Below are positions 1-64,000 of a stretch of DNA of 64,000 nt, one piece after another (position 1 is the stretch's first letter; every line of letters begins with the position of its first letter). The stretch spans positions 612 to 64,611 of the forward strand of contig JADHYC010000004.1 of the NCBI GenBank assembly GCA_016782645.1, in the 5' to 3' direction. Under the pieces are notes generated by a model that saw nothing but the letters and a program-made list of their open reading frames with translations, made no database searches and had not been told where the DNA came from. The stretch comes from Fidelibacterota bacterium. Lineage in GTDB: Bacteria > Fidelibacterota > UBA2242. The translations under genes and the position numbers were made by a program.

Positions 1-639
1 TTACCCATTGGCGAAGATAAAAAAGATGAAAATTCTCAAGGAGTAAATGTCGATATCAACTACAAAACCATTATACTTAAAAAGTTCGCTATTACATTCA
101 ATCAAGCGTTTTACTACACGAATATTAACAATGCACTCATTTCCCAACCTGATTCATTATTAAAAGGAATTTTATCCTACGAAAACGCAAATGCACCCCT
201 GGAAACTAGAGGTTTCGATACTAACACTACATTTGCCTTAAATGAACTTGCTTTATTTATTGACTATACCTATACAGATGCACAAAAAAGATACGACAAT
301 ACATTTCCTAATTTGGAATTAACCCCAAAACATAAATTAAACATGACCCTGACTTATGAAGAAGAAGATAGTTGGCGAGCAGGGATAGAGGCTTTTTACA
401 CAGGTAAGCAATATTTAAGTGACCAAACGAAAACACGCGATTATTGGACTGTCGGTTTGATGGTACAAAAAATATTTGAGCATTTCTCAATAGCCGGAAA
501 TGTAGAAAATTTATTCGATGTAAGACAAACAAGGTTTGAAAACGTGATAATTCCACCCTATGATAAACCTACCTTTAGGCAGATATACGTGCCTTTAGAT
601 GGTATCGTTGCAAATGTTGTTGTGAAAATAAAATTATAA
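1..639 (+). CDS. TonB-dependent outer-membrane receptor, C-terminal portion (5' end lies outside window)
   Basis: Frame 1 is open from base 1 to the TAA at 637-639. The translation (…FYTGKQYLSD…NLFDVRQTRFENVIIPPYD…VVKIKL) has the alternating-hydrophobic beta-strand pattern and aromatic/hydrophobic C-terminus typical of TonB-dependent receptor barrels. Confidence 0.55.
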   Translation, partial: LPIGEDKKDENSQGVNVDINYKTIILKKFAITFNQAFYYTNINNALISQPDSLLKGILSYENANAPLETRGFDTNTTFALNELALFIDYTYTDAQKRYDNTFPNLELTPKHKLNMTLTYEEEDSWRAGIEAFYTGKQYLSDQTKTRDYWTVGLMVQKIFEHFSIAGNVENLFDVRQTRFENVIIPPYDKPTFRQIYVPLDGIVANVVVKIKL

Positions 640-1035
640 AGGAGAAAAAAGTCCCAAATCTTATATAAATGTGCAAATGGATTCTGCATTGCCAATTTAT
701 TTCCCCATTATATGTTGGGTTTTAAGTACTTCCCTTATTTTATAATAACCTTTCAAAATCAATTATCAATTCTAAGTATTGTCCCCTGTTTTCCTAAATT
801 ACGATTAGAATCCATAAAAAATATTCATGATCGTATTAAAGCAGGAATTTACTCATTGACAACTATACTAATCTAAAACCCAATTATAAAACACATAAAT
901 AAATGTTTGCTATACTAACAGGAAGCAATGCTGTAAACAGTAGGTTATCATTGTCAAAAGATCCCTTTATAAAATTCAATATAATCAGAGGATGTTTATT
1001 AAAAACTCATACTTTATTTTTATTCTGGAATTTAT

Positions 1036-2322
1036 TTACTTCCTTAAATCCTTATTTATCTCACCAGCTTTCTTTAAGCCAATTTTTGTTAACACTGGTC
1101 CTATAATCTCAAAGAAAATACAGGTTGCGGTAACGGTAGTTATTACTATTGCACCAAGTTTATCTCCTGAAGTAATATTACTTCCATTAACAACTTCTAC
1201 AATTTTACCAAGACCCTTGAATTCATGTTTAACAATGAGAGCCAAACCGATAGCAACACCTGCCTGAGATAAAATCCCCAACCCAAGATATTTTCTTATT
1301 TTATCTTCAGCCTTACCAACTATTGCACCTATTTTTGCACCTGCGATGAGCCCACCCGAACGAGTTAAAATATATACAATTCCTAAAATCCCAAGTGAGG
1401 GCAGGGCATTTAAATAAAGATTAGCTCCCGCCAAAGTGAAAAACAGAATAAAAAATAAAGGCATAACAAGCGGCAACCTATCATGTATTTTTTGAAGTAA
1501 GGAATGAGACTGAGTATTGACAACTATCATTCCAAATACCATATTTGTAAGAATAAGAGAGAGATTAAAAACCTTACAAATTCCATTTGAAGCAAGAATA
1601 AATCCAATAGTTAAAATTAAAATATCCTCCGCACTCCGCATCTTTCTTGCTAATAAAGAAAATATTGTCGCAATGATTCCACCAAGTAATAAACTAAGTA
1701 TAATTTCTTTAAATGGATAAAGCATCATTAACCAAAAATTCTCAGAAACCACACCTGTTTCACTTAAAAGAACAACACGAACGATAGCCGCAGCAAATCC
1801 AAAAATAATTATTCCCAAACCATCATCAAAGCCAACTACGGTATAGAGCGCCTTAGTTAAGCTACCTTTTGCTTTATATTCCTGGATCACGGCAACCGTA
1901 CCAGCCGGAGCACTGGCTGGAGCTATTGAAGCAAAAATTAGTGCAAGCGATAAATTACGAGTCAATAAATACGATCCTAAAAATACTACTATAAACGCAC
2001 CAAAAGATTCAGCAAAAATTACGTAGATAATACCAACACCAAACTTTCTTAATGCGGAAAATTTAAGTTCCAGGCCAATACTCAATGCAACAAAACCTAA
2101 AGCTATTTCAGTAATAAATGATAACTGCTCTTGCAAATTGCTATTCAACAAATTTAAAAATGAGGGACCCAAAATGACACCAAAAAGCATATAACCTATT
2201 ATTGAGGGTAACCTTATAAACCTCATATTACGGCCAAAGTAAAATCCGAATATAACTATAAGCCCAATCAATAAGAGTCCTGGTATTGTAAAGCTATTTA
2301 AATAGTCTGTTAATCCCTCCAT
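1036..2322 (-). CDS. monovalent cation:proton antiporter (Na+/H+ exchanger / CPA family), about 12 predicted TM segments
   Basis: 428-aa very hydrophobic ORF. The N-terminus (IIGYMLFGVILGPSFLNLL) and glycine-rich TM segments are typical of Kef/NhaP-type CPA transporters. It starts 13 nt after the upstream EIIA-like gene on the same strand. Confidence 0.6.
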   Translation of the reverse strand: MEGLTDYLNSFTIPGLLLIGLIVIFGFYFGRNMRFIRLPSIIGYMLFGVILGPSFLNLLNSNLQEQLSFITEIALGFVALSIGLELKFSALRKFGVGIIYVIFAESFGAFIVVFLGSYLLTRNLSLALIFASIAPASAPAGTVAVIQEYKAKGSLTKALYTVVGFDDGLGIIIFGFAAAIVRVVLLSETGVVSENFWLMMLYPFKEIILSLLLGGIIATIFSLLARKMRSAEDILILTIGFILASNGICKVFNLSLILTNMVFGMIVVNTQSHSLLQKIHDRLPLVMPLFFILFFTLAGANLYLNALPSLGILGIVYILTRSGGLIAGAKIGAIVGKAEDKIRKYLGLGILSQAGVAIGLALIVKHEFKGLGKIVEVVNGSNITSGDKLGAIVITTVTATCIFFEIIGPVLTKIGLKKAGEINKDLRK

Positions 2323-2335
2323 TCCAAAATCCTAT

Positions 2336-3148
2336 TTAGATATTAAGTGAACCGCTCAAATAAAAAACGTCATGTACTAAAACCATAATACCTGATTTTT
2401 CCTCTAACTCTTCAATAATCATATTGATTCTTCGTAATACATCATTTGAAAGAGATTTTTTCACTCCGGCTATTATTACTCGACTGAAACCTTTCTCTTT
2501 ATCGCTCCAAAAACTAGAAAAAAGTGGTAACGAATAAAGATATCTACTTGCATTATTGGCTTCAATAACAGAAACCGAACAATCATCGGTCTCAGTAAAT
2601 ATCTCAAGTATGTCATTAAATCTTTCTTCCAGTTGAATAACCACATAAAATAGACTGTACTCTTTTGTTTCTTTAATTTCTTCCTCAATAACTGTATGGC
2701 GTAAAAAGCTTTCACGAACAACTAAAGAATTTTTACCTAATAATATTTCATTCACTCTTTCTTGAACGCGTAAAACACTGGAAATTTTAGATAATAACCG
2801 TATGTGCTCATTTCTCTTGGCTTTTGGCACAATAATAAAAACAAATAGTTTTGTTTTCTTGCCATCTAATGATTCAAAATCAATTCCATCTGGAACGGTT
2901 ATAATACCTACTACAAAATCAGATATTCCTTCTAAAGCACAATGAGGAATAGCAATACTATTACCAAATCCGGTCGAACCTAATTTCTCCCTATCGATTA
3001 ATCCTTGAAAAATCTCGTCTTCAGTTTTATCATTAAGTATGGAATTCCTTTTGGACAATTTCACAATTTCTCTTAACATTGAAATCTTATCAGAAGGTTT
3101 AAGTTCAACCTGAATACATTCTTCGTGTAAAATTTCAGATAAATTCAT
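2336..3148 (-). CDS. PTS EIIA type-2 (PtsN/EIIA-Ntr-like) domain protein with about 120-aa C-terminal extension
   Basis: N-terminal 150 aa match the EIIA-2 fold signature (…LGSTGFGNSIAIPHC…, active-site His in IPHC). Operonic with the antiporter (13-nt gap). Confidence 0.6.
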   Translation of the reverse strand: MNLSEILHEECIQVELKPSDKISMLREIVKLSKRNSILNDKTEDEIFQGLIDREKLGSTGFGNSIAIPHCALEGISDFVVGIITVPDGIDFESLDGKKTKLFVFIIVPKAKRNEHIRLLSKISSVLRVQERVNEILLGKNSLVVRESFLRHTVIEEEIKETKEYSLFYVVIQLEERFNDILEIFTETDDCSVSVIEANNASRYLYSLPLFSSFWSDKEKGFSRVIIAGVKKSLSNDVLRRINMIIEELEEKSGIMVLVHDVFYLSGSLNI

Positions 3149-3613
3149 AAACTATCTCCTATGAAATAAGGTCTTTAATAATAGTAATTATTGCATAATG
3201 CATTATAATCGTAATAATTTAGCAAAAGAAATAACCCTATATTTGAGAATTGAAAAACAACAAACAGTGAAAGTAACAAATAGAACATTAACAATAAACG
3301 AAAATAATTTATTATATTATTGGCAAAGAATCAAAGATACTTTATTTTCCAATCTACAAGAAAAACCAGAGAAATTTAAAGAGAGACAAAACAAAATCAG
3401 TTTGATTCTGAAATTAATCTTAGCGAATTTCATAATAGATTATGTTGGTAGATTAGTTGATATCCAAGCAAGCCTCACTCGGCTTTTAATATTCCTCACC
3501 TTTTACAAAAGGCCTAATTCATTGTTTTGATAATAAAAATATGTAATTAATTTTAACCAGAATCTTTGAATAGCGGTTAAATAGAATTACAATTGAGATA
3601 AAGGCACAAAAAT

Positions 3614-5371
3614 ATGTTAAAAAGAACAGTAACATGTGGCGAATTAAGAAGAGAAAATTTAAGGCAAACTGTTGTTCTTAATGGTTGGGTAAATCGCAAA
3701 CGGGATCACGGCGGACTAAGTTTTATAGATTTGCGCGATAGATATGGTCTAACGCAAGTCGTCTTCGATCCTGAAGTGGGAGAAAAACTTCTAAATAAAG
3801 CTAAGAAGTTGGGTGCTGAAGATGTTGTGGCTGTTAAAGGAGTTGTAAGGATTCGCCCTCAAGCCTCCCCAAATCGTGAAATGTCCACAGGTGAAATTGA
3901 AGTTCTCGCACAAGAGTTAGAAATTCTGAATAAATCAAAACCTCTTCCATTCCTTATCACTGACCGCTCTACGGGTCTCGAAGACTTGCGATTAAAATAC
4001 AGGTATCTTGATCTGCGTACAAAGGACTTACAACGAACAATTGCTATCAGACATTCCGCCGCTCAAAGTGTACGGAAATATTATACAGAGAATAATTTTT
4101 ACGAAGTTGAAACTCCTTTTTTAATGAAAAGTACTCCTGAAGGAGCAAGAGATTATCTGGTACCAAGCAGAATTAATAAAGGCAAATTTTATGCTCTTCC
4201 TCAATCTCCTCAAACTTACAAACAACTCTTGATGATCTCAGGATTTGATAAATATTTTCAGATTGTTAAATGCTTTCGTGATGAAGACCTTCGAGCTGAC
4301 AGACAGCCGGAATTTACACAGATTGATGTCGAAATATCCTTCGTGGAAGAAGAAGATGTGCTCAAATCTACAGAGTCAATGCTCAGACAGGTATTCAAAG
4401 AAGTAATCGGAATTGAACTGGTAAATCCCTTCCCACGAATGACCTACGAAAATGCGTTCAAACTTTACGGCACTGATAAACCTGATCTGAGATTCGGAAT
4501 GAAAATCCATAAAATTAATAAAATTGCTGATAAAACCGATTTTAAAGTCTTCAAATCAGTAATTAATAATGACGGAATCATTGCAGGAATATGTGTCCCC
4601 GGCGGAGCAAAACTCTCCAGAAAAGGAATTGATGAACTAACAGAAAAGGCTCGGATTCTTGGTACAAAAGGGCTGGTGTTTACAAAAATCACTGAAAATG
4701 GCTTAGAGGGTGGAATTGCCAAGTTCCTCTGTTCTGCTATTAAAGAAATTAACCAGGAATTTAAAGCAAACATCGGTGATTTATTGCTATTTGTAGCAGA
4801 CCAGAAAAATATTACATATCCGGTACTCGGAAATCTGCGATTAGAGGTCAGAAAAAAATTAGATTCGATACCAACAGATTCTTTTAAACCGGTTTGGGTA
4901 ACACACTTTCCCCTGCTGGAGTGGAGTGAAGAAGAACAGCGGTATGTTGCAACTCATCATCCGTTTACTTCATCCGTTCCGGAAGATATGAAGTTTCTGG
5001 ATAAAGAACCGGAAAAAGCCCATTCCCGCTCCTACGATATTGTAATCAACGGACAGGAAATTGGTGGTGGAAGTATTAGAAATCATACTGTAGAGATGCA
5101 GGAAAAGATGTTTGAAGTCTTGAAAATAAGCAAACAAGAGTCACGTAAAAAGTTCGGTTTCCTCTTAGATGCTCTTTCTTATGGCGCCCCACCACATGGT
5201 GGAATAGCTCTCGGATTTGACCGGCTTGTAATGATCTTAGCGGGAGTTGGTAATATCAGGGAGGTAATAGCTTTTCCCAAAACAACAAGCGCTTCTTCTC
5301 TAATGGACGGCTGTCCTACAGATGTTGATAAGCAACAGCTGAAAGAATTAGGAATTACAATAAAATACTGA
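3614..5371 (+). CDS. aspS: aspartate--tRNA ligase
   Basis: 585 aa. Class II aaRS motifs (FRDEDLRADRQPEFTQID, GGGSIR, GFDRLVMIL) and N-terminal OB anticodon-binding domain. Stop is TGA. Confidence 0.95.
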   Translation: MLKRTVTCGELRRENLRQTVVLNGWVNRKRDHGGLSFIDLRDRYGLTQVVFDPEVGEKLLNKAKKLGAEDVVAVKGVVRIRPQASPNREMSTGEIEVLAQELEILNKSKPLPFLITDRSTGLEDLRLKYRYLDLRTKDLQRTIAIRHSAAQSVRKYYTENNFYEVETPFLMKSTPEGARDYLVPSRINKGKFYALPQSPQTYKQLLMISGFDKYFQIVKCFRDEDLRADRQPEFTQIDVEISFVEEEDVLKSTESMLRQVFKEVIGIELVNPFPRMTYENAFKLYGTDKPDLRFGMKIHKINKIADKTDFKVFKSVINNDGIIAGICVPGGAKLSRKGIDELTEKARILGTKGLVFTKITENGLEGGIAKFLCSAIKEINQEFKANIGDLLLFVADQKNITYPVLGNLRLEVRKKLDSIPTDSFKPVWVTHFPLLEWSEEEQRYVATHHPFTSSVPEDMKFLDKEPEKAHSRSYDIVINGQEIGGGSIRNHTVEMQEKMFEVLKISKQESRKKFGFLLDALSYGAPPHGGIALGFDRLVMILAGVGNIREVIAFPKTTSASSLMDGCPTDVDKQQLKELGITIKY

Positions 5372-5404
5372 GCATGAAATTCTCTTTATTAAGGATTAAA
5401 CATA

Positions 5405-6352
5405 ATGGCATCAAAAGTTATTGAATTAAAGGGAGTAAATCCATTTTTAGTTTTTGGAGTAAATGATGTTTTTCTTAAACTTATTGAGGAAAAATTCCCG
5501 TTAAAAATCTTTGCACGGGGGAATAAAATAACCCTCGAAGGTGAGGACAAACATATTCAGCAGGTAGATCGAATCTTAGGGGAAATGCTCTTAACAATTA
5601 ATCAAAAAGGATTTGTAAATGAAAATGATCTTAGAGCATTAATCAACGTAGAAATCAGTGGAGAAAAGTTAAAAGGAGAAATCACTCTGGATACTGTTAT
5701 TCTATTTACAAAAAACGGCACTATTAAGCCGCGTTCACCCAATCAGGAAAGATATTACCGATCCACTCTTAAAAACGATATTGTTTTCGGTATAGGGCCG
5801 GCTGGAACTGGTAAAACGTACCTGGCAGTTGCGATAGCTGTGGCTGCATTCCGTAATCATGAATTTAAACGGATAATACTTACCCGTCCAGCGGTGGAAG
5901 CTGGTGAAAGTCTGGGATATTTGCCAGGAGACCTTAAAGAAAAAATCGAGCCGTATCTTGCTCCACTATATGATGCTCTTCACGATATGTTACCAATGGA
6001 AAAAGTGAAATCTCTAACAGAACAGCATATTATTGAAATTCTACCATTAGCTTATATGAGAGGTAGAACGTTGAATAGTGCATTTGTTATTCTCGATGAA
6101 GCTCAGAACACAACCAGTATGCAAATGAAAATGTTTCTCACTCGAATCGGCGTTAACTCGAAAGCAATTATTACAGGTGATATTACACAAATAGATATTC
6201 CTAATAAACAGAATTCGGGATTGATAGAAGCTAAAAATATCTTAAGCAATATAGACGGTATCGATTTTATTTATTTCGACGAAGGAGATGTCGTTCGACA
6301 TAAACTGGTAAAGGATATTATTATAGCTTATAACGGTAAAAATGAGGATTAA
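5405..6352 (+). CDS. phoH: PhoH-family ATPase
   Basis: Walker A GPAGTGKTYLAV and a conserved PhoH C-terminal region (ILDEAQNTT). Confidence 0.9.
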   Translation: MASKVIELKGVNPFLVFGVNDVFLKLIEEKFPLKIFARGNKITLEGEDKHIQQVDRILGEMLLTINQKGFVNENDLRALINVEISGEKLKGEITLDTVILFTKNGTIKPRSPNQERYYRSTLKNDIVFGIGPAGTGKTYLAVAIAVAAFRNHEFKRIILTRPAVEAGESLGYLPGDLKEKIEPYLAPLYDALHDMLPMEKVKSLTEQHIIEILPLAYMRGRTLNSAFVILDEAQNTTSMQMKMFLTRIGVNSKAIITGDITQIDIPNKQNSGLIEAKNILSNIDGIDFIYFDEGDVVRHKLVKDIIIAYNGKNED

Positions 6353-6413
6353 AAATCACAAATAAACCAGTTTTAAGCGAAGCCAAACCAAACGGATTTA
6401 TCTTCATTAACGA

Positions 6414-7967
6414 CTAATCCTTGATCAAAATATCAGCAGTCATCTCTTTGGGAATTTCCAAACCAAGTAAATATAAAACCGTAGGTGCAATATCAGACAA
6501 TTTCCCTCGGTCAAGAATTTTTTTAATCTCGTAATCTCTGGCAACGTATATTAATTCAACAGGAAATGTCGTATGGCTTGTCTTCACCATCGCTGTTTCA
6601 TAATCTACCATCTGTTCTGAATTGCCGTGATCAGCCGTAATAAGGATGTGAGAATCTAATTCCAGAAGTCCTTTAATTATTTTCCCCACACATTCGTCTA
6701 CAATTTCCACTGCTCGTTTTGCCGCATTAAAATCACCGGTGTGACCAACCATATCGCAATTTGCATAGTTGATCACTATAAAAGTATATGGATTATCTTC
6801 GAGACGTTTTAACAGCGCTTCGGTTACATTATATGCCTCCATTTCGGGATGGCTAGCGAAAGTTGCCGGATCGAACCGACTTTTTATCTCTACCTGATCT
6901 TCATTAGGAAAAGGTGTTGTTGATTTTCCATTAAAGAAGCTTGTCACATGTCTGAATTTCTGAGTTTCTGCAATGCGTAATTGTTTTAAACCTGCTTTTG
7001 AAATCACTTCACCCAGCAAATTATTCATCGCACCGCTGGAACCCATTGATTCCAGCATATAGTCTTCAAATTCATCATAGTACTGAGTGAAACCAACATA
7101 GATAACCTTCGGTTTCACCTTTAAGTTTCCCGGATAGTTCGGATCAACAAATGCTCTTGAGAGTTGTATCGCCCTGTCCTGTCGGTAATTTGTATGAAGG
7201 ACACAATCTCCATCAGACATATATTCATATCCACCAATGCAATAAGGTGGAATATATTCATCAAACATATCTACATTGTCAGGTGTTTTATCATTTTCGT
7301 ATGACTCTTTTATAGCAGCTTCAGCGTTTGGTACCTTTCGACCTTCTCCGTTAACTATACAGTTATATGCAATATCCGTAATATCCCAATTCTTAGACCT
7401 ATCCATACCATAATAGCGTCCCATAATAGTACCGATCCTGCAGTTGCCGACCTTCTGCATTACTCTATTCAATTTAGCGATATATTCAAGAGTACTCCGA
7501 GGAGGAGTATCGCGTCCATCTAAAAATGGATGTATAATGATCTCGCCATCCGGAAATTCACTTCTTGCTCTTTGCATGATCTTAAACAGATGTTCCTGAT
7601 GAGCATGAACTCCCTCATCCTGTAACAAACCAAACAGATGAAGTCGGGAATTGTTCATTTTCCAATTTTTCACAAGATTTTTCCAACTCTCAACTTGGAA
7701 AAACGAACCGTTTCTAAACCCTTCGTCAATTCTTTTAAGTTCCTGAACAACGATACGACCCGCTCCCATATTGAGGTGACCAACCTCGCTTGAACCCTGA
7801 TAATCTGCTGGTAAACCCACTGCCTCACCTGAAGTTTCTACTACAGTCCATGGATATTTTTCTTTATATGAATCAATGTTGGGAGTATCAGCTGCCATTA
7901 CAGCATTTCCAACAGGATTTTCATTTATACCCCAGCCATCGCGAATTATTATACATACTGGACGCAT
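6414..7967 (-). CDS. gpmI: 2,3-bisphosphoglycerate-independent phosphoglycerate mutase
   Basis: 517 aa with iPGM signatures (MRPVCIIIRDGWG, ITADHGN near C-terminus). Confidence 0.9.
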   Translation of the reverse strand: MRPVCIIIRDGWGINENPVGNAVMAADTPNIDSYKEKYPWTVVETSGEAVGLPADYQGSSEVGHLNMGAGRIVVQELKRIDEGFRNGSFFQVESWKNLVKNWKMNNSRLHLFGLLQDEGVHAHQEHLFKIMQRARSEFPDGEIIIHPFLDGRDTPPRSTLEYIAKLNRVMQKVGNCRIGTIMGRYYGMDRSKNWDITDIAYNCIVNGEGRKVPNAEAAIKESYENDKTPDNVDMFDEYIPPYCIGGYEYMSDGDCVLHTNYRQDRAIQLSRAFVDPNYPGNLKVKPKVIYVGFTQYYDEFEDYMLESMGSSGAMNNLLGEVISKAGLKQLRIAETQKFRHVTSFFNGKSTTPFPNEDQVEIKSRFDPATFASHPEMEAYNVTEALLKRLEDNPYTFIVINYANCDMVGHTGDFNAAKRAVEIVDECVGKIIKGLLELDSHILITADHGNSEQMVDYETAMVKTSHTTFPVELIYVARDYEIKKILDRGKLSDIAPTVLYLLGLEIPKEMTADILIKD

Positions 7968-8282
7968 ATTTTCCTCTTTTCTAAAATCTAGGAATGTTTT
8001 CTCTTAAGTATTTTTATATTTTCTTTATATAGTGATAATTTCAAAAAAATCCCTTGTAAAGTTTTGATGCCCACTGGTGTCAGGTTTCATTTTTCGAGAC
8101 TAATTAAAAATCTTTAGAAATTTACAATTTGAAATATGAAATTCTCTCACTTTTCTCTTCTCTAAATTTCCTTTTCAATTTGATCCGCCGTCTGGCGGAT
8201 TGATATTTGCTCCAAAGGAGCCTCTTCGAGGCAATTTAAAATTCTTTTACTTATACCATATTCCCTTCTACCTTAATAACCT

Positions 8283-9929
8283 TTACAATGTCTTAACCAC
8301 CTTATCCATATCTGAAACTACATTTTGACTCGCTTTAGTAAGGCTGGAATTCATTATCTTTTCAAAAAATTTACTTTTTGCCTCTTCCTCAACTGTTTCA
8401 CATCCTTGAACAATTATTAATCCTTTACTGATAACAATTTGAGCAACTTCTGATATGAAAATTCTTAGCATTGCCGACAATTTACCAGCATCCAGATTGC
8501 CATGTTCAATAAGATTTGCCACCTTTCTTACAAACGCGGCAGCTACTTCGGTATAGGTTATAATGTCAGAAAGTAAAAATTGAATATGCTGCTGGCGTGT
8601 TAACCTCTGTTTATGAGCAAACATTATCAAATCATTGAGAATATTAAGAGAATCTCCAATTATTTTTGCATTGATATCTTTTACTTTTCCAGCAATATCT
8701 TCCATTTCTCTGGCAAGATTGTTGTAATATTGACCCTTGCTTCTTACAGTAGTTCGCCAGCGAAATAGGTATATTATATTCTGCTGAATCTCACTAGTAC
8801 CTTCATAGATAGTCGTGACTCTGACATCCCTCTTGATTTTCTCCACTTCATATTCACGCATATAGCCATATCCACCATGCGCTTGAATTGCAGACTCTGC
8901 TGCTGCATTCCCAATTTCAGTGGCAAAATATTTAGCAATTGAACCCTCTACCATAATATCAGTATCACCTGAATCAATCCTACTGGCAATTTCTTCAATG
9001 TACATCCGCGCAGCTCCCAATCTTACAATATGAGGAACTATGAGTTTGTGAGAGTACCCCTGTTTTTCAATTAATGGGGAACCAAACTGAACTCTTTCTT
9101 TAGCAAATTTAATGGATTTTTCTATTGCTGAAAGTCCGGCTCCCAATCCAAATGCGGCAACCATAAGGCGAGTATATGCAAAAACCTCGTTTGCCTGTTT
9201 CATTCCATTACCAGGAACACCACCAATAATATTTTCAGCCGGAACCATGACATTTTCAAAAGTTAGTGCCGCCGTATTTGCACTTCGAATTCCATGCTTA
9301 TGTTCATGTTCACCTCTGACAAATCCTTTAGAATTTCCTTCTACTATGAAAAACGTTGGTTCCTCGGGAGCCTTTGCCAGTACCGAAAAAAATTCAGCAA
9401 ATCCGCCATTTGAAATAAATTGTTTGCTGCCATTTAATTTATACCAAGAAATTTTTCCTGATTCGTCTTTAATTGGCTCAGCCTTTGTTTTTATCGCTTC
9501 AAGATTACTGCCTGCTTCAGATTCGGTTACTGCATAAGCTACGATAGCACCCTTGTCAACTATTTTTCCAAGCCATTTTTTCTTCTGTTCTTCTGTTCCG
9601 GAAAGCAGGATTGGTTCTACACCTAAATGAATAGCCAGAAACGCAGTGGAAACGCCAAGACAGATTTTCGCTAATTCTGTTGAAACATGAAATGTATCCA
9701 CTACTCCACCACCAAGCCCACCATATTCTTCAGGAATAAAAACCATCTGTAAACCGACTCGCTCGCTAAGCAATTCCTTTATAATATCCAGTGGAAACTC
9801 TTCACTTTCATCCAATTTAAGGATTTTATCACGAGATAGAAGTTCTTTATGTACTGATCTGATAGTATCTAGAATCATTTCTCGTGTTTCAATATCAAGC
9901 CCGGCTTTCTCTGTCATATTTTCCTCCAT
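8283..9929 (-). CDS. acyl-CoA dehydrogenase (long form with C-terminal extension)
   Basis: ACAD motifs (YEGTSEIQ, GGYGYMREY), 548 aa. Divergent from tldD and upstream of etfBA. Confidence 0.85.
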   Translation of the reverse strand: MEENMTEKAGLDIETREMILDTIRSVHKELLSRDKILKLDESEEFPLDIIKELLSERVGLQMVFIPEEYGGLGGGVVDTFHVSTELAKICLGVSTAFLAIHLGVEPILLSGTEEQKKKWLGKIVDKGAIVAYAVTESEAGSNLEAIKTKAEPIKDESGKISWYKLNGSKQFISNGGFAEFFSVLAKAPEEPTFFIVEGNSKGFVRGEHEHKHGIRSANTAALTFENVMVPAENIIGGVPGNGMKQANEVFAYTRLMVAAFGLGAGLSAIEKSIKFAKERVQFGSPLIEKQGYSHKLIVPHIVRLGAARMYIEEIASRIDSGDTDIMVEGSIAKYFATEIGNAAAESAIQAHGGYGYMREYEVEKIKRDVRVTTIYEGTSEIQQNIIYLFRWRTTVRSKGQYYNNLAREMEDIAGKVKDINAKIIGDSLNILNDLIMFAHKQRLTRQQHIQFLLSDIITYTEVAAAFVRKVANLIEHGNLDAGKLSAMLRIFISEVAQIVISKGLIIVQGCETVEEEAKSKFFEKIMNSSLTKASQNVVSDMDKVVKTL

Positions 9930-10206
9930 AAAACTTGTGAATCTTGAATACCTTCGATTATCAAAATTGGGCTAATTTAATACAGATCGTTTCAAACTCG
10001 AAATAAAAATCGTTGGCAATCAATAGAAAAATATTTTTATGAAGATATTGTCCTTCAATGAAAAAACTTTTAACAAACTGTAACTAAGGTTCTACGGACA
10101 ACAATTTAAAATGATTGTTTCATTTTCAATAGTTTACTAAAATTCAGCATGATTTCTCAGCATAATATTTAAACTAATGTAAATTCCGTGCAAATAGGAG
10201 GCGAAA

Positions 10207-11736
10207 GTGAAGCGGAGGGAATTCTTAAAAAAAAGTTCAATTATAACTGCTGGCATTGCTTCTACACCGTGGTGGTGGAATGCCTGTCAACCGAAAAGTT
10301 TAACAAAAGGATCAGTTCAGGATATGGAAGTACTCTTTAACGTTTCAAAATCTGGAATGAAAGAACTAATTTCTTATGCTCTTTCCAACGGTGGTAACCA
10401 TGCTGATATCTTCTTTGAATACCGCATTAATTCATCGCTGCGTATGGAAGAGGATATTATCAAAGATGCCAGCCGCGGTATTATAATGGGAATGGGTGTT
10501 CGTGTTATAAAAGGCGATCAAGTTGGGTATGCTCATACCGATGATTTCAGCTTTGACAAAATGAAAGAGGCTGCAATGGCAGCTTCTCACATTGCAAGTA
10601 GTTTAGTATCTGCTCAGATAGCACCAATAAAACAATGTAGAAAAAAGAATCTGTATGAATTGGAAGAACTCAGCATTGATGCTGATTTAAAAGAAAAAAT
10701 ATCTCTTATTGAGAGAGCAAATAGTGCGGCAAAGAAATTTCATTCTAAAGTCTCAAAAGCATACGTTTCTCTCTCTGATGAGATGAAGCAGATTATGTAC
10801 ATGGATTCCGATGGGAAATACTTTACTGATGTTCAGCCGATGTTATTACTCAGATGCTACATAGTTGCAGAAGATGGAACTAACAGGCAAGGTGCGAGTA
10901 TGGGAAAAAGTCAACGTACTGGACTAAATTATTTCTCAGAAAAAGGCAATTCTCCTGAATCAATAGCAGAGGATGCTGCAAAGATTGCTGTAACAAATCT
11001 TGATGCAAAGCCTGCACCGGCTGGTCCACAGGTGGTTGTTCTTGGTCCTGCTGACAGTGGAGTTTTGCTGCATGAAGCAGTTGGTCATGGTCTTGAAGCC
11101 GACTTTAATAGAAAAGGCTTGTCCAATTTTTCCAATAGAATTGGTGAAAAAGTTGCTTCAGAGCATTGTACAATTGTTGATTCGGGACTATTTCCCAATA
11201 TGCGTGGTTCAATAAATATTGATGATGAAGGAAATTTACCGACTGAAGCCGTTCTAATTGAAAACGGAATTCTAAAAGGCTACATGCACGATAATATTTC
11301 GTCGAAGATCATGAAGGCTCAGCCAACAGGAAACGGACGCCGCCAATCATACAGCTTTCCACCCATACCCCGTATGACAAATACATATATGCGTTCCGGC
11401 TCTTATGACCCCGAGGAAATAATTAAATCCGTTGATTATGGGGTATACGCTAAGTGCTTTAGTGGTGGGCAAGTTGACATAACAAAAGGAGACTTTACCT
11501 TTGGTGTATTTGAAGCCTATCTGATCGAGAACGGCAAAGTAACCGCTCCGCTTAAGGATGTAACTCTTATCGGCAATGGACCTGATGTGATGACAAAAGT
11601 AACAATGGTAGGAAATAATATGGAATTTACAAAAGGTGGATGGACCTGTGGTAAAAATGGTCAAAGGGTACCTGTTGGAGTAGGTATCCCAACTGTCAAA
11701 GTTAGTGAAATCACCGTTGGTGGAACAAAAGCTTAG
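10207..11736 (+). CDS. tldD: TldD-family metalloprotease with Tat-like signal (RREFLKK)
   Basis: GTG start 5 nt after AGGAGG. HEAVGHGLEADF metal-binding motif. Followed 9 nt later by the pmbA paralog. Confidence 0.85.
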   Translation: MKRREFLKKSSIITAGIASTPWWWNACQPKSLTKGSVQDMEVLFNVSKSGMKELISYALSNGGNHADIFFEYRINSSLRMEEDIIKDASRGIIMGMGVRVIKGDQVGYAHTDDFSFDKMKEAAMAASHIASSLVSAQIAPIKQCRKKNLYELEELSIDADLKEKISLIERANSAAKKFHSKVSKAYVSLSDEMKQIMYMDSDGKYFTDVQPMLLLRCYIVAEDGTNRQGASMGKSQRTGLNYFSEKGNSPESIAEDAAKIAVTNLDAKPAPAGPQVVVLGPADSGVLLHEAVGHGLEADFNRKGLSNFSNRIGEKVASEHCTIVDSGLFPNMRGSINIDDEGNLPTEAVLIENGILKGYMHDNISSKIMKAQPTGNGRRQSYSFPPIPRMTNTYMRSGSYDPEEIIKSVDYGVYAKCFSGGQVDITKGDFTFGVFEAYLIENGKVTAPLKDVTLIGNGPDVMTKVTMVGNNMEFTKGGWTCGKNGQRVPVGVGIPTVKVSEITVGGTKA

Positions 11737-11745
11737 GGGATTGAT

Positions 11746-13092
11746 ATGAAAGACATAAAAAATCTATCTGAATATATAATTGATAAAGCTCTCAAGCAGG
11801 GAGCCGATGATGTTGACGTTATTATAAGAGAATCAAGCAGCTCAAATATAGAAATTCGCCTGGGAAAAATAGAAGAACTCAAGCAGGCAAATCCTAAAGG
11901 GTTGGGAATAAGAGTCTTTAAGAATAAACGAAAAGCATTGACATATACCAGCGATCTTCGTCTTGAATCAGTAAAAAAACTTGTGGCACAAACAGTTGAA
12001 ATGGCTGATATCACAAATCAGGATGAATTCAGTGGACTTCCAGAGAAAGAACTGCTTGGGATTGCTGATGTCAATTTGTCACTTTATGACAAGAAACTTG
12101 AAACTATGTCTATTGAGGATAAAATTAGAATAGCTAAAGAAGTCGAAGAAATCGGAATGGCTCAGGATCCGCTGATCAACAATTCCAGCGGTGCCCACTG
12201 GAGTGATTCAAAAAGTAGAGCAGTCCTTGCTAACTCTCGAGGTTTCTTCGGTGAACAGGAATATTCTTCATGTTATTTTAGCCTATCACTTGTAGCCGAA
12301 AAAGATGGAGTGAAGCAGACTGATTATTGGTGGACAAGCAGTCGTTTCCTCGATAGGCTCGATTCAGTTGAAAACATTGCAAAAGAGACTGCCCGAAGAA
12401 CGGTCAGGAAAATTGGTGCAATAAAGCCAAAGACTAAAAAAGTTCCCGTAGTCTTTGACCCGGAAGTGGGAAAAGATTTTCTAAATATCATCTCTTCTTC
12501 TGTTATGGGAACGAGCATTTATAGAAAAAGCTCCTTTTTAGTAGACAAACTGAACAAACAGATAGGTGTTGGGAATTTAACAATAACTGACGATGGAATT
12601 TTAAAAGACGGTCTGGGTTCAAGGCGATTCGATGGTGAAGGTCTGCCAAGTAGAAAAAATATTGTTCTCGATCATGGTATTTTAAAAACATACTTATGCG
12701 ATTGCTATTCAGCAAGAAAACTCAAACACCCACCTACAGGAAGTGCTAGCCGAGGCACTAGTTCAGGTCCAAGCCCAAGTACAACTAACTTCTATATGCA
12801 AAATGGTAATGTACCACCTGAAGAAATAATAAAATCCGTAAAAGAAGGACTTTATCTTACAAGTGTGCACTGGGTTGGTGTAAATTATGTTACAGGTGAC
12901 TATTCACGCGGTGCAGAGGGAATATGGATTGAAAATGGAAAATTAACCTATCCGGTACAGGAATTCACAGTTGCCGGCAATATGCTCGACATGATGAAAT
13001 CAATAGAGATGATAGGAAATAATTTAACTTTTAGAGATTCAACTAATGCTCCAACTTTTTTAATTAAAGAAATGATGATTAGTGGAAGTTAG
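11746..13092 (+). CDS. pmbA: PmbA/TldE-family protease partner
   Basis: 448 aa, TldD/PmbA family fold. Adjacent to tldD on the same strand. Confidence 0.85.
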   Translation: MKDIKNLSEYIIDKALKQGADDVDVIIRESSSSNIEIRLGKIEELKQANPKGLGIRVFKNKRKALTYTSDLRLESVKKLVAQTVEMADITNQDEFSGLPEKELLGIADVNLSLYDKKLETMSIEDKIRIAKEVEEIGMAQDPLINNSSGAHWSDSKSRAVLANSRGFFGEQEYSSCYFSLSLVAEKDGVKQTDYWWTSSRFLDRLDSVENIAKETARRTVRKIGAIKPKTKKVPVVFDPEVGKDFLNIISSSVMGTSIYRKSSFLVDKLNKQIGVGNLTITDDGILKDGLGSRRFDGEGLPSRKNIVLDHGILKTYLCDCYSARKLKHPPTGSASRGTSSGPSPSTTNFYMQNGNVPPEEIIKSVKEGLYLTSVHWVGVNYVTGDYSRGAEGIWIENGKLTYPVQEFTVAGNMLDMMKSIEMIGNNLTFRDSTNAPTFLIKEMMISGS

Positions 13093-13252
13093 GGAAGTAG
13101 GTGGGAATCAGTAAGCAGTGGCTTGAAGTAGTAGGCAGTAAGCAGTATGTAGTAAGGAGGAGAGGACAAGAAAATAATTATTAAAATCAAAAAAGGAAGA
13201 ACTAATTCCATCATTCCAAATATTTGGTAAAACATTTTAAAACAGGGAGAAT

Positions 13253-14011
13253 TTGATAGTGAATATCGTAGTCTGTGTGAAAAATGTACCTGATTCTGAA
13301 ACAAGGATAAAAATTCTATCTGATGGTGTTTCAATTGACGAATCCATGATAAAATTTGATACCAATCCCCATGATGAATATGCGCTTGAGGCAGCTGCCC
13401 AATTAAAAGAAAAACTTGGCGGCGAAGTAACTGCAATCTGTCTCGGTGATGATAATGTAACATCCACAATTAAAAGATGTCTTGCTTGTGGTGCTGATAA
13501 TGCCATTCATCTTGTTGCTCAAAACAGTAGAATGGCAGATTCACTTGTTGTGGCGCAGGCTTTAGCTGATGAAATAAAAAACATTTCATTTGACATTATT
13601 CTATGTGGGAAGCAGGTTTCCGATACTGATAGTCACCAGGTTGGAGGACTGATTGCTCAGATCCTGGATGTTCCCTGTATTTCAATGGTTAACGAGATTT
13701 CTGTATCTGATAAAAACGTTACAGCAAGCAGGGATGTAGAAGGAGCAAAAGAAATTCTTGAATGTTCTTTGCCATGTGTTCTAACTGCTGAAAAAGGCTT
13801 GAATAAACCACGCTATCCTTCTCTAAGAGATATAATGAAAGCGAAGAAAAAAGAGATTAAGAGAAAAGAAATAATGTTAAATCAGGGTGGAATAGAAATA
13901 CTCAGTATGGAATATCCACCTCCAAGAAATGCAGGAAAGATAGTCGGCGAAGGACCGGAAGCGGTTTCGGAACTTATAAAGCTATTAAAAGAAGAAGCCA
14001 AAGTTTTATAA
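13253..14011 (+). CDS. etfB: electron transfer flavoprotein beta subunit
   Basis: VVCVKNVPD… ETF-beta N-terminus. Start could instead be the GTG at 13259. 252 aa. Confidence 0.85.
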   Translation: MIVNIVVCVKNVPDSETRIKILSDGVSIDESMIKFDTNPHDEYALEAAAQLKEKLGGEVTAICLGDDNVTSTIKRCLACGADNAIHLVAQNSRMADSLVVAQALADEIKNISFDIILCGKQVSDTDSHQVGGLIAQILDVPCISMVNEISVSDKNVTASRDVEGAKEILECSLPCVLTAEKGLNKPRYPSLRDIMKAKKKEIKRKEIMLNQGGIEILSMEYPPPRNAGKIVGEGPEAVSELIKLLKEEAKVL

Positions 14012-14311
14012 AAATGAATACTGTATTCTCAATAACAGATAGAACATAATGAATGAGTCTACTTAAAAAAGAATTGAAAGAGAAATATCTATACTTAATT
14101 TTTAAAATTGTAAAAGCTGTTTGCCGTGGGCATCCATCTTTTAACGGAAAAACAGTTCTGAAAAGCTTTAACTTATTATTAACCCGCCAACCGGTAGGAC
14201 TGAAAATACCTACCTCAAAATTTGTAACCGTTCTAATAGCTTGCTCTAATCTATGAGAGATTTTTCTCTTTAATAAATTCACCTATAACAAGAAATTATT
14301 GTAAAGGAACA

Positions 14312-15283
14312 ATGATGGACATATTGGTTTTTGCTGAACAGAGAGATGGAAAACTTAAAAAAACCGCCTATGAAGCTGTCTCAGTAGGATGCTCTATTGC
14401 TGATGAATCAAAAGGAAAACTAACGGCAGTAATTGTCGGTGCTAATAAAAGAAATCTTGCAAAAGAATTAGGGAAATTCGGAGCAAGTAATATTTTAGTT
14501 GCCGATGATGAACGTCTTGGCAAGTTTGTACCTTCTGCTTATTCCCGGGTGGTTTCCTCAATAATAAAGAACCAAAATCCCGATGTAGTTCTATTCCCAT
14601 TTTCCTCAATGGGAAAAGATCTAATGCCATCCGTTGCTGCTCGGCTTGGAGTTAGTGCGGCATCAGATTGTACAAAAGTCGAAATCAGTGATGGAGAAAT
14701 CATTTGCCATAGACCTGTATATTCAGGAAAAGCAGTTGCAAAAATCTCTTTTTCAAATAAACCTGCTGTTATTTCATTAAGACCCAATACATTTTCTATC
14801 ACTGAAAAGCCGGTTTCAACAAATATTACAGAGCTTGAAATTGAATTGTCTCCCAATGATTTTCTTACCATTATAAAAGAAATTGTGTCGGCTGAAAGCA
14901 AACGTCCTGATCTTACAGAGGCGGATATCATTGTTGCCGGTGGTAGAGGAATGGGTGGCTCTGAAAAATTCTCCATTCTTGAAGAACTGGCTGATCTTCT
15001 TGGAGCTGCGGTAGGGGCAAGTAGATCTGCTGTAGATGCCGGATGGAGACCTCAGAAAGACCAGGTTGGACAAACCGGCCAAACTGTTTCACCCGATCTC
15101 TATATTGCATGCGGCATTTCCGGCGCTATTCAGCACATAGCAGGTATTTCTTCTGCAAAATATATTGTTGCCATAAATAATGATACTGAAGCACCAATCT
15201 TTAAAGTTGCAGATTACGGTATTGTTGGCGATCTTTTTGAAGTTGTACCAGCAATGATTGGCGAATTGAAAAATGTGCCCTAA
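14312..15283 (+). CDS. etfA: electron transfer flavoprotein alpha subunit
   Basis: 323 aa. FAD-binding C-terminal motifs (IVAGGRGMG, PDLYIACGISGAIQH). Confidence 0.9.
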   Translation: MMDILVFAEQRDGKLKKTAYEAVSVGCSIADESKGKLTAVIVGANKRNLAKELGKFGASNILVADDERLGKFVPSAYSRVVSSIIKNQNPDVVLFPFSSMGKDLMPSVAARLGVSAASDCTKVEISDGEIICHRPVYSGKAVAKISFSNKPAVISLRPNTFSITEKPVSTNITELEIELSPNDFLTIIKEIVSAESKRPDLTEADIIVAGGRGMGGSEKFSILEELADLLGAAVGASRSAVDAGWRPQKDQVGQTGQTVSPDLYIACGISGAIQHIAGISSAKYIVAINNDTEAPIFKVADYGIVGDLFEVVPAMIGELKNVP

Positions 15284-15373
15284 ATTGTATCGCTATTTTA
15301 ATTGTACCCTACAATCACTGGAAAAATCCCGGTTACTAAAAAAACGGATTTTACATTAAATAAAGGGTGTGTC

Positions 15374-16447
15374 ATGAATAATTCACTGGACGAAGATTTA
15401 CCAATAACTACTATTGCGGTAGATGCTATGGGTGGAGATTTGGCGCCAACGGAACCTGTACTGGGTGCAGCTCAAGCTACATTGGAATCAACTGCTCATG
15501 TTATACTTGTTGGAGATAAAATCCGCATTCTTGATTTATTGAATGAGACAGAGTATAATGCTAACCAGATAGAAATTATCCATACTGATGAATTCATAAC
15601 TAACGAGGATATTCCTCAACAGGTTATCAAAAAGAAACCTAAGGCTTCAATGATTTTAGCGGCTAAACTCTGCAAAGAGGGCGCCGTTCAAGGATTAGTA
15701 TCAGCGGGAAATACAGGGGCGTACGTTTTATCAGCTTCACGATATGTTCCTCGAATAGTTGGTGTACGAAAAACAGCGATAGCTGCGGTTTATCCAACCC
15801 AGAATGCCCAAAAAAGAGATGACCATTTTGCCCTATTATTAGATGTAGGAGCTAACGTGCACTGTGCCACGGAAGATATGGTTCAATTCGCTTTGATGGG
15901 AATGATTTATGCATCTAATATAAAAGGTCTTCCTGACCCTACGATCTCTCTCCTTAATATCGGCAAAGAATCTTATAAAGGCGGTGATATGCTTTCACGA
16001 GTTTATAAAATACTTGATGGGCTTCCGAATGTTAATTTTGTGGGTAATATTGAGGGTGATGATGTAATGAAAGGACTTGCGGATGTTGTTGTCACGGAGG
16101 GATACGTTGGAAATATAGTTATGAAAACTATAGAAGGAATTGCGGAAACACTTTCCCATCTTGGAAGGTATGCATTTAAGCATAGATTTCTATGGAGATT
16201 AGGGCTTATTGCTCTATCCAGTGGTATTAGAACCTTGAAGCAGCTTACTGATTATTCAGAATACGGAGGAGCTCCTTTATTAGGATTTCAGAATGTTGTT
16301 ATCAAAGCACATGGACGATCAAAAGCAAAAGCTATTACAAATGCTATCAAATTAGCAGCAAAATCATACCGTGATAATATTTGTGGAAAAATATCTAATG
16401 AAATATCTCAATTTGAATCGAATACATTTATAGATGACATAAAATAG
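15374..16447 (+). CDS. plsX: phosphate acyltransferase PlsX
   Basis: IAVDAMGGD motif near the N-terminus. The ATG at 15374 is preferred over the upstream TTG at 15302 used by the ORF track. Confidence 0.85.
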   Translation: MNNSLDEDLPITTIAVDAMGGDLAPTEPVLGAAQATLESTAHVILVGDKIRILDLLNETEYNANQIEIIHTDEFITNEDIPQQVIKKKPKASMILAAKLCKEGAVQGLVSAGNTGAYVLSASRYVPRIVGVRKTAIAAVYPTQNAQKRDDHFALLLDVGANVHCATEDMVQFALMGMIYASNIKGLPDPTISLLNIGKESYKGGDMLSRVYKILDGLPNVNFVGNIEGDDVMKGLADVVVTEGYVGNIVMKTIEGIAETLSHLGRYAFKHRFLWRLGLIALSSGIRTLKQLTDYSEYGGAPLLGFQNVVIKAHGRSKAKAITNAIKLAAKSYRDNICGKISNEISQFESNTFIDDIK

Positions 16448-16663
16448 AACTTCTAATAACTTTAGCCTGAGAAGTAACAAACCACAGATTTTTTTGTGTT
16501 TCAATAATTAAAATGACTTCGGGTAAATGAAACAACTTGTGAATTTATCACCTTTTCCAATAAAGCTGTTGTTTCTATTTTAACATTGTAATAAAACTTA
16601 CTCTGCATTAAATTTTTCTGAAAGCAAGAAAAATTTAAAACCTGTAAACTATTAGGGAATTGC

Positions 16664-18208
16664 ATGTCAAAATTTTCACTTGTTAAAAGCGCTGCGGTAT
16701 TAGGAATTGACGCTTATATTGTTAATGTTGAATGTAATTTAAGTCGTGCAGAGCTTCCTCGTTTTATAACTGTCGGATTACCCGAAGGGGCTGTCCGTGA
16801 AAGCAAAGAACGGGTTTGGGCAGCAGTAAAAAATATGGGTTATTATATCCCAAGCAATAAAATCGTTGTGAACCTCGCTCCCGCAGATATCAAAAAAGAG
16901 GGTAGTGCTTTTGATTTACCTATTGCTATCGGGATTTTATGTGCAGCCAATCTTGTCCCAAAAGACAAATTGAAGGATTATATTATGCTGGGAGAGCTTT
17001 CCCTCGATGGGGCATTACGCGGTATTAAAGGCACATTGCCAATTTCAGTTTCTGTCAAGGATTCCGGAATAAAGGGAATAATTCTTCCCGTTGAAAATGC
17101 CAAAGAAGCCGCGATAACTGGTGAGCTCTCAATTATTGGGGTAAAATCACTTCGGGAAACTATAGATTTCTTAAATGATGATTATTCACCGGAACCATTT
17201 CATATTGATGTTCAGGCTCTTTTTGAAGAGCATCGACGCTACCAGTTGGATTTTTCTGATGTAAAAGGACAGGAAAATGTGAAACGGTCACTTGAGGTAG
17301 CAGCGGCTGGTGGGCATAATCTGATTATGATTGGTCCTCCCGGTTCCGGAAAAACAATGCTTGCCAAGCGGTTTCCGTCGATTTTACCGAATCTTACTCT
17401 CGAAGAAGCGCTTGAAACCACAAAAATCCACTCTGTTGCAGGTCTTATCCCTTCCGGTCAGGGAATTATTGCTACGCGGCCATTCAGGTCGCCTCATCAT
17501 ACAATTTCTGATGCCGCACTCGTCGGTGGAGGAAAAATTCCTCGACCTGGAGAAGTTAGTTTAAGCAATCATGGAGTTCTCTTTCTCGATGAATTTCCTG
17601 AGTTCAAAAAGAACGTTCTAGAAGTTTTGCGTCAACCACTTGAAAATGGAACTGTTACAATATCACGAGCACAAATGTCACTTACTTATCCATCTTCCTT
17701 TATGCTTGTAGCCGCAATGAATCCATGTCCTTGCGGATATTCTACCGATCCTAATAACGAATGTACCTGTTCCCAATCTCAAATACAAAAATATATGTCT
17801 CGAATCTCAGGTCCATTGCTTGATAGAATTGATATTCATATTGAAGTTCCCGCTGTCAGATTCTCTGATCTTGCAAGTAAATCTCCGAGTGAGACTTCCA
17901 AGTTCATTCGTGAACGCGTTCAAAATGCAAGAGAAATTCAAACAAAACGGTTTAAAGAACTCAAAGGAGTTTATGCCAATGCACACATGGAAACCAAGCT
18001 GATAAAAAAATATTGCCAGATCGATAAAGCAGGGGAATCTCTTCTTAGGACTGCAATTACCAAACTCGGGCTGAGCGCAAGGGCTTATGACAGAATTTTA
18101 AAAGTATCCAGAACAATTGCAGATCTTGCTTGTATGGAACAAATAAGACCAGAGCATTTGAGCGAAGCAATTCAGTACAGGAGTCTCGATAGGCAACTAT
18201 GGCTTTAA
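16664..18208 (+). CDS. comM: YifB/ComM-family Mg-chelatase-like AAA+ ATPase
   Basis: 514 aa. N-terminal Lon-like domain, Walker [12 protein letters not shown], Cys-rich insert (CPCGY…CTC). Confidence 0.9.
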
Positions 18209-18350
18209 TGGAAAAACCAAAAATTACACTAATTTACCGGGAAAGAATGAATGACAATTAATTAGCGAAAATTAGCGTTTATTCGCGGTTAAAAAATTAT
18301 ATTTACAAAAATTATCTACAATACAGTGGCAAATAATTCAGGATATTTAC

Positions 18351-18863
18351 CTATGATTTCTTATCTGATTCTATCTGCTCGTCGGATTTGCTTTTTTTAC
18401 TAACCTTAAACTCACGAATAATAATAAAAATACCAATAAGCGCCAGGATGAGTGGCCAACCCTTCGAAAATAAATCACTCTCTTTTCCAATACCTGTAAA
18501 AATTAGTATAACTCCTGGGATCAAAGGCCACCAATGAGATTTTTTCTCATATAGATAGGCAATTACATAAATTACTACGAAACCGATACCAAGACCGATT
18601 AACTCAAGATTACCAGAACGTCCAAAAACTGTTCCCAGTCCAAGCCCCAACAATAAGCAGCCTGGAATTAGAAAACCGTATTTCTTCTTATAAAAGTAAG
18701 CTATTAGAAATCCAGCGCCGAACAAGAAAAACATTAATGCTTCGCTGTATCCCTCAGCATACTGCAGTACGAAAAAAATTACACCTAACACAATAAGAAT
18801 AATACCTGTAGCAAACTTTTTACTGATTCGCTTCTTCACTGTTTCCTCCTCTTTTATCAACAC
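18351..18863 (-). CDS. hypothetical integral membrane protein (4 TM)
   Basis: 170 aa hydrophobic ORF with Lys-rich termini. No recognisable motif. Confidence 0.5.
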   Translation of the reverse strand: MLIKEEETVKKRISKKFATGIILIVLGVIFFVLQYAEGYSEALMFFLFGAGFLIAYFYKKKYGFLIPGCLLLGLGLGTVFGRSGNLELIGLGIGFVVIYVIAYLYEKKSHWWPLIPGVILIFTGIGKESDLFSKGWPLILALIGIFIIIREFKVSKKSKSDEQIESDKKS

Positions 18864-19027
18864 AACAATGTATTAATAATGAATTTTAAATGGTAAACAT
18901 TTTTTTAGCGGGATATTCCCAGTGCAGGTCTTCTTCATATTATTGGAAGCAATTTTTTTCTTTATTAGATTTAATGTATGTTAATAGCCGCTATAATAAA
19001 TTCTCTTAAAATGAATATGGAGGAAAA

Positions 19028-21676
19028 ATGAAAACAATTTTTTCACGTTATGTGTTTAGATACATACTCATTTTAGTATTGGTTTGCTCTTATGTTAGCA
19101 TAGGTTATTCTAAGGATGACGCTGAACAGAAGCAGGAAATTCCCATTTCATCGTGGTTATTATCTGGTACAATACCGCAACCATTGCCTGTATTCAATGA
19201 AGATAAAAACATAGAAGGCAAGACATTCGCCCTCAAAGACCTTCTCAAATTCGATCAAGCTAATATTAAAAATTTATTACCGGCAAGAGGCGAAAAATTT
19301 GGATGGAGACCCAACTTAGACCTCCAATGGGAAAAAGTGACAGCAGATTCGAGCAATACTATTACTTTCTTAAGCGAAAGTGGAAATATCCCTGAAATCA
19401 ACTATCTGGCAAGTTATATAAATGCGAAGCGCTGGACAAAGGCTAATCTTGAAATTAGTGGAGCACACCTATTCCAAGTTTACATGGATGGTGAGTTGCT
19501 AAATTCCAAAACAAGTTTTGATACACTTAAAGAAAATGATAATCAAGATAAACAAAGCAATATCTCCCATGAAATCAAATTGGAAACAGGGAAACATATT
19601 CTCCTTATTAAATCACTGCATGATCCGGAAAATAACATGCCCTGGAACATCAGTGCTACTCTGAAATTGAGCGAAGACTTCCCAAAAGATGCTCTACAAA
19701 TCAGCACTTCACCAAGGCACGTCATGAACATGAAACATCTATTATACACACCTATAATCTCAAATATTTCTATTTCGCCAGATGGGGATATTGTAGCAAT
19801 TGCATTGACTCATTATGCTCCACCAGATAACGATAAAGAGTCATGGCTTGAATTGCGCAAGGTTTCTGATGGCAGTCTAATACAAACTTATCGTGGTGGC
19901 ATGAGTATTTCAAATATTAAATGAGCACCTGTTGGCAGAAAATACTCCTATACAAGTAACAAAGAAGAAAAATACACTCTTTGGATAGTTGACCTTGACA
20001 AAGGTACTACAACAGCGTTGCTGGAAAACATCAAGGATTTTGGTAGTTACTCCTGGGCACCTGATGGTTCATTCATAATTTACAGTGTAACAGAAAAAGC
20101 CCCTGAAGATAAAAACGGTGTACATCGCTTAAAAGGGATGGAAGATAGACAACCACATTTGAGGAACAGAAACTTTTTGTATATTGTGAATTTACCACAA
20201 GGAACCAGACGACGTTTAACAGCAGGGGAAATTTCTACTGATTTAAATTCAGTAAGTCCTGATGGTAAAAAAATCATATTCAGCCACCTGCTCTCAAATT
20301 ATGAGGAGAGGCCCTTTTCAAAAACTCAGTTCTATATTCTCAATCTTGCTACCTTGAAATTGGATTCACTCTGGACAAGTAAATGGCGTGGATACGTGCA
20401 ATGGTCGCCAGATGGGAAAAAGCTGCTGGTAATTGGCGCTCCAAGCATGTTTGGTGATATTGGAGTAAATGTTCCTGAAGGAACGATTCCAAATGATTAC
20501 GATACACAGGCATATATTTACGATTTCAAAACCGGAAGTATTGAACCAATTACACGAGATTTCGATCCACAAATCAACCAGGCTATCTGGAGCAAAACAG
20601 AGAACGCCATCTATTTTCGAGTTACTGACCGATCCTACGGCAATCTCTATAGGTATGATCTCAAGAAAAAACGATTCAATCTAATTAAAAGCGAAGTTGA
20701 AGTAATGCGCCGTCTGGATATTGCAAATAACAAAGCTGTTGCCGTTTATTACGGTTCAAGCGCTGCGGTACCTTATAAAGCCTATATTATGGATTTGAAA
20801 AAGAAATCACGCCTTCTGATTGATCCCGGCAAGAAAGATTATAAAGACGTTGTTTTAAGTAAAGTTGAACGGTGGACATTCAAGAATGAACGCAATTTTG
20901 AGATTGAAGGTCGTATCTACTACCCACCTAATTTTGATCCAAAGAAAAAATATCCATGCATTGTCTATTACTATGGAGGTACAAGCCCTGTCACACGCGA
21001 TTTCGATGGACGCTATCCCAAGAATCTCTACTCAGCTCAGGGTTATGTCGTATACGTGATGCAGCCCAGTGGTGCAACCGGCTTTGGGCAGGAATTTTCA
21101 GCACTGCATGTGAATGAGTGGGGAACTATTGTAGTAAATGAGATTATTGACGGAACTAAAAAGCTCCTTGCGGCACACCCATTCATTGACAAAAGTCACG
21201 TAGGTTGCATCGGAGCATCTTACGGCGGATTTACAACGGAATTGTTATTAACTAAGACGGATATATTCTCTACGGCTGTATCTCATGCAGGCATCAGCTC
21301 AATTGCCAGTTATTGGGGAGAGGGATATTGGGGCTATGAATATGGCGCTGTCGCTAATGCAAATAGTTTTCCCTGGAATAAAAAGGAGTATTTTATCAAT
21401 CAAAGCGCACTCTTTAATGCTGACAAGATCAATACACCAATTTTGCTAACTCACGGTATGGCAGATACGAATGTTCCGCCCGGCGAAAGTATCCAACTCT
21501 ATACTGCACTCAAACTACTTGGTAGAGAAGTTGAACTTATCCAGTTTAATGGGGAGAATCACTTCATCCTTGACTACAATAAACGCAGCCAATGGACAAA
21601 ATCTATAATGGCGTGGTTTGACAAATGGCTTAAAGAACAGCCTCAATGGTGGGACGACTTATATTTAAGTGAGTAG
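19028..21676 (+). pseudogene. S9-family serine peptidase (beta-propeller + alpha/beta-hydrolase) interrupted by one in-frame TGA at 19922-19924
   Basis: ORFs 19028..19924 and 20018..21676 are in the same frame. The sequence between them (APVGRKYSYTSNKEEKYTLWIVDLDKGTTTALLEN) continues the propeller repeats (WAPDGS, VSPDGKK, WSPDGKK). The C-terminus has an S9 catalytic region (GASYGG…) and the N-terminus has a signal peptide. Confidence 0.7.
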
Positions 21677-21697
21677 CTTATTTATACTTATTCCGAA

Positions 21698-21722
21698 ATT
21701 GTCCCGACGGGTCGGGACAATT
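21698..21722. terminator. perfect 10-bp-stem palindrome (TTGTCCCGAC-GG-GTCGGGACAA) between convergent genes; candidate bidirectional terminator
   Basis: Located 22 nt after the S9 peptidase stop and upstream of the end of the minus-strand gene 21862..22161. Confidence 0.4.
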
Positions 21723-21861
21723 GGATAAGAAACTACGTTTTTCTAACATCAGTGTCATGTATACAATATAAGAATCAACGTTACAAATTTCGTTATCACA
21801 TGGAGATATCTACGACACAAAACACCCCGAATAACCAGGGTAAAGAGTGAATATTTGCGAA

Positions 21862-22161
21862 TCATTCCTTATTTACCAGCTTCTTAAGAATCGAAATAAT
21901 GATTTTGTTTTCTCTTGTCCTTTTCATCAGAATAACATACAGTAGAATTAAAACAATCCCCATCAGAATACCAGGTAATCCAATCCAGTACACCGCTTTA
22001 TCCACTAAATGTTGGTATAAATATATCATTGTTGCCACTATGAGAATACATCCAACAAGCAGAAAAATATTAGAAAAAACAGCTAATCTACCTTGTTCAT
22101 GCTCACGCTCTAAAATATCATAGAGATATTCCTGTTCCTCTTTTGATAATTCTTTAGACAT
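21862..22161 (-). CDS. small membrane protein (2 TM), hypothetical
   Basis: 99 aa with charged N-terminus and two hydrophobic helices. Confidence 0.45.
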   Translation of the reverse strand: MSKELSKEEQEYLYDILEREHEQGRLAVFSNIFLLVGCILIVATMIYLYQHLVDKAVYWIGLPGILMGIVLILLYVILMKRTRENKIIISILKKLVNKE

Positions 22162-22447
22162 TTACACACTCCATTTCCATATTAATAATAAATTAAGAAT
22201 AGAGTCTTAAATAACAAACTAAACGGTTAAAAATATTAAAATTGAAATGTCACAGATTATATGCAAAAATATGGTTATTTAACTGCTTGTCCAAGACAAC
22301 AAAATTTTCAACAAATCTATTAAATTGTTTTACCATTTATGCACTCCAAGAAATACCCACATCTCCAAACTCTGAATTGTGAAAAATCACTACTTTGTTG
22401 ATTTTCAACAAATAGAGATGTATATTCAAAAAAATTTGAGAGCAAAA

Positions 22448-23218
22448 ATGAAAAAATTATCAATCATACTCAGCATTTTAATCCTTATTATTGTTGGAAA
22501 TCTCACTGCTCAGGATCAACCTGTATATCCCCAACCTACAGACCTCATAACCATACCAACAGCAGGTATCATACCTCGTGGAGCATACTCAGTCAATGTC
22601 AGGCTTTCTCAAAACGGCGGTCTTATGACAGGAATATCGGCAGGTATTTCAAGCAGATTCATGTTTGGTATTTCCTATGGTGGATCTCAAATTATAGGCG
22701 ATCAAAAAATCATCTGGAACGCACAACCAGGGGTCGAAATTAAGTACAGATTTAGCGAGGAAAATACAAAATTACCTGCAGTGCTTTTAGGTTTTAATTC
22801 TCAGGGATTCGGAGCCTATATAGAAACTACTAAACGTTATGAAACCAAAGCCAAGGGATTTTATGTAGTTGCCAGTAAAAACTACCATTTTTTAGGTAAC
22901 CTCGGGATACATGCAGGTGTAAATTACAACCCTATTGAGGATGGAGACGGAGATAAGGATCCTTCTTTCTTTATCGGGCTAGATAAAGATATCAATCCGG
23001 AAATTTCTTTCTTGGTTGAATACGACGCAGCTTTAAATGATAATGAAACAAATGAAATATCTCTGGGAAAAGGAACTGGTTATCTGAATGCAGGTATTCG
23101 TTGGACATTAGTACAGCACTTTCACTTTGAGCTCGATTTCAATAATATCTTATTAAATCGTGAAAGTATTAATTATTTGACACGCGAACTGAAAATAACA
23201 TTTGTTGAATTTTTTTAA
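22448..23218 (+). CDS. outer-membrane beta-barrel protein (porin-like), hypothetical
   Basis: Signal peptide MKKLSIILSILILIIVGNLTAQ, alternating-hydrophobic strands, C-terminal …FVEFF. Start moved to the internal ATG with a signal peptide. Confidence 0.55.
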   Translation: MKKLSIILSILILIIVGNLTAQDQPVYPQPTDLITIPTAGIIPRGAYSVNVRLSQNGGLMTGISAGISSRFMFGISYGGSQIIGDQKIIWNAQPGVEIKYRFSEENTKLPAVLLGFNSQGFGAYIETTKRYETKAKGFYVVASKNYHFLGNLGIHAGVNYNPIEDGDGDKDPSFFIGLDKDINPEISFLVEYDAALNDNETNEISLGKGTGYLNAGIRWTLVQHFHFELDFNNILLNRESINYLTRELKITFVEFF

Positions 23219-23324
23219 TAAAATTGACACTTATCATTACTCTGCAAGGGCCTGTGGGAAAATATAACTATGATACAATATTACTAATTAGGAACTCAAA
23301 ACGCTAATAAGTGAGGGGGAAACT

Positions 23325-24107
23325 ATGAGGAATTGTACAAAACAGAGATTCCTATTTTTAACATTAGCAATTTTAATGCTGCTCTCATTTTCTCTTGTCT
23401 TTGCTCAAACTGGCAAGTTAAGGACACTGCTCGACGAAGCTGAAAAACTACATGATGCAAATGATTATAGCGGCACTATGCTAAAATTGAGGGAGGCAGA
23501 AAAAATCGATAGTGACAATCCGGAAGTTCTCTGGAAAATTGCAAGAGCATATTTTGATTTTTCAGACCAAGAGCCGGATAATGAAGATGTTCAAAAAGAG
23601 AATTTATATCCAGGCTTTGAATATGCAAAAAGATGCATTGAGATTGCTCCTGATGTCGCAGATGGACACCAGTACTATGCAATTCTTATAGGTCGGATAG
23701 GAGAAATTGAAGGAACAAAACAAAAAATCAAAAACTCTTATGCTGTAAAAGAGCATACTCTGAAAGCCATTGAGTTAGACCCTGACGAGCCCGCTAACTA
23801 TCACGTCATGGGGCGCTGGCATTTTGCCTTATCTGAGCTTAGCTGGATTGAAAGACAAATTGCCGCTGTAATATATGCTACTCCACCAAAAGCATCATTT
23901 GAAGAAGCAGAAAAGTTCTTCTTAAAAGCACGGAAACTTGAGTATGATGACATTCGACATGTTCTGTGGCTAGGAAAAACATACATCGAACTCGATAAAG
24001 AAGATCAGGCAAAGAAGATGCTTGAAACTACTCTCAAAATGAAGGCTGAAAGTGATTCAGATAGGGCAATGCAAAATGAGGCAAGAGAGCTGCTGAAAAA
24101 ACTATAG
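23325..24107 (+). CDS. secreted tetratricopeptide-repeat protein
   Basis: Signal peptide followed by TPR-like helices (LWKIARAYFDF…, WLGKTYIELDKEDQAKKMLE). Confidence 0.6.
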   Translation: MRNCTKQRFLFLTLAILMLLSFSLVFAQTGKLRTLLDEAEKLHDANDYSGTMLKLREAEKIDSDNPEVLWKIARAYFDFSDQEPDNEDVQKENLYPGFEYAKRCIEIAPDVADGHQYYAILIGRIGEIEGTKQKIKNSYAVKEHTLKAIELDPDEPANYHVMGRWHFALSELSWIERQIAAVIYATPPKASFEEAEKFFLKARKLEYDDIRHVLWLGKTYIELDKEDQAKKMLETTLKMKAESDSDRAMQNEARELLKKL

Positions 24108-24126
24108 TAAAATATTGCCTTTAAAA

Positions 24127-24276
24127 TGAAGGTGTTTAAAACTTTATTTAAAATAATTGGACTGTTTGTCTTTATAGGGTTAGTGTTATATTTCTTCAAA
24201 GACACTATCCTGAGACTCCTGGATTTACATGACCATAAGAGCAAAGAACCGACAGAGCAAAAAGCTGAATAAAACA
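24127..24276 (+). CDS. possible small single-TM protein (49 aa)
   Basis: ATG…TAA ORF, MKVFKTLFKIIGLFVFIGLVLYFF…, not in the ORF track (<60 aa). Low support. Confidence 0.25.
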
Positions 24277-24647
24277 TAGCCAGGAACTTTAATTTCAAAT
24301 TTCAAATTTGTCAGTGCCAAAAGACTAATAAAACATAGCCTGGAACCCAGATACTTTTGACTTATATTTTAGTGGCTGAGCTGTAACATATCTAAAAGAC
24401 TCCCTTGAAATTTGAAAGTTTTATAAACATCTATTTTACGATATTATGTGTATAATGTAAGGAGAACAAATAAGAAATAGATCATTAATCCTATGTCTAT
24501 CCCTTCCTTATTTCCAATACTGCTTTATTTTTTCTGTTTCCAAACTTGCAAATAGGTTAATACAATTATTCAATGAAATTAATACCATGTATGTAATTGC
24601 TAAAAAATTTTATCTACTCTCTATTATTCTTAAAAAAGAGGTCAATT

Positions 24648-26696
24648 GTGAAAAAGTTAAACTTGCTTTCAATATTTTTTCTCACTTTTCTAATTACAAC
24701 TACACAATTATTTAGTAAAGGAAAAAACATGAATTTAAACCTCATGCCTGTACCTGCTCAAATTACACTAACAGGTGAAAAATTCAGGCTAACTGATTCT
24801 TTCACACTCGCTGTCAAAGGAGAAGCTGGTGACAGACTATACAAAGGCTCAACGCGTGTATTAAGAAGGCTCGCCGGTCGTACGGGCCTATTTTTCCCTC
24901 AAGATTTTATTACAAAAGAAAGCTGTAGCGACACCGCTGACTTTATTATTAAAACCAATCGTGAGGGACGTGTTGCATTACACGAAGATGAAACTTACCA
25001 ATTAACAATTACAAAAGATAAAATTGAGATTGCTGCTGAAACAGACATTGGTGCTCTTAGAGGATTAGAAACATTTCTGCAACTATTAAGTGTTGACGAT
25101 AAAGGATACTATTTCCCTACCATTAAAATTGATGACTATCCTCGTTTCCCCTGGAGAGGACTGCTTATAGATGTTAGCCGCCATTTCATGCCCGTGAATG
25201 TAATTAAACGCAATTTAGATGGATTGGCAGCTGTGAAAATGAATGTTTTGCACTGGCATCTGGTTGACGATCAGGGGTTTCGTGTCGAATGCAAAACTTT
25301 CCCAAAACTGCACGAAAAAGGTTCTGATGGTTTCTACTACACTCAAGGACAGATCAAAGATATAATAGCTTATGCAGATGACCGAGGAATAAGAGTAATC
25401 CCAGAGTTCGATGTTCCCGCACATGCAACCAGCTGGCTTGTTGGGCATCCTGAACTTGGAAGCGCTCCTGGTCCTTACGCGGTAGAGAGAAATTGGGGAA
25501 TTAAAGACCCCACTATGGACCCTACTAAGGAAACAACCTACGAATTTCTTGATAAATTCTTTGAAGAAATTGCAGCATTGTTCCCAGACGAATATATGCA
25601 CATTGGGGGAGACGAGAACAGTGGTAATCATTGGAATGCTAATGAAAGCATTCAAGCATATATGAAAGAAAATAACATTCCCGATAATCATACACTTCAA
25701 AGTCACTTTAATCAACGTATTTTACAAATACTTACAAAACACGGTAAAAAAATGATAGGTTGGGATGAAATTTTTCATCCGGACCTGCCTAAAAATATTG
25801 TTATCCATTCATGGAGAGGACAGGAATCACTCGTTGAATCAGCGAAACAGGGCTACAATGGTATATTATCAAACGGATACTATATTGATTTGATCCAACC
25901 GGCATTCTATCATTACCTGAATGATCCAATCCCTGAGGATTCACCACTTACTGAATCAGAAAAGAAAAATATTCTCGGTGGAGAAGCAACTTCATGGGGC
26001 GAGCTGGTAACCTACGAGACGGTCGATTCCCGTATCTGGCCTCGAACTGCAGCAATAGCCGAACGCCTCTGGTCTCCTCAAAATGTTAAAGATGTTGAAG
26101 ATATGTACCGCCGTTCGGAGGTTGTCAGTATTCACCTTGAGGAATTAGGATTAACCCATATTAAAAACTATGAAATGATGCTTCGGCGACTAACTAACAA
26201 TGCAGATGTCACAACTTTGAGAAATCTGGTTGATGTAATCGAACCGGTAAAAAAATATAACCGCCATTCTCAAGGCATTAAATATACTTCCTATTCTCCT
26301 TATACCAGGATTGTTGATGCGGCAAGACCTGAATCAATGAAAGCCCGCCGATTCAACAAACTTGTAGATGAACTAATAGCAAATAAAAAAGATGCTTCTA
26401 CTGACGAAATCAAGTCAATGCTTAATCTCTGGAAAAACAATCACAAGGAATTAGTCAAGACTATAAGAGTTTCCCCTGTTATTAAAGAAATTGAAACACT
26501 CTCAGAAGATTTAGCTGCAATCTCAGGAATCGGACTAAAATCAATTAATTATATTACTAAAGGAAAGAAAGCACAAAAAAGGTGGGTTAAAAAAAGCATG
26601 AAAATGTTGGAGAAATCTAAAGAGCCAAGAGGACAAACAGAATTAATGGTAGTTTCTGGTATTGAAAATTTAGTCAGGGTAGCAGGCAAGGATTAA
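24648..26696 (+). CDS. beta-N-acetylhexosaminidase, glycoside hydrolase family 20
   Basis: GH20 catalytic motifs (HWHLVDDQGFR, HIGGDE). GTG start 7 nt after AAGAGG gives signal peptide VKKLNLLSIFFLTFLITTTQLFS. Confidence 0.85.
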   Translation: MKKLNLLSIFFLTFLITTTQLFSKGKNMNLNLMPVPAQITLTGEKFRLTDSFTLAVKGEAGDRLYKGSTRVLRRLAGRTGLFFPQDFITKESCSDTADFIIKTNREGRVALHEDETYQLTITKDKIEIAAETDIGALRGLETFLQLLSVDDKGYYFPTIKIDDYPRFPWRGLLIDVSRHFMPVNVIKRNLDGLAAVKMNVLHWHLVDDQGFRVECKTFPKLHEKGSDGFYYTQGQIKDIIAYADDRGIRVIPEFDVPAHATSWLVGHPELGSAPGPYAVERNWGIKDPTMDPTKETTYEFLDKFFEEIAALFPDEYMHIGGDENSGNHWNANESIQAYMKENNIPDNHTLQSHFNQRILQILTKHGKKMIGWDEIFHPDLPKNIVIHSWRGQESLVESAKQGYNGILSNGYYIDLIQPAFYHYLNDPIPEDSPLTESEKKNILGGEATSWGELVTYETVDSRIWPRTAAIAERLWSPQNVKDVEDMYRRSEVVSIHLEELGLTHIKNYEMMLRRLTNNADVTTLRNLVDVIEPVKKYNRHSQGIKYTSYSPYTRIVDAARPESMKARRFNKLVDELIANKKDASTDEIKSMLNLWKNNHKELVKTIRVSPVIKEIETLSEDLAAISGIGLKSINYITKGKKAQKRWVKKSMKMLEKSKEPRGQTELMVVSGIENLVRVAGKD

Positions 26697-26797
26697 ACCT
26701 TGATTATTCACCGCTCCAGAGGAGTCCCTTTGGGGCAGATGTCGCAAAGAGCGCAGAGTCAATCACCTCGTTAATGTAAATACTTGAAATAGATTTT

Positions 26798-27574
26798 TTA
26801 TTGCTTTGCAGATCGACACAGCGAATAATAGATATCCCGTTTCGCATCGTACCATCCCTCGACAATCACGGAGTTCCTGAGTGTTATATCATAAGACTGC
26901 CGCAAGATTTTAGATTCTATTGTAAATCTATCATCTCTTTGAACAGTATGAATAGATTCTGCTTCAATTTCTATATTTTTCCCTAAATCAAACCGTGCAT
27001 ATTCATCGGCATCTTTCCAAGCTCTTACCCAGGAAGAATATCTTGCAACTATCCCAACACCATAAATCCAATCTTTTGAGGTAGGTAATTCTCTTATCCA
27101 TTCAGGCTGAGAACCCCACACTTTTGGCTTTGTTGAATCAAACGAAAGTTTCCCTGTCGATGGATATGCTAACAAAATAAAATATCCATCTTCAGTTAAT
27201 AAAGAATCAACAATGCTGAAATTATTTTTGATCTGAATCAGAATTGATTCTTCATAAGATTGCTCAAAAGTGGGATTTAAAAGCCTTAACTTTCCATCCG
27301 CAAGCTCTTCAACTTCAAAAATTAATTGAATCTGTTTTTGCTTCGCCATGTTCTTCAAAGCAAGGTTTATCGCTACTTGCTCAGCTATAGTAACATCTTG
27401 ATACTTGCCTGAATAACCAACAGAAAACATTGTACCAGCCGGAGCTTCAGGGAGTTGCTCAAACCAGGAAGAGATTACCGTCTGAGATAAAGCCTCCGAA
27501 AGGATCCTGTTGGGAAAAGCTCCGCAAAGTTGTATTACAGCTATTGTAAAAATTACAATACTTTTTCTTTTCAT
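26798..27574 (-). CDS. secreted LPP20-fold protein (paralog 1)
   Basis: Signal peptide. C-terminal block PEWIRELP…DWIYGVGIVARYSS…A…A matches the LPP20/FlgP-like 'PEW…GVG…A…A…A' pattern. Confidence 0.55.
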   Translation of the reverse strand: MKRKSIVIFTIAVIQLCGAFPNRILSEALSQTVISSWFEQLPEAPAGTMFSVGYSGKYQDVTIAEQVAINLALKNMAKQKQIQLIFEVEELADGKLRLLNPTFEQSYEESILIQIKNNFSIVDSLLTEDGYFILLAYPSTGKLSFDSTKPKVWGSQPEWIRELPTSKDWIYGVGIVARYSSWVRAWKDADEYARFDLGKNIEIEAESIHTVQRDDRFTIESKILRQSYDITLRNSVIVEGWYDAKRDIYYSLCRSAKQ

Positions 27575-27819
27575 AATGAAAATACGACCAAACTTGAGTC
27601 AAGTCTTATTAAATTACTTCACCCAATCAATCCTTGATTTGATATTTAGACTAACTTCCATAATTCACAATCTTTTAGTGACTTAACTTAAGTTTGGTTG
27701 ACTTCTGAGAATTCTATAAGATAAACTATATATCATAAGAGATTTGTTCAGAATGGCAAAGAAAGGAAAAGCCTACCCATCCCGAAGTATTGTGACGGGC
27801 AGGCATTTAAGTACTCTTT

Positions 27820-28374
27820 TTACTCTCCTATAGCTTCCAGCTTATCAATCTCTTTTTCAAGGTCATCAAAACTCAGATTGGCTTTCGCCTCGTTATAGAG
27901 TGCTTTCTGTTTTTTTGCCTCATTCAATGTTTCCTGAATTAACGAATTCAAGTTATATTCTGCCAAAGAATAAGCGTGGTATTGACTTCCCTCAGTTTTC
28001 ATCTCTCTTTTGGCAATTCGACACCCACGTAGCACCGTATTAGCAACCTGTTTACTCACTGATGAAGTAAACTCGAGAGCCTCAGCGTCTTCTCCGAGAC
28101 CACTCTGCTGCATGAAGTTTTTCAGCATATTCGAGACTTTTACCTCGATTACTCTCGAGATACCATCTCTTGCACGGGCATCTGAAGCTTCTTTTGCAAG
28201 AGCCATGCTCATCTTTGCTGCATCTCCGGCTTCATAGATGACATCTTCAGCCTGTGGTGGATTAAGGTACCACTCAGGAATTTCCTGCATTTTAGCTTTG
28301 GGTTTTCCACCCCCGCAATTTACAAGCATCAGTGCCAATGGAATCAACATCGCTAAGATTAAAACTTTCTTCAT
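27820..28374 (-). CDS. LPP20-fold lipoprotein (paralog 2)
   Basis: Start at the ATG with GGAGA RBS gives lipobox MKKVLILAMLIPLALMLVNC. PEWYLNPPQAEDVIYEAGDAAKMSMALAKEASDARARDGI motif. C-terminal coiled coil. Confidence 0.6.
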   Translation of the reverse strand: MKKVLILAMLIPLALMLVNCGGGKPKAKMQEIPEWYLNPPQAEDVIYEAGDAAKMSMALAKEASDARARDGISRVIEVKVSNMLKNFMQQSGLGEDAEALEFTSSVSKQVANTVLRGCRIAKREMKTEGSQYHAYSLAEYNLNSLIQETLNEAKKQKALYNEAKANLSFDDLEKEIDKLEAIGE

Positions 28375-28427
28375 AACTTTTCTCCTTCTGTTAAGCATTT
28401 GTTTCTAATTATAATATACTTTTTCTA

Positions 28428-29795
28428 TCAATTAGCTGCACTTTGTAAAAAGGCAGCAAATTTCTTCTTTGATATTTTCAAGTTCTTGTGAGACTTTTCT
28501 ACTGCTGCCTGTCGAGACCCTTCATTCAGTCCTTTTCCCTTTGCTTTAAAAGAGGCTATGGTTTTACCATCAGAACGATCAATGAGGCTCAGCTTCACAA
28601 CAGATTCGACATAAAACTGTTTACCCATTGGAGAATCTATTTCTTTTTCATTGAAAACAGCAACATTACCCTCTATAACAAAAGGGGCGTCATCAGAAAC
28701 CGAGTAACCATTTTCACTAACCAAACCGGCAAATTTATCCTCAATATTTTTGTATCTGCTCCCACTTTTGTCAACGATATGAATAAAAAAATCAAGGGGT
28801 TCGATTTCAAAAAAATAATGAATAAATATCTCCGATTTAGAAATCAAATCTTTGAAAATATCCGGCAGTCTTGCCATATTTAGAGAGATAATCACTGCAC
28901 CATTTTTACCTATATCATCGGTTGGAACGGCAACAACTCTGAATTCGGCAAAACCATCTGAATTGGTCTCTTTTTTTGCAATCAATTCTCCATTATCATA
29001 TTTCGCTAAAACAGGGAATCTATCCACACCAATCTTCTCTCTGGTCTCAGATTCGTAAAAAACTTTTACTACTAAAGGCATTGACAAAACAGTACCTGAT
29101 TTACCCTTTTGATTTTCACCTGATACAGCAGTTAATTCAATATGAGAAAATAGATCACGCATCTCTGCCAAAATCCCCGGTCCGGTGAACTGCTCAATTA
29201 CAGGGTATTTCTTTCCGGATAAAGCAGTGTAAAGTGCACCTTTTGTGTAAAACTCTGGAATGCAATTTTGTGCATCTATATAATTTTCTACAGACGCAAA
29301 TATCTTTCCCTCAGAAGAAAGTTTTCTAGCACTTCCTACCAATTGTTCAGTTTCTGTTAGAATTTCTCCCATCTCAACTTCAATTCCTGATAAATATTTC
29401 GATTTATTGAGCACAGCAAGTATGTAATACTTTCCTTTTACCTTTTTTACCTTTGCTATCTCAATCCCAGCTATAGTTTCCGAAACTACAGATTTGGTTT
29501 GCGACTTTACTTCAGAAGTTATATATCCCTTATCTCCCTCACGAAATTCTGATTCAATTGTTTCAAGTTCCGACTCAATCTTAACCCTTATCTGTTTAGC
29601 AACATCCGCTCTTGCAAGCTCAATTGCTTCTGTTTTGTTATCTGCAATTCCAACACCCAGGAAAAAATTTGAAGAAGGATACTTTTTATGTTGATTTGTC
29701 TTTGCCCACTCCGGAACCTGAGCAAAAACGGAGGTAAAATTCAATAAAAAAAACATTCCTAAGATGAAGATATTTGAGTTCTTGTGCACAATCAT
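28428..29795 (-). CDS. secreted protein with N-terminal LPP20-fold domain (paralog 3) and about 300-aa extension
   Basis: Signal peptide. VPEWAKT…FFLGVGIADNKTEAIELARADVAKQIRVKI. 29 nt from the downstream gene. Confidence 0.55.
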   Translation of the reverse strand: MIVHKNSNIFILGMFFLLNFTSVFAQVPEWAKTNQHKKYPSSNFFLGVGIADNKTEAIELARADVAKQIRVKIESELETIESEFREGDKGYITSEVKSQTKSVVSETIAGIEIAKVKKVKGKYYILAVLNKSKYLSGIEVEMGEILTETEQLVGSARKLSSEGKIFASVENYIDAQNCIPEFYTKGALYTALSGKKYPVIEQFTGPGILAEMRDLFSHIELTAVSGENQKGKSGTVLSMPLVVKVFYESETREKIGVDRFPVLAKYDNGELIAKKETNSDGFAEFRVVAVPTDDIGKNGAVIISLNMARLPDIFKDLISKSEIFIHYFFEIEPLDFFIHIVDKSGSRYKNIEDKFAGLVSENGYSVSDDAPFVIEGNVAVFNEKEIDSPMGKQFYVESVVKLSLIDRSDGKTIASFKAKGKGLNEGSRQAAVEKSHKNLKISKKKFAAFLQSAAN

Positions 29796-29800
29796 CTCCT

Positions 29801-31069
29801 TTACTCTTCAACAACATTAAGAAGTATCAGTTTGCGAGATATGGATACTTTTTTAACCTCTCCATTTCCCTTATAATTCTTCTTAAAATAGCGATAAATA
29901 TCTGTTGAAGATCTATACTGCTCTGGATTGCACCAAAACTGAACATCATAAGTATAATCAGCAACCACATTCTCTTTATATGTTTTTGAAACCTTTTTAA
30001 CAACATCGCTTACCGAAAATATTATATCTTCAGAATCGTCCATATTGAACACATCACTAACCGTAACAATCATTTTGTACTGAATGCCTTGTTTCAGGTC
30101 CTTTTTCCAGTAATTCATGATACGACTTAAAACCTTATCAATTGCGTCATTCATTGCTTCTTCAATAAGTACAGCGTCAGGTACCAACCTCTCATGACTA
30201 TATCCGGTTTCCGTGCCAAGAAGCCGTCCGGTCGTAGTCTCGTATGCCCTACATGCTACAATGCCTTTTTTTACTCTGCTTGATCCGAGCATCCGTGATT
30301 CGATAGAAACATTATAACTCATATAAACATCACTGCCAATTGATAGTGCCAATAGATAGCCATAATCTTCCTCAGCACCCTCAAGTGCATATTGAGTAGC
30401 AGTTAATTTCTGTATCACCTGCTGCTGCTCAGGAACAATTACTTCATATTTTCTTACGGTTAAATAAGACTCGATGACTTCAGCTGCCTTTTTCAAATTG
30501 GGATCTGTTTTAAGGAGTTCTATCGGTGCCGTTTCACCCTTTGCTTCAGGTATGACCATTATAGATGGTAAGCCAACGGAACCGGCTATCGTTGATTCCT
30601 CAGAAAGGACTCCTTTATTAACAAGACTTTCGGTTATTAATGCCTTATTGATTCTGTAGGTTTTCTCAATTTTTAACTTCTTTCCACCTTCTATCTTGAG
30701 ACGCTTATCGTAATATTCTGCCTCCCATGCAATAAAATTCCGAATGTTACTTTTTATAAAAAACTCTTTCTGTATTTTCTCAAATGCTATCCTTTCTTCA
30801 TCTGTTTGAATCAAAGGGTCTGAACCACCAAGTAAAATAAACCATACTGCTGCTTTCATGGCGTCTGTATTTGCGCTTTTGTCCAATACTTTTGCTTTAG
30901 GTTTTCTGTGCTTTCTATCAATTCCATATCCTGTAGCACGAACCATGACCTCGCTCGGAGAAGTGCTTTCCAATAAAACCACTTCTCTCGAACGTGGAAG
31001 GTTTGATTTTCCCATTACAAGAGATGTGCTTAAAAATAGTGTTGCCATGAAAAGTATTTTTTTCATCAA
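29801..31069 (-). CDS. secreted hypothetical protein (envelope cluster member)
   Basis: 422 aa with signal peptide MMKKILFMATLFLSTSLVMG. 5-nt gap to the neighbour, so operonic. Confidence 0.5.
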   Translation of the reverse strand: MMKKILFMATLFLSTSLVMGKSNLPRSREVVLLESTSPSEVMVRATGYGIDRKHRKPKAKVLDKSANTDAMKAAVWFILLGGSDPLIQTDEERIAFEKIQKEFFIKSNIRNFIAWEAEYYDKRLKIEGGKKLKIEKTYRINKALITESLVNKGVLSEESTIAGSVGLPSIMVIPEAKGETAPIELLKTDPNLKKAAEVIESYLTVRKYEVIVPEQQQVIQKLTATQYALEGAEEDYGYLLALSIGSDVYMSYNVSIESRMLGSSRVKKGIVACRAYETTTGRLLGTETGYSHERLVPDAVLIEEAMNDAIDKVLSRIMNYWKKDLKQGIQYKMIVTVSDVFNMDDSEDIIFSVSDVVKKVSKTYKENVVADYTYDVQFWCNPEQYRSSTDIYRYFKKNYKGNGEVKKVSISRKLILLNVVEE

Positions 31070-31077
31070 ATTCTCCT

Positions 31078-32823
31078 TTAAAAAATCTTTAATTTACTTT
31101 GTAGTATTGCAACTGGGTTAAAGGGCAACGTCGGCGGAGAAAAATGGATATAAAAACCATATGTGGGCCCGAAACTGTATATTTTAGGGACTGCCCAGTC
31201 TACTAAGTTATCCATATCTACTTCGTCCTCATCGTACTTTACAGTCCACCAATCCATTGGGGGAAACAAATTAAAACCTGCAAAAACGCCAACATTGCAA
31301 TCAATATTTACTGCATATTCAAGTCCAAGGTTAAATCTCAGACCAAGACTATTATTAGAAATAGTTACATCTTCACCTTCATAATAATCGTTACTGTGAA
31401 AATCGTATATAGAAAGAACTTGAATGCCAGCAAGTCCTTCTCCGTGTAATGCAAATTGTCCCAAATATACTTTCTTCATAAAACCAACATATCCATGAAA
31501 AACTCCTGCAACACGATTAATTGTTGGAGTATTAGAAAAAAGATCGAGACCACTATCATATATCCGACTATTAATTGGCACAGCACCAGCCGATCCACCT
31601 AATATAAAAAAAGTCTGCCGTTTTTTTGTAAACTGCGCAATATTCCATTGAATATCCATATCAATTCCTATTGCACCTCCTTTGTAATCATCAAAATAGA
31701 CAAGAAATTCTTTATCGGTGTTCAAAACAACACCCTCTTCTATATTCATAGTAAACCATCTCGGCTTCACAGCAATATCTATTCCTAATCTTGGATGTTC
31801 AATAATCATCATTCCTCGAACCCAATCACCTTTTTTGATAGCCCACGCCGAAGAAAGTTGCCCGGCAGATTTTCTGTTATCCGTAACTGTGCCCACGCGC
31901 ACAAACCCCGACTTTTCAAAGCGGATTTTACCATCATTCGACTCTACCCATTCACCCACAAAGAAGGGTTCATCCATCTTTATACCTTCTGCTTTTCCAA
32001 GTGGAAAGCGAATATTTCTTTTCACAACCTCGGCAATTGGTGACTGAAGTTTGAAAATATCTATCTCACGCGTTCTAACTTGCAGGTTCATAGCAAGTGT
32101 CTGTGCTGCTGACCGAAATGCTGAATTATGGTTTTCATCGCTTGCTTCTCCTCTGGCAACGATTTTCTCTATCTTTTCAACACCTGGGTTATCTCCTGCT
32201 ATAAGATGATACCAGATCAGCCCACCTTTTATAGAGACCGTTATTTCTTTTTTATCTTCATCCTTCTTGTCCTTACCTTTTTCAACTTTGTACTTAGAAA
32301 GAAATGGGACATATAAGTATGACGAATTCATTACCTGTTCCAATTGTTCGGCAGTAATTCCCATTTCCTTCGCTTTGAGAACAATGAAGGAATTTTTTTG
32401 GACCTCAGTTACAAGATTTCTTGCTCTAATCTCCTTTTGGACATCTAAAATTTTAATAAGCTCTGAAGCAATGGTTTCATCAATGAGATCACCAATTTCT
32501 GATTCAGAGTAACTCCCTCCCATCGAATAAGAGTTTTTAAATGAACTCTGAACCTTTTCCGGAAGAGGATTATAGTCGAAACGGGCGATTTTGATTCCAT
32601 CGTGAATAGCTGAAAGAAAATATCTTTCGTTTCTATCCGGAAGATGAATTCCTCTTTTAGTAACAAGTAAAACATCGACGTATGATATGGATTTTCGAGT
32701 GTATTTCCCAGTCTGAGCAAATCCGCTACTTACCAGTACAAAAATAAAAATTAGAAAAAAGATTTTTCTTATCCATACCATATTCTTTTGTGGAAGTAAT
32801 TCAGAATCGCTTTTAGAAATCAT
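31078..32823 (-). CDS. hypothetical envelope protein with predicted C-terminal beta-barrel
   Basis: 581 aa with N-terminal signal/TM (FFLIFIFVLVSSGFAQ). C-terminal 250 aa alternate hydrophobic/Gly-rich strands ending …KLKIF. It is the first gene of the five-gene minus-strand cluster. Start may be the internal Met (MVWIRK…). Confidence 0.5.
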   Translation of the reverse strand: MISKSDSELLPQKNMVWIRKIFFLIFIFVLVSSGFAQTGKYTRKSISYVDVLLVTKRGIHLPDRNERYFLSAIHDGIKIARFDYNPLPEKVQSSFKNSYSMGGSYSESEIGDLIDETIASELIKILDVQKEIRARNLVTEVQKNSFIVLKAKEMGITAEQLEQVMNSSYLYVPFLSKYKVEKGKDKKDEDKKEITVSIKGGLIWYHLIAGDNPGVEKIEKIVARGEASDENHNSAFRSAAQTLAMNLQVRTREIDIFKLQSPIAEVVKRNIRFPLGKAEGIKMDEPFFVGEWVESNDGKIRFEKSGFVRVGTVTDNRKSAGQLSSAWAIKKGDWVRGMMIIEHPRLGIDIAVKPRWFTMNIEEGVVLNTDKEFLVYFDDYKGGAIGIDMDIQWNIAQFTKKRQTFFILGGSAGAVPINSRIYDSGLDLFSNTPTINRVAGVFHGYVGFMKKVYLGQFALHGEGLAGIQVLSIYDFHSNDYYEGEDVTISNNSLGLRFNLGLEYAVNIDCNVGVFAGFNLFPPMDWWTVKYDEDEVDMDNLVDWAVPKIYSFGPTYGFYIHFSPPTLPFNPVAILQSKLKIF

Positions 32824-32936
32824 GGTTGCTCTACTCTATTACTAATATAATTCTTTTTTGCATTGTGGTTTAATTTCATCTTAAACTTTTTAGATGTCAA
32901 TCTTTTTCTTTTTGATGTCTATTTTAAATATAAATG

Positions 32937-32965
32937 TTGACTTTGTGTGATTTGAGTCATAAAAT
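32937..32965 (+). promoter_or_regulatory. near-consensus sigma70 promoter TTGACT-N17-TAAAAT upstream of the LTD giant gene
   Basis: -35 at 32937-32942, 17-nt spacer, -10 at 32960-32965, ATG at 32987. Confidence 0.45.
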
Positions 32966-32986
32966 TCATTCAAACAGAAAATCTTT

Positions 32987-35900
32987 ATGATTCGCAATAA
33001 TCTTTCAAATATTGTGCTATCTTTTTCTCTATTGATCCAGGCGCAGTTTGCATTTGGTCAAATAGTAACTTTTAACGAGGTAATGTTCGATGCCCTTGGT
33101 GCCGATTATTATGACGAATTTATCGAGATAGTTAATTACAGCGATTCAACCATATCTCTTCACGGAGCTTATTTATTAATAAATGGTAATGTAGATACTT
33201 TAGACTTTCCAAATTCAGACACTCTTGCACCAAATTCCTATGCACTTATTCTTGATAGAGGCTACTTAATAGGAACTAATTCACACACTTATGATGAGCT
33301 CATTCCAGATAGCACATTATTATTAACTATTCAGGATAATTCTTTTGGGCTTTCGAACAGTGAGTCCAACACTCTATTTCTTATTTCAGAATCCGGAGAC
33401 ACCCTCAGCTTTGTAATCACGACACCTGACCAGGATGCAGGTTATTCGGATGAGAAGATTATAATAGACGGACCTAATGATCCGGGGAATTGGGGTAATA
33501 GCACAACTTTACTTGGAACCCCTGGTTTTAAAAATAGTATATTCCCTAAAGATTATGACCTTGCAATTACAGGGTTTGAAGTAACAACTCCTCAAGAACT
33601 AATCGAAGCAGGAAAACCCGTTGAATTCACTTTAACTGTAACAAATACCGGGCTTTTACACTGTTTGGAAGCAGAAATTTTATTCGGTCAAGACATCAAC
33701 TGTGACTCAATCTTACAATCGGGTGAAATTCTTTTTTCTACAATCAAATCCATTAATGCAGAAGATTCGCTCGTTTTCTTTCCTTCTATTCTTAATCCCC
33801 ATTCTGGTATCTCTTCATTGATCGCAACTGTTATCCTTGAAGAGGATGAATCTTTAGAAAATAATGTAGCATTTCTCAAGCTTCATGTACCTTTTGCAGA
33901 AAATTGCATTGCAATTAATGAGTTTATGTATTATCCCAATCCCGAATTTGGTGGAGAATGGGTTGAACTTTTCAATACATCGTCAGATACATTGAACCTG
34001 AAAGACTGGACAATTTCCGATAAATCAAATGAAGCTATTTTAACACAAAATAATTTCTTTTTGCCACCAGCATCTTATGCAATAATTGCAGATGATTCCT
34101 CACTCTTAGAATACTGGAGTATTAATGATTTTTTCATAGATTGCTTATCTCAATTGCCCACCTTAAATAATACTTCAGATTCTATAATTATCCGGGAATT
34201 GTGCGGAAGAACTATTGATGCGATTGGATATTCAAAAACCTGGGGCTATGCACAAGGGACCTCCTTAGAAAGAAAAAATCCTTTTACAAATAGCAGCGAT
34301 CCTGAAAACTGGGGTTTGTCAACCTCAGATAATGGCGGGACACCCGGCCTACCAAACTCTATTCTTCTAGAGGAATACGACCTTAAATGGTGTCAGGATA
34401 GTTTATATATTTTCCCTGATCACCTGCTTCCGGGTGATACAGCAAACCTCCGAATTGTTCTTCAAAACAACGGGCTAAATAATGCCTGCGATTTTTCTAT
34501 CAAAATCCGTCACCACGAAAATATAGAATCGATTGAGCAGAGCCCTATCATATTACAAAAGTTTTATTACGATACTCTTAAATCTTTTCAGCTCTTATAT
34601 GATACTCTAAAATGGAAAATCAATTCTGCAGGGATGGCTTATCTTCATTACAATATCAATTTTTTACCAGACAACGACCTACAAAATAATGAAGTGTTAT
34701 TGCCTATTCATATCGGATATCCGGATAAAAGCATTGTTATCAATGAGATCATGTATCTTCCTGACGCTGGAGATCCGGAATGGTTTGAGATTTTCAATCG
34801 AAACAATCAAATAGTAAACCTCAAAAATTGGTACTTCAAAGATTCAAACAGCACACTTCATTCAATAACTAATAGCACAGTTCATCTAAAACCAGATTCT
34901 TTTGCTATAATAGCATCCAATGAAAATTTCTACTTAAGATACCCAAATTTTAACGGACAATTAATTCTGCCGGAATCGTTCCCTTCTTTGAACAATATCT
35001 CAGATTCACTGGTAATTATTGATGGTGTTGAACATCATATAGATGCGTTACAGTATTCATCTAACTGGGGAAGTGCAACTGGTATATCTATCGAAAGAAT
35101 AAATCCAGATGGTTTAACTAACAGTCAGTCAAACTGGGGACTTTCCCAGGAGAATGACGGAGCTACTCCAGGCTATGAAAATTCCATTGCTGTTAAAAAT
35201 TATGACATTGCTATTGATTCAATTTTCATTAGCTATTCAAATGTTAAATTGATTGAAGGAGATTCCTTATACATCCATTTAGCGATTAGGAATACAGGGC
35301 TAATTGAAATAAATAATTTTCAGATTCAAATTAAAATTCAAAAACCTGGAGCTTCACCTCTGCCTAATAGCTTCCTGGATACGACGATCACTGTTTCTGT
35401 ACTCATTTATCCGGGAGAATCGTTAGCACAAAATTTTATAGTAGATTCAATACCTGGTGGAATCCATATCATTACTGGTAGTATTATCCTCGATCTTGAC
35501 GAAAATAATTCAAACGATAATAACAGCTGCAAGTTATACGTAGGATACCCTGAAAATTCTGTAATAATAAATGAAGTAATGTATTCACCAGAAAGCGGTG
35601 AATCAGAATGGTTCGAAATTTTTAACCTGAGTAACTCACAAGTCGATCTTAACGGCTGGCAGTTCAGAGATGCTAATGGAAAATCTAATCTTCTTGCTGA
35701 CACAACAACTTATCTCCTGCCCAACAGCTTTATCGTAATTGCTGCAAATAAAGATTTCTTACAATGTTATCCTGATTTTAATGCCGATCTAATTACACCC
35801 TCAAATTTTCCAACATTAAACAACACCTCAGATTCACTTTTTCTTATTGATGCAATAGATTATAATATAGAAATGATTTACTATAAAAAAGATTGGGGCG

Positions 35901-37996
35901 GCGGGGATGGTGTTTCTTTGGAAAGGCGTAATCCACATTCCTTTGCTCTCGATGAGAATAACTGGGGGAGTTCAATATCTGAAGTAGGAGCCACTCCCGG
36001 TCTTCCAAATTCAATATTGAAGTACGACTTTGATCTATTGATCGTTCCCTCATCATTTCTATTCGTTGATTCTATTGCAAAAGTCGGTCAATCCGTTTCT
36101 TTCAAACTTTCTGTAAAAAATAATGGGATTCTACGTTCAAATCCCTTTTCCGTGGAGATATTCAATGATCGAAATAAGGACAGCACCGTTTCACATACTG
36201 AACTCGTTTGGAGTTTATACAATATTCCACCACTTCTACCGGATTCTGTAATAACACTCAGTGGAGATATATATTCCGAAAATTCAGGAAAAGCTAATTA
36301 CATTGCTTTAATTACGACGAGTTTAGAAGAAAATCCGAATGACAATATTTCTTATGCAAATTTACTTGTCACATTTGCATACAATTCCCTTGTTTTAAAT
36401 GAGTTCCTGCCATACCCAAACATAGAGCAAACTGAATTCATTGAGTGTGTTAATATTAGTGATAACGTGATTGACATTTCAGGCTGGAGCTTATTAAACA
36501 ACCGCAGTTGTACAACACTGAATTGCCACACGCAAATACCACCCTATGGTTATCTTGTATTAGCAAAAGACAGCTCATTTTTTAATTATTTCCCTCCATC
36601 AAATGCAACAATCACAATTCCTCAAAAATGGCTTAGTTTAAACAATACATCAGATAAAATAATACTTAAGGATTTAACAGGAAAGACAATAGATTCTTTA
36701 TTATATGACGATACATGGAACTTAAAATCCGGAATATCTTTTGAAAAAATCTTTCCATATCTCAAATCTAATAATGAATCTTCCTGGTCCCTATCAACTA
36801 ATGAAAATGGTGCTACTCCCGGAGTTTTAAATAGTGTCACACCTTTAGCTTATGATCTTTCATTGGACTCACTCGAAACTTCTTCTGATATTGGAGATAC
36901 TTCCTCAACTTTTTCGATTACTTTCTTCATCACTAATTGCGGACAAACAGACTGTTACAATGCCTGTATCAAACTTTTTGAATCCAGCAAGCAACAACTG
37001 AAAATGTTAGAATCAATCGAAATTGAAGAATTATCTCCCGGTGAAAACGACACTCTAAGCTGTTTAATTGGACCATTTCAATCAGGTACACATAATTTCA
37101 TCGCTGCTATTGATTGGGAATATGATGAGTATTCAAAAAATGATACACTTAACTTTTCAATCACAATCTCTTTCAGAGGAGAAACGATACTTATTTCAGA
37201 ATTTATGCCTGACCCTATTGATATTAATACTTCCAACAATTCAATTTCAGAATACATTGAGCTATACAACCCAGGCATGGACAGTATATGTATTAATGAA
37301 TGGCATATTTCTGATAACAATACAGCAAAACCAGTAGAGATTTTTCATCAGAATCTATTGCCACCACATAAATACTTTATAGTAGCGTCAGATTCATCTA
37401 TATTCAACTTTCCTTGCATTAATTACTTTAACACAGTCATTCTACACAATTTCCCATCTCTAAATAATAGTGAAGATGCAATATTTATTACAGACCCCTC
37501 TGAAAAAGTAATAGATAGCCTTCTATACAATGCTACCTGGAAAATAACAAAAGGTATTTCACTGGAAAGGATTTATTTTAACAATCCAAACTCTTATAGC
37601 AACTGGCGATCATCTTTGTCAACCTATGGTGGAACACCGGGGTCTGAAAATAGTGTTACCATAATAAATTCCTTAAAAAAGGCGGGTATAAAAGCGGAAC
37701 CAAATCCATTTTCGCCTGATGGAGATGGAATTGACGATGAAGTTGCTTTCCACTATCAACTTCCTTTCCCATCAGCAAAAGTCACGATAGAGATTTATGA
37801 TTTAGCTGGACGACTAATTTATCGTCTTGCTCATAATTTACCTACTTCATCTGAGGGCGCTATTTTCTGGAATGGAGAGAGTAAATACGGAAAAAGAGCA
37901 AGAATTGGATTGTACATCGTCAGATGCTCTGCAACTGATATCGGTACCAGTAAATCTGTGGCTTATATCACTACTGTAGTACTTGCAAGAAGATAG
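32987..37996 (+). CDS. giant secreted protein: six lamin-tail-domain (LTD) modules alternating with CARDB/Ig-like domains, C-terminal FlgD-Ig/Por-type sorting domain
   Basis: LTD cores INEVMFD…, INEFMYYPNPEFGGEWVELFNTS, INEIMYLPDAGDPEWFEIFNRN, INEVMYSPESGESEWFEIFNLS, LNEFLPYPN…EFIECVNIS, ISEFMPDP…EYIELYNPG. Each is followed by …SLER/SIER…NWG…GTPG…NS. The C-terminus is NPFSPDGDGIDDEVAFHYQLPFPSAKVTIEIYDLAGRLIYRL. Confidence 0.75.
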   Translation: MIRNNLSNIVLSFSLLIQAQFAFGQIVTFNEVMFDALGADYYDEFIEIVNYSDSTISLHGAYLLINGNVDTLDFPNSDTLAPNSYALILDRGYLIGTNSHTYDELIPDSTLLLTIQDNSFGLSNSESNTLFLISESGDTLSFVITTPDQDAGYSDEKIIIDGPNDPGNWGNSTTLLGTPGFKNSIFPKDYDLAITGFEVTTPQELIEAGKPVEFTLTVTNTGLLHCLEAEILFGQDINCDSILQSGEILFSTIKSINAEDSLVFFPSILNPHSGISSLIATVILEEDESLENNVAFLKLHVPFAENCIAINEFMYYPNPEFGGEWVELFNTSSDTLNLKDWTISDKSNEAILTQNNFFLPPASYAIIADDSSLLEYWSINDFFIDCLSQLPTLNNTSDSIIIRELCGRTIDAIGYSKTWGYAQGTSLERKNPFTNSSDPENWGLSTSDNGGTPGLPNSILLEEYDLKWCQDSLYIFPDHLLPGDTANLRIVLQNNGLNNACDFSIKIRHHENIESIEQSPIILQKFYYDTLKSFQLLYDTLKWKINSAGMAYLHYNINFLPDNDLQNNEVLLPIHIGYPDKSIVINEIMYLPDAGDPEWFEIFNRNNQIVNLKNWYFKDSNSTLHSITNSTVHLKPDSFAIIASNENFYLRYPNFNGQLILPESFPSLNNISDSLVIIDGVEHHIDALQYSSNWGSATGISIERINPDGLTNSQSNWGLSQENDGATPGYENSIAVKNYDIAIDSIFISYSNVKLIEGDSLYIHLAIRNTGLIEINNFQIQIKIQKPGASPLPNSFLDTTITVSVLIYPGESLAQNFIVDSIPGGIHIITGSIILDLDENNSNDNNSCKLYVGYPENSVIINEVMYSPESGESEWFEIFNLSNSQVDLNGWQFRDANGKSNLLADTTTYLLPNSFIVIAANKDFLQCYPDFNADLITPSNFPTLNNTSDSLFLIDAIDYNIEMIYYKKDWGGGDGVSLERRNPHSFALDENNWGSSISEVGATPGLPNSILKYDFDLLIVPSSFLFVDSIAKVGQSVSFKLSVKNNGILRSNPFSVEIFNDRNKDSTVSHTELVWSLYNIPPLLPDSVITLSGDIYSENSGKANYIALITTSLEENPNDNISYANLLVTFAYNSLVLNEFLPYPNIEQTEFIECVNISDNVIDISGWSLLNNRSCTTLNCHTQIPPYGYLVLAKDSSFFNYFPPSNATITIPQKWLSLNNTSDKIILKDLTGKTIDSLLYDDTWNLKSGISFEKIFPYLKSNNESSWSLSTNENGATPGVLNSVTPLAYDLSLDSLETSSDIGDTSSTFSITFFITNCGQTDCYNACIKLFESSKQQLKMLESIEIEELSPGENDTLSCLIGPFQSGTHNFIAAIDWEYDEYSKNDTLNFSITISFRGETILISEFMPDPIDINTSNNSISEYIELYNPGMDSICINEWHISDNNTAKPVEIFHQNLLPPHKYFIVASDSSIFNFPCINYFNTVILHNFPSLNNSEDAIFITDPSEKVIDSLLYNATWKITKGISLERIYFNNPNSYSNWRSSLSTYGGTPGSENSVTIINSLKKAGIKAEPNPFSPDGDGIDDEVAFHYQLPFPSAKVTIEIYDLAGRLIYRLAHNLPTSSEGAIFWNGESKYGKRARIGLYIVRCSATDIGTSKSVAYITTVVLARR

Positions 37997-38087
37997 CAAA
38001 ATTTTATACTTGATTTTTACCTCAATTAACTATAAAGTAACCCAAAATTAATGTGAAATTAAGATTAATCAAAAAAAGGAGAAAATA

Positions 38088-39200
38088 ATGAAAAGATTTT
38101 TGAAAGTTTTCTGTGTTTTTCTGATTGTATTTGCCTTTTGTGCCGGTACAATTTCTGCCCAATCTCTTGAAGAGAGATTACAGTCAATGGCAAAAACCAA
38201 TGCGAAATTGTATGTAACACCACTTGTAACTGCATTTGGATCGGGAATGAACAGCGGTTGGTTTCACTCTGCAAAACCTCATAAGCTACTTGGCTTTGAT
38301 GTTGGCGTAAGAATAATGGCAGTTACTTTTCCTGAAGATCAAAAAGTTTTCGATTTTGATATTTCAGCACTCGACTTTACAAATTCAATCACTATTAATG
38401 AAAGTAGCTATGACATTACACTAGCCGCTACCGATTTATATCCTGAAACTGAAGTACCCACCTTTTTTGGAGAAAGTGAAGCGGGCAAAATTTCTGCTAT
38501 ACCCAATGCAAATATAGTTAGTTTAATTGAAACGCAATTACTTAATCAGGGTGTGCCCCAGCAAGTACTCGATCACACCGATACTCAGGATAAACTAAAC
38601 AGTTTTGCTGAACTAATCCCAGACATTCCAACACCCGCAGGAACTGGCTTGGAAATGCTACCTTTGATCGTTCCACAGGCTGCGATAGGACTATCCTTAC
38701 CTATGTTACCGATAAAGGCAGAAATCGTTGTAAGAGGATTACCGGAGATAGAGTTGGAAGATGTTGGGAAATTCAAATTTTTCGGGTTGGGCGGTAAACT
38801 TGCTCTTGACCCCTTCATTCCCATTCCTATGTTTCCAATTAATATTGCTTTGGGTACATACATTCAGAAGATGACCATTGGAGATGTATTTGAATCCAAC
38901 CACTCCCTTTTAAGCTTACAAGTTGGTAAAGATCTCAATTTAGTTCTCCTTGCACTCGGAGTATATGCAGGTGTCGGTTTAGAAAGCTCTAACGTAAAAA
39001 TCAACTATACATACTTTAATGAAGACGACCCGGAAGATATCTTTAATAACACCGAAATCAAATTTGATATAAAAGGTGACAATAAATTCCGGACAACTGT
39101 AGGTGCGCGTGTTAGACTGGCAGTTCTCAACATCAGTGCTGATTACTCAATGGGTGCCGATAATGTTCTCACAATTGGTGCAGGACTTTCAATAAGATAA
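38088..39200 (+). CDS. secreted/outer-membrane hypothetical protein (possible partner of LTD giant)
   Basis: Signal peptide MKRFLKVFCVFLIVFAFCAGTISAQ. Gly/Ala-rich beta-strand segments. 91 nt downstream of the giant gene, same strand. Confidence 0.5.
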   Translation: MKRFLKVFCVFLIVFAFCAGTISAQSLEERLQSMAKTNAKLYVTPLVTAFGSGMNSGWFHSAKPHKLLGFDVGVRIMAVTFPEDQKVFDFDISALDFTNSITINESSYDITLAATDLYPETEVPTFFGESEAGKISAIPNANIVSLIETQLLNQGVPQQVLDHTDTQDKLNSFAELIPDIPTPAGTGLEMLPLIVPQAAIGLSLPMLPIKAEIVVRGLPEIELEDVGKFKFFGLGGKLALDPFIPIPMFPINIALGTYIQKMTIGDVFESNHSLLSLQVGKDLNLVLLALGVYAGVGLESSNVKINYTYFNEDDPEDIFNNTEIKFDIKGDNKFRTTVGARVRLAVLNISADYSMGADNVLTIGAGLSIR

Positions 39201-39237
39201 ATTTTTACTAATTTTACACTACTTAATTACTGTTATT

Positions 39238-39275
39238 AACCTTCCGAAGGTTTGAAACCTTTGGAAGGTTTCTCT
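39238..39275 (+). terminator. tandem hairpins AACCTT-CCG-AAGGTT and GAAACCTT-TGG-AAGGTTTC followed by a T-rich tract
   Basis: Directly 3' of 38088..39200. Confidence 0.4.
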
Positions 39276-39391
39276 ATATAATGTATGCTTTCTATTCTCC
39301 CTAATATTTTTTCTTATCAACCGGCTAATTTCCCTGAAATATTACATATAATTTTTTAAATTTTGCATCATGAAAGAAAGGTGTTTGAATT

Positions 39392-40144
39392 ATGAGTAAA
39401 TGGACGGGAACTCTAATAGGTGGCGGAATAGGCTGGGCTCTTTTTGGTCCTCTTGGTGCATTATTTGGTGCTTATATTGGCAGTATGTTTACCAGAGAGG
39501 CTTCAATAAAGGGAGCTTACTTTCATCCTCGTATAGAACAGGAGGAAATTCATTATAAAGAAACACATGCTGGTGACTTTGCCGTAGCTATGCTTTCTTT
39601 ATTCGCATACGTCTCAAAATCTGATAAACAGGTGAAATCATCAGAGGTTCAATATGTGAAACAATTCCTTGTAGATAAATTTGGTAAATCTAATGCACAA
39701 GACCTTATGTATCTTTACAAAGAGATTCTCAATAAAGATTACAACATCGTCGACATATCCAGTCAAATCAGATCACACATGAATTATTATTCACGACTTG
39801 AGCTCCTGCATATACTCTTTGGTATTGCCAAAGCTGATGGAATCATCTACCCTTCTGAAATTTCAGCAATCAATGAAATCGCTAATAGTATGGGTATCTC
39901 TACAAAAGACTACAACTCTATCAAATCAATATTTATTGGAGACTCCAACCAGGCATACAACATTCTAAACGTCAACCCAAATGATGATACAGATACAATA
40001 AAAAAAGCATATCGGGAATTAGCGATAAAGTATCATCCGGATAAAGTTGCAAATTTAGGACCTGAAATTCAGCAACTCGCCGAAGAGAAATTCAAATCAA
40101 TTAATAATGCATATCAAGCAATAAGAAAAGATAAGGGATTTTAG
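39392..40144 (+). CDS. djlA: DjlA-like co-chaperone (N-terminal TM, TerB-like domain, C-terminal J domain)
   Basis: Glycine-zipper TM at the N-terminus. C-terminal J-domain AYNILNVNPNDDTDTIKKAYRELAIKYHPDKV. Confidence 0.7.
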   Translation: MSKWTGTLIGGGIGWALFGPLGALFGAYIGSMFTREASIKGAYFHPRIEQEEIHYKETHAGDFAVAMLSLFAYVSKSDKQVKSSEVQYVKQFLVDKFGKSNAQDLMYLYKEILNKDYNIVDISSQIRSHMNYYSRLELLHILFGIAKADGIIYPSEISAINEIANSMGISTKDYNSIKSIFIGDSNQAYNILNVNPNDDTDTIKKAYRELAIKYHPDKVANLGPEIQQLAEEKFKSINNAYQAIRKDKGF

Positions 40145-40306
40145 ATCATTTATTTTAAACCGGTACATTTCCCCTTTTTGCATAATTATTACGTATTGCT
40201 ATCATCTTCAAGAGAAAAACTTAAAATTTAAAGACAACTAAAAACTCTATCAGAGAGTCTTTTAAACAATGAGGATGATTTAATAAAACCAACAAGGAGG
40301 TAATTT

Positions 40307-42460
40307 ATGAATAGGAAATTCATTCTGGTTTTTTTGCTTTTAGTGTTATTCTCTTTAAGCGTAAATATTTTTGCAGATGAAGGAATGTTCCTTCTCAATC
40401 AAATCCCGAAGAAACTTAAGGGATTCGAACTTAAACCGGAAGATTTTTACAGACCGGGTGGCGGCGGGTTATCAGATGCTGTCATTATGATGAGTGGTGG
40501 AACCGCTTCTTTCGTATCGCCGAGAGGGCTGATTTTAACGAACCACCATGTTGCTTACGATGCTATTCAAAAAAATTCCAGTCCTGAAAAAAATTATCTG
40601 GAGGATGGATTTTATGCAAAGAGTATAGAAGAAGAATTACCAGCGCCCGGTTATGAAGCATTTGTAACACTCAATTTTGAAGACATCACAGAACGAGTTA
40701 TGTCTGCTGTAACTGATGAAATGACAGCAATAGAGCTAGCAGAAGCTATTAGAAAAAAGATGGCAGAAATCGAAAAAGAAGAAGAAAACCTTGAAAAGGG
40801 AACTGAGGGGCGTGTCATATCCATGTTAGATGGTTCCTCTTATTACCTCTTCACATATTTAAAGATCAAGGACATACGGCTGGTCTATGCACCTCCAAGC
40901 TCAGTTGGTAATTATGGTGGAGATATTGACAACTGGATGTGGCCCCGCCATACCGGGGATTTTTCCTTTATGAGAGCTTATATTGGGCTAGATGGAGTAC
41001 CTGCAGAATACAGCAAAGAAAATGTTCCATATAATTCTAAAACATATCTTCCAATTTCAAGCAAAGGAGTAAAAAACGGCGATTTTACATTTATCATGGG
41101 TTATCCTGGTCATACTATGAGATACAGAACCTCTAATTCTGTTGATTGGAATCAAAACCTATCTTACCCTTTTGGAATCAAAATGTTTCAATCCATTATA
41201 GATATCCTGGAAGAAGAAAGCAACGACAATGAAAAATTGGCTATTAAATTGTCTTCAACAACTAAAGGATTGAATAATGCTCTGAAAAATTATCAGGGAA
41301 TGGTAGAGGGTTTGAAGAAATCCAATATCCTAGCAAGGAAAAAAATCCAGGAAAGAAAATTAACCCAATTCTTAGAAAAAAACCCCGAACTTAAAAAAAA
41401 GTATGGAGATGTCCTCCCCTCACTAAGGCAACTTTACAAAGAACACCTCGAAGGATACGAAACTGACAGCTATTTGCAATTCATGACTTTTACCCAAACA
41501 GTATCTTATGCTACTACTATTCAAAAATGGAGCGAAGAAAAGGGGAAACCCGATTCTGAAAGAGACCCACGTTATATGGATTACCAGATACCGAGAATTA
41601 AGAAAAGAATGGAGGTATCTGCAAAAGATTACGATGCACCGACTGATGCGAAAGTATTTAAAATATTCCTATGCAAAATGGCAGCTCTTCCTAAAGATCA
41701 ACATGTAGATTTTCTGAGGGAAATAATTGGGGATAAGACAGGTAAAGAGGCTGAAAGTGCAATTAGCAACTTTATAGACGATTTATACGGCAAAACAAAA
41801 CTTACCAACATTGAAGACCGCATGAAAATGTTTGATATGACCACTGAGGAACTTAATGCCCTTAATGATCCATTTATTGGATTTGCCAAGAAAGCCAATG
41901 ATGAACTCGATAGACTTAAAAAGAAAAATGATTACTTTAATGGCAAAATAACAAAACTCCGACCTGAATATTACAAGGCTTTATTGGAATGGAAAGGCGG
42001 GGATATGTACCCGGATGCAAACAGAACAATACGCTTCACTTACGGAACCGTCAAAGGCTATTTCCCGAGAGACGGAATTTACTACAAACCTATCACTGCA
42101 TTGAGAGGAGTCATTGAAAAGCACACCGGTGAAGAGCCTTTTAATGCTCCTAAAAAACTCATCAAACTATATAAGAAGAAAGACTACGGAAAATATATGG
42201 ATAAGGTCATCAAGGACGTGCCAGTTGATTTCCTTGCAACAACCGATATCACTGGTGGAAATTCTGGAAGTCCAATCATGAACGGAAAAGGCGAAATTAT
42301 TGGATGTGCATTTGACGGTGACTACGAATCTATGACAAGTGATTGGCAGTACAGCGACAGGTTAACAAGGACGATTAGCGTAGATTCCAGATACATACTT
42401 TTTATCTTAGATAAGTTTAGTGGTGCTGAGGAGCTACTTGACGAGTTAACTGTTTATTAA
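40307..42460 (+). CDS. S46-family dipeptidyl-peptidase (DPP7/DPP11-like)
   Basis: Signal peptide. Catalytic-triad regions LTNHHVAYDAI … GGNSGSPIMNGKGEIIGCAFDG. 717 aa. Confidence 0.85.
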   Translation: MNRKFILVFLLLVLFSLSVNIFADEGMFLLNQIPKKLKGFELKPEDFYRPGGGGLSDAVIMMSGGTASFVSPRGLILTNHHVAYDAIQKNSSPEKNYLEDGFYAKSIEEELPAPGYEAFVTLNFEDITERVMSAVTDEMTAIELAEAIRKKMAEIEKEEENLEKGTEGRVISMLDGSSYYLFTYLKIKDIRLVYAPPSSVGNYGGDIDNWMWPRHTGDFSFMRAYIGLDGVPAEYSKENVPYNSKTYLPISSKGVKNGDFTFIMGYPGHTMRYRTSNSVDWNQNLSYPFGIKMFQSIIDILEEESNDNEKLAIKLSSTTKGLNNALKNYQGMVEGLKKSNILARKKIQERKLTQFLEKNPELKKKYGDVLPSLRQLYKEHLEGYETDSYLQFMTFTQTVSYATTIQKWSEEKGKPDSERDPRYMDYQIPRIKKRMEVSAKDYDAPTDAKVFKIFLCKMAALPKDQHVDFLREIIGDKTGKEAESAISNFIDDLYGKTKLTNIEDRMKMFDMTTEELNALNDPFIGFAKKANDELDRLKKKNDYFNGKITKLRPEYYKALLEWKGGDMYPDANRTIRFTYGTVKGYFPRDGIYYKPITALRGVIEKHTGEEPFNAPKKLIKLYKKKDYGKYMDKVIKDVPVDFLATTDITGGNSGSPIMNGKGEIIGCAFDGDYESMTSDWQYSDRLTRTISVDSRYILFILDKFSGAEELLDELTVY

Positions 42461-42716
42461 TAAAAAGTTACTCGAAACATATCCAATCCTCAAAACACTT
42501 TTAAGAGAATTCGGGAGACTGTTCTACACATATATTGTAACTCTTCTGCATATTAAAGACGGTTTAATATGAGAATCTTATGCTAATAAATACCTAAAAG
42601 AAGTTCAAGAGTGTGAGAATTCTTGGAAACAGAAAAAACAATACGCTTTTATATAAGAGCTATCTCTTTAAAACTACCTGAAAAGAGTATGAAAACATAA
42701 TTAACAAAATCTCAAT

Positions 42717-43511
42717 ATGGTCTTACCTTTTAAAAAAATTAAGTCAAAACTAAAAACCACAATTCTCCAGCCTGAGATTATACATTTTAAATCCATTGAT
42801 TCAACCAATAAATATCTTTTAGACAAGCACAGCTATCCAAACGGAACAGTTGTGCTTGCTGATTTTCAGACTGCTGGAAGGGGAAGACGGCAAAGGATTT
42901 GGCAATCTCCGGAAGCCGAGTCACTACTGTTTTCAATTTTCTTAAATGAAAACATACAAACTATCCCTCTTTATCTATTCACCTTCCTTGCTGCAGTTAG
43001 CGTATATGAAGGTTTACTTCCATTCGTTCCTCAAAAGCATCTTGCATTGAAATGGCCCAATGATGTCTTAATCAATGGAAAAAAGGTCTGCGGAATTCTT
43101 GTTGAAACTAAAACATCTGCTAATAGAATAACCTCTATCGTCATTGGTATTGGTATAAATATCAATCAAAATTCAGAATTTTTCAAGGGCGAATTAAAAA
43201 ATGCTTCTTCGCTTTTTTGCTCAAAAGGCTGTAAATTTTCACGCATGGAAGTTTTTTCGTCTGTTCTCATATCTATTGACAAAAATCTAACGGAACTTAA
43301 TCAACGTGTCTATACAGATGTTTTAGCAAAATGGAAAAATTATTGCCCTTATTTTGGGGGGAAAATTAAAGTAGATGATAACAAAAATATCTATGAAGGG
43401 ATTTTCAAGGATATCTCACAAAATGGGGGGCTAATTTTAGAAACAGATGGAAAAGAAAAAATCTTCTATGCTGCTGATGTTTCTATAATAAAGGAGAACA
43501 GGAATTTATAA
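42717..43511 (+). CDS. birA: biotin--[acetyl-CoA-carboxylase] ligase
   Basis: GRGRRQRIWQSPE biotin-protein-ligase motif. 264 aa (no N-terminal repressor HTH evident). Confidence 0.8.
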   Translation: MVLPFKKIKSKLKTTILQPEIIHFKSIDSTNKYLLDKHSYPNGTVVLADFQTAGRGRRQRIWQSPEAESLLFSIFLNENIQTIPLYLFTFLAAVSVYEGLLPFVPQKHLALKWPNDVLINGKKVCGILVETKTSANRITSIVIGIGININQNSEFFKGELKNASSLFCSKGCKFSRMEVFSSVLISIDKNLTELNQRVYTDVLAKWKNYCPYFGGKIKVDDNKNIYEGIFKDISQNGGLILETDGKEKIFYAADVSIIKENRNL

Positions 43512-43656
43512 TTGCAAATTGTTGATTATAAATTTCAAATTAATTCTTAAGAGTTCTTTATGAAGGAAATTTTAACCTTTTCAGGAATATATTATCTGAA
43601 CATCTGATAATTCGCAATTTGATATTTTCAATTTACAATTACAATGGAGTTTTTAT

Positions 43657-44427
43657 ATGTTATTAGCAATTGACATAGGTAACACAAACACCTTCTTAGG
43701 GATCTTTGATAAGAATAAATTGGTAGAGAGTTGGAGACTCGTAAGTTCCCATACCCGTACCGTAGATGAGTACTGGATCACCGCAAAACTATTATGCAAT
43801 GATGCAAATATTAGTACTCGTGATTTAGATGGAGCAATCATAGGCTCTGTTGTTCCTGAATTAACCCATAATTTTACAGCAATGTCAAAAAAGTATCTCT
43901 CTATTGAACCAATTATCGTAAATCATACTTTAAATCTCTGTTTAAAATTTCTTGTTGAAGAACCTGCAGAAGTGGGTGCAGACAGAATCTGTAATATCGT
44001 AGCCGGTAGAGAACAATGTCCTTTTCCTCTTGTTATTGTAGATTTAGGAACTGCTACAACTTTTGATGTGCTAAATGAAAATGGTGATTACATTGGTGGT
44101 GCGATTGCTCCGGGTCTAACAACAGCATCTCGTGAATTAACACGAAAAGCAGCACAACTCTATAAAATCGCACTCGAATATCCTGACCACATTATTGGAA
44201 AAACCACAAAAGAACACATGCAAACCGGAATATTCGTTGGTCATATTGCTATGATTGAAGGAATTATCGAAAGGATCAAAACAGAGATTAATTGCAGTTC
44301 ACTTTATGTTCTTGCAACAGGTGGATTTTGTGAAGAGATAAAAAAACATTCGCAAATAATAAAAGAGGCAAATCCACTGTTAACACTTGAAGGACTGTGC
44401 TTGATTTATAATAAAAACATAAAGTAA
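43657..44427 (+). CDS. coaX: type III pantothenate kinase
   Basis: MLLAIDIGNTNT… ASKHA N-terminus and conserved DRI/GTATT motifs. Confidence 0.9.
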   Translation: MLLAIDIGNTNTFLGIFDKNKLVESWRLVSSHTRTVDEYWITAKLLCNDANISTRDLDGAIIGSVVPELTHNFTAMSKKYLSIEPIIVNHTLNLCLKFLVEEPAEVGADRICNIVAGREQCPFPLVIVDLGTATTFDVLNENGDYIGGAIAPGLTTASRELTRKAAQLYKIALEYPDHIIGKTTKEHMQTGIFVGHIAMIEGIIERIKTEINCSSLYVLATGGFCEEIKKHSQIIKEANPLLTLEGLCLIYNKNIK

Positions 44428-44450
44428 TTCCATTCCAGAGGAATAACATA

Positions 44451-45410
44451 ATGAAATATATACAGCTTGGTGAACGAGGTCCTAAGATTTCAACTATCGG
44501 ATTTGGCGCCTGGGCAATTGGCGGTACGAATTGGGGTAAAACTGATGATGAAGTGTCAAAACAAGCGATTCGGAAAGCACTTGACTCCGGCGTGACATTC
44601 ATTGATACTGCCGATGTATATGGCTTTGGTCATTCGGAAAACCTCATTTCTGAAATTCTAAAAGAAAGAGGAAAACAGAACATCGTTATTGCAACAAAAG
44701 CAGGAAATGATTTTTATTTTGCAAGTGAAAAGGACAATAAGGGCTATGGCCAAATTCGCCAAAGCTATGATAAAAAATATTTAATTTTTGCAGCTGAACA
44801 GAGTTTAAAAAGGCTCGGTGTTGATTTCCTTGACATTCTTCAGTTACACTCTCCTGACACCGATAAACTGGATAGAGATGAACCCTGGGAAGCCCTACAA
44901 AAACTTAAAGAAGATGGCAAAATCAAACACGCCGGTTGGAGCATTCAGTCATTTCAAGAAACGTCACAGGCATTTTTACTTGATAAGTACCACAATATCA
45001 TTGATACAATTCAGGTGCGTTACAATCTTTTAGAACGTGAAGCAGAAAAAGTACTATTCCCAAAAGCAATACAATATGGCATCGGTGTGATCGTTAGAAT
45101 TCCACTTCTCTTTGGCTTGCTGACGGGGAAATTCAACCGCAAAACTACATTTGGTGAAGATGACCACCGTCGAATGAATCTCTCCCCTAAAAAACTGGGT
45201 AAATACCTTAAACAACTTGAAAAATTCAAACCTTTCTTCGACAAATATCCTAACCAAACAATGGCACAAACAAATTTACGGTTTTGCATATCCCATCCAG
45301 CATGCCATATGGCTATCCCTGGTGCAAAAACCTCACAGCAAGTAACTGATAATTGTGCTGCTTCTGATCTCGGCTCGATTCCTTTTGAAAATATCCCTGC
45401 ATTAGTTTAG
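44451..45410 (+). CDS. aldo/keto reductase family oxidoreductase
   Basis: IGFGAWAIGG, AKR catalytic-tetrad context. 319 aa. Confidence 0.85.
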   Translation: MKYIQLGERGPKISTIGFGAWAIGGTNWGKTDDEVSKQAIRKALDSGVTFIDTADVYGFGHSENLISEILKERGKQNIVIATKAGNDFYFASEKDNKGYGQIRQSYDKKYLIFAAEQSLKRLGVDFLDILQLHSPDTDKLDRDEPWEALQKLKEDGKIKHAGWSIQSFQETSQAFLLDKYHNIIDTIQVRYNLLEREAEKVLFPKAIQYGIGVIVRIPLLFGLLTGKFNRKTTFGEDDHRRMNLSPKKLGKYLKQLEKFKPFFDKYPNQTMAQTNLRFCISHPACHMAIPGAKTSQQVTDNCAASDLGSIPFENIPALV

Positions 45411-45551
45411 AAAACGGTAGTAGATTATTTCTAATATTTCCAAATCAATGTGCACAAAAGTCCTATTACAATCTCCTATAAAAATGTCATCAGATCATAA
45501 ACCAAAAAAATTTACATGACTTCTATTATCTAAGACTCTAAATTTGAAACC

Positions 45552-46310
45552 ATGAATAAGCCGTTTTTAAGTTTACTGATTGTATTTTCACTTTCCGGGT
45601 TCTCCCTTGCACAAACGAATGAATTTCATGAGGAATACAAATATCGCGTAGATTTTTTATTTATTCCCTCGCTAGATATAACAATGAAAATCAGCTGCCC
45701 TACTCAACTCCAGAAAAAGAATGTAAAGATGCTTGAATTTTATACTCATACAAAAAAGGTGTTTAACCATATTTTCCAGATTAATAATTACTATAAATCT
45801 GTATATGACTCTAATAATTTTTCTATTTTTTATAGTGAAAAAATTATTGAGCAACCAAATGTTCGGCAAACCTTAACTGCTAATTATAGTGATACACTTG
45901 TAAAATATTCCAATAAGAAATCCTTGACTCTTCCCAAAAACACTCACAACTTCTTTTCACTTTTAATGCATGTTCGAAAGATAAACATTGATGAAATGGA
46001 AAAGCAAATCTTCCCTGTTGATATTGAGGGACATCTATATGAGGCAAGATTTAAGTATTTGGGAGAGGATATCATTGTTGTGGGCAACAAAGGAATTTTA
46101 ACAGATAAAATTGAAATTACACTTTTCGCTTTAAATACTGATCAGCCGGCAGTTACAGAGATTACAGATGTATTTAACTGGAAGATTGCTTCCAATAAAG
46201 GAAAAAGAAAAATCTGGATTGAAAAAAATAAGCCTCGACGAATAATAAAAACTGAATTCTATCTTTCACCGACGTGGCTAACTGCAAAATTGGTGGAATA
46301 TGAAAAGTGA
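45552..46310 (+). CDS. secreted hypothetical protein
   Basis: Signal peptide MNKPFLSLLIVFSLSGFSLAQ. No catalytic motif recognised. Confidence 0.5.
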   Translation: MNKPFLSLLIVFSLSGFSLAQTNEFHEEYKYRVDFLFIPSLDITMKISCPTQLQKKNVKMLEFYTHTKKVFNHIFQINNYYKSVYDSNNFSIFYSEKIIEQPNVRQTLTANYSDTLVKYSNKKSLTLPKNTHNFFSLLMHVRKINIDEMEKQIFPVDIEGHLYEARFKYLGEDIIVVGNKGILTDKIEITLFALNTDQPAVTEITDVFNWKIASNKGKRKIWIEKNKPRRIIKTEFYLSPTWLTAKLVEYEK

Positions 46311-46692
46311 AATTCTTAAAAAAATAGGCTCATTCTTTTACCGCTTCTGGAAAGTGATACTTATATGGATTATTCTATTCATTTTTATACTGCTTGGACT
46401 TCATTTCGGTCTGGATAAAAAAGTCATTGCTGTTTTTGCATTAATATTTGGAATTTTTAGTCATGCCTTCGCAGGACTAATATCTATCATCGCTATAATC
46501 CCAATAATTGGACCACTTATTGTCAGAGTATTATCCTTACCTGTATTCTGGCTACTTAATGCTGTTGGGTATTATGTCTCTGTTGTTGCAATTAAAAAAG
46601 GATACAGCAAAGATGTAATTAATTATAGAATTATTACAATAATTTTCCTCGTGGGATTCACCGTCGGGTTTCTAATTGCAAAGTTGATATAA
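46300..46692 (+). CDS. small integral membrane protein (3-4 TM)
   Basis: 130 aa hydrophobic. Overlaps the previous stop by 11 nt. Confidence 0.5.
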   Translation: MKSEILKKIGSFFYRFWKVILIWIILFIFILLGLHFGLDKKVIAVFALIFGIFSHAFAGLISIIAIIPIIGPLIVRVLSLPVFWLLNAVGYYVSVVAIKKGYSKDVINYRIITIIFLVGFTVGFLIAKLI

Positions 46693-46693
46693 T

Positions 46694-48727
46694 TCATTTT
46701 ACTACTTTAGCGCTGAACATCATATCACCCTTCTCAATTCGATAAACCACATCCATTCCTTCAACTACTTCACCAAATCGTGTATAATCGAAATCCAAAT
46801 GAGGTTGGGGAGAAATTGTTATAAAAAATTGCGAGCCTTCAGTATTTCGACCTGCACTCGCCATTCCTACTGACCCTGCGCTATAGCCTATTGGCGAACT
46901 TTCCGTCAACAGTGTGAAATCCGGTCCTCCCCATCCATCTCCACGAGGATCACCGCCCTGAATAACAAAATTCGGTACTACTCTGTGGAAATTTAAACCG
47001 TTATAAAACCCCCTATCTACAAGATCTAAAAAAGCAGAACTTGTAAAAGGAGCATAATAACCGTCACACTGTATAATAATTGTCCCTTTATCTGTCTCAA
47101 TCTTTACAAGAGGCGTCAGACCGTGTTGAAATAGTTTAGACAATCCAGGCTGCCTCGATGAAATAAATTGTTCATCGGGATAGAAGCTTTCATCTAATTC
47201 ATAGAGAGATTCTATGACTTCTTTAGATTTCTCTCTTACGGCAAGAAAATTACTGGTAAGAAAGGGTTTGATATAATCAAGAGCATCCTTCGGTCGAAGC
47301 TTCTCAATGGTTTTTAAAATCTCCAGTGTCGCTTCCGCATTCAAATAGCCATCGATATTTTCCATTGCATTGTAGAGGACAGATATAACAGGTATAAAAT
47401 CACCAACAGGATCACGCATTGCAGCTGCAGAAAGTGCAACTTTTGCAATATCTTTGCTTCTTAATCCAATTTTAGTAATAGTTAAAAGACTATCAAATTC
47501 CAGCTTATTTTCTAAGACTAGCTGCTTCGAAACGTTTAATAATCCGTCAAATGCTGGAGTTGATATCGAAGCTCTCCGGTTTTGTGATAATTCTCTTAAA
47601 ACATCAATTGCGTCTTCCTTTCCCCACTTCGAAAGTCCGACAATTTCATATTCCAATAAGTAATCGGGAAGCGGAAAAATATTTAAACTTCTTATGGATT
47701 CAAAACCATACTTTGAGATTAAAAACTGTATTGCCGCACCCCTGATACACTTTGAATGATTCTCAAGCAAACTATAAACAAATTGCAGCTGCTCTTCATT
47801 CAAATTTAACTCTACCGGGTAATTATCTAGTGCTGTGGCAATTACATGTGGATTTGAATCGTTAATAGCCTCAAACCAGAGTAAATCACTTCCCGGAATA
47901 TTTTTAAGTGCTTTAGCTACTTCTATCCTTACCCTCCAATTTTCATCATTAAACAGTTTTTGAAAAACTGTAAGTTTATTACTAAAAGCAATGTTCTTCA
48001 GTATAATAGCAATTCTAGCCCTAACTTCCGGGTCAGAACAAGAAGCTGCCTTTATCAATGAGTCTATATAGGGCAGAAGAATTTTGGTCTGTTTTACTCT
48101 ACTAAGTGCAGCAGCAGCACATCTTCTGTTTATAAAATCACCCTCGTTTAAATTTGAAATAGAATATTTAACTCTACCGAAAGTAACAACTCCTCTATCA
48201 AAAAAATTGACTAAAGAGGGAAGAAAAAGATTAGCCGATTCACAATCATCACAATTGTAAACTAAATATCTAACAGTTTCAATATCACCTATATTACCTA
48301 ACGATATCAAAATCTGCTTTTTTACATTGTAATCTTTTTCATATTTTAGGACCTCCATCAACAGTCTGCGGGAGTTCGAACAATCTAGCAATCCAAGTGA
48401 AAAAACAGCGCCCAATCGAACTAATGGTGAATTATCATTTAATAAACTTACTATTTGGGGTGCAATCAATGTGTCCAAGCTATTTCCAGACGCTAAAGCC
48501 AATCTGAACCTTATAGTTTTTGAAGAGAAAAGAAAATCATTAAATCTGGAATTAAGGTGTCTATTATTCTGAAGATAAAGTATCGTCTTCTCTTCTTGGG
48601 AAAAAGGTTCTTTTGAGCAAGAAAAGAAAAATAAAGAGATAATAATTAAACTTATAATATTGAAAACTTTTATCTTTTTCAATCCTTCCAGAAAGTAGAG
48701 ATATATGCTCCAGCACCAAGACCGCAC
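46694..48727 (-). CDS. HEAT-repeat lipoprotein fused to C-terminal cyclophilin-type peptidyl-prolyl isomerase
   Basis: C-terminal 170 aa contain cyclophilin motifs (FHRVVPNFVIQGGDPRGDGWGGP, SVGMASAGRNTEGSQFFI). The upstream 450 aa are HEAT/armadillo-like helical repeats. Lipobox …SLFFFSCS. The start may be the TTG at 48682 rather than 48727. Confidence 0.75.
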   Translation of the reverse strand: MRSWCWSIYLYFLEGLKKIKVFNIISLIIISLFFFSCSKEPFSQEEKTILYLQNNRHLNSRFNDFLFSSKTIRFRLALASGNSLDTLIAPQIVSLLNDNSPLVRLGAVFSLGLLDCSNSRRLLMEVLKYEKDYNVKKQILISLGNIGDIETVRYLVYNCDDCESANLFLPSLVNFFDRGVVTFGRVKYSISNLNEGDFINRRCAAAALSRVKQTKILLPYIDSLIKAASCSDPEVRARIAIILKNIAFSNKLTVFQKLFNDENWRVRIEVAKALKNIPGSDLLWFEAINDSNPHVIATALDNYPVELNLNEEQLQFVYSLLENHSKCIRGAAIQFLISKYGFESIRSLNIFPLPDYLLEYEIVGLSKWGKEDAIDVLRELSQNRRASISTPAFDGLLNVSKQLVLENKLEFDSLLTITKIGLRSKDIAKVALSAAAMRDPVGDFIPVISVLYNAMENIDGYLNAEATLEILKTIEKLRPKDALDYIKPFLTSNFLAVREKSKEVIESLYELDESFYPDEQFISSRQPGLSKLFQHGLTPLVKIETDKGTIIIQCDGYYAPFTSSAFLDLVDRGFYNGLNFHRVVPNFVIQGGDPRGDGWGGPDFTLLTESSPIGYSAGSVGMASAGRNTEGSQFFITISPQPHLDFDYTRFGEVVEGMDVVYRIEKGDMMFSAKVVK

Positions 48728-50910
48728 ATTGGAACAGCTCCCTGGTAGTCAGTATTGTATTCATCGTAAAGTTCAGGTATCAAATTAAAGTTCTGAGTTG
48801 CTTGATCATTAATCCAGCTGCGCAGTCTATATGCTTTATTGAAGTTTGTTACCTTTTTCAATGCTGAAATAACCCTTAAGTTGAAAAACACACATTCTTG
48901 CCTGTCATACCAATCTTCATTTGCAATTCTACGATAGCCGCGCGGAGAGTTTTTCATACATAAATATTTATCAAATGCAGCGAGAGTTCCTTTACTTACT
49001 TTGTCTTGCGGATTAAAAATCCAATTAAGAGCTTCCACAGAAGAAATATCCATATATGATTCGACGTCACGGTCTTCAAGATTTCCTTTCAAGGTATTTT
49101 CTTCCGGATCGAACAAATTCTTTTCTACGTTAATTCTAATTTTATTCGCAAAATCCTCGTACCGGTCTGCTCGATCTTCATCATCAATCAAACGAGCTAA
49201 CCAGGAAGCATCAACCAAACCACGATAAGCACATGCAGAAGTGTAAGTATAATGTTTACCCGGAAGATGTCTCCGGTATGGACCCGAATCAGACCTTATA
49301 AGTCCCGTTTCATCAACTAACGTCACCAGCACATCGGCAATCTGACGGGAGATTTTTGGCCAGTAATACTCTAAGAATTTTAAGTCCTCAGTAACTTCAA
49401 TATAGTGACGCAAGTTCCAGAGTGTTAAACCAAAACCATCAATCTCAATATTAGGTCCATTTTCATTACGGTATGAATTTTCAACACCATTGCCGAAATA
49501 TTGAGATACTGAAACAGCGTAATCTTGTCCAATACCATGATCTTCACCATACCACATGAAATGTTTATACTGCCCATTACGGCTATTCATAATAAACTGC
49601 AAAGCTGCAAGCGCCTCTTCTATATGACCAGTATATAACAGCGCGTTAATAGAATGGGCTTGATCTCGCACCCGGCTCATATTATATCCCGATGGTGGAA
49701 GAGATGCAATGATTTGACCACGAGTTGGGAATTCTTCTCTGCACTGCCCCATCTTTAATATAGCCAGGGACTGAAGATACAATCTTCTCCCATTTGGAAC
49801 TGTTATGTCCGGTATTAAAGTACATTCATGCCAGTCCCGCCACCAATTAACCTCCTCAATAAGTGCAGAAAATCCGGGATGTCTATTTTTAAACTTTCTC
49901 AAAAACACATAAGAATTGGGAGACTTATCATAGTAGAGAAAAACGGTGAGCCATTTGCGATTACCTTTCTGATAAGCCCATTTGCCAACATTAACATTTA
50001 TATCCTTACCAATAATTTCAAAATTTAAAGAAAGGCCATCTATATCATCTCCCTCGATAACTACAAAAAATATCCACATCGGCTTATCAACCGTAAAAGG
50101 ACAGAAGGCATATTGAGTTAACTTGAAGTTTTCACCTTCCAATTCATGCTTTATTATACCTGTTCCCTCAACAAAACCAGCTTTTTTAGAGGACAAACCT
50201 GAAAGTGGAATTTCTTCATCATCGCTAAACAAAACAGTTCTGGCATAATTTATCAAAAGTGGTGTTTCGGTCTGATCGTCGTATTTCTGATAAATATGAG
50301 GATAAAAATGAGCAAATTTGAGATTATTAACATCATAATTAGCAGCAGCAATTCCATTGGTGAAAGGAATTTGATAATACGACCGACGGGGAACCTCTTT
50401 TATATAGGACTTCTCTGTCTCTGATTCCGTAATGATTTTTAAAGGACCTTTGTAGATTCCTCCTTCAAAGCTTTCATCATATACTTTAATCGCAAGAACG
50501 TTGTGGGTTTGTAGAATTCCATTCGGAATAGAATAAAACCGATTAGTATTCCAAGCTGTAGAATAATTGGGAGGAAATGCTCCTGTCGCACCTATCTTCT
50601 CACCATTCAGAAATGTCTCATCAACATCGTCAATACGTCCTAAAACGAGAATAAGTGAATCCTGCCCAATTACCGAAGAATCTAAAGAGAAATGATACCG
50701 ATACCATGCGTATCCATCATACCCTTCATAGTCCTGGTCCTCCCAAAAAGAAGGAACCTTTATAGAATACCAAGATGAATCATTATATCCGATTTTTAAC
50801 CATGTTGAATCATCCCCAAGCTTGAATAGCCATTTGCCTTTTAAGGGAATTTCCCCATATAAGGCAGAAAGTAACAATAGAGATGCAAGAATTGTCTTAA
50901 TAAATTTCAT
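48679..50910 (-). CDS. glycoside hydrolase: N-terminal galactose-binding-like domain plus (alpha/alpha)6-barrel, GH15/GH63-like
   Basis: Signal peptide. N-terminal W…WYRYHF sugar-binding-domain pattern. C-terminal helical-hairpin region (…GLTLWNLRHYIEVTED…) resembles glucoamylase/glucosidase six-hairpin folds. The assignment is approximate. Confidence 0.5.
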   Translation of the reverse strand: MKFIKTILASLLLLSALYGEIPLKGKWLFKLGDDSTWLKIGYNDSSWYSIKVPSFWEDQDYEGYDGYAWYRYHFSLDSSVIGQDSLILVLGRIDDVDETFLNGEKIGATGAFPPNYSTAWNTNRFYSIPNGILQTHNVLAIKVYDESFEGGIYKGPLKIITESETEKSYIKEVPRRSYYQIPFTNGIAAANYDVNNLKFAHFYPHIYQKYDDQTETPLLINYARTVLFSDDEEIPLSGLSSKKAGFVEGTGIIKHELEGENFKLTQYAFCPFTVDKPMWIFFVVIEGDDIDGLSLNFEIIGKDINVNVGKWAYQKGNRKWLTVFLYYDKSPNSYVFLRKFKNRHPGFSALIEEVNWWRDWHECTLIPDITVPNGRRLYLQSLAILKMGQCREEFPTRGQIIASLPPSGYNMSRVRDQAHSINALLYTGHIEEALAALQFIMNSRNGQYKHFMWYGEDHGIGQDYAVSVSQYFGNGVENSYRNENGPNIEIDGFGLTLWNLRHYIEVTEDLKFLEYYWPKISRQIADVLVTLVDETGLIRSDSGPYRRHLPGKHYTYTSACAYRGLVDASWLARLIDDEDRADRYEDFANKIRINVEKNLFDPEENTLKGNLEDRDVESYMDISSVEALNWIFNPQDKVSKGTLAAFDKYLCMKNSPRGYRRIANEDWYDRQECVFFNLRVISALKKVTNFNKAYRLRSWINDQATQNFNLIPELYDEYNTDYQGAVPMCGLGAGAYISTFWKD

Positions 50911-50998
50911 ATAGTAAATATCACATCAATTATTTAAAATTTCAATCACATTAAACAGATTTACCCAGATAATTTTACACATTTTTAAAATTCCATAC

Positions 50999-51853
50999 CT
51001 ATTTTAAAAGCAACTTATCTATTTCCCTGGCAACCTCTAAAAAAATCTTCGTTATTGAAGATTCTTTATGAGTTAGCACCTCAGGCATCCCTAAGTCTGA
51101 AGTTATGGTCAAATCCGGATCAAGAGGTATCGCTCCTAATAATGGTACTCCAAGACGCTTGCTTTCAAGCTCTCCACCCTGCCCTTTAAAAACTTCTATC
51201 TCTTTACCACAGTGAGGACAACGCAAGAAGCTCATATTCTCAACTATTCCCAGAACAGGAACGTTCACCTTTTTAAACATATCAGCGCCTTTTTGAACAT
51301 CCAAAAGCGCAAGGTCCTGAGGCGTCGTTACCATAATAGCACCACTCACCTTGATCCTCTGCACCATACTTAACTGCACATCACCAGTCCCCGGTGGTAA
51401 ATCTATTATGAGATAATCAAGACTTTCCCATTCCGTATCATCAAAGAATTGATTCACTAATTTCGCAACCAATGGGCCCCTCCAGATTACCGGTGCATTC
51501 TCGCTCACAAACATTCCGAAAGATAAAAAACACATCCCATATTTCTCAATAGGCTGAATTTTTCCATTTAAAACATTTGGAGGTTTATGTATCCCCACCA
51601 TCATGGGTAAACTTGGACCGTAAACATCAAGATCAAGAACGCCAACTTTCTTACCAATAGTGGAAAGAGCGGCAGCAATATTAACTGCAACTGTAGATTT
51701 ACCAACCCCACCTTTTCCACTGGCAACTGCGATAACATAATTGACACCTGGAATTTTTGCTTGATGAGCCCAGGGATCTTGAGCTTTAACTTTTGGTTGA
51801 ACGGGGCACTGTTGCTTTTCAGTTCCCTGAGTATTCAAAGATGCTTTACTCAT
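50999..51853 (-). CDS. mrp: Mrp/NBP35-family Fe-S cluster carrier ATPase
   Basis: Walker A VASGKGGVGKST and CPHC motif (RCPHCGKE). Confidence 0.9.
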   Translation of the reverse strand: MSKASLNTQGTEKQQCPVQPKVKAQDPWAHQAKIPGVNYVIAVASGKGGVGKSTVAVNIAAALSTIGKKVGVLDLDVYGPSLPMMVGIHKPPNVLNGKIQPIEKYGMCFLSFGMFVSENAPVIWRGPLVAKLVNQFFDDTEWESLDYLIIDLPPGTGDVQLSMVQRIKVSGAIMVTTPQDLALLDVQKGADMFKKVNVPVLGIVENMSFLRCPHCGKEIEVFKGQGGELESKRLGVPLLGAIPLDPDLTITSDLGMPEVLTHKESSITKIFLEVAREIDKLLLK

Positions 51854-51940
51854 AGTAATTTCCTCATACTTTCAAGTAATAATTGATTTATCTCTTCTGC
51901 TCTGAACTTTGCTTCCCTTTTTAAAACCTCCTATAAAAAT

Positions 51941-52630
51941 CTAATACGTAATTTCTCCAATACTTCCTTCAAGTTCAAGCAACTTCCGCTTTAGTTCTAT
52001 CCCTCCAGCAAAGCCCGTTAATTTACCCTTTGAACCAATAACACGATGACAGGGAATAATAATTGGTAAAGGATTACGTTTTAGTGCTCCTCCGACTGCC
52101 CTTGTCGCTTTCGGTTTTCCCATCCATTCAGCAATTTCCATATAGGAAGCTATCTTCCCAAATGGTATAAGCTCTGTCCAATACAGAACCTGAAGTGAAA
52201 ATAATGAAGAAATCAAAGTTGTATCAATTTCAGGGAGTTGAAAAACCCTTCCTTCATTAAAATATCTTTTAAGGTCAGACAATAGTTTGACTCCAAATGA
52301 AGGTAATTGGGCACCAACAATCATCAGTCCTTTTGTTCTGACCCTATTTTCAGCTTTTCTAAAATGATTCTTTATTATACTTACTGACAAAACACCTTTT
52401 TCACTGCAAATAATTTGAAAATCCACATTAGCTCTGCCAATTCCTATGAAAACTCTCTTTGAAGAAAAATTTAAATCTATTACAAACCCAGCCTCTGACA
52501 TACATTCCTTCAAAAGATTCTGGCATTTCGAACAACTTCTCCAATGCTCAAAATAACTAATTTCTTCAGAAAGTGATAAATTGTGATTTGCAATTTCCTG
52601 AGCTAAAGTTCTTGATACATGATCTGTCAT
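51941..52630 (-). CDS. ogt: methylated-DNA--protein-cysteine methyltransferase (Ogt) with extended N-terminus
   Basis: C-terminal active site IPCHRVIGS in a helix-turn-helix context. 229 aa (about 60 aa longer than typical). The start overlaps the upstream stop as ATGA. Confidence 0.8.
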   Translation of the reverse strand: MTDHVSRTLAQEIANHNLSLSEEISYFEHWRSCSKCQNLLKECMSEAGFVIDLNFSSKRVFIGIGRANVDFQIICSEKGVLSVSIIKNHFRKAENRVRTKGLMIVGAQLPSFGVKLLSDLKRYFNEGRVFQLPEIDTTLISSLFSLQVLYWTELIPFGKIASYMEIAEWMGKPKATRAVGGALKRNPLPIIIPCHRVIGSKGKLTGFAGGIELKRKLLELEGSIGEITY

Positions 52631-52869
52631 GGTTTATACAATTCTAAACCTTTGTAATATAGATTCTTTAGTTCTTCGCTTATACTTCCATCCGGGAGCA
52701 TCCAATCAGAGTAGGGTTCACCACTTTCTTCCATTTGATAGCGAATACAATATTTTCGGTCTCCTTTGCAATATGACTCTATCCATTTCATATCGAGATT
52801 GCCATCTTCATAGAAACTTCTCAACGGACAAACCGGAAACCATTTACACTCTTTACGAAACATCTTCAA
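52627..52869 (-). CDS. small Cys-containing hypothetical protein (80 aa)
   Basis: Four Cys (CKWFPVC … CKGDRKYC). Translationally coupled (ATGA) to ogt and 15 nt after the acylase gene. Confidence 0.5.
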   Translation of the reverse strand: MKMFRKECKWFPVCPLRSFYEDGNLDMKWIESYCKGDRKYCIRYQMEESGEPYSDWMLPDGSISEELKNLYYKGLELYKP

Positions 52870-52883
52870 TCTTCAGCGAAATA

Positions 52884-55292
52884 TTAAGGTTTTAATGTCA
52901 ATACCTTTGCTCCTTTTTTCATTAACCTGAACCTGTTTGTAGTTACTATCTTGTACTGTCCAGAATTATATAAAGGAGCTTGGTCATCGTAATTCGGATG
53001 TTTTGGGATACCACTCTGACCAGTTGGAATAACGCTGTAAATATTCTCAAGGTCATCAAGTGGCATAACAAACCGTAAAGAAGGTCCATCTTTTGTTTCG
53101 AAGGGTTCATTAAGACTGAATGCACCACAATTAACCGTTACACCTGAACCGGGTGACGGAAAAGGCCCAACATTAAAACCAAATAATTTGTTAATAATTC
53201 CTACTTTCCCTAGCGGGTGATTGTGAGTAAGCGTATGGATTTTACCCCACTCCCATTCTGAAAAATTTGGTGAATAGTCTTTTACTAGGAACTTAATAGC
53301 ATTTTCAAAAGATTTCAGGAGAATATCCTTTCGCCTCTCTACCACATTTCTCGTAAGAATATTATCAAACCAGGATGATTCACCCCGTTTAAGTAATTCC
53401 ATGCTATTCCGAATCGAGAAACTCGAAAAGTTTAAAAACTGCTCAAAGATATCTTCACCTGCAAGATCCATTTCATCTTTGTAGATTAACTTCATCATTT
53501 CAACTATCATAGTATTAAAAATAGTGGCTTCAAAAGAATTTATATTTTCATAAAAATCCCATACTCTAAGATATTTATAAGCCTTAATTTCCAGGAGGTC
53601 AGTTAATTCAGTATCCGGCACCACTTCAAAGAAATATTGTAAAACCTCTTTTGCATAGAATGAATAATCATCAAGCTGAAGTTTTTTCATATCTTCAATA
53701 GAAAATTTCTTATTCCTACTTAAAACTTCTACTATTCTACGAAATCTATATTGAGGTTCATAGTGATTGGAAATGTAATATGGATAATCATCTCTAACAA
53801 ACTTAACATTTGCGGATGCTACAAATCCACTCCGAGGGTTTAATACGAATGGTATTTCATTGTAGGGAACATATCTTCGCCATGTATATTTCGGATCATC
53901 TCCCTGGAGAGGAAGAAGCATTTCCCCTCCTTTTCTGATAGGGACATTTCCCATTGAGACAAGAGCTATGTTACCATATACGTCAGCATACGCAACATTT
54001 TGACCCGGAACTTTGTAGTATTTTGCCGCTTCTCTAAATTCCTTCCAATTCCTTGCCCGATTAATATCCAGCATACCTTTAAATTCATCCGAAAAATCCT
54101 GTCCTGTCCATCTAAACGAAATTGCTTTATCTGAATTATTAAGTAGTTTGTGGATGTTATTAATTATCGGCCCGTTACGAGTAGAATATACTGTAACTGT
54201 GGTATCGGTTCTCCCTTTTATCCGGATTGTTTCTTCTCGTGTAATCACTGATTCCCATTTTCTATTATAAAGATATTTATCTCTATCAGGACTTAGAGTT
54301 TCTACATAAAAATCAACCTCGTCGGTCATCATGTTCGTAAAGCCCCAGGCAATATTTCGATTGTGTCCAATTACTACTCCAGGCAAACCCGGAAATGTAA
54401 CCCCAACAACATCAATGTCAGGACTTACGAGATGAACTTCAAACCATACCGCTGGTTGAGAATAACCAAAATGAGGATCATTACATATAATTGGTGCACC
54501 ACTCACAGTTTTCGTTCCCGATACTACCCAATTATTACTTCCAACATGTGAGGATTCAATTCCAAGAAATTTACTAACGGCAGAGTTCTTACTCCTGAAA
54601 TCACTTAAAATATCTGAAAAATCTGTAGAATAATCTGGAATTGATTCGGGCCAATCTTTTAAAAAAGTAGGAAGTACCTCTCTGGTTTTTTCAGCACCAT
54701 AAATCTCAAGAAGTTTGTAAAAGACAATCTCTGCATTCCAGGATTGAGTAAGATCCCAACCCATAAGTCGAACAAACGAGACGCAATTACGGGGTTCCCA
54801 TTTAATCGGTTTATACCTGCCTATTCTGAATTCCACGGGAAGATTATGTTCATTGAGATCTATATAACTATTTACTCCTTCAACGTACGCCTTTATTATA
54901 TCAATTACTTCAGGGTTCAGTTTAGGTGTAATTTCTCGAGCTATTTGTCTAATCCCTAATATTCGCAGGAAAATATCCAATTCAACTAGTTCGCTACCAA
55001 ACGCTTCAGACAACCTACCCTCTGCTACTCTTACCATTTGATCCATTTTAAAAAGACGATGAGAAGCGTGAATATAACCAAGAGCACAAAATAGATCGTG
55101 ATTATTTTCTGCATAAATGTGAGGAATACCAAAACCATCAGTTATTATTTCAACATTTGCGTGAAGCGCTGGTAGGATTTTTATACCCTCTTTTTCAGGT
55201 AATTTTACATGGAAATATAATTTAAAAAATACTAATGCAATTATAACTAATGGAAAAATAATGTACAAAAGCCATTTTATCCACTTCTTCAT
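52884..55292 (-). CDS. penicillin/AHL-acylase family (Ntn-hydrolase S45) protein
   Basis: 802 aa with N-terminal TM/signal. Beta-subunit nucleophile context SNNWVVSG… and ICNDPH motif characteristic of the penicillin amidase family. Confidence 0.85.
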   Translation of the reverse strand: MKKWIKWLLYIIFPLVIIALVFFKLYFHVKLPEKEGIKILPALHANVEIITDGFGIPHIYAENNHDLFCALGYIHASHRLFKMDQMVRVAEGRLSEAFGSELVELDIFLRILGIRQIAREITPKLNPEVIDIIKAYVEGVNSYIDLNEHNLPVEFRIGRYKPIKWEPRNCVSFVRLMGWDLTQSWNAEIVFYKLLEIYGAEKTREVLPTFLKDWPESIPDYSTDFSDILSDFRSKNSAVSKFLGIESSHVGSNNWVVSGTKTVSGAPIICNDPHFGYSQPAVWFEVHLVSPDIDVVGVTFPGLPGVVIGHNRNIAWGFTNMMTDEVDFYVETLSPDRDKYLYNRKWESVITREETIRIKGRTDTTVTVYSTRNGPIINNIHKLLNNSDKAISFRWTGQDFSDEFKGMLDINRARNWKEFREAAKYYKVPGQNVAYADVYGNIALVSMGNVPIRKGGEMLLPLQGDDPKYTWRRYVPYNEIPFVLNPRSGFVASANVKFVRDDYPYYISNHYEPQYRFRRIVEVLSRNKKFSIEDMKKLQLDDYSFYAKEVLQYFFEVVPDTELTDLLEIKAYKYLRVWDFYENINSFEATIFNTMIVEMMKLIYKDEMDLAGEDIFEQFLNFSSFSIRNSMELLKRGESSWFDNILTRNVVERRKDILLKSFENAIKFLVKDYSPNFSEWEWGKIHTLTHNHPLGKVGIINKLFGFNVGPFPSPGSGVTVNCGAFSLNEPFETKDGPSLRFVMPLDDLENIYSVIPTGQSGIPKHPNYDDQAPLYNSGQYKIVTTNRFRLMKKGAKVLTLKP

Positions 55293-55304
55293 TGCAATTC
55301 CACT

Positions 55305-56504
55305 TTATGATGTTTCAATTTGCCTTATCAATTCTAATGAGAAATCAACTGCAAGTTGAATTGTCTCATAATCGATATTCTCAATCGTATCAGTGTACCA
55401 GCGCCAGTTTGGAATATTTCCATCATCGTCAAGAGCAATAAGCGTAGTGCACGGGTAGCCCTGTTGTGCAAAAACAAGTGCGTCGAAGTATGCACATCTG
55501 TACTCGAGAGGTTGAATTTTTAAAAATTCATCCCTTGATGTAATTACAGCACATTTATCAATAAATATTTCATTATATTTCCAGAATAATAACATGCCCT
55601 CACCAGTTACATAATGGAGATTGCCTTTACCAACATTATCAATATTTATTACATAAGTATTACCCGGATTTAAATCTGATTTATAATTGTCTATGAAATG
55701 TTTTACTCCTTGAATTCCTGCTCCCTCACACCCGGTAAATACTATCCACAGGTCGGTATTTTGTAAAGGGTGTTTCTTCAAATCATTTAAAATTTCAAAT
55801 ATTGCAGCAACACCTGACCCATTGTCATTAATACCGGGAACGAATTTATGAGCAAGTTCTCTATGAATATGAATAAATATGTTTACGATTTGATTAAGTG
55901 CAAGTAACACACAAATAAGTTTAAACCACCAAAAATCTGCCCAGTATTGACCTAAAAATGCCCAAGGTATTGTTACTGCGCTCACAATTGTATTAAAGAC
56001 AAAATTCTCTCTGAATGATTTCACCATTGAAGGGGAAAAAATCATAGAAGCACGCTCTGAGTCATAATGAGCCATCAGTATAAGATTTCTCTTAGAAACG
56101 CTATATTTTGGAGGAATTCTACCAATAATATTTTGTGATGTTCGCTTTGGGATAAATGGTCTAAACGGCGTTGACCTTCCCATAAAATGTCTGAAAAACG
56201 ACAAAAATCCAATAAGTACAAATGCTGTCCCAAGAAAAGACAACCATGGGCTCATTAAAATCCCTGCCATCATAAAAAGTGAGAATAGAATAACTTCCCA
56301 TGAATAACTTGAGATCGCTTTAAAAGAATCGAACGACCCTTTAATACCCATTTCCTTCAGTACATTTTTAAGAAATTGTGCTGCTGATTTCTCCTCTTTC
56401 GTCGTTGTTCCTCTGCGAGGAAGATTTGAAAATTTTTCGAGAATTTGTTTTCCTTTCATAGTGCAATAAATATAATTCATTTTCCATGGAGCAACAAGAA
56501 ACAA
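55305..56504 (-). CDS. M28-family metallopeptidase with N-terminal membrane region
   Basis: M28 metal-binding context (…MAHYDS…, NDNGSGVAAIFEI, FTGCEGAGIQG). The start may be an internal Met. Confidence 0.7.
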   Translation of the reverse strand: MFLVAPWKMNYIYCTMKGKQILEKFSNLPRRGTTTKEEKSAAQFLKNVLKEMGIKGSFDSFKAISSYSWEVILFSLFMMAGILMSPWLSFLGTAFVLIGFLSFFRHFMGRSTPFRPFIPKRTSQNIIGRIPPKYSVSKRNLILMAHYDSERASMIFSPSMVKSFRENFVFNTIVSAVTIPWAFLGQYWADFWWFKLICVLLALNQIVNIFIHIHRELAHKFVPGINDNGSGVAAIFEILNDLKKHPLQNTDLWIVFTGCEGAGIQGVKHFIDNYKSDLNPGNTYVINIDNVGKGNLHYVTGEGMLLFWKYNEIFIDKCAVITSRDEFLKIQPLEYRCAYFDALVFAQQGYPCTTLIALDDDGNIPNWRWYTDTIENIDYETIQLAVDFSLELIRQIETS

Positions 56505-56559
56505 TAATTTATTTTCATTTAATTTTTTATATGATAAATTACACCCGCTTTTTAGCAGT

Positions 56560-56632
56560 GGCTCGGTAGCTCAGTCGGTAGAGCAGGGGACTGAAAATCC
56601 CTGTGTCGGCAGTTCAATTCTGTCCCGAGCCA
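56560..56632 (+). tRNA. tRNA-Phe (anticodon GAA)
   Basis: 73-nt cloverleaf: acceptor GGCTCGG/CCGAGCC, D arm GCTC-AGTCGGTA-GAGC, anticodon stem-loop GGGGA-CTGAAAA-TCCCT (GAA at 34-36), T arm GGCAG-TTCAATT-CTGTC, discriminator A. Close to E. coli tRNA-Phe. Confidence 0.95.
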
Positions 56633-56642
56633 CACTCCAAAC

Positions 56643-56680
56643 CCTTTGTAAATCAACAGTTTACAAGGGGTTTTTTATTT
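56643..56680 (+). terminator. rho-independent terminator after tRNA-Phe (CCCTTTGTAAA…TTTACAAGGGG + T6AT4)
   Basis: 11-bp near-perfect stem followed by TTTTTTATTTT. Confidence 0.6.
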
Positions 56681-56709
56681 TCTACATTTCAGGTGAAATG
56701 TAGCCAATA

Positions 56710-56760
56710 GGGACAAATAGGGACATACTGGGACATAGGGTAGTGACTTTTTGGTGACTT
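56710..56760. repeat. phased direct repeats GGGACA x3 (10-bp spacing) and GTGACTTT x2 next to the attL side
   Basis: GGGACA at 56710, 56720, 56730. GTGACTTT at 56743 and 56753. Helical-turn phasing suggests recombination-directionality or integrase arm-type sites. Confidence 0.45.
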
Positions 56761-56835
56761 TAGCAGGATACATTTCCTGTGTAAGTGGATATATTTCCGT
56801 AGTTTGTGAGGTGTGGGGACAGGGTTATATGAAAA

Positions 56836-56866
56836 TAAAAAAAACCCGGACGGAAATCCGGGTTTA
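56836..56866 (-). terminator. rho-independent terminator of integrase gene (CCCGGATTTCCGTCCGGG + T8 on minus strand)
   Basis: Plus-strand sequence AAAAAAAACCCGGACGGAAATCCGGGTTT lies 21 nt beyond the int stop. Confidence 0.6.
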
Positions 56867-56886
56867 ATAATAACTGCGGAGAAAAT

Positions 56887-57915
56887 TCAACGATATTTTA
56901 TCAATCCATCAAGTGCTTTAACACCGCTTAATAAATTGTCTTCCAATAGGTCGGCATAATGCTTTTCAGTAACTTTAACTGAGGAGTGTCCCAAGAGTTT
57001 TGATACAGTAAAGATATCTACTCCTGATTGTACAAGCAGACTACCATAAGTCTTCCGAAACGTATGAATATTGGCATTCTCAATACCGGCGGCTACGTAG
57101 TACTTATGTATCTTTTTAAACAGATATTCATAATTAAAGTCAAAGGGCTGTTCATGTTTTTCTGCAAACTTGCGACGGTCAAGTATTTCATATACTGTAT
57201 CATTAATAGGGATGAACCGGATCTTATTTCTCTTTCCAATTAATTTGATTCTTCTTCTTTGAAGATCAACATTGTCCCAGGTAAATCGTACAGGTAATAT
57301 TTCTTCTCTCCTGGCGCCGGTATGGAGGTACATTAAGATTAAATCGCGGTAATTTGGATCGTCGGTAACATCCAATAACCGATTAATTTCATCGATGGTA
57401 AGAAACCGAATACTATGTTCTTTTTGTTTTGGTCCATTTAATCCTTTTGTAGGATTGTTTTCAAGATAACCATGTTTGATCATGAAGTTGAAGAATGCTC
57501 TCAGGGTTCTGATCTCGATACCAATCGTGGCGGGTGTTAAACCATCAGTTTTATATCTTTTATTGATATAGCCTTCCATGTCTTTTAATCCAATTGAACG
57601 CACGGTTAGGTTTCCGATATAATTCACAAAGGGCTTATATACCTTTTTCTCTCTTTTAATGGTTGATGCTTCTTTTTGTGTTTCCATAACTCTCAGATAA
57701 TGTAAGAAAGCCCTTTCGAGGGTAATCTTTTTATCGCTACCGTTGTCAAGTCCGAGTAATATTCTGGACTTTTTATACTCGATCTGTTTTGCTAAGGCTT
57801 CTGCTGTTTTTCTGTCACAATATAGGCTCTTAACATGTCGTTTTCCATCAGAATCATAATAGTCAATTTTATATCCTTCACCCTTGCCAGTGATAATTTT
57901 TCTAATCGATGCCAT
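56887..57915 (-). CDS. int: tyrosine-type site-specific integrase
   Basis: C-terminal catalytic region HTFRKTYGSLLVQSGVDIFTVSKLLGHSSVKVTEKHY (R…HxxR…Y). The ATG at 57915 is preceded by GAGGAGG. The ORF-track TTG at 57942 is less likely. Confidence 0.85.
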   Translation of the reverse strand: MASIRKIITGKGEGYKIDYYDSDGKRHVKSLYCDRKTAEALAKQIEYKKSRILLGLDNGSDKKITLERAFLHYLRVMETQKEASTIKREKKVYKPFVNYIGNLTVRSIGLKDMEGYINKRYKTDGLTPATIGIEIRTLRAFFNFMIKHGYLENNPTKGLNGPKQKEHSIRFLTIDEINRLLDVTDDPNYRDLILMYLHTGARREEILPVRFTWDNVDLQRRRIKLIGKRNKIRFIPINDTVYEILDRRKFAEKHEQPFDFNYEYLFKKIHKYYVAAGIENANIHTFRKTYGSLLVQSGVDIFTVSKLLGHSSVKVTEKHYADLLEDNLLSGVKALDGLIKYR

Positions 57916-58108
57916 TGATGACCTCCTCGTAATATTTGTCAATAGATTTGATTTCTTGAATAATTTGCTCCAGGTTGGATTCTTTAATCCTGATACCAGA
58001 GCCTACTCTGTAGACTTGAATGTTGTTTTCATGTACAAGTCTCCGCAGTGTCTTGACAGACACATCCAGCAATGCTGCTGCTGATTTGAGACTGTACAAC
58101 TGTTCCAT
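57902..58108 (-). CDS. excisionase-family helix-turn-helix DNA-binding protein (Xis/AlpA-like)
   Basis: 68 aa, LKSAAALLDVSVKTLRRLVHENNIQVYRVGSGIRIKESNLEQI matches the excisionase/MerR-type HTH_17 pattern. Overlaps the int start by 14 nt. Confidence 0.65.
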   Translation of the reverse strand: MEQLYSLKSAAALLDVSVKTLRRLVHENNIQVYRVGSGIRIKESNLEQIIQEIKSIDKYYEEVINGID

Positions 58109-58349
58109 TTTTCTTATTCCTTATTTTAATTTGATTTCGTTTTGTTAAAGACCTTTCACTCGTATAACTACCTACAAGTAGTTTTTAAATTGAGAGTAGC
58201 GCGTTGCTGCTTACGGCTTCACCAATATTCCAGCACGCAAATGAGTGTTTTGTCCAATTGGCTAACTGGTAGCCGCTTTTACTCAATTAATACTACAACT
58301 CACAAAAATTTGCGTGAATTAATGTATATGCATGGTTATTAAGTATTTA

Positions 58350-58640
58350 CAGACTGTGTATAGACTTTTTAAAACCGTGGTTTTATACACAAAATGTTAT
58401 AGTTTAGGTACAATAAAGGGGCTAAACAGCCCCTTTTAGTGTATCTAATGACATACTCTAATTAGATGATTATACGTAGGTTATGTATTGATATTTTAAA
58501 GTTGTGTATAGTAAATCGGTTATACACAGAAATAACCGGTAAAAACAGGTAGATTTTTACGTTTTAGGCGTAATTTCCACCCAATTGGGCCCAAAATCAG
58601 AGTTTTCGTGTATATTTGTGTATGAATTTTGTGTATAATT
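58350..58640. promoter_or_regulatory. 680-bp gene-free control region with at least 7 copies of TGTGTATA / TATACACA in both orientations
   Basis: Copies at 58356, 58384 (inverted), 58504, 58521 (inverted), 58609, 58618 (degenerate) and 58631. Lies between the leftward int/xis and rightward replication genes, so probably operators and divergent promoters. Confidence 0.5.
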
Positions 58641-58788
58641 TTTATCCAAATATAAGGTAATAAATACCGTTGATTTTACACTGTAAAAAATTCTCTGAAA
58701 AAAATTCCATTTTAAAAATAATTGTGGTTTTCCATAAAATAATTGATTTTCCTCTTGATTCTTTGCCCAAAATGTAGTATATTAAAGT

Positions 58789-59289
58789 ATGGGGCAAAAG
58801 AATTATTCACGACGTTTACTCCTAACGGATCCGAAAAATTTTGGTCTGGAATTTTCCGGGAACAGCCTGGAAAATTTCCTGAAATCCTACGAGGATAGGA
58901 AAATTTTACCCCGCCCGATCACAATCGGAGATAGATCTCTAAAAAGAGGAACCAAAAGAGGATACTATTTTCCGGTCTTTATTGAAATGATAAAGGATCT
59001 GCAGTATCTTCGGGGTACAAAAAAATACAGACCCCTGGGTATCAAAGAATGGTTAGAAAATAAGTATGCCCGTGTATATAATTTATATGACATCGCGGAA
59101 CTGTTCCGATTGCAGTTTCTGCCAGAGAGTGTATTAGTTGAATATTTAAATAACTCTCACCTAACTAATACCCAGAAAGATAAAGTGATGGCGTTTTATG
59201 AAAACCATCCGAGTTATCAGGAGGTAAAAAAGAGCATTCTTAATATGCTCTCTCAGATAAACATCAGCAGTGAGGCTGATATGAGATAA
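58789..59289 (+). CDS. hypothetical protein of mobile element
   Basis: 166 aa, basic. First rightward gene after the control region. Confidence 0.5.
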   Translation: MGQKNYSRRLLLTDPKNFGLEFSGNSLENFLKSYEDRKILPRPITIGDRSLKRGTKRGYYFPVFIEMIKDLQYLRGTKKYRPLGIKEWLENKYARVYNLYDIAELFRLQFLPESVLVEYLNNSHLTNTQKDKVMAFYENHPSYQEVKKSILNMLSQINISSEADMR

Positions 59290-59651
59290 TGATAAACAAC
59301 ATATTTTTATTATACAAAGATGCCGGTCTGCTCTATTCATGGAGCGATTGGCATTGTTTTATTTTAAATCAGGAATCAAAAATGAACACAACAATAACAA
59401 CTGATTTTTATTTAACAGCATACCTGTTAAGTGAAAATATACCCCTTGTAAAACATACGAGGAGTAATAATAAGTCAACTTTTGAATTTACCGGCGATAA
59501 TATTTCAGAAATCATGGAGAAATATTATTCCGGCAATGCGATGGTTTCAATAAATAAATACGCTGAAGCCATGCGAGAATTAAAAAACATCATGTACAAT
59601 GATACATCTATACACCAACCAATAAACAACTATGAAAGGAAATATTCTTAA
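59289..59651 (+). CDS. hypothetical protein of mobile element
   Basis: TAATG overlap with the upstream gene. An alternative start is the ATG at 59380 (MNTTITTDF…) with an AGGA RBS. Confidence 0.45.
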   Translation: MINNIFLLYKDAGLLYSWSDWHCFILNQESKMNTTITTDFYLTAYLLSENIPLVKHTRSNNKSTFEFTGDNISEIMEKYYSGNAMVSINKYAEAMRELKNIMYNDTSIHQPINNYERKYS

Positions 59652-61653
59652 TGATACGATTGAGTTATCATTAATTGAAAAGAACTATAATGGCAGCCAG
59701 AACATCTGGTTTGAAAGTAAAAAAATACAGATTAAAGACCTTGAAAAGATATTTAAAACAAAAAATTACTCAACGATTAAATGGCGTGATGGAAACAGAA
59801 AAGAAAACAACTTTCTATCCTCAGCAGGATATATAGTTGATATTGATGAAGGACTTTCAATACACGACGCCGAGACACGATTAAAAAAGCATAAACTAAA
59901 TTATATCATTGCTCCGAGCAAGAGCCATACACCGGAAAAGCACCGCTATCATATAGTATTATTATTTAACCGAACGGTTAGATCAATAAATACCTATAAG
60001 AAAATAGCAAAACATCTTACATCTGAATTATTTCCGGAATCCGATCAAAATGTTTCTGATGGCGCCAGGTATATTTACGGATCACCGGATACAGTTAATG
60101 CCACATCATGGTTTGAGGGTAATTATTTTGAAGTTGATAAATTTGGTGAACTGTGGGATTCATCATTAGAGTTTATGGATTCAGATGATAATACATTAAC
60201 TGTAGGAGATCTGGATGAATCTGAAAAAACTAAAATACATTGTCCGTTTCACAATGATGAGAACCCATCGGCATTTGTAGAATATTCAGCCAGAAGTGAT
60301 AACTGGTATATATACTGCTCATCATGTGGTAAAACCTTCTGGAAAGAGAAAAATGCTAACCCCAATGAAGTCAAATGCAAGGACCTCTGGTCACACACTG
60401 ATAATGTTTACCAATTTGGTATTGCCGGAGAGGAGTTCTTCATTGAAAGAGTAGGATTGAAAAAGTTTTATGCAATGACTGGCTCCAGTAAACCAACGGA
60501 AAAGGAAAATATATACCGATATCTTATAAAACATAAACATATTCCACATATCACCCGTGTAGATCACCTTGCTGATATAGATGCTGATAAATCATATTAT
60601 AATGTTAATCTTAGCGAAGGAGTCATAAAAGTTCATTATTCAGGTATTGAAGACAAGATAAAGGATAACCAGTTCGTAGAAAATTATCTTGAAGATACTT
60701 TTAAACAATATAAAGATTTTATCAAAGAGTACCTGGCAGTGTTCTGCTATACCAACTACTTGAAACTTCCTACTCTTGTTCTATCTGGTGATAGAGGAAC
60801 CGGGAAGTCAACATTTGTAGAGATTGTAGGCGATATTTTTAAACCTTTGACTACAGAGTGGTGCGGCAATGAAAGTAATTTTACACCTGAAGTAGAGAAG
60901 AAATTGTTGATAGTAGAAGAGAATGATATTGTTCACAAATCTCAGTACAAGACCTTAAAAAAGTATTCCGGCCAAAAATATTCCAAAGTGAACAAGAAGT
61001 TCACTCCGGTATATTCGGTTCGGAATAATATGAATATTATTCTTCTATCAAATGATGCGATTGCTTTGTACGTAAAAAAAGAAGAATTGCCCGCTGATGG
61101 AAAAAATAATCAGTTCCTCGTATTCGAATTTCAACAGTTTAAAGGCCCTATTGATGCTTCCATTCAAGATAAGATCCTTGATAGATTAGGACATTATATC
61201 AGGACTGAATTAAAATCAGTTTATGATCATCTTAACTTTTCGAGTTACAGGTACAGTATAAATGTACCTATTACAGATGCTGAAAAGGCTTTGTTTAGGA
61301 ATAATGCAACTGATATAGAATTAGACACCGACAAGTTTATACAGCAATTGAATGATCTTTATAACAGCAAATCGGCAACAATTGAACCGGGTTTTATTGA
61401 TGAAGGGTTCTTGGTAGCATCAGTTTTTGACACAATATATTTTGTTGAGAAAATCCGTAATAAGGTTATCAGAAATCTTTACTCAAGGCGTTTTTTGAAG
61501 GACATTGAGCCAATAAAGAAGCAGATTAACAAAAAAAGATTATATTGTTATACCATGACTGATAGGCTTAAGAATGAAATTACAAAATCTTTTAGTTGTA
61601 AATCAGCGCCTGAAAATAGAAATCAACTAAATTTAGGCTATGAAAAGCAATAA
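59632..61653 (+). CDS. replication protein: primase-type N-terminal domain, Zn-ribbon, SF3 (D5/P4-alpha-like) helicase
   Basis: HCPFHNDENPSAF…CSSCGK zinc motif, Walker A GDRGTGKST, Walker B LLIVEEND. 673 aa. Followed immediately by iterons. Confidence 0.75.
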   Translation: MKGNILNDTIELSLIEKNYNGSQNIWFESKKIQIKDLEKIFKTKNYSTIKWRDGNRKENNFLSSAGYIVDIDEGLSIHDAETRLKKHKLNYIIAPSKSHTPEKHRYHIVLLFNRTVRSINTYKKIAKHLTSELFPESDQNVSDGARYIYGSPDTVNATSWFEGNYFEVDKFGELWDSSLEFMDSDDNTLTVGDLDESEKTKIHCPFHNDENPSAFVEYSARSDNWYIYCSSCGKTFWKEKNANPNEVKCKDLWSHTDNVYQFGIAGEEFFIERVGLKKFYAMTGSSKPTEKENIYRYLIKHKHIPHITRVDHLADIDADKSYYNVNLSEGVIKVHYSGIEDKIKDNQFVENYLEDTFKQYKDFIKEYLAVFCYTNYLKLPTLVLSGDRGTGKSTFVEIVGDIFKPLTTEWCGNESNFTPEVEKKLLIVEENDIVHKSQYKTLKKYSGQKYSKVNKKFTPVYSVRNNMNIILLSNDAIALYVKKEELPADGKNNQFLVFEFQQFKGPIDASIQDKILDRLGHYIRTELKSVYDHLNFSSYRYSINVPITDAEKALFRNNATDIELDTDKFIQQLNDLYNSKSATIEPGFIDEGFLVASVFDTIYFVEKIRNKVIRNLYSRRFLKDIEPIKKQINKKRLYCYTMTDRLKNEITKSFSCKSAPENRNQLNLGYEKQ

Positions 61654-61654
61654 A

Positions 61655-61841
61655 GTGTCCAGAGTGTCCATGAAGTGTCCAAGAAATATGCGTGCTTTGG
61701 ACACCGTAAATCACTGTATATTAATAAGATAGAACAATGTGTCCAGAGTGTCCATAGAAAATATATAGAAAAAAAATAATTATAATTATGATTACTAAAA
61801 AATACTTTATATTGTCAAAAAACACTGGACACTTTGGACAC
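61655..61841. repeat. iteron array: GTGTCCA x5 direct (61655, 61664, 61675, 61739, 61748) and TGGACAC x3 inverted (61698, 61826, 61835); putative origin of replication
   Basis: Starts 2 nt after the replication gene stop. 9-10-nt phasing. Followed by an AT-rich tract incl. (TA)7 at about 61893-61906. Confidence 0.65.
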
Positions 61842-62078
61842 TTTTTAAACCATGCAGCAAGATATTTAAAGTAAAAAAAAGCATTTTTGGCGTTTTCCTA
61901 TATATATATATAGGAACTCGCCAATTTTGCCTTTTTTGAAAAAAGGAGAATAAAATAATGAATTTATTTGTCCAAAAACCCCGGATTTTAAAAACCAAAA
62001 ACTAGTATGCTAAAAGTAAAAAGATGTAATTTTCACGAGGAGAAGTTGAGGAAAACAATACCTAAAAGGAGTCAATAA

Positions 62079-62252
62079 ATGAAATATTTTAAAAAATCAA
62101 AAGTGAAATTAACAGGCGTTTCACTTGAAGATAATGATATCCAGGTACCTGATAAAGTCGAGGTATCAGAGCGCATGCACAAGGACAAAATCGGGGGATT
62201 GTTTGCACCCTTGAGTAAGAAGGAAATAAAAGTAGTGAAACCCAATAATTAA
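62079..62252 (+). CDS. possible small protein (57 aa)
   Basis: AAAGGAG RBS 7 nt before the ATG. MKYFKKSKVKLTGVSLEDNDIQVP…. Below the ORF-track size cut-off. It conflicts with the minus-strand ORF 62089..62316, which lacks any signal. Confidence 0.35.
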   Translation: MKYFKKSKVKLTGVSLEDNDIQVPDKVEVSERMHKDKIGGLFAPLSKKEIKVVKPNN

Positions 62253-62638
62253 AATCTTCCCTATTTTCAAAAGGAGTCTCTGCAGGGCGGTTTAATATAA
62301 TACGGGGTACCAACATCCCCAGCAGAGCAAAGTAAAAATGCTTTTTATACTGGAAAACGATTCCCAGAAATTTTTTTATATTTTTTTCAGACTTCTATTA
62401 AGCGATTTCTCCAACCACACAACTCATCATGTAGAATGGAATACGGGTTTAAATTTAACGATTTTCTACTTGGTACGGATATCTCACTAATTTACCTGAA
62501 AGCCAGGGAAGATAAACCGGTAATAAAAAGAGAGTGTTGATTCCTATAAAAGCGACCAATTTCATATAACGGTTCTGTGTATAAGCCGTTACGCAGCTAT
62601 GGATTATACACATTGTTGTAGCCAGTTTAATTAAGCTA

Positions 62639-63184
62639 TTATTGTATCTTTTTTATAGTCACAACAATCCAATCCCCCTCTAATACCATTTTTGTAGTAC
62701 AACCATAATCTTTTGAAATTTGTTCATGGGATCCATTCATCATTTGAAACAATTCATCAGATGTAACTCCCCATCGCCCCTCGTACCCCATGTTCTTAAA
62801 ATAAGAACCCGAAGGAATCTTAAAGATCAGCAAACTGTCTGATTCTTTTTCAATTACACTTTTCGAATCAGATTCTTTTATGAATTTAGACCAACTATTC
62901 AAGAGCCTTTGGGCATAGTTTTTAAAACTAGCTGCACTGCCACTTGATGCTCTTTTCGATGCTCTTGACTCTGCAAATAATTTTCCATAAAACGCCCCAT
63001 ATTCATAAGGGGATACATTATGGCTTTTAGCGAAACGGATTCCTGGTATAAGGTGACTCCAGAAACTATTGACCATACTATTATGTTTCTGTTCAACAGA
63101 ATATTCAGGGATCGTAAACATTTCTTGACATAGGACGGTTGCTGAAAATGAAATACAAATTGTTAATAAAATGAGTTTCTTCAT
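62639..63184 (-). CDS. secreted hypothetical protein (element cargo)
   Basis: Signal peptide MKKLILLTICISFSATVLCQ. AAAGGA RBS. Confidence 0.55.
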   Translation of the reverse strand: MKKLILLTICISFSATVLCQEMFTIPEYSVEQKHNSMVNSFWSHLIPGIRFAKSHNVSPYEYGAFYGKLFAESRASKRASSGSAASFKNYAQRLLNSWSKFIKESDSKSVIEKESDSLLIFKIPSGSYFKNMGYEGRWGVTSDELFQMMNGSHEQISKDYGCTTKMVLEGDWIVVTIKKIQ

Positions 63185-63428
63185 CGTTGTGATCCTTTTA
63201 AGGTTTATGTGGTTTAGATATCAATTTTATCATGTAGTTTTTAAATTGGCTACAACGGTTGGGGGATATGGGAAGTTCGTCCAGTCAGGGCGAATTTGTG
63301 TGAAAGACCCGCAGGGTCGTGAACCCCATATCCCCCTGTTGTGCGACCGTTGTTTGGCGTTTTTGTTAATTATCATTTATCATACAAATATATATATTTG
63401 TTTAAGATTGAGCATTATTCTTCCATTG

Positions 63429-63635
63429 TTACCATATGACCCCAAGAGCTGCCAAGATTCCTAAAATGATGAGAATTACCCCTACAACCACGTAAAACCC
63501 ATGTACCTTCTCACCCCAAAGCATCTTTGACCGAGCAACCATAAGCCGATAAACAATAAAATTGCTTTTTAACAGGGCAGAGACTAACATAAACAAACCT
63601 ATTGCAATAAATGCTAATCCCCATATTGACTCCAT
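63429..63635 (-). CDS. small two-TM membrane protein (holin-like size), hypothetical
   Basis: 68 aa. Strong RBS AAGGAGGTG 8 nt upstream. Two hydrophobic helices. Confidence 0.55.
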   Translation of the reverse strand: MESIWGLAFIAIGLFMLVSALLKSNFIVYRLMVARSKMLWGEKVHGFYVVVGVILIILGILAALGVIW

Positions 63636-64000
63636 ATTCTATTCACCTCCTTTTTCATTTATTGTAAGTAGTGACGAAATATCTAGCCACCTACCTTTTT
63701 ACCCTTTAAAGTTACATTTTTCGATGACATCTTTATCGCACAGTATACACATCTACAAATGAATATAAATATATTATGGAAATGCTTAGCCAAACAATGT
63801 CGTACAACGTTAGTGTAAACGCCATATTGCGTGTATTTTTACTATATCTGTTCTAATAATGGCACATATACTCCATATTTGGGAGGATATGTACCATAAT
63901 CTCATTATTGATAAATTTATTTTATTCATTTGTAGCAAGTTTTAAACTGTCTATTGGACTTTTTATTTTATTAAATGCACTTTTAGTAATATGTGTATAA

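Follow-up and report, generated by a model that had tools for sequence, protein, structure and literature searches.

A conserved FCB-group gene cluster of FlgT-like, DUF6175 and LPP20 proteins that may encode an outer-membrane-associated periplasmic scaffold

Introduction

What do five neighbouring genes for secreted proteins build when the domains they encode recall the accessory rings of flagellar motors and the genes themselves lie in a stretch in which no flagellar gene was found? We address this question for the genes G1 to G5 of a Fidelibacterota bacterium (GenBank assembly GCA_016782645.1, contig JADHYC010000004.1), within a stretch of 64,000 nucleotides that we refer to as the window. 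The H-ring and the basal disk of high-torque flagellar motors are textbook cases of added complexity, and the origin of their proteins is open. An initial annotation of the window had described G1 to G5 as a dedicated envelope set with no assigned function, perhaps a CsgG-type outer-membrane complex or secretion device, and had linked it to a divergently transcribed LTD giant. FlgT, FlgP and FlgO are reported to form lipid-anchored concentric rings (bioRxiv 10.64898/2025.12.02.691832), and FlgP has been placed within the broad SHS2/LPP20 family, with FlgQ resembling a tandem FlgP (PMC12222027); as to the origin of FlgP, that study of the Campylobacter motor notes only this broad family membership (PMC12222027).

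Results

Gene layout

We recovered five ORFs on the minus strand between 26798 and 32823, with coordinates that agree with the initial annotation for all five, and found a signal peptide in each of G1 to G5, which confirms a five-gene cluster of envelope proteins. The genes, and a hairpin between G4 and G5, are as follows.

G1: 31078..32823, minus strand; 581 aa, first-transcribed, signal peptide
G2: 29801..31069, minus strand; 422 aa, secreted, DUF6175
G3: 28428..29795, minus strand; 455 aa, secreted, N-terminal LPP20
G4: 27820..28374 (start at MKKVL, 184 aa) or 27820..28398 (192 aa), minus strand; LPP20 lipoprotein
Terminator-like hairpin with U-run: 27771..27804, minus strand; directly 3' of the G4 stop codon
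G5: 26798..27574, minus strand; 258 aa, tandem LPP20-like domains

The true start of G1 may be Met15, at 32781. Gaps of 5-29 nt had been described for the two further signal-peptide proteins; we find 8 nt for G1-G2, 5 nt for G2-G3 and 29 nt for G3-G4 (53 nt if G4 starts at 28374). G4 and G5 are separated by 245 nt, which contain both the terminator-like hairpin and a 112-nt repeat element. The hairpin has an 11-bp stem (-20.8 kcal/mol, z -3.3), is also kept in the relative L010, and was overlooked by a simple consensus terminator scan. Because of this gap with its hairpin and repeat element, the layout in the source genome is probably four genes plus one. Rfam matched no RNA element within the cluster or close to it, a sigma-70 promoter scan returned fewer sites than in shuffled sequence (the consensus being uninformative for this phylum), and NCBIfam had zero matches for all five proteins.

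LPP20 domains in G3, G4 and G5

Against the Pfam LPP20 model (PF02169, gathering cut-off 25.9 bits) G3 scores 44.3 bits and lies above the cut-off, G4 falls just below it at 24.7 and G5 below it at 18.3 (second half); 28 of the 29 G3 homologues match the same model. Profile-profile comparison ties G4 and G5 to G3 with probabilities of 96-99%, and in hhalign the N-terminus of G3 aligned with G4 at 98.8% (E 5e-17), while G4 aligned with the C-terminal half of G5 at 98.9% and with its N-terminal half at 97.8%. The LPP20 block that had been noticed by eye in three consecutive genes is therefore above chance, on both the Pfam scores and profile-profile probabilities of 97.8-98.9%. Because both of its halves match G4, G5 consists of two LPP20 domains, a point absent from the initial annotation; its internal repeat is also detected directly (hhalign probability 98%), and the cluster has four LPP20 domains in total, spread over G3, G4 and G5.

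G3 LPP20 domain: aa 28-129, 29409..29714, minus strand (Pfam)
G3 downstream of LPP20, minus strand: helical linker, Ig-like middle domain and C-terminal CsgG/TolB_N-like domain (about aa 330-455)
G4 lipobox LVNC: Cys codon 28315..28317, minus strand; one LPP20 domain follows, then a C-terminal helical tail
G5 LPP20-like domains: aa 34-143 and aa 154-257, minus strand (hhalign/Pfam)

The G3 family profile matches PDB ID 4kzs, an LPP20-family protein, at 1.8e-9, and the 29 G3 homologues include nine with a bMG3 match, four with Big_1 and one with CsgG (E 1.2e-4). The FlgT_N-type proteins that LCP-89 loci encode share the G3 C-terminal domain (76% probability in hhalign), and hhalign gave no sequence relationship between G3 and either G1 or G2. 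In G4 the lipobox had been called clean; its Cys never varies among 30 homologues, which come from several phyla, but the residue before the Cys in LVNC is non-canonical. G4 resembles FlgP in joining an outer-membrane lipid anchor to one LPP20/SHS2 domain (the invariant Cys marking the former, Pfam and hhalign the latter), although its profile, built from the 30 homologues, found no FlgP match among PDB sequences. The Cys of G5 is confined to the closest relatives, leaving G4 as the sole conserved lipoprotein, such that the original wording 'secreted lipoproteins' is right about secretion for all five proteins and about a conserved lipid anchor for G4 only. Literature searches on LPP20 with CsgG or DUF4384 returned nothing, and broader ones on LPP20 and Bacteroidetes nothing relevant.

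FlgT as the best fold match of G1 and G2

G1 FlgT-like periplasmic region: aa 37-345, 31789..32715, minus strand (AF2/Foldseek)
G1 outer-membrane beta-barrel, about 10 strands: aa 346-562, 31138..31788, minus strand (AF2/Foldseek)
G2 DUF6175 domain: aa 168-344, 30038..30568, minus strand (Pfam)

Our structure models cover G1 and G2. The AlphaFold2 model of G1 (pLDDT 88.7, pTM 0.83) has a stretch from residue 348 to 561 that forms about 10 long strands, with pLDDT mostly above 90 in the barrel, and Foldseek matches this barrel to OmpT, Pla, OpcA, OmpW and NspA. While G1 of the window has no Pfam match itself, OMP_b-brl (PF13505) matches 26 of 68 G1 homologues, and the prediction that the first-transcribed protein ends in a beta-barrel is thus borne out. 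The terminal Phe that had been read as the end of a beta-strand region is real, but the last strand, which closes with YIHF, stops near residue 561 and is followed by a conserved predicted helix at 570-579. In the model the barrel is of the small monomer type, in the OmpT/OpcA size class, and we see no sign of a secretion pore.

The top Foldseek match of G1 in the PDB is FlgT (PDB ID 3w1e, E 6.6e-10), with FlgT of the LPHT-ring (PDB ID 8z5n) at 3.4e-9. For G2, modelled at pLDDT 86.1 with three predicted domains, FlgT 3w1e is again best (1.9e-8), followed by CsgG (2.8e-6), GNA1162, PelC, LpoB and LptE. These FlgT matches of G1 and G2 extend over 336-340 aligned columns with low TM-scores of 0.21-0.33. 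At the level of sequence, none of the Pfam models FlgT_N, FlgT_M or FlgT_C gave a match at E<=0.1 for G1, G2 or their 68 and 51 homologues, profile searches of G1 and G2 against PDB sequences returned no FlgT and nothing informative, and hhalign showed no relationship between G1 and G2. The periplasmic N-domain of G1 is without a Pfam family and has 857 representatives (50% identity, E<=1e-3). G2 matches DUF6175 (PF19672) with 35.3 bits against a gathering cut-off of 23, over profile positions 3-201 of 293, and so do 51 of 51 G2 homologues; literature searches on DUF6175 turned up nothing. The signal peptide of G2 is ordinary, as in G1 and G3, and on our reading of its secondary structure a transmembrane hairpin insert is not evident in the G2 model.

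Distribution across FCB-group phyla

Phyla of the FCB group repeatedly carry the G1-G2 core: G2 adjoins G1 in all 19 close loci and in 29/37 of the distant ones, and the order G1-G2-G3-G4 is kept in Marinimicrobia, Kryptoniota, Bacteroidota, Fibrobacterota and Ignavibacteriales. G5 was found in all 17 close loci and in 6/26 distant ones. The G1 family also occurs in MAGs of Chlorobiales and Fibrobacterota, which are largely non-flagellated groups. In Kryptoniota-type loci the cluster is extended by a true CsgG gene, a gene for an LPP20+DUF4384 protein and one for a caspase-barrel fusion. The neighbourhoods examined show no conserved association of the cluster with an enzyme, an ATPase or an inner-membrane component. 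A dedicated envelope set without assigned function is what these data continue to describe, drawn from the world of LPP20, FlgO/P/T and CsgG folds, with DUF6175 in G2 and conserved as a unit across phyla. Records suggesting a still wider range ('Candidatus Theseobacter exili' [Auribacterota], 'archaeon', 'Verrucomicrobiota') were rejected as probable mis-binning, on contigs of 1-5 kb.

Discussion

We propose that G1-G4, often joined by G5, encode one outer-membrane-associated periplasmic complex conserved in FCB-group bacteria that acts as a ring or plate scaffold, a reading to which we give about even chances. G1 would sit in the outer membrane through its 10-strand barrel with the FlgT-like three-part module hanging into the periplasm, where G2, G3 and G5 would be soluble subunits binding G1 and G4, and the set would oligomerise, homo- and heterotypically, into a ring or plate beneath the outer membrane, acting as a structural scaffold or collar and neither as a motor part nor as a pore, and would not depend on the LTD giant. 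We infer the binding among the proteins, the oligomerisation into a ring and the purpose of the structure, and propose a ring because the same domain types build the rings of the Vibrio H-ring and the Campylobacter basal disk. What makes the cluster worth pursuing is that FlgT-like, FlgP-like and tandem FlgP-like modules form a conserved set with a membrane anchor of its own and a wide FCB spread: if a ring is formed, it would offer a candidate, open to testing, for a relative of the H-ring and basal disk outside the motor and would give phyla that are little studied a new and abundant envelope component, and if not, the analysis has still set out which domains DUF6175 and an unnamed barrel family consist of. 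More speculatively, and we think rather doubtfully, the cluster may represent a free-standing, barrel-anchored ring or disk of FlgT-/FlgP-type proteins that is independent of the flagellum, either as the precursor type of H-rings and basal disks or as a collar for type IX secretion (T9SS) or giant-protein anchoring outside Bacteroidota.

Similar to the Vibrio H-ring (PDB IDs 3w1e and 8z5n), the cluster has FlgT as the best fold match for the periplasmic part of G1 and for G2, a small LPP20 lipoprotein (G4) in the manner of FlgP, and several paralogous small-domain proteins that are encoded together and are periplasmic or tethered to the outer membrane. However, FlgT is not matched at the level of sequence, and flagellar genes are missing from the surroundings that we examined; the H-ring is built of soluble or lipid-anchored parts, whereas G1 is integral to the outer membrane through its barrel; G3 brings Ig-like and CsgG-like domains in addition; and the assembly would probably have no LP-ring to encircle. 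With the Campylobacter basal disk it shares a one-domain LPP20/SHS2 lipoprotein (G4) beside a two-domain protein (G5), as in flgP-flgQ, and where FlgP has its ring-building hairpin, after the SHS2 helix and before the following strand, a candidate segment of suitable length aligns in the LPP20 profile here; unlike the disk, it has no motor context in the regions examined, and the G4 profile is without a FlgP match in the PDB. The Helicobacter pylori Lpp20 (HP1456) cluster likewise places several LPP20-type secreted proteins side by side, and G3 belongs to LPP20 by sequence (E 1.8e-9 to 4kzs), but the partners here are a FlgT-like barrel protein and DUF6175, and the phyla are others.

Members of the CsgG/PelC group tend to form outer-membrane rings, CsgG as a nonamer and PelC as a dodecamer. 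The fold of the G2 DUF6175 domain, and probably that of the G3 C-terminal domain, is that of the CsgG/GNA1162 (DUF799)/PelC/LpoB group, and Kryptoniota loci carry a real CsgG gene in an extended cluster; against this, the window has no Pfam CsgG match, G2 and G3 are not lipoproteins, and substrate genes are lacking. As a point against the proposed scaffold, the TolB_N/CsgG-like fold is found as well in proteins that are not ring scaffolds, for example LpoB and LptE; the missing FlgT sequence matches of G1 and G2, and the lack of sequence similarity between these two, count against it too.

Among other readings, the one that fares best, although we consider it unlikely, is that the cluster is a T9SS accessory in non-Bacteroidota FCB phyla, with the LTD giant merely one client: a periplasmic or outer-membrane platform tied to PorU/PorV-type attachment or to the anchoring of cargo with a C-terminal domain (CTD). 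The range of the family, the FCB group, is that of T9SS, and a tight co-directional array is conserved in five species-level genomes (L009, L041, L042, L043 and L047) in the order Peptidase_C25 + CTD giant (PorU-like, 223 bits), 357-aa UPF0164/FadL-like protein (PorV-like), 260-aa protein, SLBB, FlgT_N, G1, G2, where the PorU and PorV assignments are Pfam family matches only. In LCP-89 it is in such a PorU/PorV-like array that the G1-G2 pair lies. At L071, co-directional Por_Secre_tail proteins lie on both flanks of G1. In distant loci CTD proteins take up 10/86 positions beside the cluster vs 17/324 elsewhere (odds ratio 2.4, one-sided p 0.036), a weak enrichment obtained with a home-made CTD profile and uncorrected for shared ancestry (L041-L043 are related), in genomes where CTD proteins are common. 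Moreover, the adjacent CTD genes are often convergent rather than operonic, many loci have housekeeping neighbours only, and no known T9SS core gene was found beside the cluster of the window.

A CsgG/curli-like or PelBC-like outer-membrane exporter of fibre or polysaccharide, close to the secretion device originally suggested, seems very unlikely to us. The G2 fold does match CsgG (2.8e-6) and PelC, and the extended cluster of Kryptoniota-type loci, with its true CsgG gene, LPP20+DUF4384 protein and caspase-barrel fusion, would suit an exporter, as would the one G3 homologue with a Pfam CsgG match. However, the CsgG model (PF03783) matches none of the five proteins at E<=1, none of the 68 G1 and 51 G2 homologues, and a single one of the 29 G3 homologues; the window holds no CsgG homologue, including any of the Kryptoniota CsgG, and genes for amyloid subunits or polysaccharide synthesis are not conserved nearby. 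Together with the small monomer-type barrel predicted for G1 and the G2 model, in which we see no evident transmembrane hairpin insert, these observations speak against a CsgG-type complex.

We regard as similarly improbable the view of the initial annotation, in which the cluster would serve specifically to export or anchor the divergent LTD giant. The giant lies upstream and divergent in 16/17 close Marinimicrobia loci, directly adjacent in 15, and the flank is conserved on the LTD side and not on the G5 side; in the same clade the synteny continues beyond the giant (DUF6588 in 12 loci, TerB-DnaJ in 12). In contrast, the giant is found in 0/44 more distant loci that keep G1 and have upstream sequence, and co-conservation with LTD proteins therefore holds in one Marinimicrobia clade only. 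A shared promoter region had been taken to suggest the link, but in L010, the closest species representative (G1 77% identical), two protease genes stand between the giant and G1, so that sharing a promoter region is not required. The giant also has a candidate T9SS-type C-terminal domain of its own: its C-terminal 198 aa, scanned alone, reach 27.5 bits for FlgD_ig (cut-off 27; CHU_C stays below its cut-off of 27 at 24.6), and can be aligned with the CTD found in a Peptidase_C25 protein (E 3e-5), the C-terminal domain being the sole part that the LTD and C25 giants share. Co-oriented after the giant is a DUF6588 gene whose product has a signal peptide and a beta-rich C-terminus and is, from these sequence features, a putative outer-membrane barrel partner of the giant's own; it has no similarity to the PorV-like gene of LCP-89 loci. 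Because of the 0/44 distant loci, the candidate T9SS-type CTD and this putative partner, to which the small OmpT/OpcA size class of the G1 barrel may be added, a dedicated link is unsupported beyond clade-level synteny.

That G1-G5 form a true accessory of a flagellar motor, equivalent to the H-ring or basal disk, in an organism with flagella is, despite the FlgT-like folds and the FlgP- and FlgQ-like domain layouts, hardly credible, as flagellar genes are absent from the 64-kb window (none among ORFs of at least 150 aa) and from the five Pfam-annotated neighbourhoods, G1 and G2 have no FlgT Pfam match, MAGs of Chlorobiales and Fibrobacterota contain the family, and Vibrio FlgT as described does not have a barrel joined to its FlgT module (10.64898/2025.12.02.691832).

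Returning to the proposed scaffold, a further point in its favour is that LCP-89-type loci hold, just upstream of G1, a 380-aa protein that has no sequence relationship to G1 or G2 (hhalign) and passes the FlgT_N model with 32.0 and 37.3 bits vs 28.8. By sequence this protein matches PDB chain 9hmf_C with E 2.5e-6, a 171-aa 'Lipoprotein, putative' which we take to be a FlgP of the Campylobacter type, and it has a weak match to Vibrio FlgP.

Organization of the gene cluster

At 26798-32823 there are five minus-strand ORFs, in agreement with the five-gene cluster proposed in the initial annotation, which we number in order of transcription:

31078..32823, minus strand: G1, 581-aa ORF
29801..31069, minus strand: G2, 422-aa ORF
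28428..29795, minus strand: G3, 455-aa ORF
27820..28374/28398, minus strand: G4, 184- or 192-aa ORF (two possible starts)
26798..27574, minus strand: G5, 258-aa ORF

The intergenic gaps are 8 nt (G1-G2), 5 nt (G2-G3), 29 nt (G3-G4) and 245 nt (G4-G5), the last of which contains two features:

directly 3' of the G4 stop: hairpin with U-run (11-bp stem, -20.8 kcal/mol, z -3.3)
27587..27698: 112-nt element with 13-nt terminal inverted repeats (ACCAAACTTRAGT)

The 112-nt element resembles a miniature inverted-repeat element, and its fold is one long hairpin (-29.8 kcal/mol, z -3.4). A single copy lies in the window and two copies at the corresponding site of the closest relative (L010). The element explains the unusual length of the G4-G5 gap. 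Since G4 and G5 overlap or lie ~50 nt apart in most relatives, the long gap is a local insertion in the window genome, where G5 may be transcribed separately from G1-G4.

Domain architecture and targeting

G1 matches no Pfam or NCBIfam model, and its AlphaFold2 model, computed from an alignment of 68 homologues (pLDDT 88.7, pTM 0.83), has three predicted parts:

residues about 40-342: mixed alpha/beta periplasmic region, with a small beta domain at its end
residues 348-561: barrel of about ten long strands
C-terminus: short conserved helix

Foldseek against the PDB placed Vibrio FlgT first (3w1e, E 6.6e-10, 336 columns) and FlgT of the cryo-EM LPHT ring second (8z5n, 3.4e-9), followed by OmpT, Pla, EspP, OpcA, OmpW and NspA. 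Combined with Pfam OMP_b-brl matches in 26 of the 68 homologues, the predicted strands bear out the suggestion that the first-transcribed protein is a beta-barrel in its C-terminal part. A profile of the periplasmic region matched 857 cluster representatives at E<=1e-3 (249 at E<=1e-30), and as nearly all of the best 150 of the 857 are 520-610 aa long, the periplasmic module and barrel go together, forming a large family that has no name. At two loci (L044, 9962..13324; L066, 10007..13632) G2 is preceded by two tandem G1 paralogues, and G1 of the Kryptoniota relatives has an additional N-terminal CarboxypepD_reg-like domain.

G2 passes Pfam DUF6175 (35.3 bits), as do all 51 G2 homologues scanned. 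The best PDB fold matches of its predicted model (pLDDT 86.1) are again FlgT (1.9e-8 and 2.0e-8), followed by CsgG, CT253, GNA1162, PelC, HpaA, LpoB and LptE, which places the modelled fold among the TolB_N/CsgG-like outer-membrane-associated proteins.

The LPP20 block that had been noticed in three of the genes was recovered in G3, G4 and G5 (44.3, 24.7 and 18.3 bits, respectively, against a Pfam cut-off of 25.9). Using profiles of homologues from 86 related loci, hhalign matched G4 to G3 residues 27-135 (probability 98.8%, E 5e-17), to G5 residues 34-143 (97.8%, E 7.5e-13) and to G5 residues 154-257 (98.9%, E 1e-17), and the two halves of G5 to each other (98%, E 4e-14); together with the Pfam scores, these give four LPP20 domains across the three genes. 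For G3, the family profile has a further match in the solved LPP20-family protein 4kzs (E 1.8e-9), and beyond LPP20 the G3 homologues have scattered Ig-like matches (bMG3 in 9/29, Big_1 in 4/29).

In five LCP-89-type genomes a 380-aa gene lies directly upstream of G1, whereas G3 lies downstream of G2. Its product passes Pfam FlgT_N (32.0 and 37.3 bits, cut-off 28.8), weakly matches Vibrio FlgP, and matches PDB chain 9hmf_C (171 aa, 'Lipoprotein, putative'; E 2.5e-6), which we take to be a Campylobacter-type FlgP. It shares a C-terminal domain with G3 (hhalign probability 76%, E 2e-5). Judged from these matches, it is the sole sequence-level bridge between the cluster family and FlgT/FlgP, and suggests for G3 a FlgT-like layout, with an SHS2-type N-domain and a TolB_N-like domain.

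The view of the cluster as secreted lipoproteins holds for secretion, but G4 is the only conserved lipoprotein of the five: its lipobox, already remarked upon in the initial annotation, reads LVNC, and the Cys is invariant in 30 homologues from several phyla. Ordinary signal peptides are found on G1, G2 and G3, both in the window and in most relatives, and the G5 Cys is present in the nearest relatives only.

Distribution

Scanning a single genome for each species gave 77 loci, from Neomarinimicrobiota, Calditrichota, LCP-89, Kryptoniota, Latescibacterota, Fibrobacterota, Ignavibacteriales, Chlorobiales-related lineages and Bacteroidota. ORFs were called at these loci and searched with profiles built from the hits, loci with G1 at least 49% identical being termed close.

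Occurrence of cluster genes (loci with the gene / loci whose flanks extend far enough to decide)
G2: close 19/19; distant 29/37
G3: close 17/17; distant 18/34
G4: close 17/17; distant 12/30
G5: close 17/17; distant 6/26

The minimal unit is G1-G2, as in WOR-3, and some distant G1 homologues stand alone amid housekeeping genes. Close homologues of the cluster also occur on contigs of 1-5 kb (L012, L017 and L060) that carry the labels Auribacterota ('Candidatus Theseobacter exili'), 'archaeon' and Verrucomicrobiota, most likely through mis-binning of Marinimicrobia contigs.

A candidate envelope scaffold

In Vibrio, the inner side of the outer membrane bears concentric rings of 58-fold symmetry, made of the lipoproteins FlgP and FlgO, and the LP-rings are encircled by 26 FlgT subunits (bioRxiv 10.64898/2025.12.02.691832). 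The Campylobacter basal disk is built of FlgP, and FlgQ resembles two fused FlgP units; FlgP, Lpp20 and FlgT belong to a broad family with an SHS2-like fold, in which ring formation accompanies an insertion that follows the SHS2 helix (PMC12222027). The parts list of the cluster is similar: G1 and G2 are FlgT-like, the lipoprotein G4 is FlgP-like, G5 resembles FlgQ as a tandem FlgP-like protein, and G3 is composite. It differs from flagellar rings in that G1 is anchored through an integral barrel. From these observed parts and their conservation we infer interactions, a ring shape and a purpose, and give about an even chance to G1-G5 being an outer-membrane-anchored periplasmic scaffold. The barrel of G1 and the lipid of G4 would hold these two proteins at the outer membrane, with G2, G3 and G5 as soluble partners, and by analogy with FlgT, FlgP, FlgO, CsgG and PelC the assembly would probably be a ring or plate. 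As its domains are members of known families, the cluster is no new category, and the literature searched mentions neither DUF6175 nor this gene set. Such a scaffold would be relevant to flagellar motor evolution and to the envelopes of FCB-group bacteria.

Alternative roles

The most interesting open alternative, given the neighborhoods described here and the C-terminal domain of the divergently encoded LTD-repeat giant, is a link to the type IX secretion system (T9SS). Five LCP-89-type genomes (L009, L041, L042, L043 and L047, at about 1000..13000 in each) have in common a co-directional, tightly spaced array of seven genes, in the order Peptidase_C25 + T9SS-type C-terminal domain (CTD) giant (about 1700 aa, PorU-like), UPF0164/FadL-like (357 aa, PorV-like), 260-aa, SLBB, FlgT_N, G1 and G2, which suggests that the G1-G2 pair is linked to type IX secretion in these bacteria. 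In L071, G1 lies between two co-directional Por_Secre_tail proteins. Using a home-made profile, we found CTD proteins at 10/86 positions beside the cluster and 17/324 elsewhere in the distant loci (odds ratio 2.4, one-sided Fisher p 0.036, uncorrected for relatedness). These data hint only weakly at a T9SS link, and we consider a T9SS accessory unlikely.

The initial annotation instead suggested that the cluster is functionally linked to the giant, by exporting or anchoring it:

32987..37996, divergent: LTD giant, 1669 aa, six LTD domains, CARDB and a C-terminal FlgD_ig/CHU_C-type domain
38088..39200, next gene: DUF6588 protein, signal peptide, beta-rich to the C-terminus

The giant is upstream and divergent in 16/17 close Marinimicrobia loci (directly adjacent in 15) but in 0/44 distant loci, so that co-conservation is limited to the close clade, and it is clear that the cluster occurs and is conserved in the giant's absence. 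Loci that retain the giant also show wide synteny on its far side (DUF6588 at 12 loci, TerB-DnaJ at 12, peptidase S46 at 6), and in the closest species representative tricorn-like protease and C69 peptidase genes lie between giant and G1; we therefore take the two to be neighbors through clade-level synteny. The opposite flank of the cluster is not conserved. The giant likely has its own secretion signal, in a C-terminal domain that is probably of T9SS type (FlgD_ig 27.5 bits, CHU_C 24.6 bits), and its own barrel partner. A clade-specific functional tie is conceivable, and we doubt strongly that the cluster serves the giant. The pairing of the giant with DUF6588 resembles that of a cargo gene with its cognate outer-membrane partner.

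Equally doubtful is a CsgG/Pel-like exporter, to which the CsgG and PelC fold matches of G2 could point. Of the families named in the initial annotation, LPP20 was found above cut-off in G3, and CsgG was matched by one G3 homologue of 29. In Kryptoniota-type loci the cluster is extended by DUF454, a true CsgG (a lipoprotein), an LPP20+DUF4384 protein (650 aa) and a caspase-barrel fusion. The fusion (Peptidase_C14, caspase-like, plus outer-membrane barrel) repeats the 'periplasmic domain + C-terminal barrel' design of G1, and L004, L007 and L045 (about 15000..21000), which are of this type, also have a 320-aa G5-like protein.

A true flagellar accessory, as the FlgT and FlgP likenesses might suggest, is the least probable role, with no flagellar gene among window ORFs of 150 aa or more or among the neighbors annotated with Pfam at five homologous loci.

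Other features of the window

22379..23218: 279-aa ORF with a weak match (22.4 bits, cut-off 24) to YjbH, an exopolysaccharide-related outer-membrane protein
56560..56632: tRNA gene
56887..57942, minus strand: phage-type integrase
59632..61653: DUF5906 protein

The YjbH-like ORF lies a few kb off the cluster; its neighbors encode a GH20 hexosaminidase and a protein of TPR/RMD1-like type. The tRNA gene is next to the integrase, G+C drops beyond 58 kb, and 56560..61653 is probably an integrated mobile element.

What the first reader, a model, noticed from the sequence alone, without database searches (positions are those of the whole stretch)
32987..39200. 1669-aa surface protein made of six lamin-tail-domain modules
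Six about 275-aa modules, each an LTD core (INE(F/V/I)MY.P…EW(F/V)E(L/I)(F/Y)N…(D/N)W…) ending in …S(L/I)ER…NWG…GTPG…NS and followed by a CARDB/Ig-like domain. There is a C-terminal FlgD-Ig/Por-type sorting domain. Bacterial LTDs are usually single domains attached to extracellular nucleases and are thought to bind DNA or membranes. A hexameric LTD array with no catalytic domain suggests a multivalent eDNA- or surface-binding adhesin or matrix protein. It is driven by a near-consensus sigma70 promoter. The downstream 370-aa signal-peptide protein may be its outer-membrane partner. DNA-level module starts: about 33052, 33907, 34741, 35566, 36397, 37192.
Basis: partly seen in the sequence, partly recalled or inferred. 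Interest (0 to 1): 0.65.

Follow-up and report, generated by a model that had tools for sequence, protein, structure and literature searches.

The report
Six-module lamin-tail-domain surface protein, Marinimicrobia
This is a real 1669-residue secreted protein of a Marinimicrobia bacterium, built from six lamin-tail-type domains alternating with five Ig-like spacers, but it belongs to a large, already annotated and functionally untested family, and its strong negative charge argues against the proposed DNA-binding role.

Summary
ORF 32987..37996 (+) encodes 1669 aa with six Pfam LTD domains (E=8e-80), five (not six) CARDB-like Ig spacers, a signal peptide and a 110-aa C-terminal β-sandwich of the FlgD-Ig/T9SS-CTD superfamily. 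There is no room for a catalytic domain.

The modules are ancient: 24-45% aa identity, no DNA repeats, and position-by-position orthology across Marinimicrobia.

The architecture is not unusual. NCBI already names relatives "lamin tail domain-containing protein". 120 close homologs carry 4-10 LTDs (six is the mode). A module profile hits 36,202 cluster representatives, with up to 13 modules. Tandem LTD repeats were noted in 2004.

The promoter is supported: the -35 and -10 elements are conserved in 5/5 loci.

The "outer-membrane partner" is not supported. DUF6588 is a predicted OM β-barrel, but it is replaced by an unrelated gene in the closest relative and absent beside homologs in Ignavibacteria and Calditrichota.

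The eDNA-binding idea is disfavoured. Every domain is strongly acidic (pI 4.0-5.0, about -120 net, the most acidic of 39 window proteins).

Best reading: a CTD-sorted, surface-displayed, rod-like multivalent binding protein of unknown ligand. It is a new member of a known but uncharacterised kind, of modest interest.

The parts
32937..32965 (+). Sigma70-type promoter: TTGACT, 17-nt spacer, TAAAAT. It ends 22 nt upstream of the ATG.
   Evidence: 10/12 match. TTGAC is invariant, and TAAA(A/C)T at 17-nt spacing is conserved in 5/5 Marinimicrobia loci while the surrounding intergenic DNA has diverged. The count of promoter-like sites in the region is not above shuffled sequence (24 vs 27.4), so the conservation is the evidence.
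32987..37996 (+). Complete gene for the 1669-aa LTD-array protein
   Evidence: ORF. Pfam LTD E=8e-80 with six stretches. dN/dS is 0.17-0.20 against two close relatives.
32987..33055 (+). Predicted Sec signal peptide (aa 1-23; cleavage AFG|Q)
   Evidence: Read from the sequence: a basic n-region, a hydrophobic core and a small-residue c-region, conserved in orthologs (consensus). No signal-peptide predictor was run.
33056..33544 (+). LTD1 (aa 24-186), the N-terminal and presumably distal module; divergent motifs and an extra insertion
   Evidence: It matches its positional counterpart best, even in Calditrichota and Ignavibacteria (0.36-0.43 against 0.24-0.34 for other positions). Mean ortholog identity 0.54.
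33545..33898 (+). Ig1 spacer (aa 187-304), DUF11/CARDB-like
   Evidence: Weak DUF11 and TIGR01451 matches. Matched by the spacer HMM.
33899..34366 (+). LTD2 (aa 305-460)
34367..34723 (+). Ig2 spacer (aa 461-579)
   Evidence: CARDB 12.8 bits, below cut-off. Matched by the spacer HMM.
34724..35194 (+). LTD3 (aa 580-736)
35195..35551 (+). Ig3 spacer (aa 737-855)
   Evidence: No CARDB hit when scanned alone. Homologous to the other spacers.
35552..36022 (+). LTD4 (aa 856-1012), the best Pfam LTD stretch
   Evidence: Pfam best stretch aa 856-966. All-β in the AF2 model, pLDDT 93.
36023..36379 (+). Ig4 spacer (aa 1013-1131)
   Evidence: CARDB 18.3 bits, below cut-off. β-sandwich in the AF2 model with block pLDDT 94-98.
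36380..36844 (+). LTD5 (aa 1132-1286)
36845..37195 (+). Ig5 spacer (aa 1287-1403), the only spacer that passes the CARDB cut-off
   Evidence: CARDB stretch at aa 1302-1377 in the whole-protein scan. 24.7 bits against a cut-off of 22.7 when scanned alone.
37196..37663 (+). LTD6 (aa 1404-1559); no Ig spacer follows it
37664..37993 (+). C-terminal domain (aa 1560-1669): basic β-sandwich of the FlgD-Ig/T9SS-CTD superfamily with a PNPFSPDGDGIDDE motif
   Evidence: Scanned alone: FlgD_ig 28.9 (cut-off 27), CHU_C 26.3. All 11 family CTDs match CHU_C and FlgD_ig. The profile hits FlgD (3osv, 1.6e-7) and the C-terminal domain of PorU (6za2 residues 1073-1155, 3e-5). It is the most conserved domain, 0.59, with pI 9.1.
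38088..39200 (+). Neighbouring gene, probably not part of the system: DUF6588, a signal-peptide protein predicted to be an outer-membrane β-barrel with an N-terminal helix
   Evidence: PF20230 E=3e-49. AF2 pLDDT 84. Weak Foldseek matches to OM barrels. Linkage to the LTD gene is not conserved.

Best explanation
The gene encodes a Sec-exported protein of about 171 kDa. It is most likely sorted to the cell surface through its conserved C-terminal β-sandwich, a FlgD-Ig/T9SS-CTD-type domain, and held there by that end. The rest would project as a rod of eleven β-sandwich domains: six LTDs alternating with five CARDB-like Ig spacers.

The six LTDs are the constrained, non-interchangeable working modules and the Ig domains are spacers. 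LTD1 sits at the distal tip. The protein would then act as a multivalent binding or adhesion device for a polymeric or particulate ligand, or for the cell's own envelope. Because every domain is strongly acidic, binding is more likely to involve cations, basic ligands or glycans than naked DNA.

Shown here: the domain anatomy, the absence of a catalytic domain, the ancient origin and positional orthology of the modules, purifying selection, a conserved promoter, acidity, and CTD superfamily membership.

Inferred: the secretion route, the surface anchoring, the rod shape and the binding function. The ligand is unknown.
For: Anatomy:
- Six LTD stretches, E=8e-80.
- Signal peptide, LTDs, spacers and CTD account for all 1669 residues.
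- The AF2 model of LTD4-Ig4-LTD5 is all-β, with pLDDT 93.2 and pTM 0.80.

Conservation:
- Across 28 six-module orthologs the LTDs (0.43-0.54) and the CTD (0.59) are more conserved than the Ig spacers (0.24-0.40).
- Modules are positionally orthologous; 5- and 7-module variants differ by an internal module.
- dN/dS is 0.17-0.20.

C-terminal domain:
- All 11 family CTDs hit CHU_C (best 2e-10) and FlgD_ig. 10/11 weakly hit TIGR04131 and TIGR04183. 11/11 hit the C-terminus of PorU.
- The CTD profile matches solved FlgD and the PorU C-terminal domain.
- NCBI names related fragments 'gliding motility-associated C-terminal domain-containing protein'.

Other:
- The promoter is conserved in 5/5 loci.
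- The literature consistently treats bacterial LTDs as extracellular or envelope-associated modules (PMC6085458, PMC5118699, PMC6461901, PMC12021427).
Against: - No binding function or ligand has been demonstrated for any bacterial LTD.
- The CTD fails the curated NCBIfam cut-offs for both type A and type B T9SS sorting domains (15.1 vs 23; 16 vs 35).
- No T9SS gene lies in the 64-kb window, and I could not check the rest of the genome.
- No other ORF in the window or in the 14 loci carries the same CTD.
- The search meant to show cargo diversity returned only short fragments.
- Foldseek against the PDB gave only generic β-sandwich arrays at TM about 0.2.
- Rod-like geometry is inferred from pTM alone.
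Confidence: 0.55

Rival explanations
1. An extracellular-DNA-binding matrix protein: six LTDs bind eDNA multivalently and cross-link a biofilm matrix or capture DNA as a nutrient.
For: - LTDs co-occur with extracellular nucleases such as ExeM/Xds/NucH and with ComEC-like proteins.
- Deleting the ExeM LTD slows DNA degradation in vitro.
- Acidic domains could in principle bind DNA through Ca2+/Mg2+ bridges (inference).
Against: - Every LTD and Ig domain is acidic (pI 4.05-4.96, net -6 to -21; about -120 overall).
- The 765 LTDs of 120 homologs have a median pI of 4.45, and only 2.6% are above 7.
- It is the most acidic of 39 window proteins.
- The ExeM LTD is dispensable for extracellular DNA degradation in vivo.
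- No nuclease, nucleotidase or nucleoside transporter lies next to the gene in any of three phyla.
Confidence: 0.1
2. A structural surface-coat or fibril protein: an abundant acidic component of the cell envelope, S-layer-like or a hydrated 'brush', whose role is architectural or protective and not specific ligand binding.
For: - The gene sits alone among housekeeping genes in Ignavibacteria and Calditrichota, and in a syntenic block in Marinimicrobia.
- A near-consensus promoter is conserved.
- The composition is very acidic and rich in N/S/T (18-32% per domain), as in many surface-layer proteins.
- The family is widespread.
Against: - There is no evidence of self-assembly or abundance.
- Position-specific conservation of six distinct LTDs, with an especially conserved tip module, fits specific interactions better than a generic coat.
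- Beads-on-a-string Ig arrays are more typical of adhesins (general knowledge).
Confidence: 0.2
3. An outer-membrane tether or scaffold for secreted hydrolases: the LTDs anchor to the membrane, as proposed by Mans 2004 and in the 'planctosome' model, and the array organises peptidases at the surface.
For: - The literature proposes LTDs as membrane tethers for hydrolases.
- Peptidase genes are nearby: S46 at 40307..42460, and two peptidase-like genes directly upstream in L002.
Against: - Peptidase neighbours are not conserved outside Marinimicrobia.
- There are no cohesin/dockerin or other docking modules.
- If the CTD anchors the protein, six further membrane-binding modules would be redundant (inference).
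Confidence: 0.1
4. A two-gene system in which the downstream DUF6588 β-barrel is the dedicated outer-membrane anchor or secretion partner of the LTD protein, analogous to PorP/SprF partners of type B T9SS cargo.
For: - DUF6588 lies 91 nt downstream on the same strand with no terminator-like site between.
- It is a predicted OM barrel with an N-terminal helix.
- It is adjacent in 4 other Marinimicrobia loci (L002, L004, L005, L006).
- The CTD has type-B-like features: the PNPFSPDGDG motif and CHU_C hits.
Against: - In the closest relative (L001; flanks 89-97% identical) the slot holds an unrelated 239-aa protein (hhalign probability 1%).
- In L002 the DUF6588 gene is only 32% identical although the flanks are 76-84%.
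- There is no DUF6588 next to homologs in Ignavibacteria or Calditrichota.
- None of 36 DUF6588 members hits PorP_SprF.
- The whole neighbourhood is syntenic within the phylum, so adjacency there says little.
Confidence: 0.05

Closest known systems
Bacterial multi-LTD proteins annotated 'lamin tail domain-containing protein' (Pfam PF00932 tandem-repeat architectures; Mans et al. 2004)
   Same: The same domain family, the same alternating LTD/CARDB-like architecture, the same C-terminal domain and a signal peptide. Orthologs are 40-91% identical across Marinimicrobia/Fidelibacterota and about 30% in Ignavibacteria, Melioribacteraceae and Calditrichota.
   Different: Nothing essential. This is a six-module member (the modal number) of a family with 4-13 modules. 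No member has been studied experimentally.
ExeM / Xds / NucH extracellular nucleases (LTD + OB-fold + EEP domain)
   Same: They are secreted proteins with an N-terminal LTD after a signal peptide.
   Different: They have one LTD, not six, and they carry OB-fold and EEP catalytic domains that are absent here. There is no nuclease in the neighbourhood.
T9SS cargo proteins of Bacteroidota, such as SprB, CHU-family proteins and gingipains with type A or B CTDs
   Same: A large multi-Ig surface protein with a Sec signal peptide and a C-terminal β-sandwich of about 100 aa. That domain matches CHU_C, FlgD_ig, and the CTDs of PorU and PorZ.
   Different: The CTD is below the curated cut-offs of TIGR04183 and TIGR04131. 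There is no adjacent PorP/SprF-like gene. T9SS machinery in this Marinimicrobia genome was not verified.
Repetitive Ig-like adhesins and matrix proteins (Vibrio RbmA, SiiE/LapA-type giant adhesins)
   Same: A beads-on-a-string arrangement of β-sandwich domains, an acidic surface, and an extracellular location. RbmA appears among the Foldseek hits.
   Different: Only generic fold similarity (TM about 0.2). The repeat unit here is a heterodimeric LTD+Ig pair whose modules are position-specific and not near-identical.
Eukaryotic nuclear lamin tail Ig-fold
   Same: The Pfam LTD family is named after it, and it shares the core β-sandwich motifs.
   Different: There is no coiled-coil rod, NLS or CaaX box. 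The bacterial LTDs carry a C-terminal extension of about 45 aa (S-x-E-R...N-W...T-P-G...N-S) beyond the Pfam model. A profile of this window's modules does not reach solved lamin structures by sequence.

Membership tests
LTD (Pfam PF00932) | Profile match above the gathering score | tested here: met
   264.7 bits against a cut-off of 34.3, E=8.2e-80, six stretches.
Multi-LTD/CARDB surface-protein family of the FCB-group phyla | Full-length colinear homology, with alternating LTD and Ig modules and the shared CTD | tested here: met
   Dozens of hits cover 98-100% of the query at 39-91% identity. 120 homologs have 4-10 LTDs. The CTD HMM hits homologs from three phyla.
CARDB (Pfam PF07705) | Profile match above the gathering score for each spacer | tested here: inconclusive
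   The whole protein passes (48 bits). Scanned alone, only Ig5 passes (24.7 vs 22.7). Ig4 scores 18.3, Ig2 12.8, and Ig1 and Ig3 have no CARDB hit. All five are homologous to each other.
T9SS type A cargo (TIGR04183 / PF18962 Por_Secre_tail) | C-terminal domain above the curated cut-off | tested here: not met
   TIGR04183 15.1 vs 23; PF18962 13.7 vs 27. 10/11 family CTDs hit weakly.
T9SS type B cargo (TIGR04131 / PF13585 CHU_C) | C-terminal domain above the curated cut-off | tested here: inconclusive
   TIGR04131 16 vs 35, not met. CHU_C 26.3-26.4 vs 27, borderline. 11/11 family CTDs hit CHU_C, best 2e-10.
T9SS type B cargo | Adjacent PorP/SprF-family outer-membrane partner gene | tested here: not met
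   The downstream barrel is DUF6588. None of 36 members hits PorP_SprF, and the gene is not conserved next to homologs.
T9SS cargo (any type) | T9SS translocon and sortase genes present in the same genome | not testable with these tools
   None are in the 64-kb window. The literature only suggests possible T9SS in Chlorobi, Fibrobacteres and Ignavibacteriae (PMC5837995).
FlgD_ig (Pfam PF13860) | Profile match above the gathering score | tested here: met
   28.9-29.0 bits vs 27 when the CTD is scanned alone. The profile hits solved FlgD 3osv at 1.6e-7. The whole-protein scan is below the cut-off (23.3).
ExeM/Xds/NucH extracellular nucleases | EEP (or other nuclease) catalytic domain plus OB-fold | tested here: not met
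   No such Pfam or NCBIfam hit. All residues are accounted for by the signal peptide, LTDs, Ig spacers and CTD.
DUF6588 (Pfam PF20230), for the downstream gene | Profile match above the gathering score | tested here: met
   168.3 bits vs 27, full-length.

The most novel reading that the evidence does not exclude
The LTD/Ig array could be a conserved, single-gene core envelope component shared by Marinimicrobia, Ignavibacteria and Calditrichota. It would form cation-stiffened acidic surface fibrils about 50 nm long, whose position-specific LTDs, especially the conserved tip module LTD1, recognise a defined partner such as another cell's envelope or a mineral or particle surface. That would give bacterial LTDs their first defined function and explain why the domain recurs on secreted hydrolases as a surface-targeting module.
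Probability: 0.15. Interest if true: 0.55.

Novelty: new member of a known kind. Interest (0 to 1): 0.3.

Why it matters
No function has been experimentally established for bacterial lamin-tail domains, although they occur in tens of thousands of secreted proteins. This family is a clean, catalysis-free display of LTDs in poorly understood but environmentally abundant FCB-group phyla, and at least one carrier is named to species level (Rosettibacter firmus). It is a reasonable system for asking what LTDs bind. The window's protein adds nothing qualitatively new: the architecture is common and already annotated. The useful corrections are that the array is ancient and position-specific, that it is far too acidic for simple DNA binding, and that the neighbouring barrel is not a conserved partner.

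Full report
**1. Observation**

The window carries an intact ORF at 32987..37996 on the + strand, encoding 1669 aa. Pfam finds the Lamin Tail Domain (PF00932) at E=8.2e-80 in six separate stretches. It also finds one CARDB stretch above threshold, and sub-threshold FlgD_ig and CHU_C matches at the C-terminus.

From these I set the following boundaries:
- signal peptide: aa 1-23
- LTD1-6: aa 24-186, 305-460, 580-736, 856-1012, 1132-1286, 1404-1559
- Ig spacers 1-5: the segments of 117-119 aa in between
- C-terminal domain (CTD): aa 1560-1669

These pieces account for the whole protein, so there is no room for a catalytic domain, and no catalytic family is hit in Pfam or NCBIfam.

Two corrections apply. 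There are five spacers, not six, because LTD6 abuts the CTD. And only Ig5 passes the CARDB cut-off when scanned alone, although the spacers are recognisably homologous to each other and Ig4 folds as a β-sandwich in a high-confidence model.

**2. Age of the repeats**

The LTDs are 24-45% identical to each other, the spacers 21-32%, and the DNA 56-64%. Tandem Repeats Finder and a direct-repeat scan find no module-length DNA repeats. These are ancient duplications.

Across Marinimicrobia orthologs (overall about 40-46% identical), LTD1, 4, 5 and 6 each match their own position best: 0.47-0.64 on the diagonal against about 0.25-0.39 off it. Five- and seven-module variants differ by an internal module. 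LTD1 still matches LTD1 best in Calditrichota and Ignavibacteria.

In 28 six-module orthologs the CTD (0.59) and the LTDs (0.43-0.54) are more conserved than the spacers (0.24-0.40). dN/dS against two close relatives is 0.17-0.20, slightly above the flanking genes at 0.10-0.17. The array is therefore functional, and its modules are not interchangeable.

**3. Source and family**

The downstream protein is 100% identical to a protein from a 'Candidatus Marinimicrobia bacterium' MAG. The nearest loci are Neomarinimicrobiota MAGs.

The large protein search returned 525 hits at E≤1e-10. Dozens are full-length colinear orthologs from Marinimicrobia/Fidelibacterota. Relatives at about 30% identity come from Ignavibacteria, Melioribacteraceae (including Rosettibacter firmus) and Calditrichota. 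NCBI names them 'lamin tail domain-containing protein'.

Counting modules with an HMM built from this protein gives these numbers of LTDs per protein among the 120 homologs:

| LTDs | 4 | 5 | 6 | 7 | 8 | 9 | 10 |
|---|---|---|---|---|---|---|---|
| Proteins | 4 | 17 | 65 | 12 | 11 | 8 | 3 |

A profile of the LTD+Ig module, searched against 1.84 billion cluster representatives, hits 36,202 proteins at E≤1e-3 and 4,421 at E≤1e-30. The 150 best carry 3-13 modules and reach 3,922 aa.

[quoted passage not shown] 2004). A hexameric LTD array is therefore the modal form of a common, annotated and uncharacterised family, not an oddity.

**4. C-terminal domain and secretion**

- Scanned alone, the CTD passes FlgD_ig (28.9 vs 27) and just misses CHU_C (26.3 vs 27). 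Por_Secre_tail is weak.
- In NCBIfam the best local matches are the C-terminal ends of PorU and PorZ. TIGR04131 (16 vs 35) and TIGR04183 (15.1 vs 23) fail their cut-offs.
- At family level, 11/11 CTDs hit CHU_C (best 2e-10) and FlgD_ig, and 10/11 hit both T9SS CTD models weakly.
- A CTD profile matches solved FlgD Ig domains (3osv, 1.6e-7) and the C-terminal domain of the T9SS sortase PorU (6za2 residues 1073-1155 of 1156, 3e-5), with gingipain CTDs trailing.
- The CTD is the best-conserved domain and, unlike the rest of the protein, is basic (pI 9.1).

I conclude that it belongs to the FlgD-Ig/T9SS-CTD superfamily and is most likely a sorting or anchoring domain. The subtype is unresolved. 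I could not verify T9SS machinery: none lies in the window, and there is no relevant literature for this phylum. One paper only notes possible T9SS in Chlorobi, Fibrobacteres and Ignavibacteriae.

**5. Promoter**

TTGACT-17-TAAAAT lies at 32937..32965 (10/12). Promoter-like sites are no more frequent in the region than in shuffles, 24 against 27.4. However, aligning the upstream regions of five Marinimicrobia loci shows an invariant TTGAC and a conserved TAAA(A/C)T at the same spacing within otherwise diverged DNA. No Shine-Dalgarno sequence precedes the ATG, whereas the downstream gene has AAGGAG.

**6. The downstream 'partner'**

The 370-aa protein is DUF6588 (E=3e-49). Its AF2 model (pLDDT 84) has a signal peptide, a long N-terminal helix and a barrel of about 12-14 strands. 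Foldseek gives only weak matches to outer-membrane barrels, among them autotransporter β-domains, FapF and OmpX/OmpA. 'Outer membrane' is therefore plausible.

'Partner' is not:
- In the closest relative (L001; flanks 89-97% identical) the slot holds an unrelated 239-aa signal-peptide protein (hhalign probability 1%).
- In L002 the DUF6588 allele is only 32% identical although the flanks are 76-84%.
- Next to homologs in Rosettibacter, Melioribacter and a Calditrichota MAG there is no DUF6588, only housekeeping genes.
- None of 36 DUF6588 members hits PorP_SprF.

The upstream divergent cluster (a 581-aa protein with no Pfam hit, DUF6175 and two LPP20-like genes) is syntenic in Marinimicrobia. 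It is separated from the LTD gene by two peptidase-like genes in L002 and is absent in the other phyla. The LTD gene behaves as a stand-alone unit.

**7. What it does**

The eDNA idea rests on LTDs co-occurring with nucleases. Several observations weigh against it:
- Every LTD and spacer here is strongly acidic: pI 4.05-4.96, net -6 to -21. The mature ectodomain has pI 4.2, and the whole protein carries about -120 net charge.
- The 765 LTDs of the 120 homologs have a median pI of 4.45, and only 2.6% are above 7.
- This is the most acidic of 39 proteins in the window: -7.2 net charge per 100 aa against a median of -0.2.
- The ExeM LTD is dispensable for extracellular DNA degradation in vivo.
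- No nuclease gene is nearby.

Direct DNA binding is therefore unlikely, though cation-bridged binding is not excluded.

The three-domain AF2 model is all-β with pLDDT 93 and pTM 0.80. That fits a fairly rigid beads-on-a-string rod. Eleven β-sandwiches would span roughly 45-50 nm (inference).

My best reading is a surface-displayed rod anchored by its C-terminal domain. It would present six distinct, constrained LTD binding modules with LTD1 at the tip, and act as a multivalent adhesin or capture device for an unknown ligand that is probably cationic, cation-bridged or a glycan. Rivals are a structural acidic coat or fibril protein, a hydrolase tether, the eDNA matrix protein, and the two-gene partner model. 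All are ranked in the report sections.

**8. Comparison and novelty**

The protein is a member of the LTD family and of the multi-LTD/CARDB family of FCB-group phyla (features tested and met). It is not an ExeM-type nuclease, since it has no catalytic domain. It cannot yet be filed as a bona fide type A or type B T9SS cargo: the curated cut-offs are not met, there is no PorP/SprF neighbour, and the machinery is unverified. It probably works like one.

It is a new member of a known, uncharacterised kind. Interest is modest. A specialist would not be surprised by the architecture. The value lies in pointing to a clean system for finally asking what bacterial LTDs bind.

**9. Limits**

- No signal-peptide predictor was available.
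- The CTD cargo-diversity search was uninformative.
- The rest of the genome could not be inspected.

Noticed in passing
window 38088-39200; L001 2976-3695; L002 13119-14234: The slot just downstream of the LTD gene is variable between close relatives. It holds DUF6588 here, a DUF6588 allele only 32% identical in L002 (flanks 76-84%), and an unrelated 239-aa signal-peptide protein with no Pfam family in L001 (flanks 89-97%). This looks like replacement of a surface-exposed outer-membrane gene.
   Followed up: partly
window 32878-32928: A 22-nt tandem repeat, 2.4 copies (consensus ATCTTAAACTTTTTGATGTCA), lies immediately upstream of the conserved -35 element of the LTD gene. It could be a regulator-binding site.
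   Followed up: no
window ORFs starting at 23325(+), 29795(-), 32823(-), 32987(+), 38088(+), 45552(+): Six of roughly ten signal-peptide proteins in the window have Gln directly after the predicted signal-peptidase I site (VFA|Q, VFA|Q, GFA|Q, AFG|Q, ISA|Q, SLA|Q). This is the 'Q-rule', described as specific to Bacteroidetes and not shared by the whole FCB group (PMC5837995). It may extend to this Marinimicrobia lineage.
   Followed up: no
window 26798-32823 (- strand): A divergent upstream cluster of envelope-type genes: a 581-aa protein with no Pfam hit that ends in Phe (barrel-like), a DUF6175 protein, two LPP20-lipoprotein-like genes and a 257-aa unknown. The 581-aa and DUF6175 genes are syntenic in the Marinimicrobia loci examined. 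Function unknown.
   Followed up: partly
L002 2868-7875: In the relative at 76% identity, two peptidase-like genes (1085 aa and 547 aa; assignment by eye, not scanned) are inserted between the 581-aa gene and the LTD gene. In the window that gap is only 163 bp.
   Followed up: no
window 35195-37993 vs L001: Synonymous divergence from L001 varies widely along the LTD gene: dS 0.04 in Ig5 and 0.085 in LTD5, but 0.69 in Ig3 and 0.41 in the CTD. Against L002, LTD1 is the least conserved domain (66% aa) although it is among the best conserved across the wider family. This suggests recombination mosaics between strains.
   Followed up: partly
P0117 aa 1120-1446; P0083 aa 1648-1968 (Ignavibacteria homologs): In Ignavibacteria homologs the last two LTDs abut directly, without an Ig spacer. 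That differs from the strict alternation seen in Marinimicrobia.
   Followed up: no
window 39392-40144: A TerB-DnaJ fusion protein with an N-terminal glycine-rich hydrophobic segment is conserved directly after the DUF6588 slot in all Marinimicrobia loci that extend that far (64-97% identity).
   Followed up: no

What the first reader, a model, noticed from the sequence alone, without database searches (positions are those of the whole stretch)
56560..64000. Integrated element at tRNA-Phe with satellite-like (P4/PICI-type) layout
Directly after tRNA-Phe(GAA) the gene order is: int (leftward), a small Xis/AlpA-like HTH gene (leftward), a 680-bp repeat-rich divergent control region, rightward small ORFs, a primase/SF3-helicase replication gene, an iteron array immediately downstream of it, then cargo (secreted protein, small membrane protein). 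This leftward-integration / rightward-replication layout with an ori right after rep matches phage satellites (P4 alpha-crr, SaPI/PICI pri-rep-ori). Such elements are poorly described outside Proteobacteria and Firmicutes. The element exceeds 7.4 kb and continues past the window, so packaging-interference or defence cargo could lie just beyond.
Basis: partly seen in the sequence, partly recalled or inferred. Interest (0 to 1): 0.7.

Follow-up and report, generated by a model that had tools for sequence, protein, structure and literature searches.

The report
Small integrating replicon beside integron-like array
Next to a tRNA-Phe gene of an uncultured marine bacterium (Marinimicrobia) lies a 5.8-kb element that can integrate and probably copy itself, and its supposed cargo is really an adjoining integron-type array of swappable single-gene cassettes headed by an unusual recombinase.

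Summary
After tRNA-Phe come a leftward integrase and excisionase-type HTH gene, then a 680-bp repeat-rich region. A rightward operon follows, ending in a primase-helicase, with eight GTGTCCA iterons directly after it.

The replication module (DUF5659 + primase-helicase + downstream iterons) belongs to a large undescribed family in Marinimicrobia, Zixibacteria, Ignavibacteria and Bacteroidota. Members often sit beside tRNA or tmRNA genes. By marker genes the core resembles minimal satellites (PICMI, "Type C PICI"). No packaging, capsid or relaxase gene was found. No circular contig and no relative in phage, plasmid or IMG/VR collections was found either. Satellite status is therefore unproven.

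The "cargo" is something else. From about 62.4 kb rightward, read on the minus strand, lies an integron-like platform. It consists of a second tyrosine recombinase running off the window end, an attI-like site, and two single-gene cassettes each closed by an attC site. A covariance model trained only on relatives' attC sites finds exactly these two sites. One metagenome contig lacks one cassette, with the junction exactly at the attC crossover point. The recombinase lacks the insertion that defines integron integrases.

No attR was found, so whether the array travels with the element is open.

The parts
56560..56633 (+). tRNA-Phe (GAA), left border of the element
   Evidence: ARAGORN; Rfam RF00005 69.4 bits. 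One metagenome assembly breaks inside it: L015 ends at 56599 and L002 starts at 56561.
56639..56680 (+). Hairpin plus T-run, terminator-like, after the tRNA
   Evidence: Terminator scan; sequence.
56706..56740 (+). Direct repeats AATAGGGACA x2 plus CTGGGACA. Candidate integrase arm-type sites (inferred).
   Evidence: TRF; sequence. L051 has GTTCCCACCAA repeats at the same place between its tRNA and int.
56842..56865 (-). Terminator-like hairpin after int
56887..57942 (-). Tyrosine integrase int1 (342-351 aa)
   Evidence: PF00589 E 3.9e-21, PF13102; phrog_1 E 1.1e-60.
57902..58108 (-). HTH_17 / excisionase-family gene (AlpA/Xis-like), overlapping the int start
   Evidence: PF12728 E 5.5e-10; TIGR01764 above cutoff.
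58109..58788 (.). Divergent control region. TGTGTATA/TATACACA inverted pairs at 58355/58384 and 58503/58521, and direct copies at 58604-58637.
   Evidence: Function not shown.
58789..59289 (+). orf166, no family match
   Evidence: No Pfam, PHROG, NCBIfam, PADLOC or PDB hit. Replaced by unrelated genes in relatives.
59289..59651 (+). DUF5659 protein, constant partner of the primase
   Evidence: PF18903 E 3.5e-09. Found directly upstream of the primase in 70 loci.
59632..61653 (+). Replication protein: AEP-type primase domain, CHC2 zinc site, D5-like SF3 helicase
   Evidence: PF19263. Invariant D70/D72/H99/D138, C204/H207/C229/C232 and Walker A. Structure model and fold matches.
61655..61841 (.). 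Putative origin: 8 GTGTCCA iterons (5 forward, 3 reverse) around an AT-rich stretch
   Evidence: Repeats after the primase stop are found family-wide.
61874..61937 (.). Palindrome with 32-nt arms centred on ATATATATAT, next to the iterons
   Evidence: I1.
62079..62252 (+). orf57, small conserved protein after the origin
   Evidence: 67% identical to the 62-aa gene at the same place in L051.
62368..62414 (.). Right end of the homology with the closest relative: the junction between core and cassette array
   Evidence: 95.7% identical to L051 13224-13270, whereas the primase DNA is 71% identical.
62415..62563 (-). Distal array segment after attC2, holding a 36-aa ORF (62453-62563). Status unclear.
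   Evidence: Sequence. Absent from L051.
62564..62621 (-). attC site 2 (R'' CTACAAC ... R' GTTATAT)
   Evidence: CM R1 25.1 bits, E 1e-4 and E 0.003 over 223 kb. Crossover point of the L008 deletion.
62639..63184 (-). Cassette gene sec181, product with a hydrophobic, signal-peptide-like N-terminus (read by eye)
   Evidence: ORF. Absent as an exact 686-bp unit in L008.
63250..63344 (-). attC site 1 (R'' GCACAAC ... R' GTTGTAG)
   Evidence: CM R1 19.9 bits, E 0.002. Hairpin -39 to -49 kcal/mol. All assemblies branch here, at 63254-63308.
63429..63635 (-). Cassette gene tm68, small protein with two hydrophobic stretches (read by eye)
   Evidence: ORF; context.
63785..63921 (-). attI-like region with R box taacGTTGTAC (63801-63811)
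   Evidence: Alignment with the same region of L136, L138 and L141. Contigs L009 and L010 end at 63811 and 63809.
63922..64000 (-). 3' end of the second tyrosine recombinase int2 (385 aa; runs to about 65079 beyond the window)
   Evidence: L005 extends the window by 1734 bp. NF040815 230.8 bits. 100% identical to P0121 of a Marinimicrobia MAG.

Best explanation
Two recombinase-driven systems lie side by side downstream of tRNA-Phe in a Marinimicrobia genome.

(1) 56.63-62.41 kb is the roughly 5.8-kb core of an integrative, autonomously replicating element.
- A tyrosine integrase and an excisionase-type HTH protein form a leftward operon.
- A rightward operon (orf166, DUF5659, primase-helicase) is followed by the element's origin: eight GTGTCCA iterons around an AT-rich stretch, then a small conserved gene.
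- Inferred mechanism: Int plus the HTH protein excise the element as a circle. The Rep protein binds its iterons, melts the AT-rich DNA, primes with its AEP domain and unwinds with its SF3 helicase.
- How the copies reach a new cell is not shown. A helper phage (PICMI-like satellite) is the most likely single route, but it is unproven.

(2) 62.42 kb to beyond the window end, read on the minus strand, is an integron-like cassette platform.
- A Xer-like tyrosine recombinase (int2) is transcribed towards an attI-like site.
- Two single-gene cassettes follow (tm68, sec181), each ending in a folded attC site.
- Cassettes are cut out and inserted by recombination at the G/TT of the R' boxes.

The same core/array junction occurs in the closest relative at a different tRNA. 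The array is therefore probably attached to the element rather than adjacent by chance.
For: Core element.
- Domain and structure evidence for int, HTH_17 and Rep.
- Iteron statistics.
- The 300 nt after the primase stop hold an 8-mer repeated 3 or more times in 60 of 81 related loci, against 2.5% of 5911 control windows. The repeat sequences differ between lineages.
- L051 has its own repeats / AT-rich / inverted-repeat arrangement at the same place.
- 115 related loci were recovered. DUF5659 is directly upstream of the primase in 70 of them, integrases are present in 28, and many sit beside tRNA or tmRNA genes.
- The same divergent layout is seen in L051, L055, L017, L057 and L105.
- The host is a Marinimicrobia MAG.

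Integron-like array.
- int2 and its position.
- Close homologues of int2 (73-83% identity) in three independent loci are each followed by co-oriented unrelated genes separated by attC sites.
- The cassette hallmark is met. The R box that opens a cassette is complementary to the R'' that closes it. L138: GTTATGC/GCATAAC, GTTGGGC/GCCCAAC, GTTGTGC/GCACAAC. L141: GTTATGT/ACATAAC, GTTGGCA/TGCCAAC, GTTAGGC/GCCTAAC. Window: GTTGTAG/CTACAAC 7 of 7, GTTGTAC/GCACAAC 6 of 7.
- The consensus fold of 11 relatives' attC sites has 20 pairs, 14 of them with compensatory changes.
- The covariance model built from those 11 sites, none from the window, gives exactly two significant hits in 56-64 kb: 62564-62621 and 63250-63344. 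Both are on the minus strand and full length. It also gives one strong hit in L051 (E 1e-12).
- The attI regions align across the four loci.
- L008 carries the exact attC1 x attC2 deletion product...CCCCCAACCGTT|ATATGAAATT, 686 bp shorter.
- Every assembly breaks at one of the three R boxes.

Link between core and array.
- Window 62368-62414 is 95.7% identical to the L051 junction, while the chromosomal flanks differ (tRNA-Phe/M28 peptidase against tRNA-Arg/sigma-70).
Against: - No attR was found. No repeat of 10 nt or more from the tRNA-Phe 3' part or the attL zone occurs anywhere up to 65734. The limits of the element, and so excision itself, are not demonstrated.
- No circular contig and no empty site was seen.
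- int2 lacks the IntI-specific insertion. Catalytic K to HxxR spacing is 64 aa against 107 aa in VchIntIA, and positions 181-244 of TIGR02249 are unmatched. By the accepted definition it is not an integron integrase, and its activity on attC sites is inferred from context only.
- The window has only two cassettes.
- More distant relatives of int2 (40-50% identity, IMG/VR loci) mostly show no attC hit with this model.
- In L141 the same kind of array is chromosomal, with housekeeping genes upstream and no primase element in the 10 kb upstream of the integrase. Arrays of this type therefore do not need the element.
- The source contig itself could not be fetched.
Confidence: 0.7

Rival explanations
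1. The core, with or without the array, is a phage satellite of the minimalist kind (PICMI-like, or P4/PICI-like in layout). A helper phage triggers the HTH protein, the element excises and replicates from its iteron origin, and it is packaged into helper capsids, perhaps as concatemers, without capsid-remodelling genes of its own.
For: - int (PF00589), HTH_17 (PF12728) and a DUF5906 primase (PF19263) are the three mandatory element genes of the published PICMI model. PICMI115 is 6.1 kb and the core here is 5.8 kb.
- The Rep fold is closest to phage NrS-1 and to SaPI5 and PriRep1 satellite primase-helicases.
- The origin lies directly after rep, as in SaPI/PICI.
- Relatives carry phage-type recombination genes (Gam, PD-(D/E)XK nuclease) and large variable cargo that includes DUF499.
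Against: - No packaging, terS, capsid, ppi, cpm, sid, psu or delta gene is present here, and none forms a recurrent cluster among the ORFs of 117 loci.
- There is no relative in 2.9 million IMG/VR contigs, by two scans, or in 50,697 phage records.
- No circular or concatemer-like contig was seen.
- int + AlpA + primase alone is 'Type C PICI', which the SatelliteFinder authors decline to call satellites.
- No helper phage is known for Marinimicrobia (my knowledge).
Confidence: 0.25
2. It is an integrative mobilizable element of the Bacteroidetes NBU type. It would excise, replicate briefly, and be transferred through the conjugation pore of a co-resident conjugative element.
For: - Int with a SAM_5 N-terminal domain, an HTH_17 excisionase and a primase are also the backbone of NBU-type elements of the related phylum Bacteroidota (my knowledge).
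- A marine subfamily of relatives carries DUF932 and RadC genes, which are common in conjugative and mobilizable elements.
Against: - No relaxase, Mob or coupling-protein match was found in any visible gene of the window.
- None was found among the ten recurrent gene clusters of the relatives that were scanned against Pfam.
- The primase has no homologue in 72,556 plasmids.
Confidence: 0.12
3. The integron-like array is an ordinary chromosomal (sedentary) platform. The primase element merely integrated at a tRNA gene that happens to lie at the far end of the array. The two are unrelated neighbours, and the element ends at about 62.3-62.4 kb.
For: - In L141 an array of this type is chromosomal, with PFK and PFOR genes upstream of the integrase and no primase element in the 10 kb upstream of the integrase.
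- Among more than 100 primase loci, an int2-type integrase of similar identity is found only in the window. The best other matches reach about 34% (L038, L100).
- The homology between the window and L051 stops at 62414.
Against: - The closest relative, L051, sits at a different tRNA in a different chromosomal context. It is also followed by a leftward array with a strong attC (E 1e-12), and it shares a 47-nt junction at 95.7% identity.
- No att repeat is present near 62.3-62.4 kb.
Confidence: 0.3
4. The block is a decaying remnant of an old integration event, no longer mobile. The repeats are leftovers.
For: - No attR, no circle and no empty site were observed.
- There is a 47-nt remnant of a DUF2779 gene end at 62368-62414.
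Against: - All six core ORFs are intact, with overlapping operon-style junctions.
- Catalytic and Walker motifs of Rep are conserved.
- The iterons are 8 exact copies.
- In sample ERZ24794676 the element contig has 28x coverage against 36x for the chromosomal flank, and the assembly breaks inside the tRNA. This fits presence/absence polymorphism.
- A cassette indel is segregating in nature.
Confidence: 0.08

Closest known systems
PICMI (phage-inducible chromosomal minimalist islands of Vibrionaceae; PMC10803314)
   Same: A roughly 6-kb element whose only recognisable functions are a tyrosine integrase, an AlpA/HTH_17-type regulator and a DUF5906-type primase. It has no capsid-remodelling or packaging genes. 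It is marine.
   Different: PICMI integrate next to fis, not at a tRNA. Their induction, rolling-circle replication and packaging by a virulent helper were shown experimentally. Here none of that is shown. The host phylum is different, the Rep is a 673-aa AEP-SF3 fusion with an iteron origin, and a cassette array is attached.
SaPI / PICI pri-rep-ori replication module
   Different: There is no Stl-type master repressor, no terS/ppi/cpm packaging operon and no pac or cos site identified. Sequence identity is only about 13%.
Satellite P4
   Same: Integration at a tRNA gene. A leftward int and a rightward replication gene that fuses primase and SF3 helicase. Accessory genes next to the core.
   Different: From my knowledge, P4 alpha has a TOPRIM-type primase domain, whereas here the fold matches AEP PrimPol domains. 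No sid, psu, delta, epsilon or cnr equivalents were found. P4's ori and crr differ in arrangement.
Chromosomal integrons with the integrase transcribed towards attI (Treponema type; PMC3607928)
   Same: Integrase, then attI, then co-oriented promoterless-looking single-gene cassettes, each closed by an attC with R''/L''/L'/R' boxes. The crossover is at G/TT. Cassette content is polymorphic between strains.
   Different: int2 lacks the IntI-specific insertion near patch III that defines integron integrases (PMC4889954, PMC9668308). It carries an extra N-terminal region of about 105 aa. Its best solved relatives are archaeal XerA proteins. Marinimicrobia is not among the phyla listed in a 2021 review as having integrons (PMC8618304).
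NBU-type integrative mobilizable elements of Bacteroides
   Same: tRNA 3'-end integration, an Int of the Bacteroidetes type, a small excision helper and a primase gene (my knowledge).
   Different: No mob or relaxase gene and no oriT were found in the visible sequence.

Membership tests
PICMI satellites | Co-located int (PF00589), AlpA-type regulator (PF05930 or PF12728) and primase (PF13148 or PF19263) | tested here: met
   PF00589, PF12728 and PF19263 all hit within 5 kb. Model definition in PMC10803314.
PICMI satellites | Integration downstream of fis | tested here: not met
   The element is next to tRNA-Phe. The neighbours are an M28 peptidase and a penicillin amidase.
PICMI satellites | Induction by a helper phage and packaging in its particles | not testable with these tools
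   Indirect only: no relative in IMG/VR or in the phage collection.
PICI (SatelliteFinder model) | At least 4 of 5 core components. The paper names integrase, AlpA and primase/replicase; the remaining components are packaging and capsid-morphogenesis functions (partly from my knowledge). | tested here: not met
   Only int, the AlpA-like gene and the primase are present. No PHROG or Pfam packaging or capsid hit. That makes it 'Type C', which the authors exclude.
P4-like satellites | sid / psu / delta capsid-size and regulatory genes alongside an alpha-type primase | tested here: not met
   No such family hit in any ORF from 56.6 to 65.7 kb. The Rep N-terminus matches AEP folds.
tRNA-integrated genomic island | Direct repeat of the tRNA 3' part at the far end (attR) | tested here: not met
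   There is no copy with 3 or fewer mismatches of the 21-nt 3' end in the window. No match of 12 nt or more occurs to 65734. No shared word of 10 nt or more other than a T-run was found. The far end may lie beyond the available sequence.
Iteron-controlled replicon | Cluster of repeated Rep-binding sites next to an AT-rich region, adjacent to rep | tested here: met
   8 GTGTCCA in 187 bp. Family-wide enrichment of 74% against 2.5%. Binding itself was not tested.
Integron | attC sites: R''-L''-loop-L'-R' imperfect palindromes closing each cassette | tested here: met
   The independent covariance model hits 62564-62621 and 63250-63344. The structure shows covariation in relatives.
Integron | Cassette signature: the R box opening a cassette is complementary to the R'' closing it | tested here: met
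   7 of 7 and 6 of 7 in the window. Perfect series in L138 and L141.
Integron | Cassettes are independently mobile units | tested here: met
   L008 lacks exactly the 686-bp sec181 cassette, with the junction in the shared AACCGTT. This rests on a single contig.
Integron | Integrase with the IntI-specific additional domain near patch III | tested here: not met
   23 aa where VchIntIA (2a3v) has 66. TIGR02249 is matched in two pieces and scores 226 bits, below its cutoff of 265.
Integron | attI site next to the integrase gene | tested here: inconclusive
   A conserved region with ...ACACTAAC|GTT lies 60-120 nt after the integrase stop in four loci. Function was not tested.
Integron | Pc promoter reading into the cassettes | tested here: inconclusive
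   Only consensus-level promoter-like matches on the minus strand at 63946-63919 and 63769-63742. Their number is no higher than in shuffled sequence.
Integrative mobilizable element (NBU type) | Relaxase (Mob) gene and oriT | tested here: not met
   No relaxase family hit in the window ORFs or in the ten recurrent clusters of relatives that were scanned. An oriT cannot be recognised by sequence alone.

The most novel reading that the evidence does not exclude
A clade of Xer-like tyrosine recombinases lacks the extra domain thought to be essential for integron integrases, yet heads genuine attC-cassette arrays with actively exchanged cassettes. In at least two lineages such an array is physically joined to a small tRNA-integrating, self-replicating element. 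That would make a mobile, possibly phage-borne, integron carrier in uncultured marine and sediment bacteria of the FCB group.
Probability: 0.3. Interest if true: 0.8.

Novelty: new variant of a known kind. Interest (0 to 1): 0.6.

Why it matters
**The core element.** Small int-xis-primase islands are the raw material from which phage satellites are being discovered, and almost all known cases are in Proteobacteria and Firmicutes. This gives a well-delimited replication module: DUF5659, an AEP-SF3 Rep and lineage-specific iterons. It is shared by more than 100 loci in Marinimicrobia, Zixibacteria, Ignavibacteria and Bacteroidota. These are phyla with no cultured phage-host systems.

**The cassette array.**
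- It corrects the annotation of the 'cargo'.
- It shows integron-style cassette exchange in Marinimicrobia, a phylum absent from a 2021 review's list of phyla with integrons (PMC8618304).
- Its recombinase would fail the standard IntI test, so tools such as IntegronFinder would report these arrays as integrase-less (CALIN).
- If this recombinase really processes attC sites, the accepted requirement for the IntI-specific domain needs revisiting.
- Part of the many unexplained CALIN arrays could then have an explanation.

Tried and rejected
**Searches that found nothing**
- Rfam scan of 56-64 kb: only the tRNA.
- Search for attR: nothing. The same search in eight relatives found a clear tRNA-end repeat only in L023.
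- Circular form: none of the 135 loci held at that point has a terminal overlap.
- Viral origin: two IMG/VR scans with the primase (single sequence and profile) found nothing. tblastn against phages and plasmids found nothing.
- PADLOC: no defence family apart from a weak MADS HTH match for the HTH_17 gene.
- PDB sequence searches for orf166 and DUF5659: nothing.

**Sequence that could not be obtained**
- Source contig to the right of the window: the species is not in the genome collection. The identical integrase P0121, on a 67,486-bp NCBI MAG contig, is not in the contig index. Only 1734 extra bases were obtained, through L005.
- More distant int2 relatives: P0165 is not on record, and the L143 contig ends just after the integrase.

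**Ideas tested and dropped**
- DnaA-box reading of TTATACACA. The motif fits TTATNCACA, but all 8 window hits have N = A, and the count for the degenerate pattern is not significant (8 against 3.6 expected; 6 of 100 shuffles reach it). Dropped as a generic DnaA-box cluster.
- The control-region inverted repeat as a third attC, which would make the whole replication block a giant cassette. The arms and spacing match attC2, but the covariance model does not support it (E 0.86 and on the wrong strand). The divergent int/rep layout is also conserved in relatives without arrays. Rejected, though the similarity is left unexplained.
- Generalising the attC association to the whole int2 family (8000+ hits at about 50% identity or more). 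This is not justified. Only 2 of 16 IMG/VR loci with 24-51% relatives gave attC hits.

Full report
**1. The observation**

- ARAGORN finds one tRNA in the window, tRNA-Phe(GAA), at 56560-56633. Rfam agrees.
- A terminator-like hairpin follows it.
- A short array of direct repeats (AATAGGGACA x2, CTGGGACA) follows that.
- On the minus strand lies a tyrosine integrase at 56887-57942 (PF00589, SAM_5; phrog_1 E 1e-60). A 68-aa HTH_17 / excisionase-family gene at 57902-58108 overlaps its start.
- The 680-bp gap at 58109-58788 holds 5 of the window's 11 TGTGTATA copies (2.2 expected), arranged as two inverted pairs and a run of direct copies.
- Rightward come orf166 (no match in any library), a DUF5659 protein and a 673-aa protein with DUF5906.
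- Directly after its stop codon, 8 of the window's 11 GTGTCCA heptamers lie within 187 bp, five forward and three reverse, around an AT-rich stretch.

**2. The replication protein**

- An alignment of 30 homologues keeps D70-x-D72, H99 and D138 invariant. These are the pattern of archaeo-eukaryotic primases.
- It also keeps a Cys-His-Cys-Cys zinc site at 204-232 and a Walker A motif.
- The AlphaFold model built on that alignment is confident (pLDDT 86).
The comparison with the SaPI/PICI pri-rep module holds at the level of fold.

**3. The family**

- The protein is 100% identical to a hypothetical protein of a Candidatus Marinimicrobia MAG.
- 174 homologues with E up to 1e-5 were found. The 120 listed are 36-61% identical, and those that carry an organism name are mostly from Marinimicrobia, Zixibacteria, Ignavibacteria and Bacteroidota MAGs.
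- I fetched 35 genomic and 80 metagenomic loci.
- Clustering all their ORFs shows that only two genes are constant: the primase, and a DUF5659 gene directly upstream of it in 70 loci. Tyrosine integrases occur in 28 loci.
- Many loci lie beside tRNA or tmRNA genes.
- The 300 nt after the primase stop contain an 8-mer repeated at least three times in 60 of 81 loci, against 2.5% of control windows. The repeated word differs from lineage to lineage.
- An origin directly after rep is thus a family trait, and its specificity co-evolves with Rep.
- The five closest relatives keep the divergent int-HTH / DUF5659-primase layout. Several carry long and different accessory regions.

**4. Is it a satellite?**

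For:
- int, an HTH_17 regulator and a DUF5906 primase are exactly the element genes required by the published PICMI model. PICMI115 is 6.1 kb and has no packaging genes.

Against, or simply lacking:
- No packaging, capsid, sid/psu/delta or terS gene was found in the window or as a recurrent cluster in relatives.
- Two scans of IMG/VR found nothing. Phage genomes and plasmids gave nothing either.
- None of the 135 loci held at that point is circular.
- The SatelliteFinder authors state that int + AlpA + primase alone ('Type C PICI') is not enough to call a satellite.
- No relaxase was found either, so a mobilizable element is no better supported.

I rate the satellite reading at about one in four.

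**5. The 'cargo' is an integron-like array**

Metagenome contigs carrying the window's proteins all break at the same places.
- L001, L002, L011 and L012 end at 63308.
- L005, L006, L007, L009 and L010 start at 63254.
- L009 and L010 end at 63811 and 63809.

L005 extends the window by 1734 bp. It shows a 385-aa tyrosine recombinase (int2) on the minus strand, at about 63922-65079, co-oriented with the 68-aa and 181-aa genes. NCBIfam places int2 in 'tyrosine recombinase/integron integrase' (NF040815, above cutoff).

Close homologues of int2 (73-83% identity) in three independent loci are each followed by strings of co-oriented, unrelated genes. Their spacers hold textbook attC sites, of the form R''(nnnnAAC)-L''-loop-L'-R'(GTTnnnn). 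They show the cassette signature, in which the R box that opens a cassette is complementary to the R'' that closes it.

The window has the same organisation when read on the minus strand.
- An attI-like box, taacGTTGTAC, at 63801-63811.
- attC1 at 63250-63344 (R'' GCACAAC, R' GTTGTAG).
- attC2 at 62564-62621 (R'' CTACAAC, R' GTTATAT).

Eleven attC sites of the relatives fold into a common structure of 20 pairs, 14 of them with compensatory changes. A covariance model built from them, with no window sequence included, gives exactly two significant hits in 56-64 kb. These are the two sites above, on the minus strand and full length. The attI regions of the four loci align.

Contig L008, from an independent metagenome, reads ...CCCCCAACCGTT|ATATGAAATT. 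That is attC1 joined to the sequence after attC2, and it is 686 bp shorter. This is the exact product of attC x attC excision of the 181-aa cassette.

An integrase transcribed towards attI and the cassettes is known from Treponema integrons.

**6. What is unusual about int2**

- Integron integrases are defined by an extra domain near patch III.
- int2 has 23 residues where VchIntIA has 66. Catalytic K to HxxR spacing is 64 aa against 107 aa.
- It matches TIGR02249 only in two pieces and scores below the cutoff.
- Its best solved relatives are archaeal XerA proteins.
- It has about 105 extra N-terminal residues.
- By definition, then, it is not an IntI. [quoted passage not shown]
- Its activity on attC sites is inferred from context and from the natural deletion, not shown.
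- The association should not be extended to the whole family of over 8000 sequences. Of 16 IMG/VR loci with 24-51% relatives, only two gave attC hits.

**7. How the two parts relate**

- Homology between the window and its closest relative L051 (primase 61% protein identity, 71% DNA identity) runs from int to 62414. It ends in a 47-nt stretch that is 95.7% identical.
- In L051 this stretch is the end of a DUF2779 gene. That gene begins a leftward, co-oriented gene string containing a strong attC (E 1e-12).
- The chromosomal flanks differ: tRNA-Arg and sigma-70 there, tRNA-Phe and an M28 peptidase here.
- The same junction in two contexts suggests that array and core move together.
- Against this, L141 shows a chromosomal array with no primase element in the 10 kb upstream of its integrase, and no other primase locus has an int2-type integrase of comparable identity.
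- No attR was found up to 65734, so the question stays open.
- In one sample the element contig has 28x coverage against 36x for the flank, and the assembly breaks inside the tRNA. This fits presence/absence polymorphism but does not prove it.

**8. Verdict**

- It is partly wrong: the cargo is a cassette array with its own recombinase, and nothing phage-related lies just beyond the window.
- The core is a new member of a poorly described kind.
- The array is a variant of the integron theme whose recombinase fails the defining IntI test.

Noticed in passing
window 58354-58392 and 58502-58529, compared with 62575-62613: The control-region inverted repeats have the same TGTGTATA/TATACACA arms as attC2. 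The first pair also has the same 29-nt arm spacing and a GTTATAG box beside it. The attC covariance model nevertheless does not call them (E 0.86). They could be the operator of an element regulator or a relic recombination site. This is not resolved.
   Followed up: partly
window 61874-61937: A palindrome with 32-nt arms (81% complementary) centred on ATATATATAT lies immediately right of the iterons. It may be part of the origin.
   Followed up: no
window 62453-62563 (- strand): A 36-aa hydrophobic ORF (MKLVAFIGINTLFLLPVYLPWLSGKLVRYPYQVENR) starts inside the R' box of attC2, in the last segment of the array. It is followed by a 29-nt remnant of a DUF2779 gene end.
   Followed up: no
window 56561-56615; loci L015 and L002 (sample ERZ24794676): The assembly breaks inside tRNA-Phe. 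The chromosomal contig ends at 56599 in the anticodon loop at 36x coverage, and the element contig starts at 56561 at 28x. This may reflect cells without the element or with another insert.
   Followed up: partly
L062-L088 (marine metagenome loci): A marine subfamily has a fixed gene order: DUF5659, primase, several 60-75-aa genes, then a 240-aa Cys-rich protein, a PD-(D/E)XK nuclease, DUF932, RadC and a roughly 200-aa integrase-like ORF. This is a different element built on the same replication module.
   Followed up: partly
L023 7811, 7947, 12510 and 19566: The 3' end of tRNA-Leu(CAG) is repeated three more times (14-18 nt) around the primase module. This suggests tandem or nested elements at one att site. 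It is the only relative in which att repeats were seen.
   Followed up: no
L025 and L040, 13228-13440: The 5' part of tRNA-Ser plus its upstream flank is repeated in tandem every 80 bp, two further times, on the side of the tRNA away from the element.
   Followed up: no
L141 10991-11331: The integrase reading frame seems to continue after the called stop. The region contains several copies of a short palindromic unit (GATCCCTTTGGGA-like), possibly a miniature insertion disrupting the integrase.
   Followed up: no
L154 1276-1397 and L157 3906-3989: In two IMG/VR contigs with 40-49% relatives of int2, an attC-model hit lies upstream of the integrase and on the opposite strand. That is the classical divergent integron orientation.
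   Followed up: no
L055 14972-17104; L017 13592-21920; L105 13215-19777: The closest relatives without cassette arrays carry long rightward accessory regions. These include a DUF499 protein and proteins of over 1000 aa, which could be defence systems (the link between DUF499 and defence is from my knowledge). They also carry a sigma-54-activator-like gene between the HTH gene and the replication operon.
   Followed up: no
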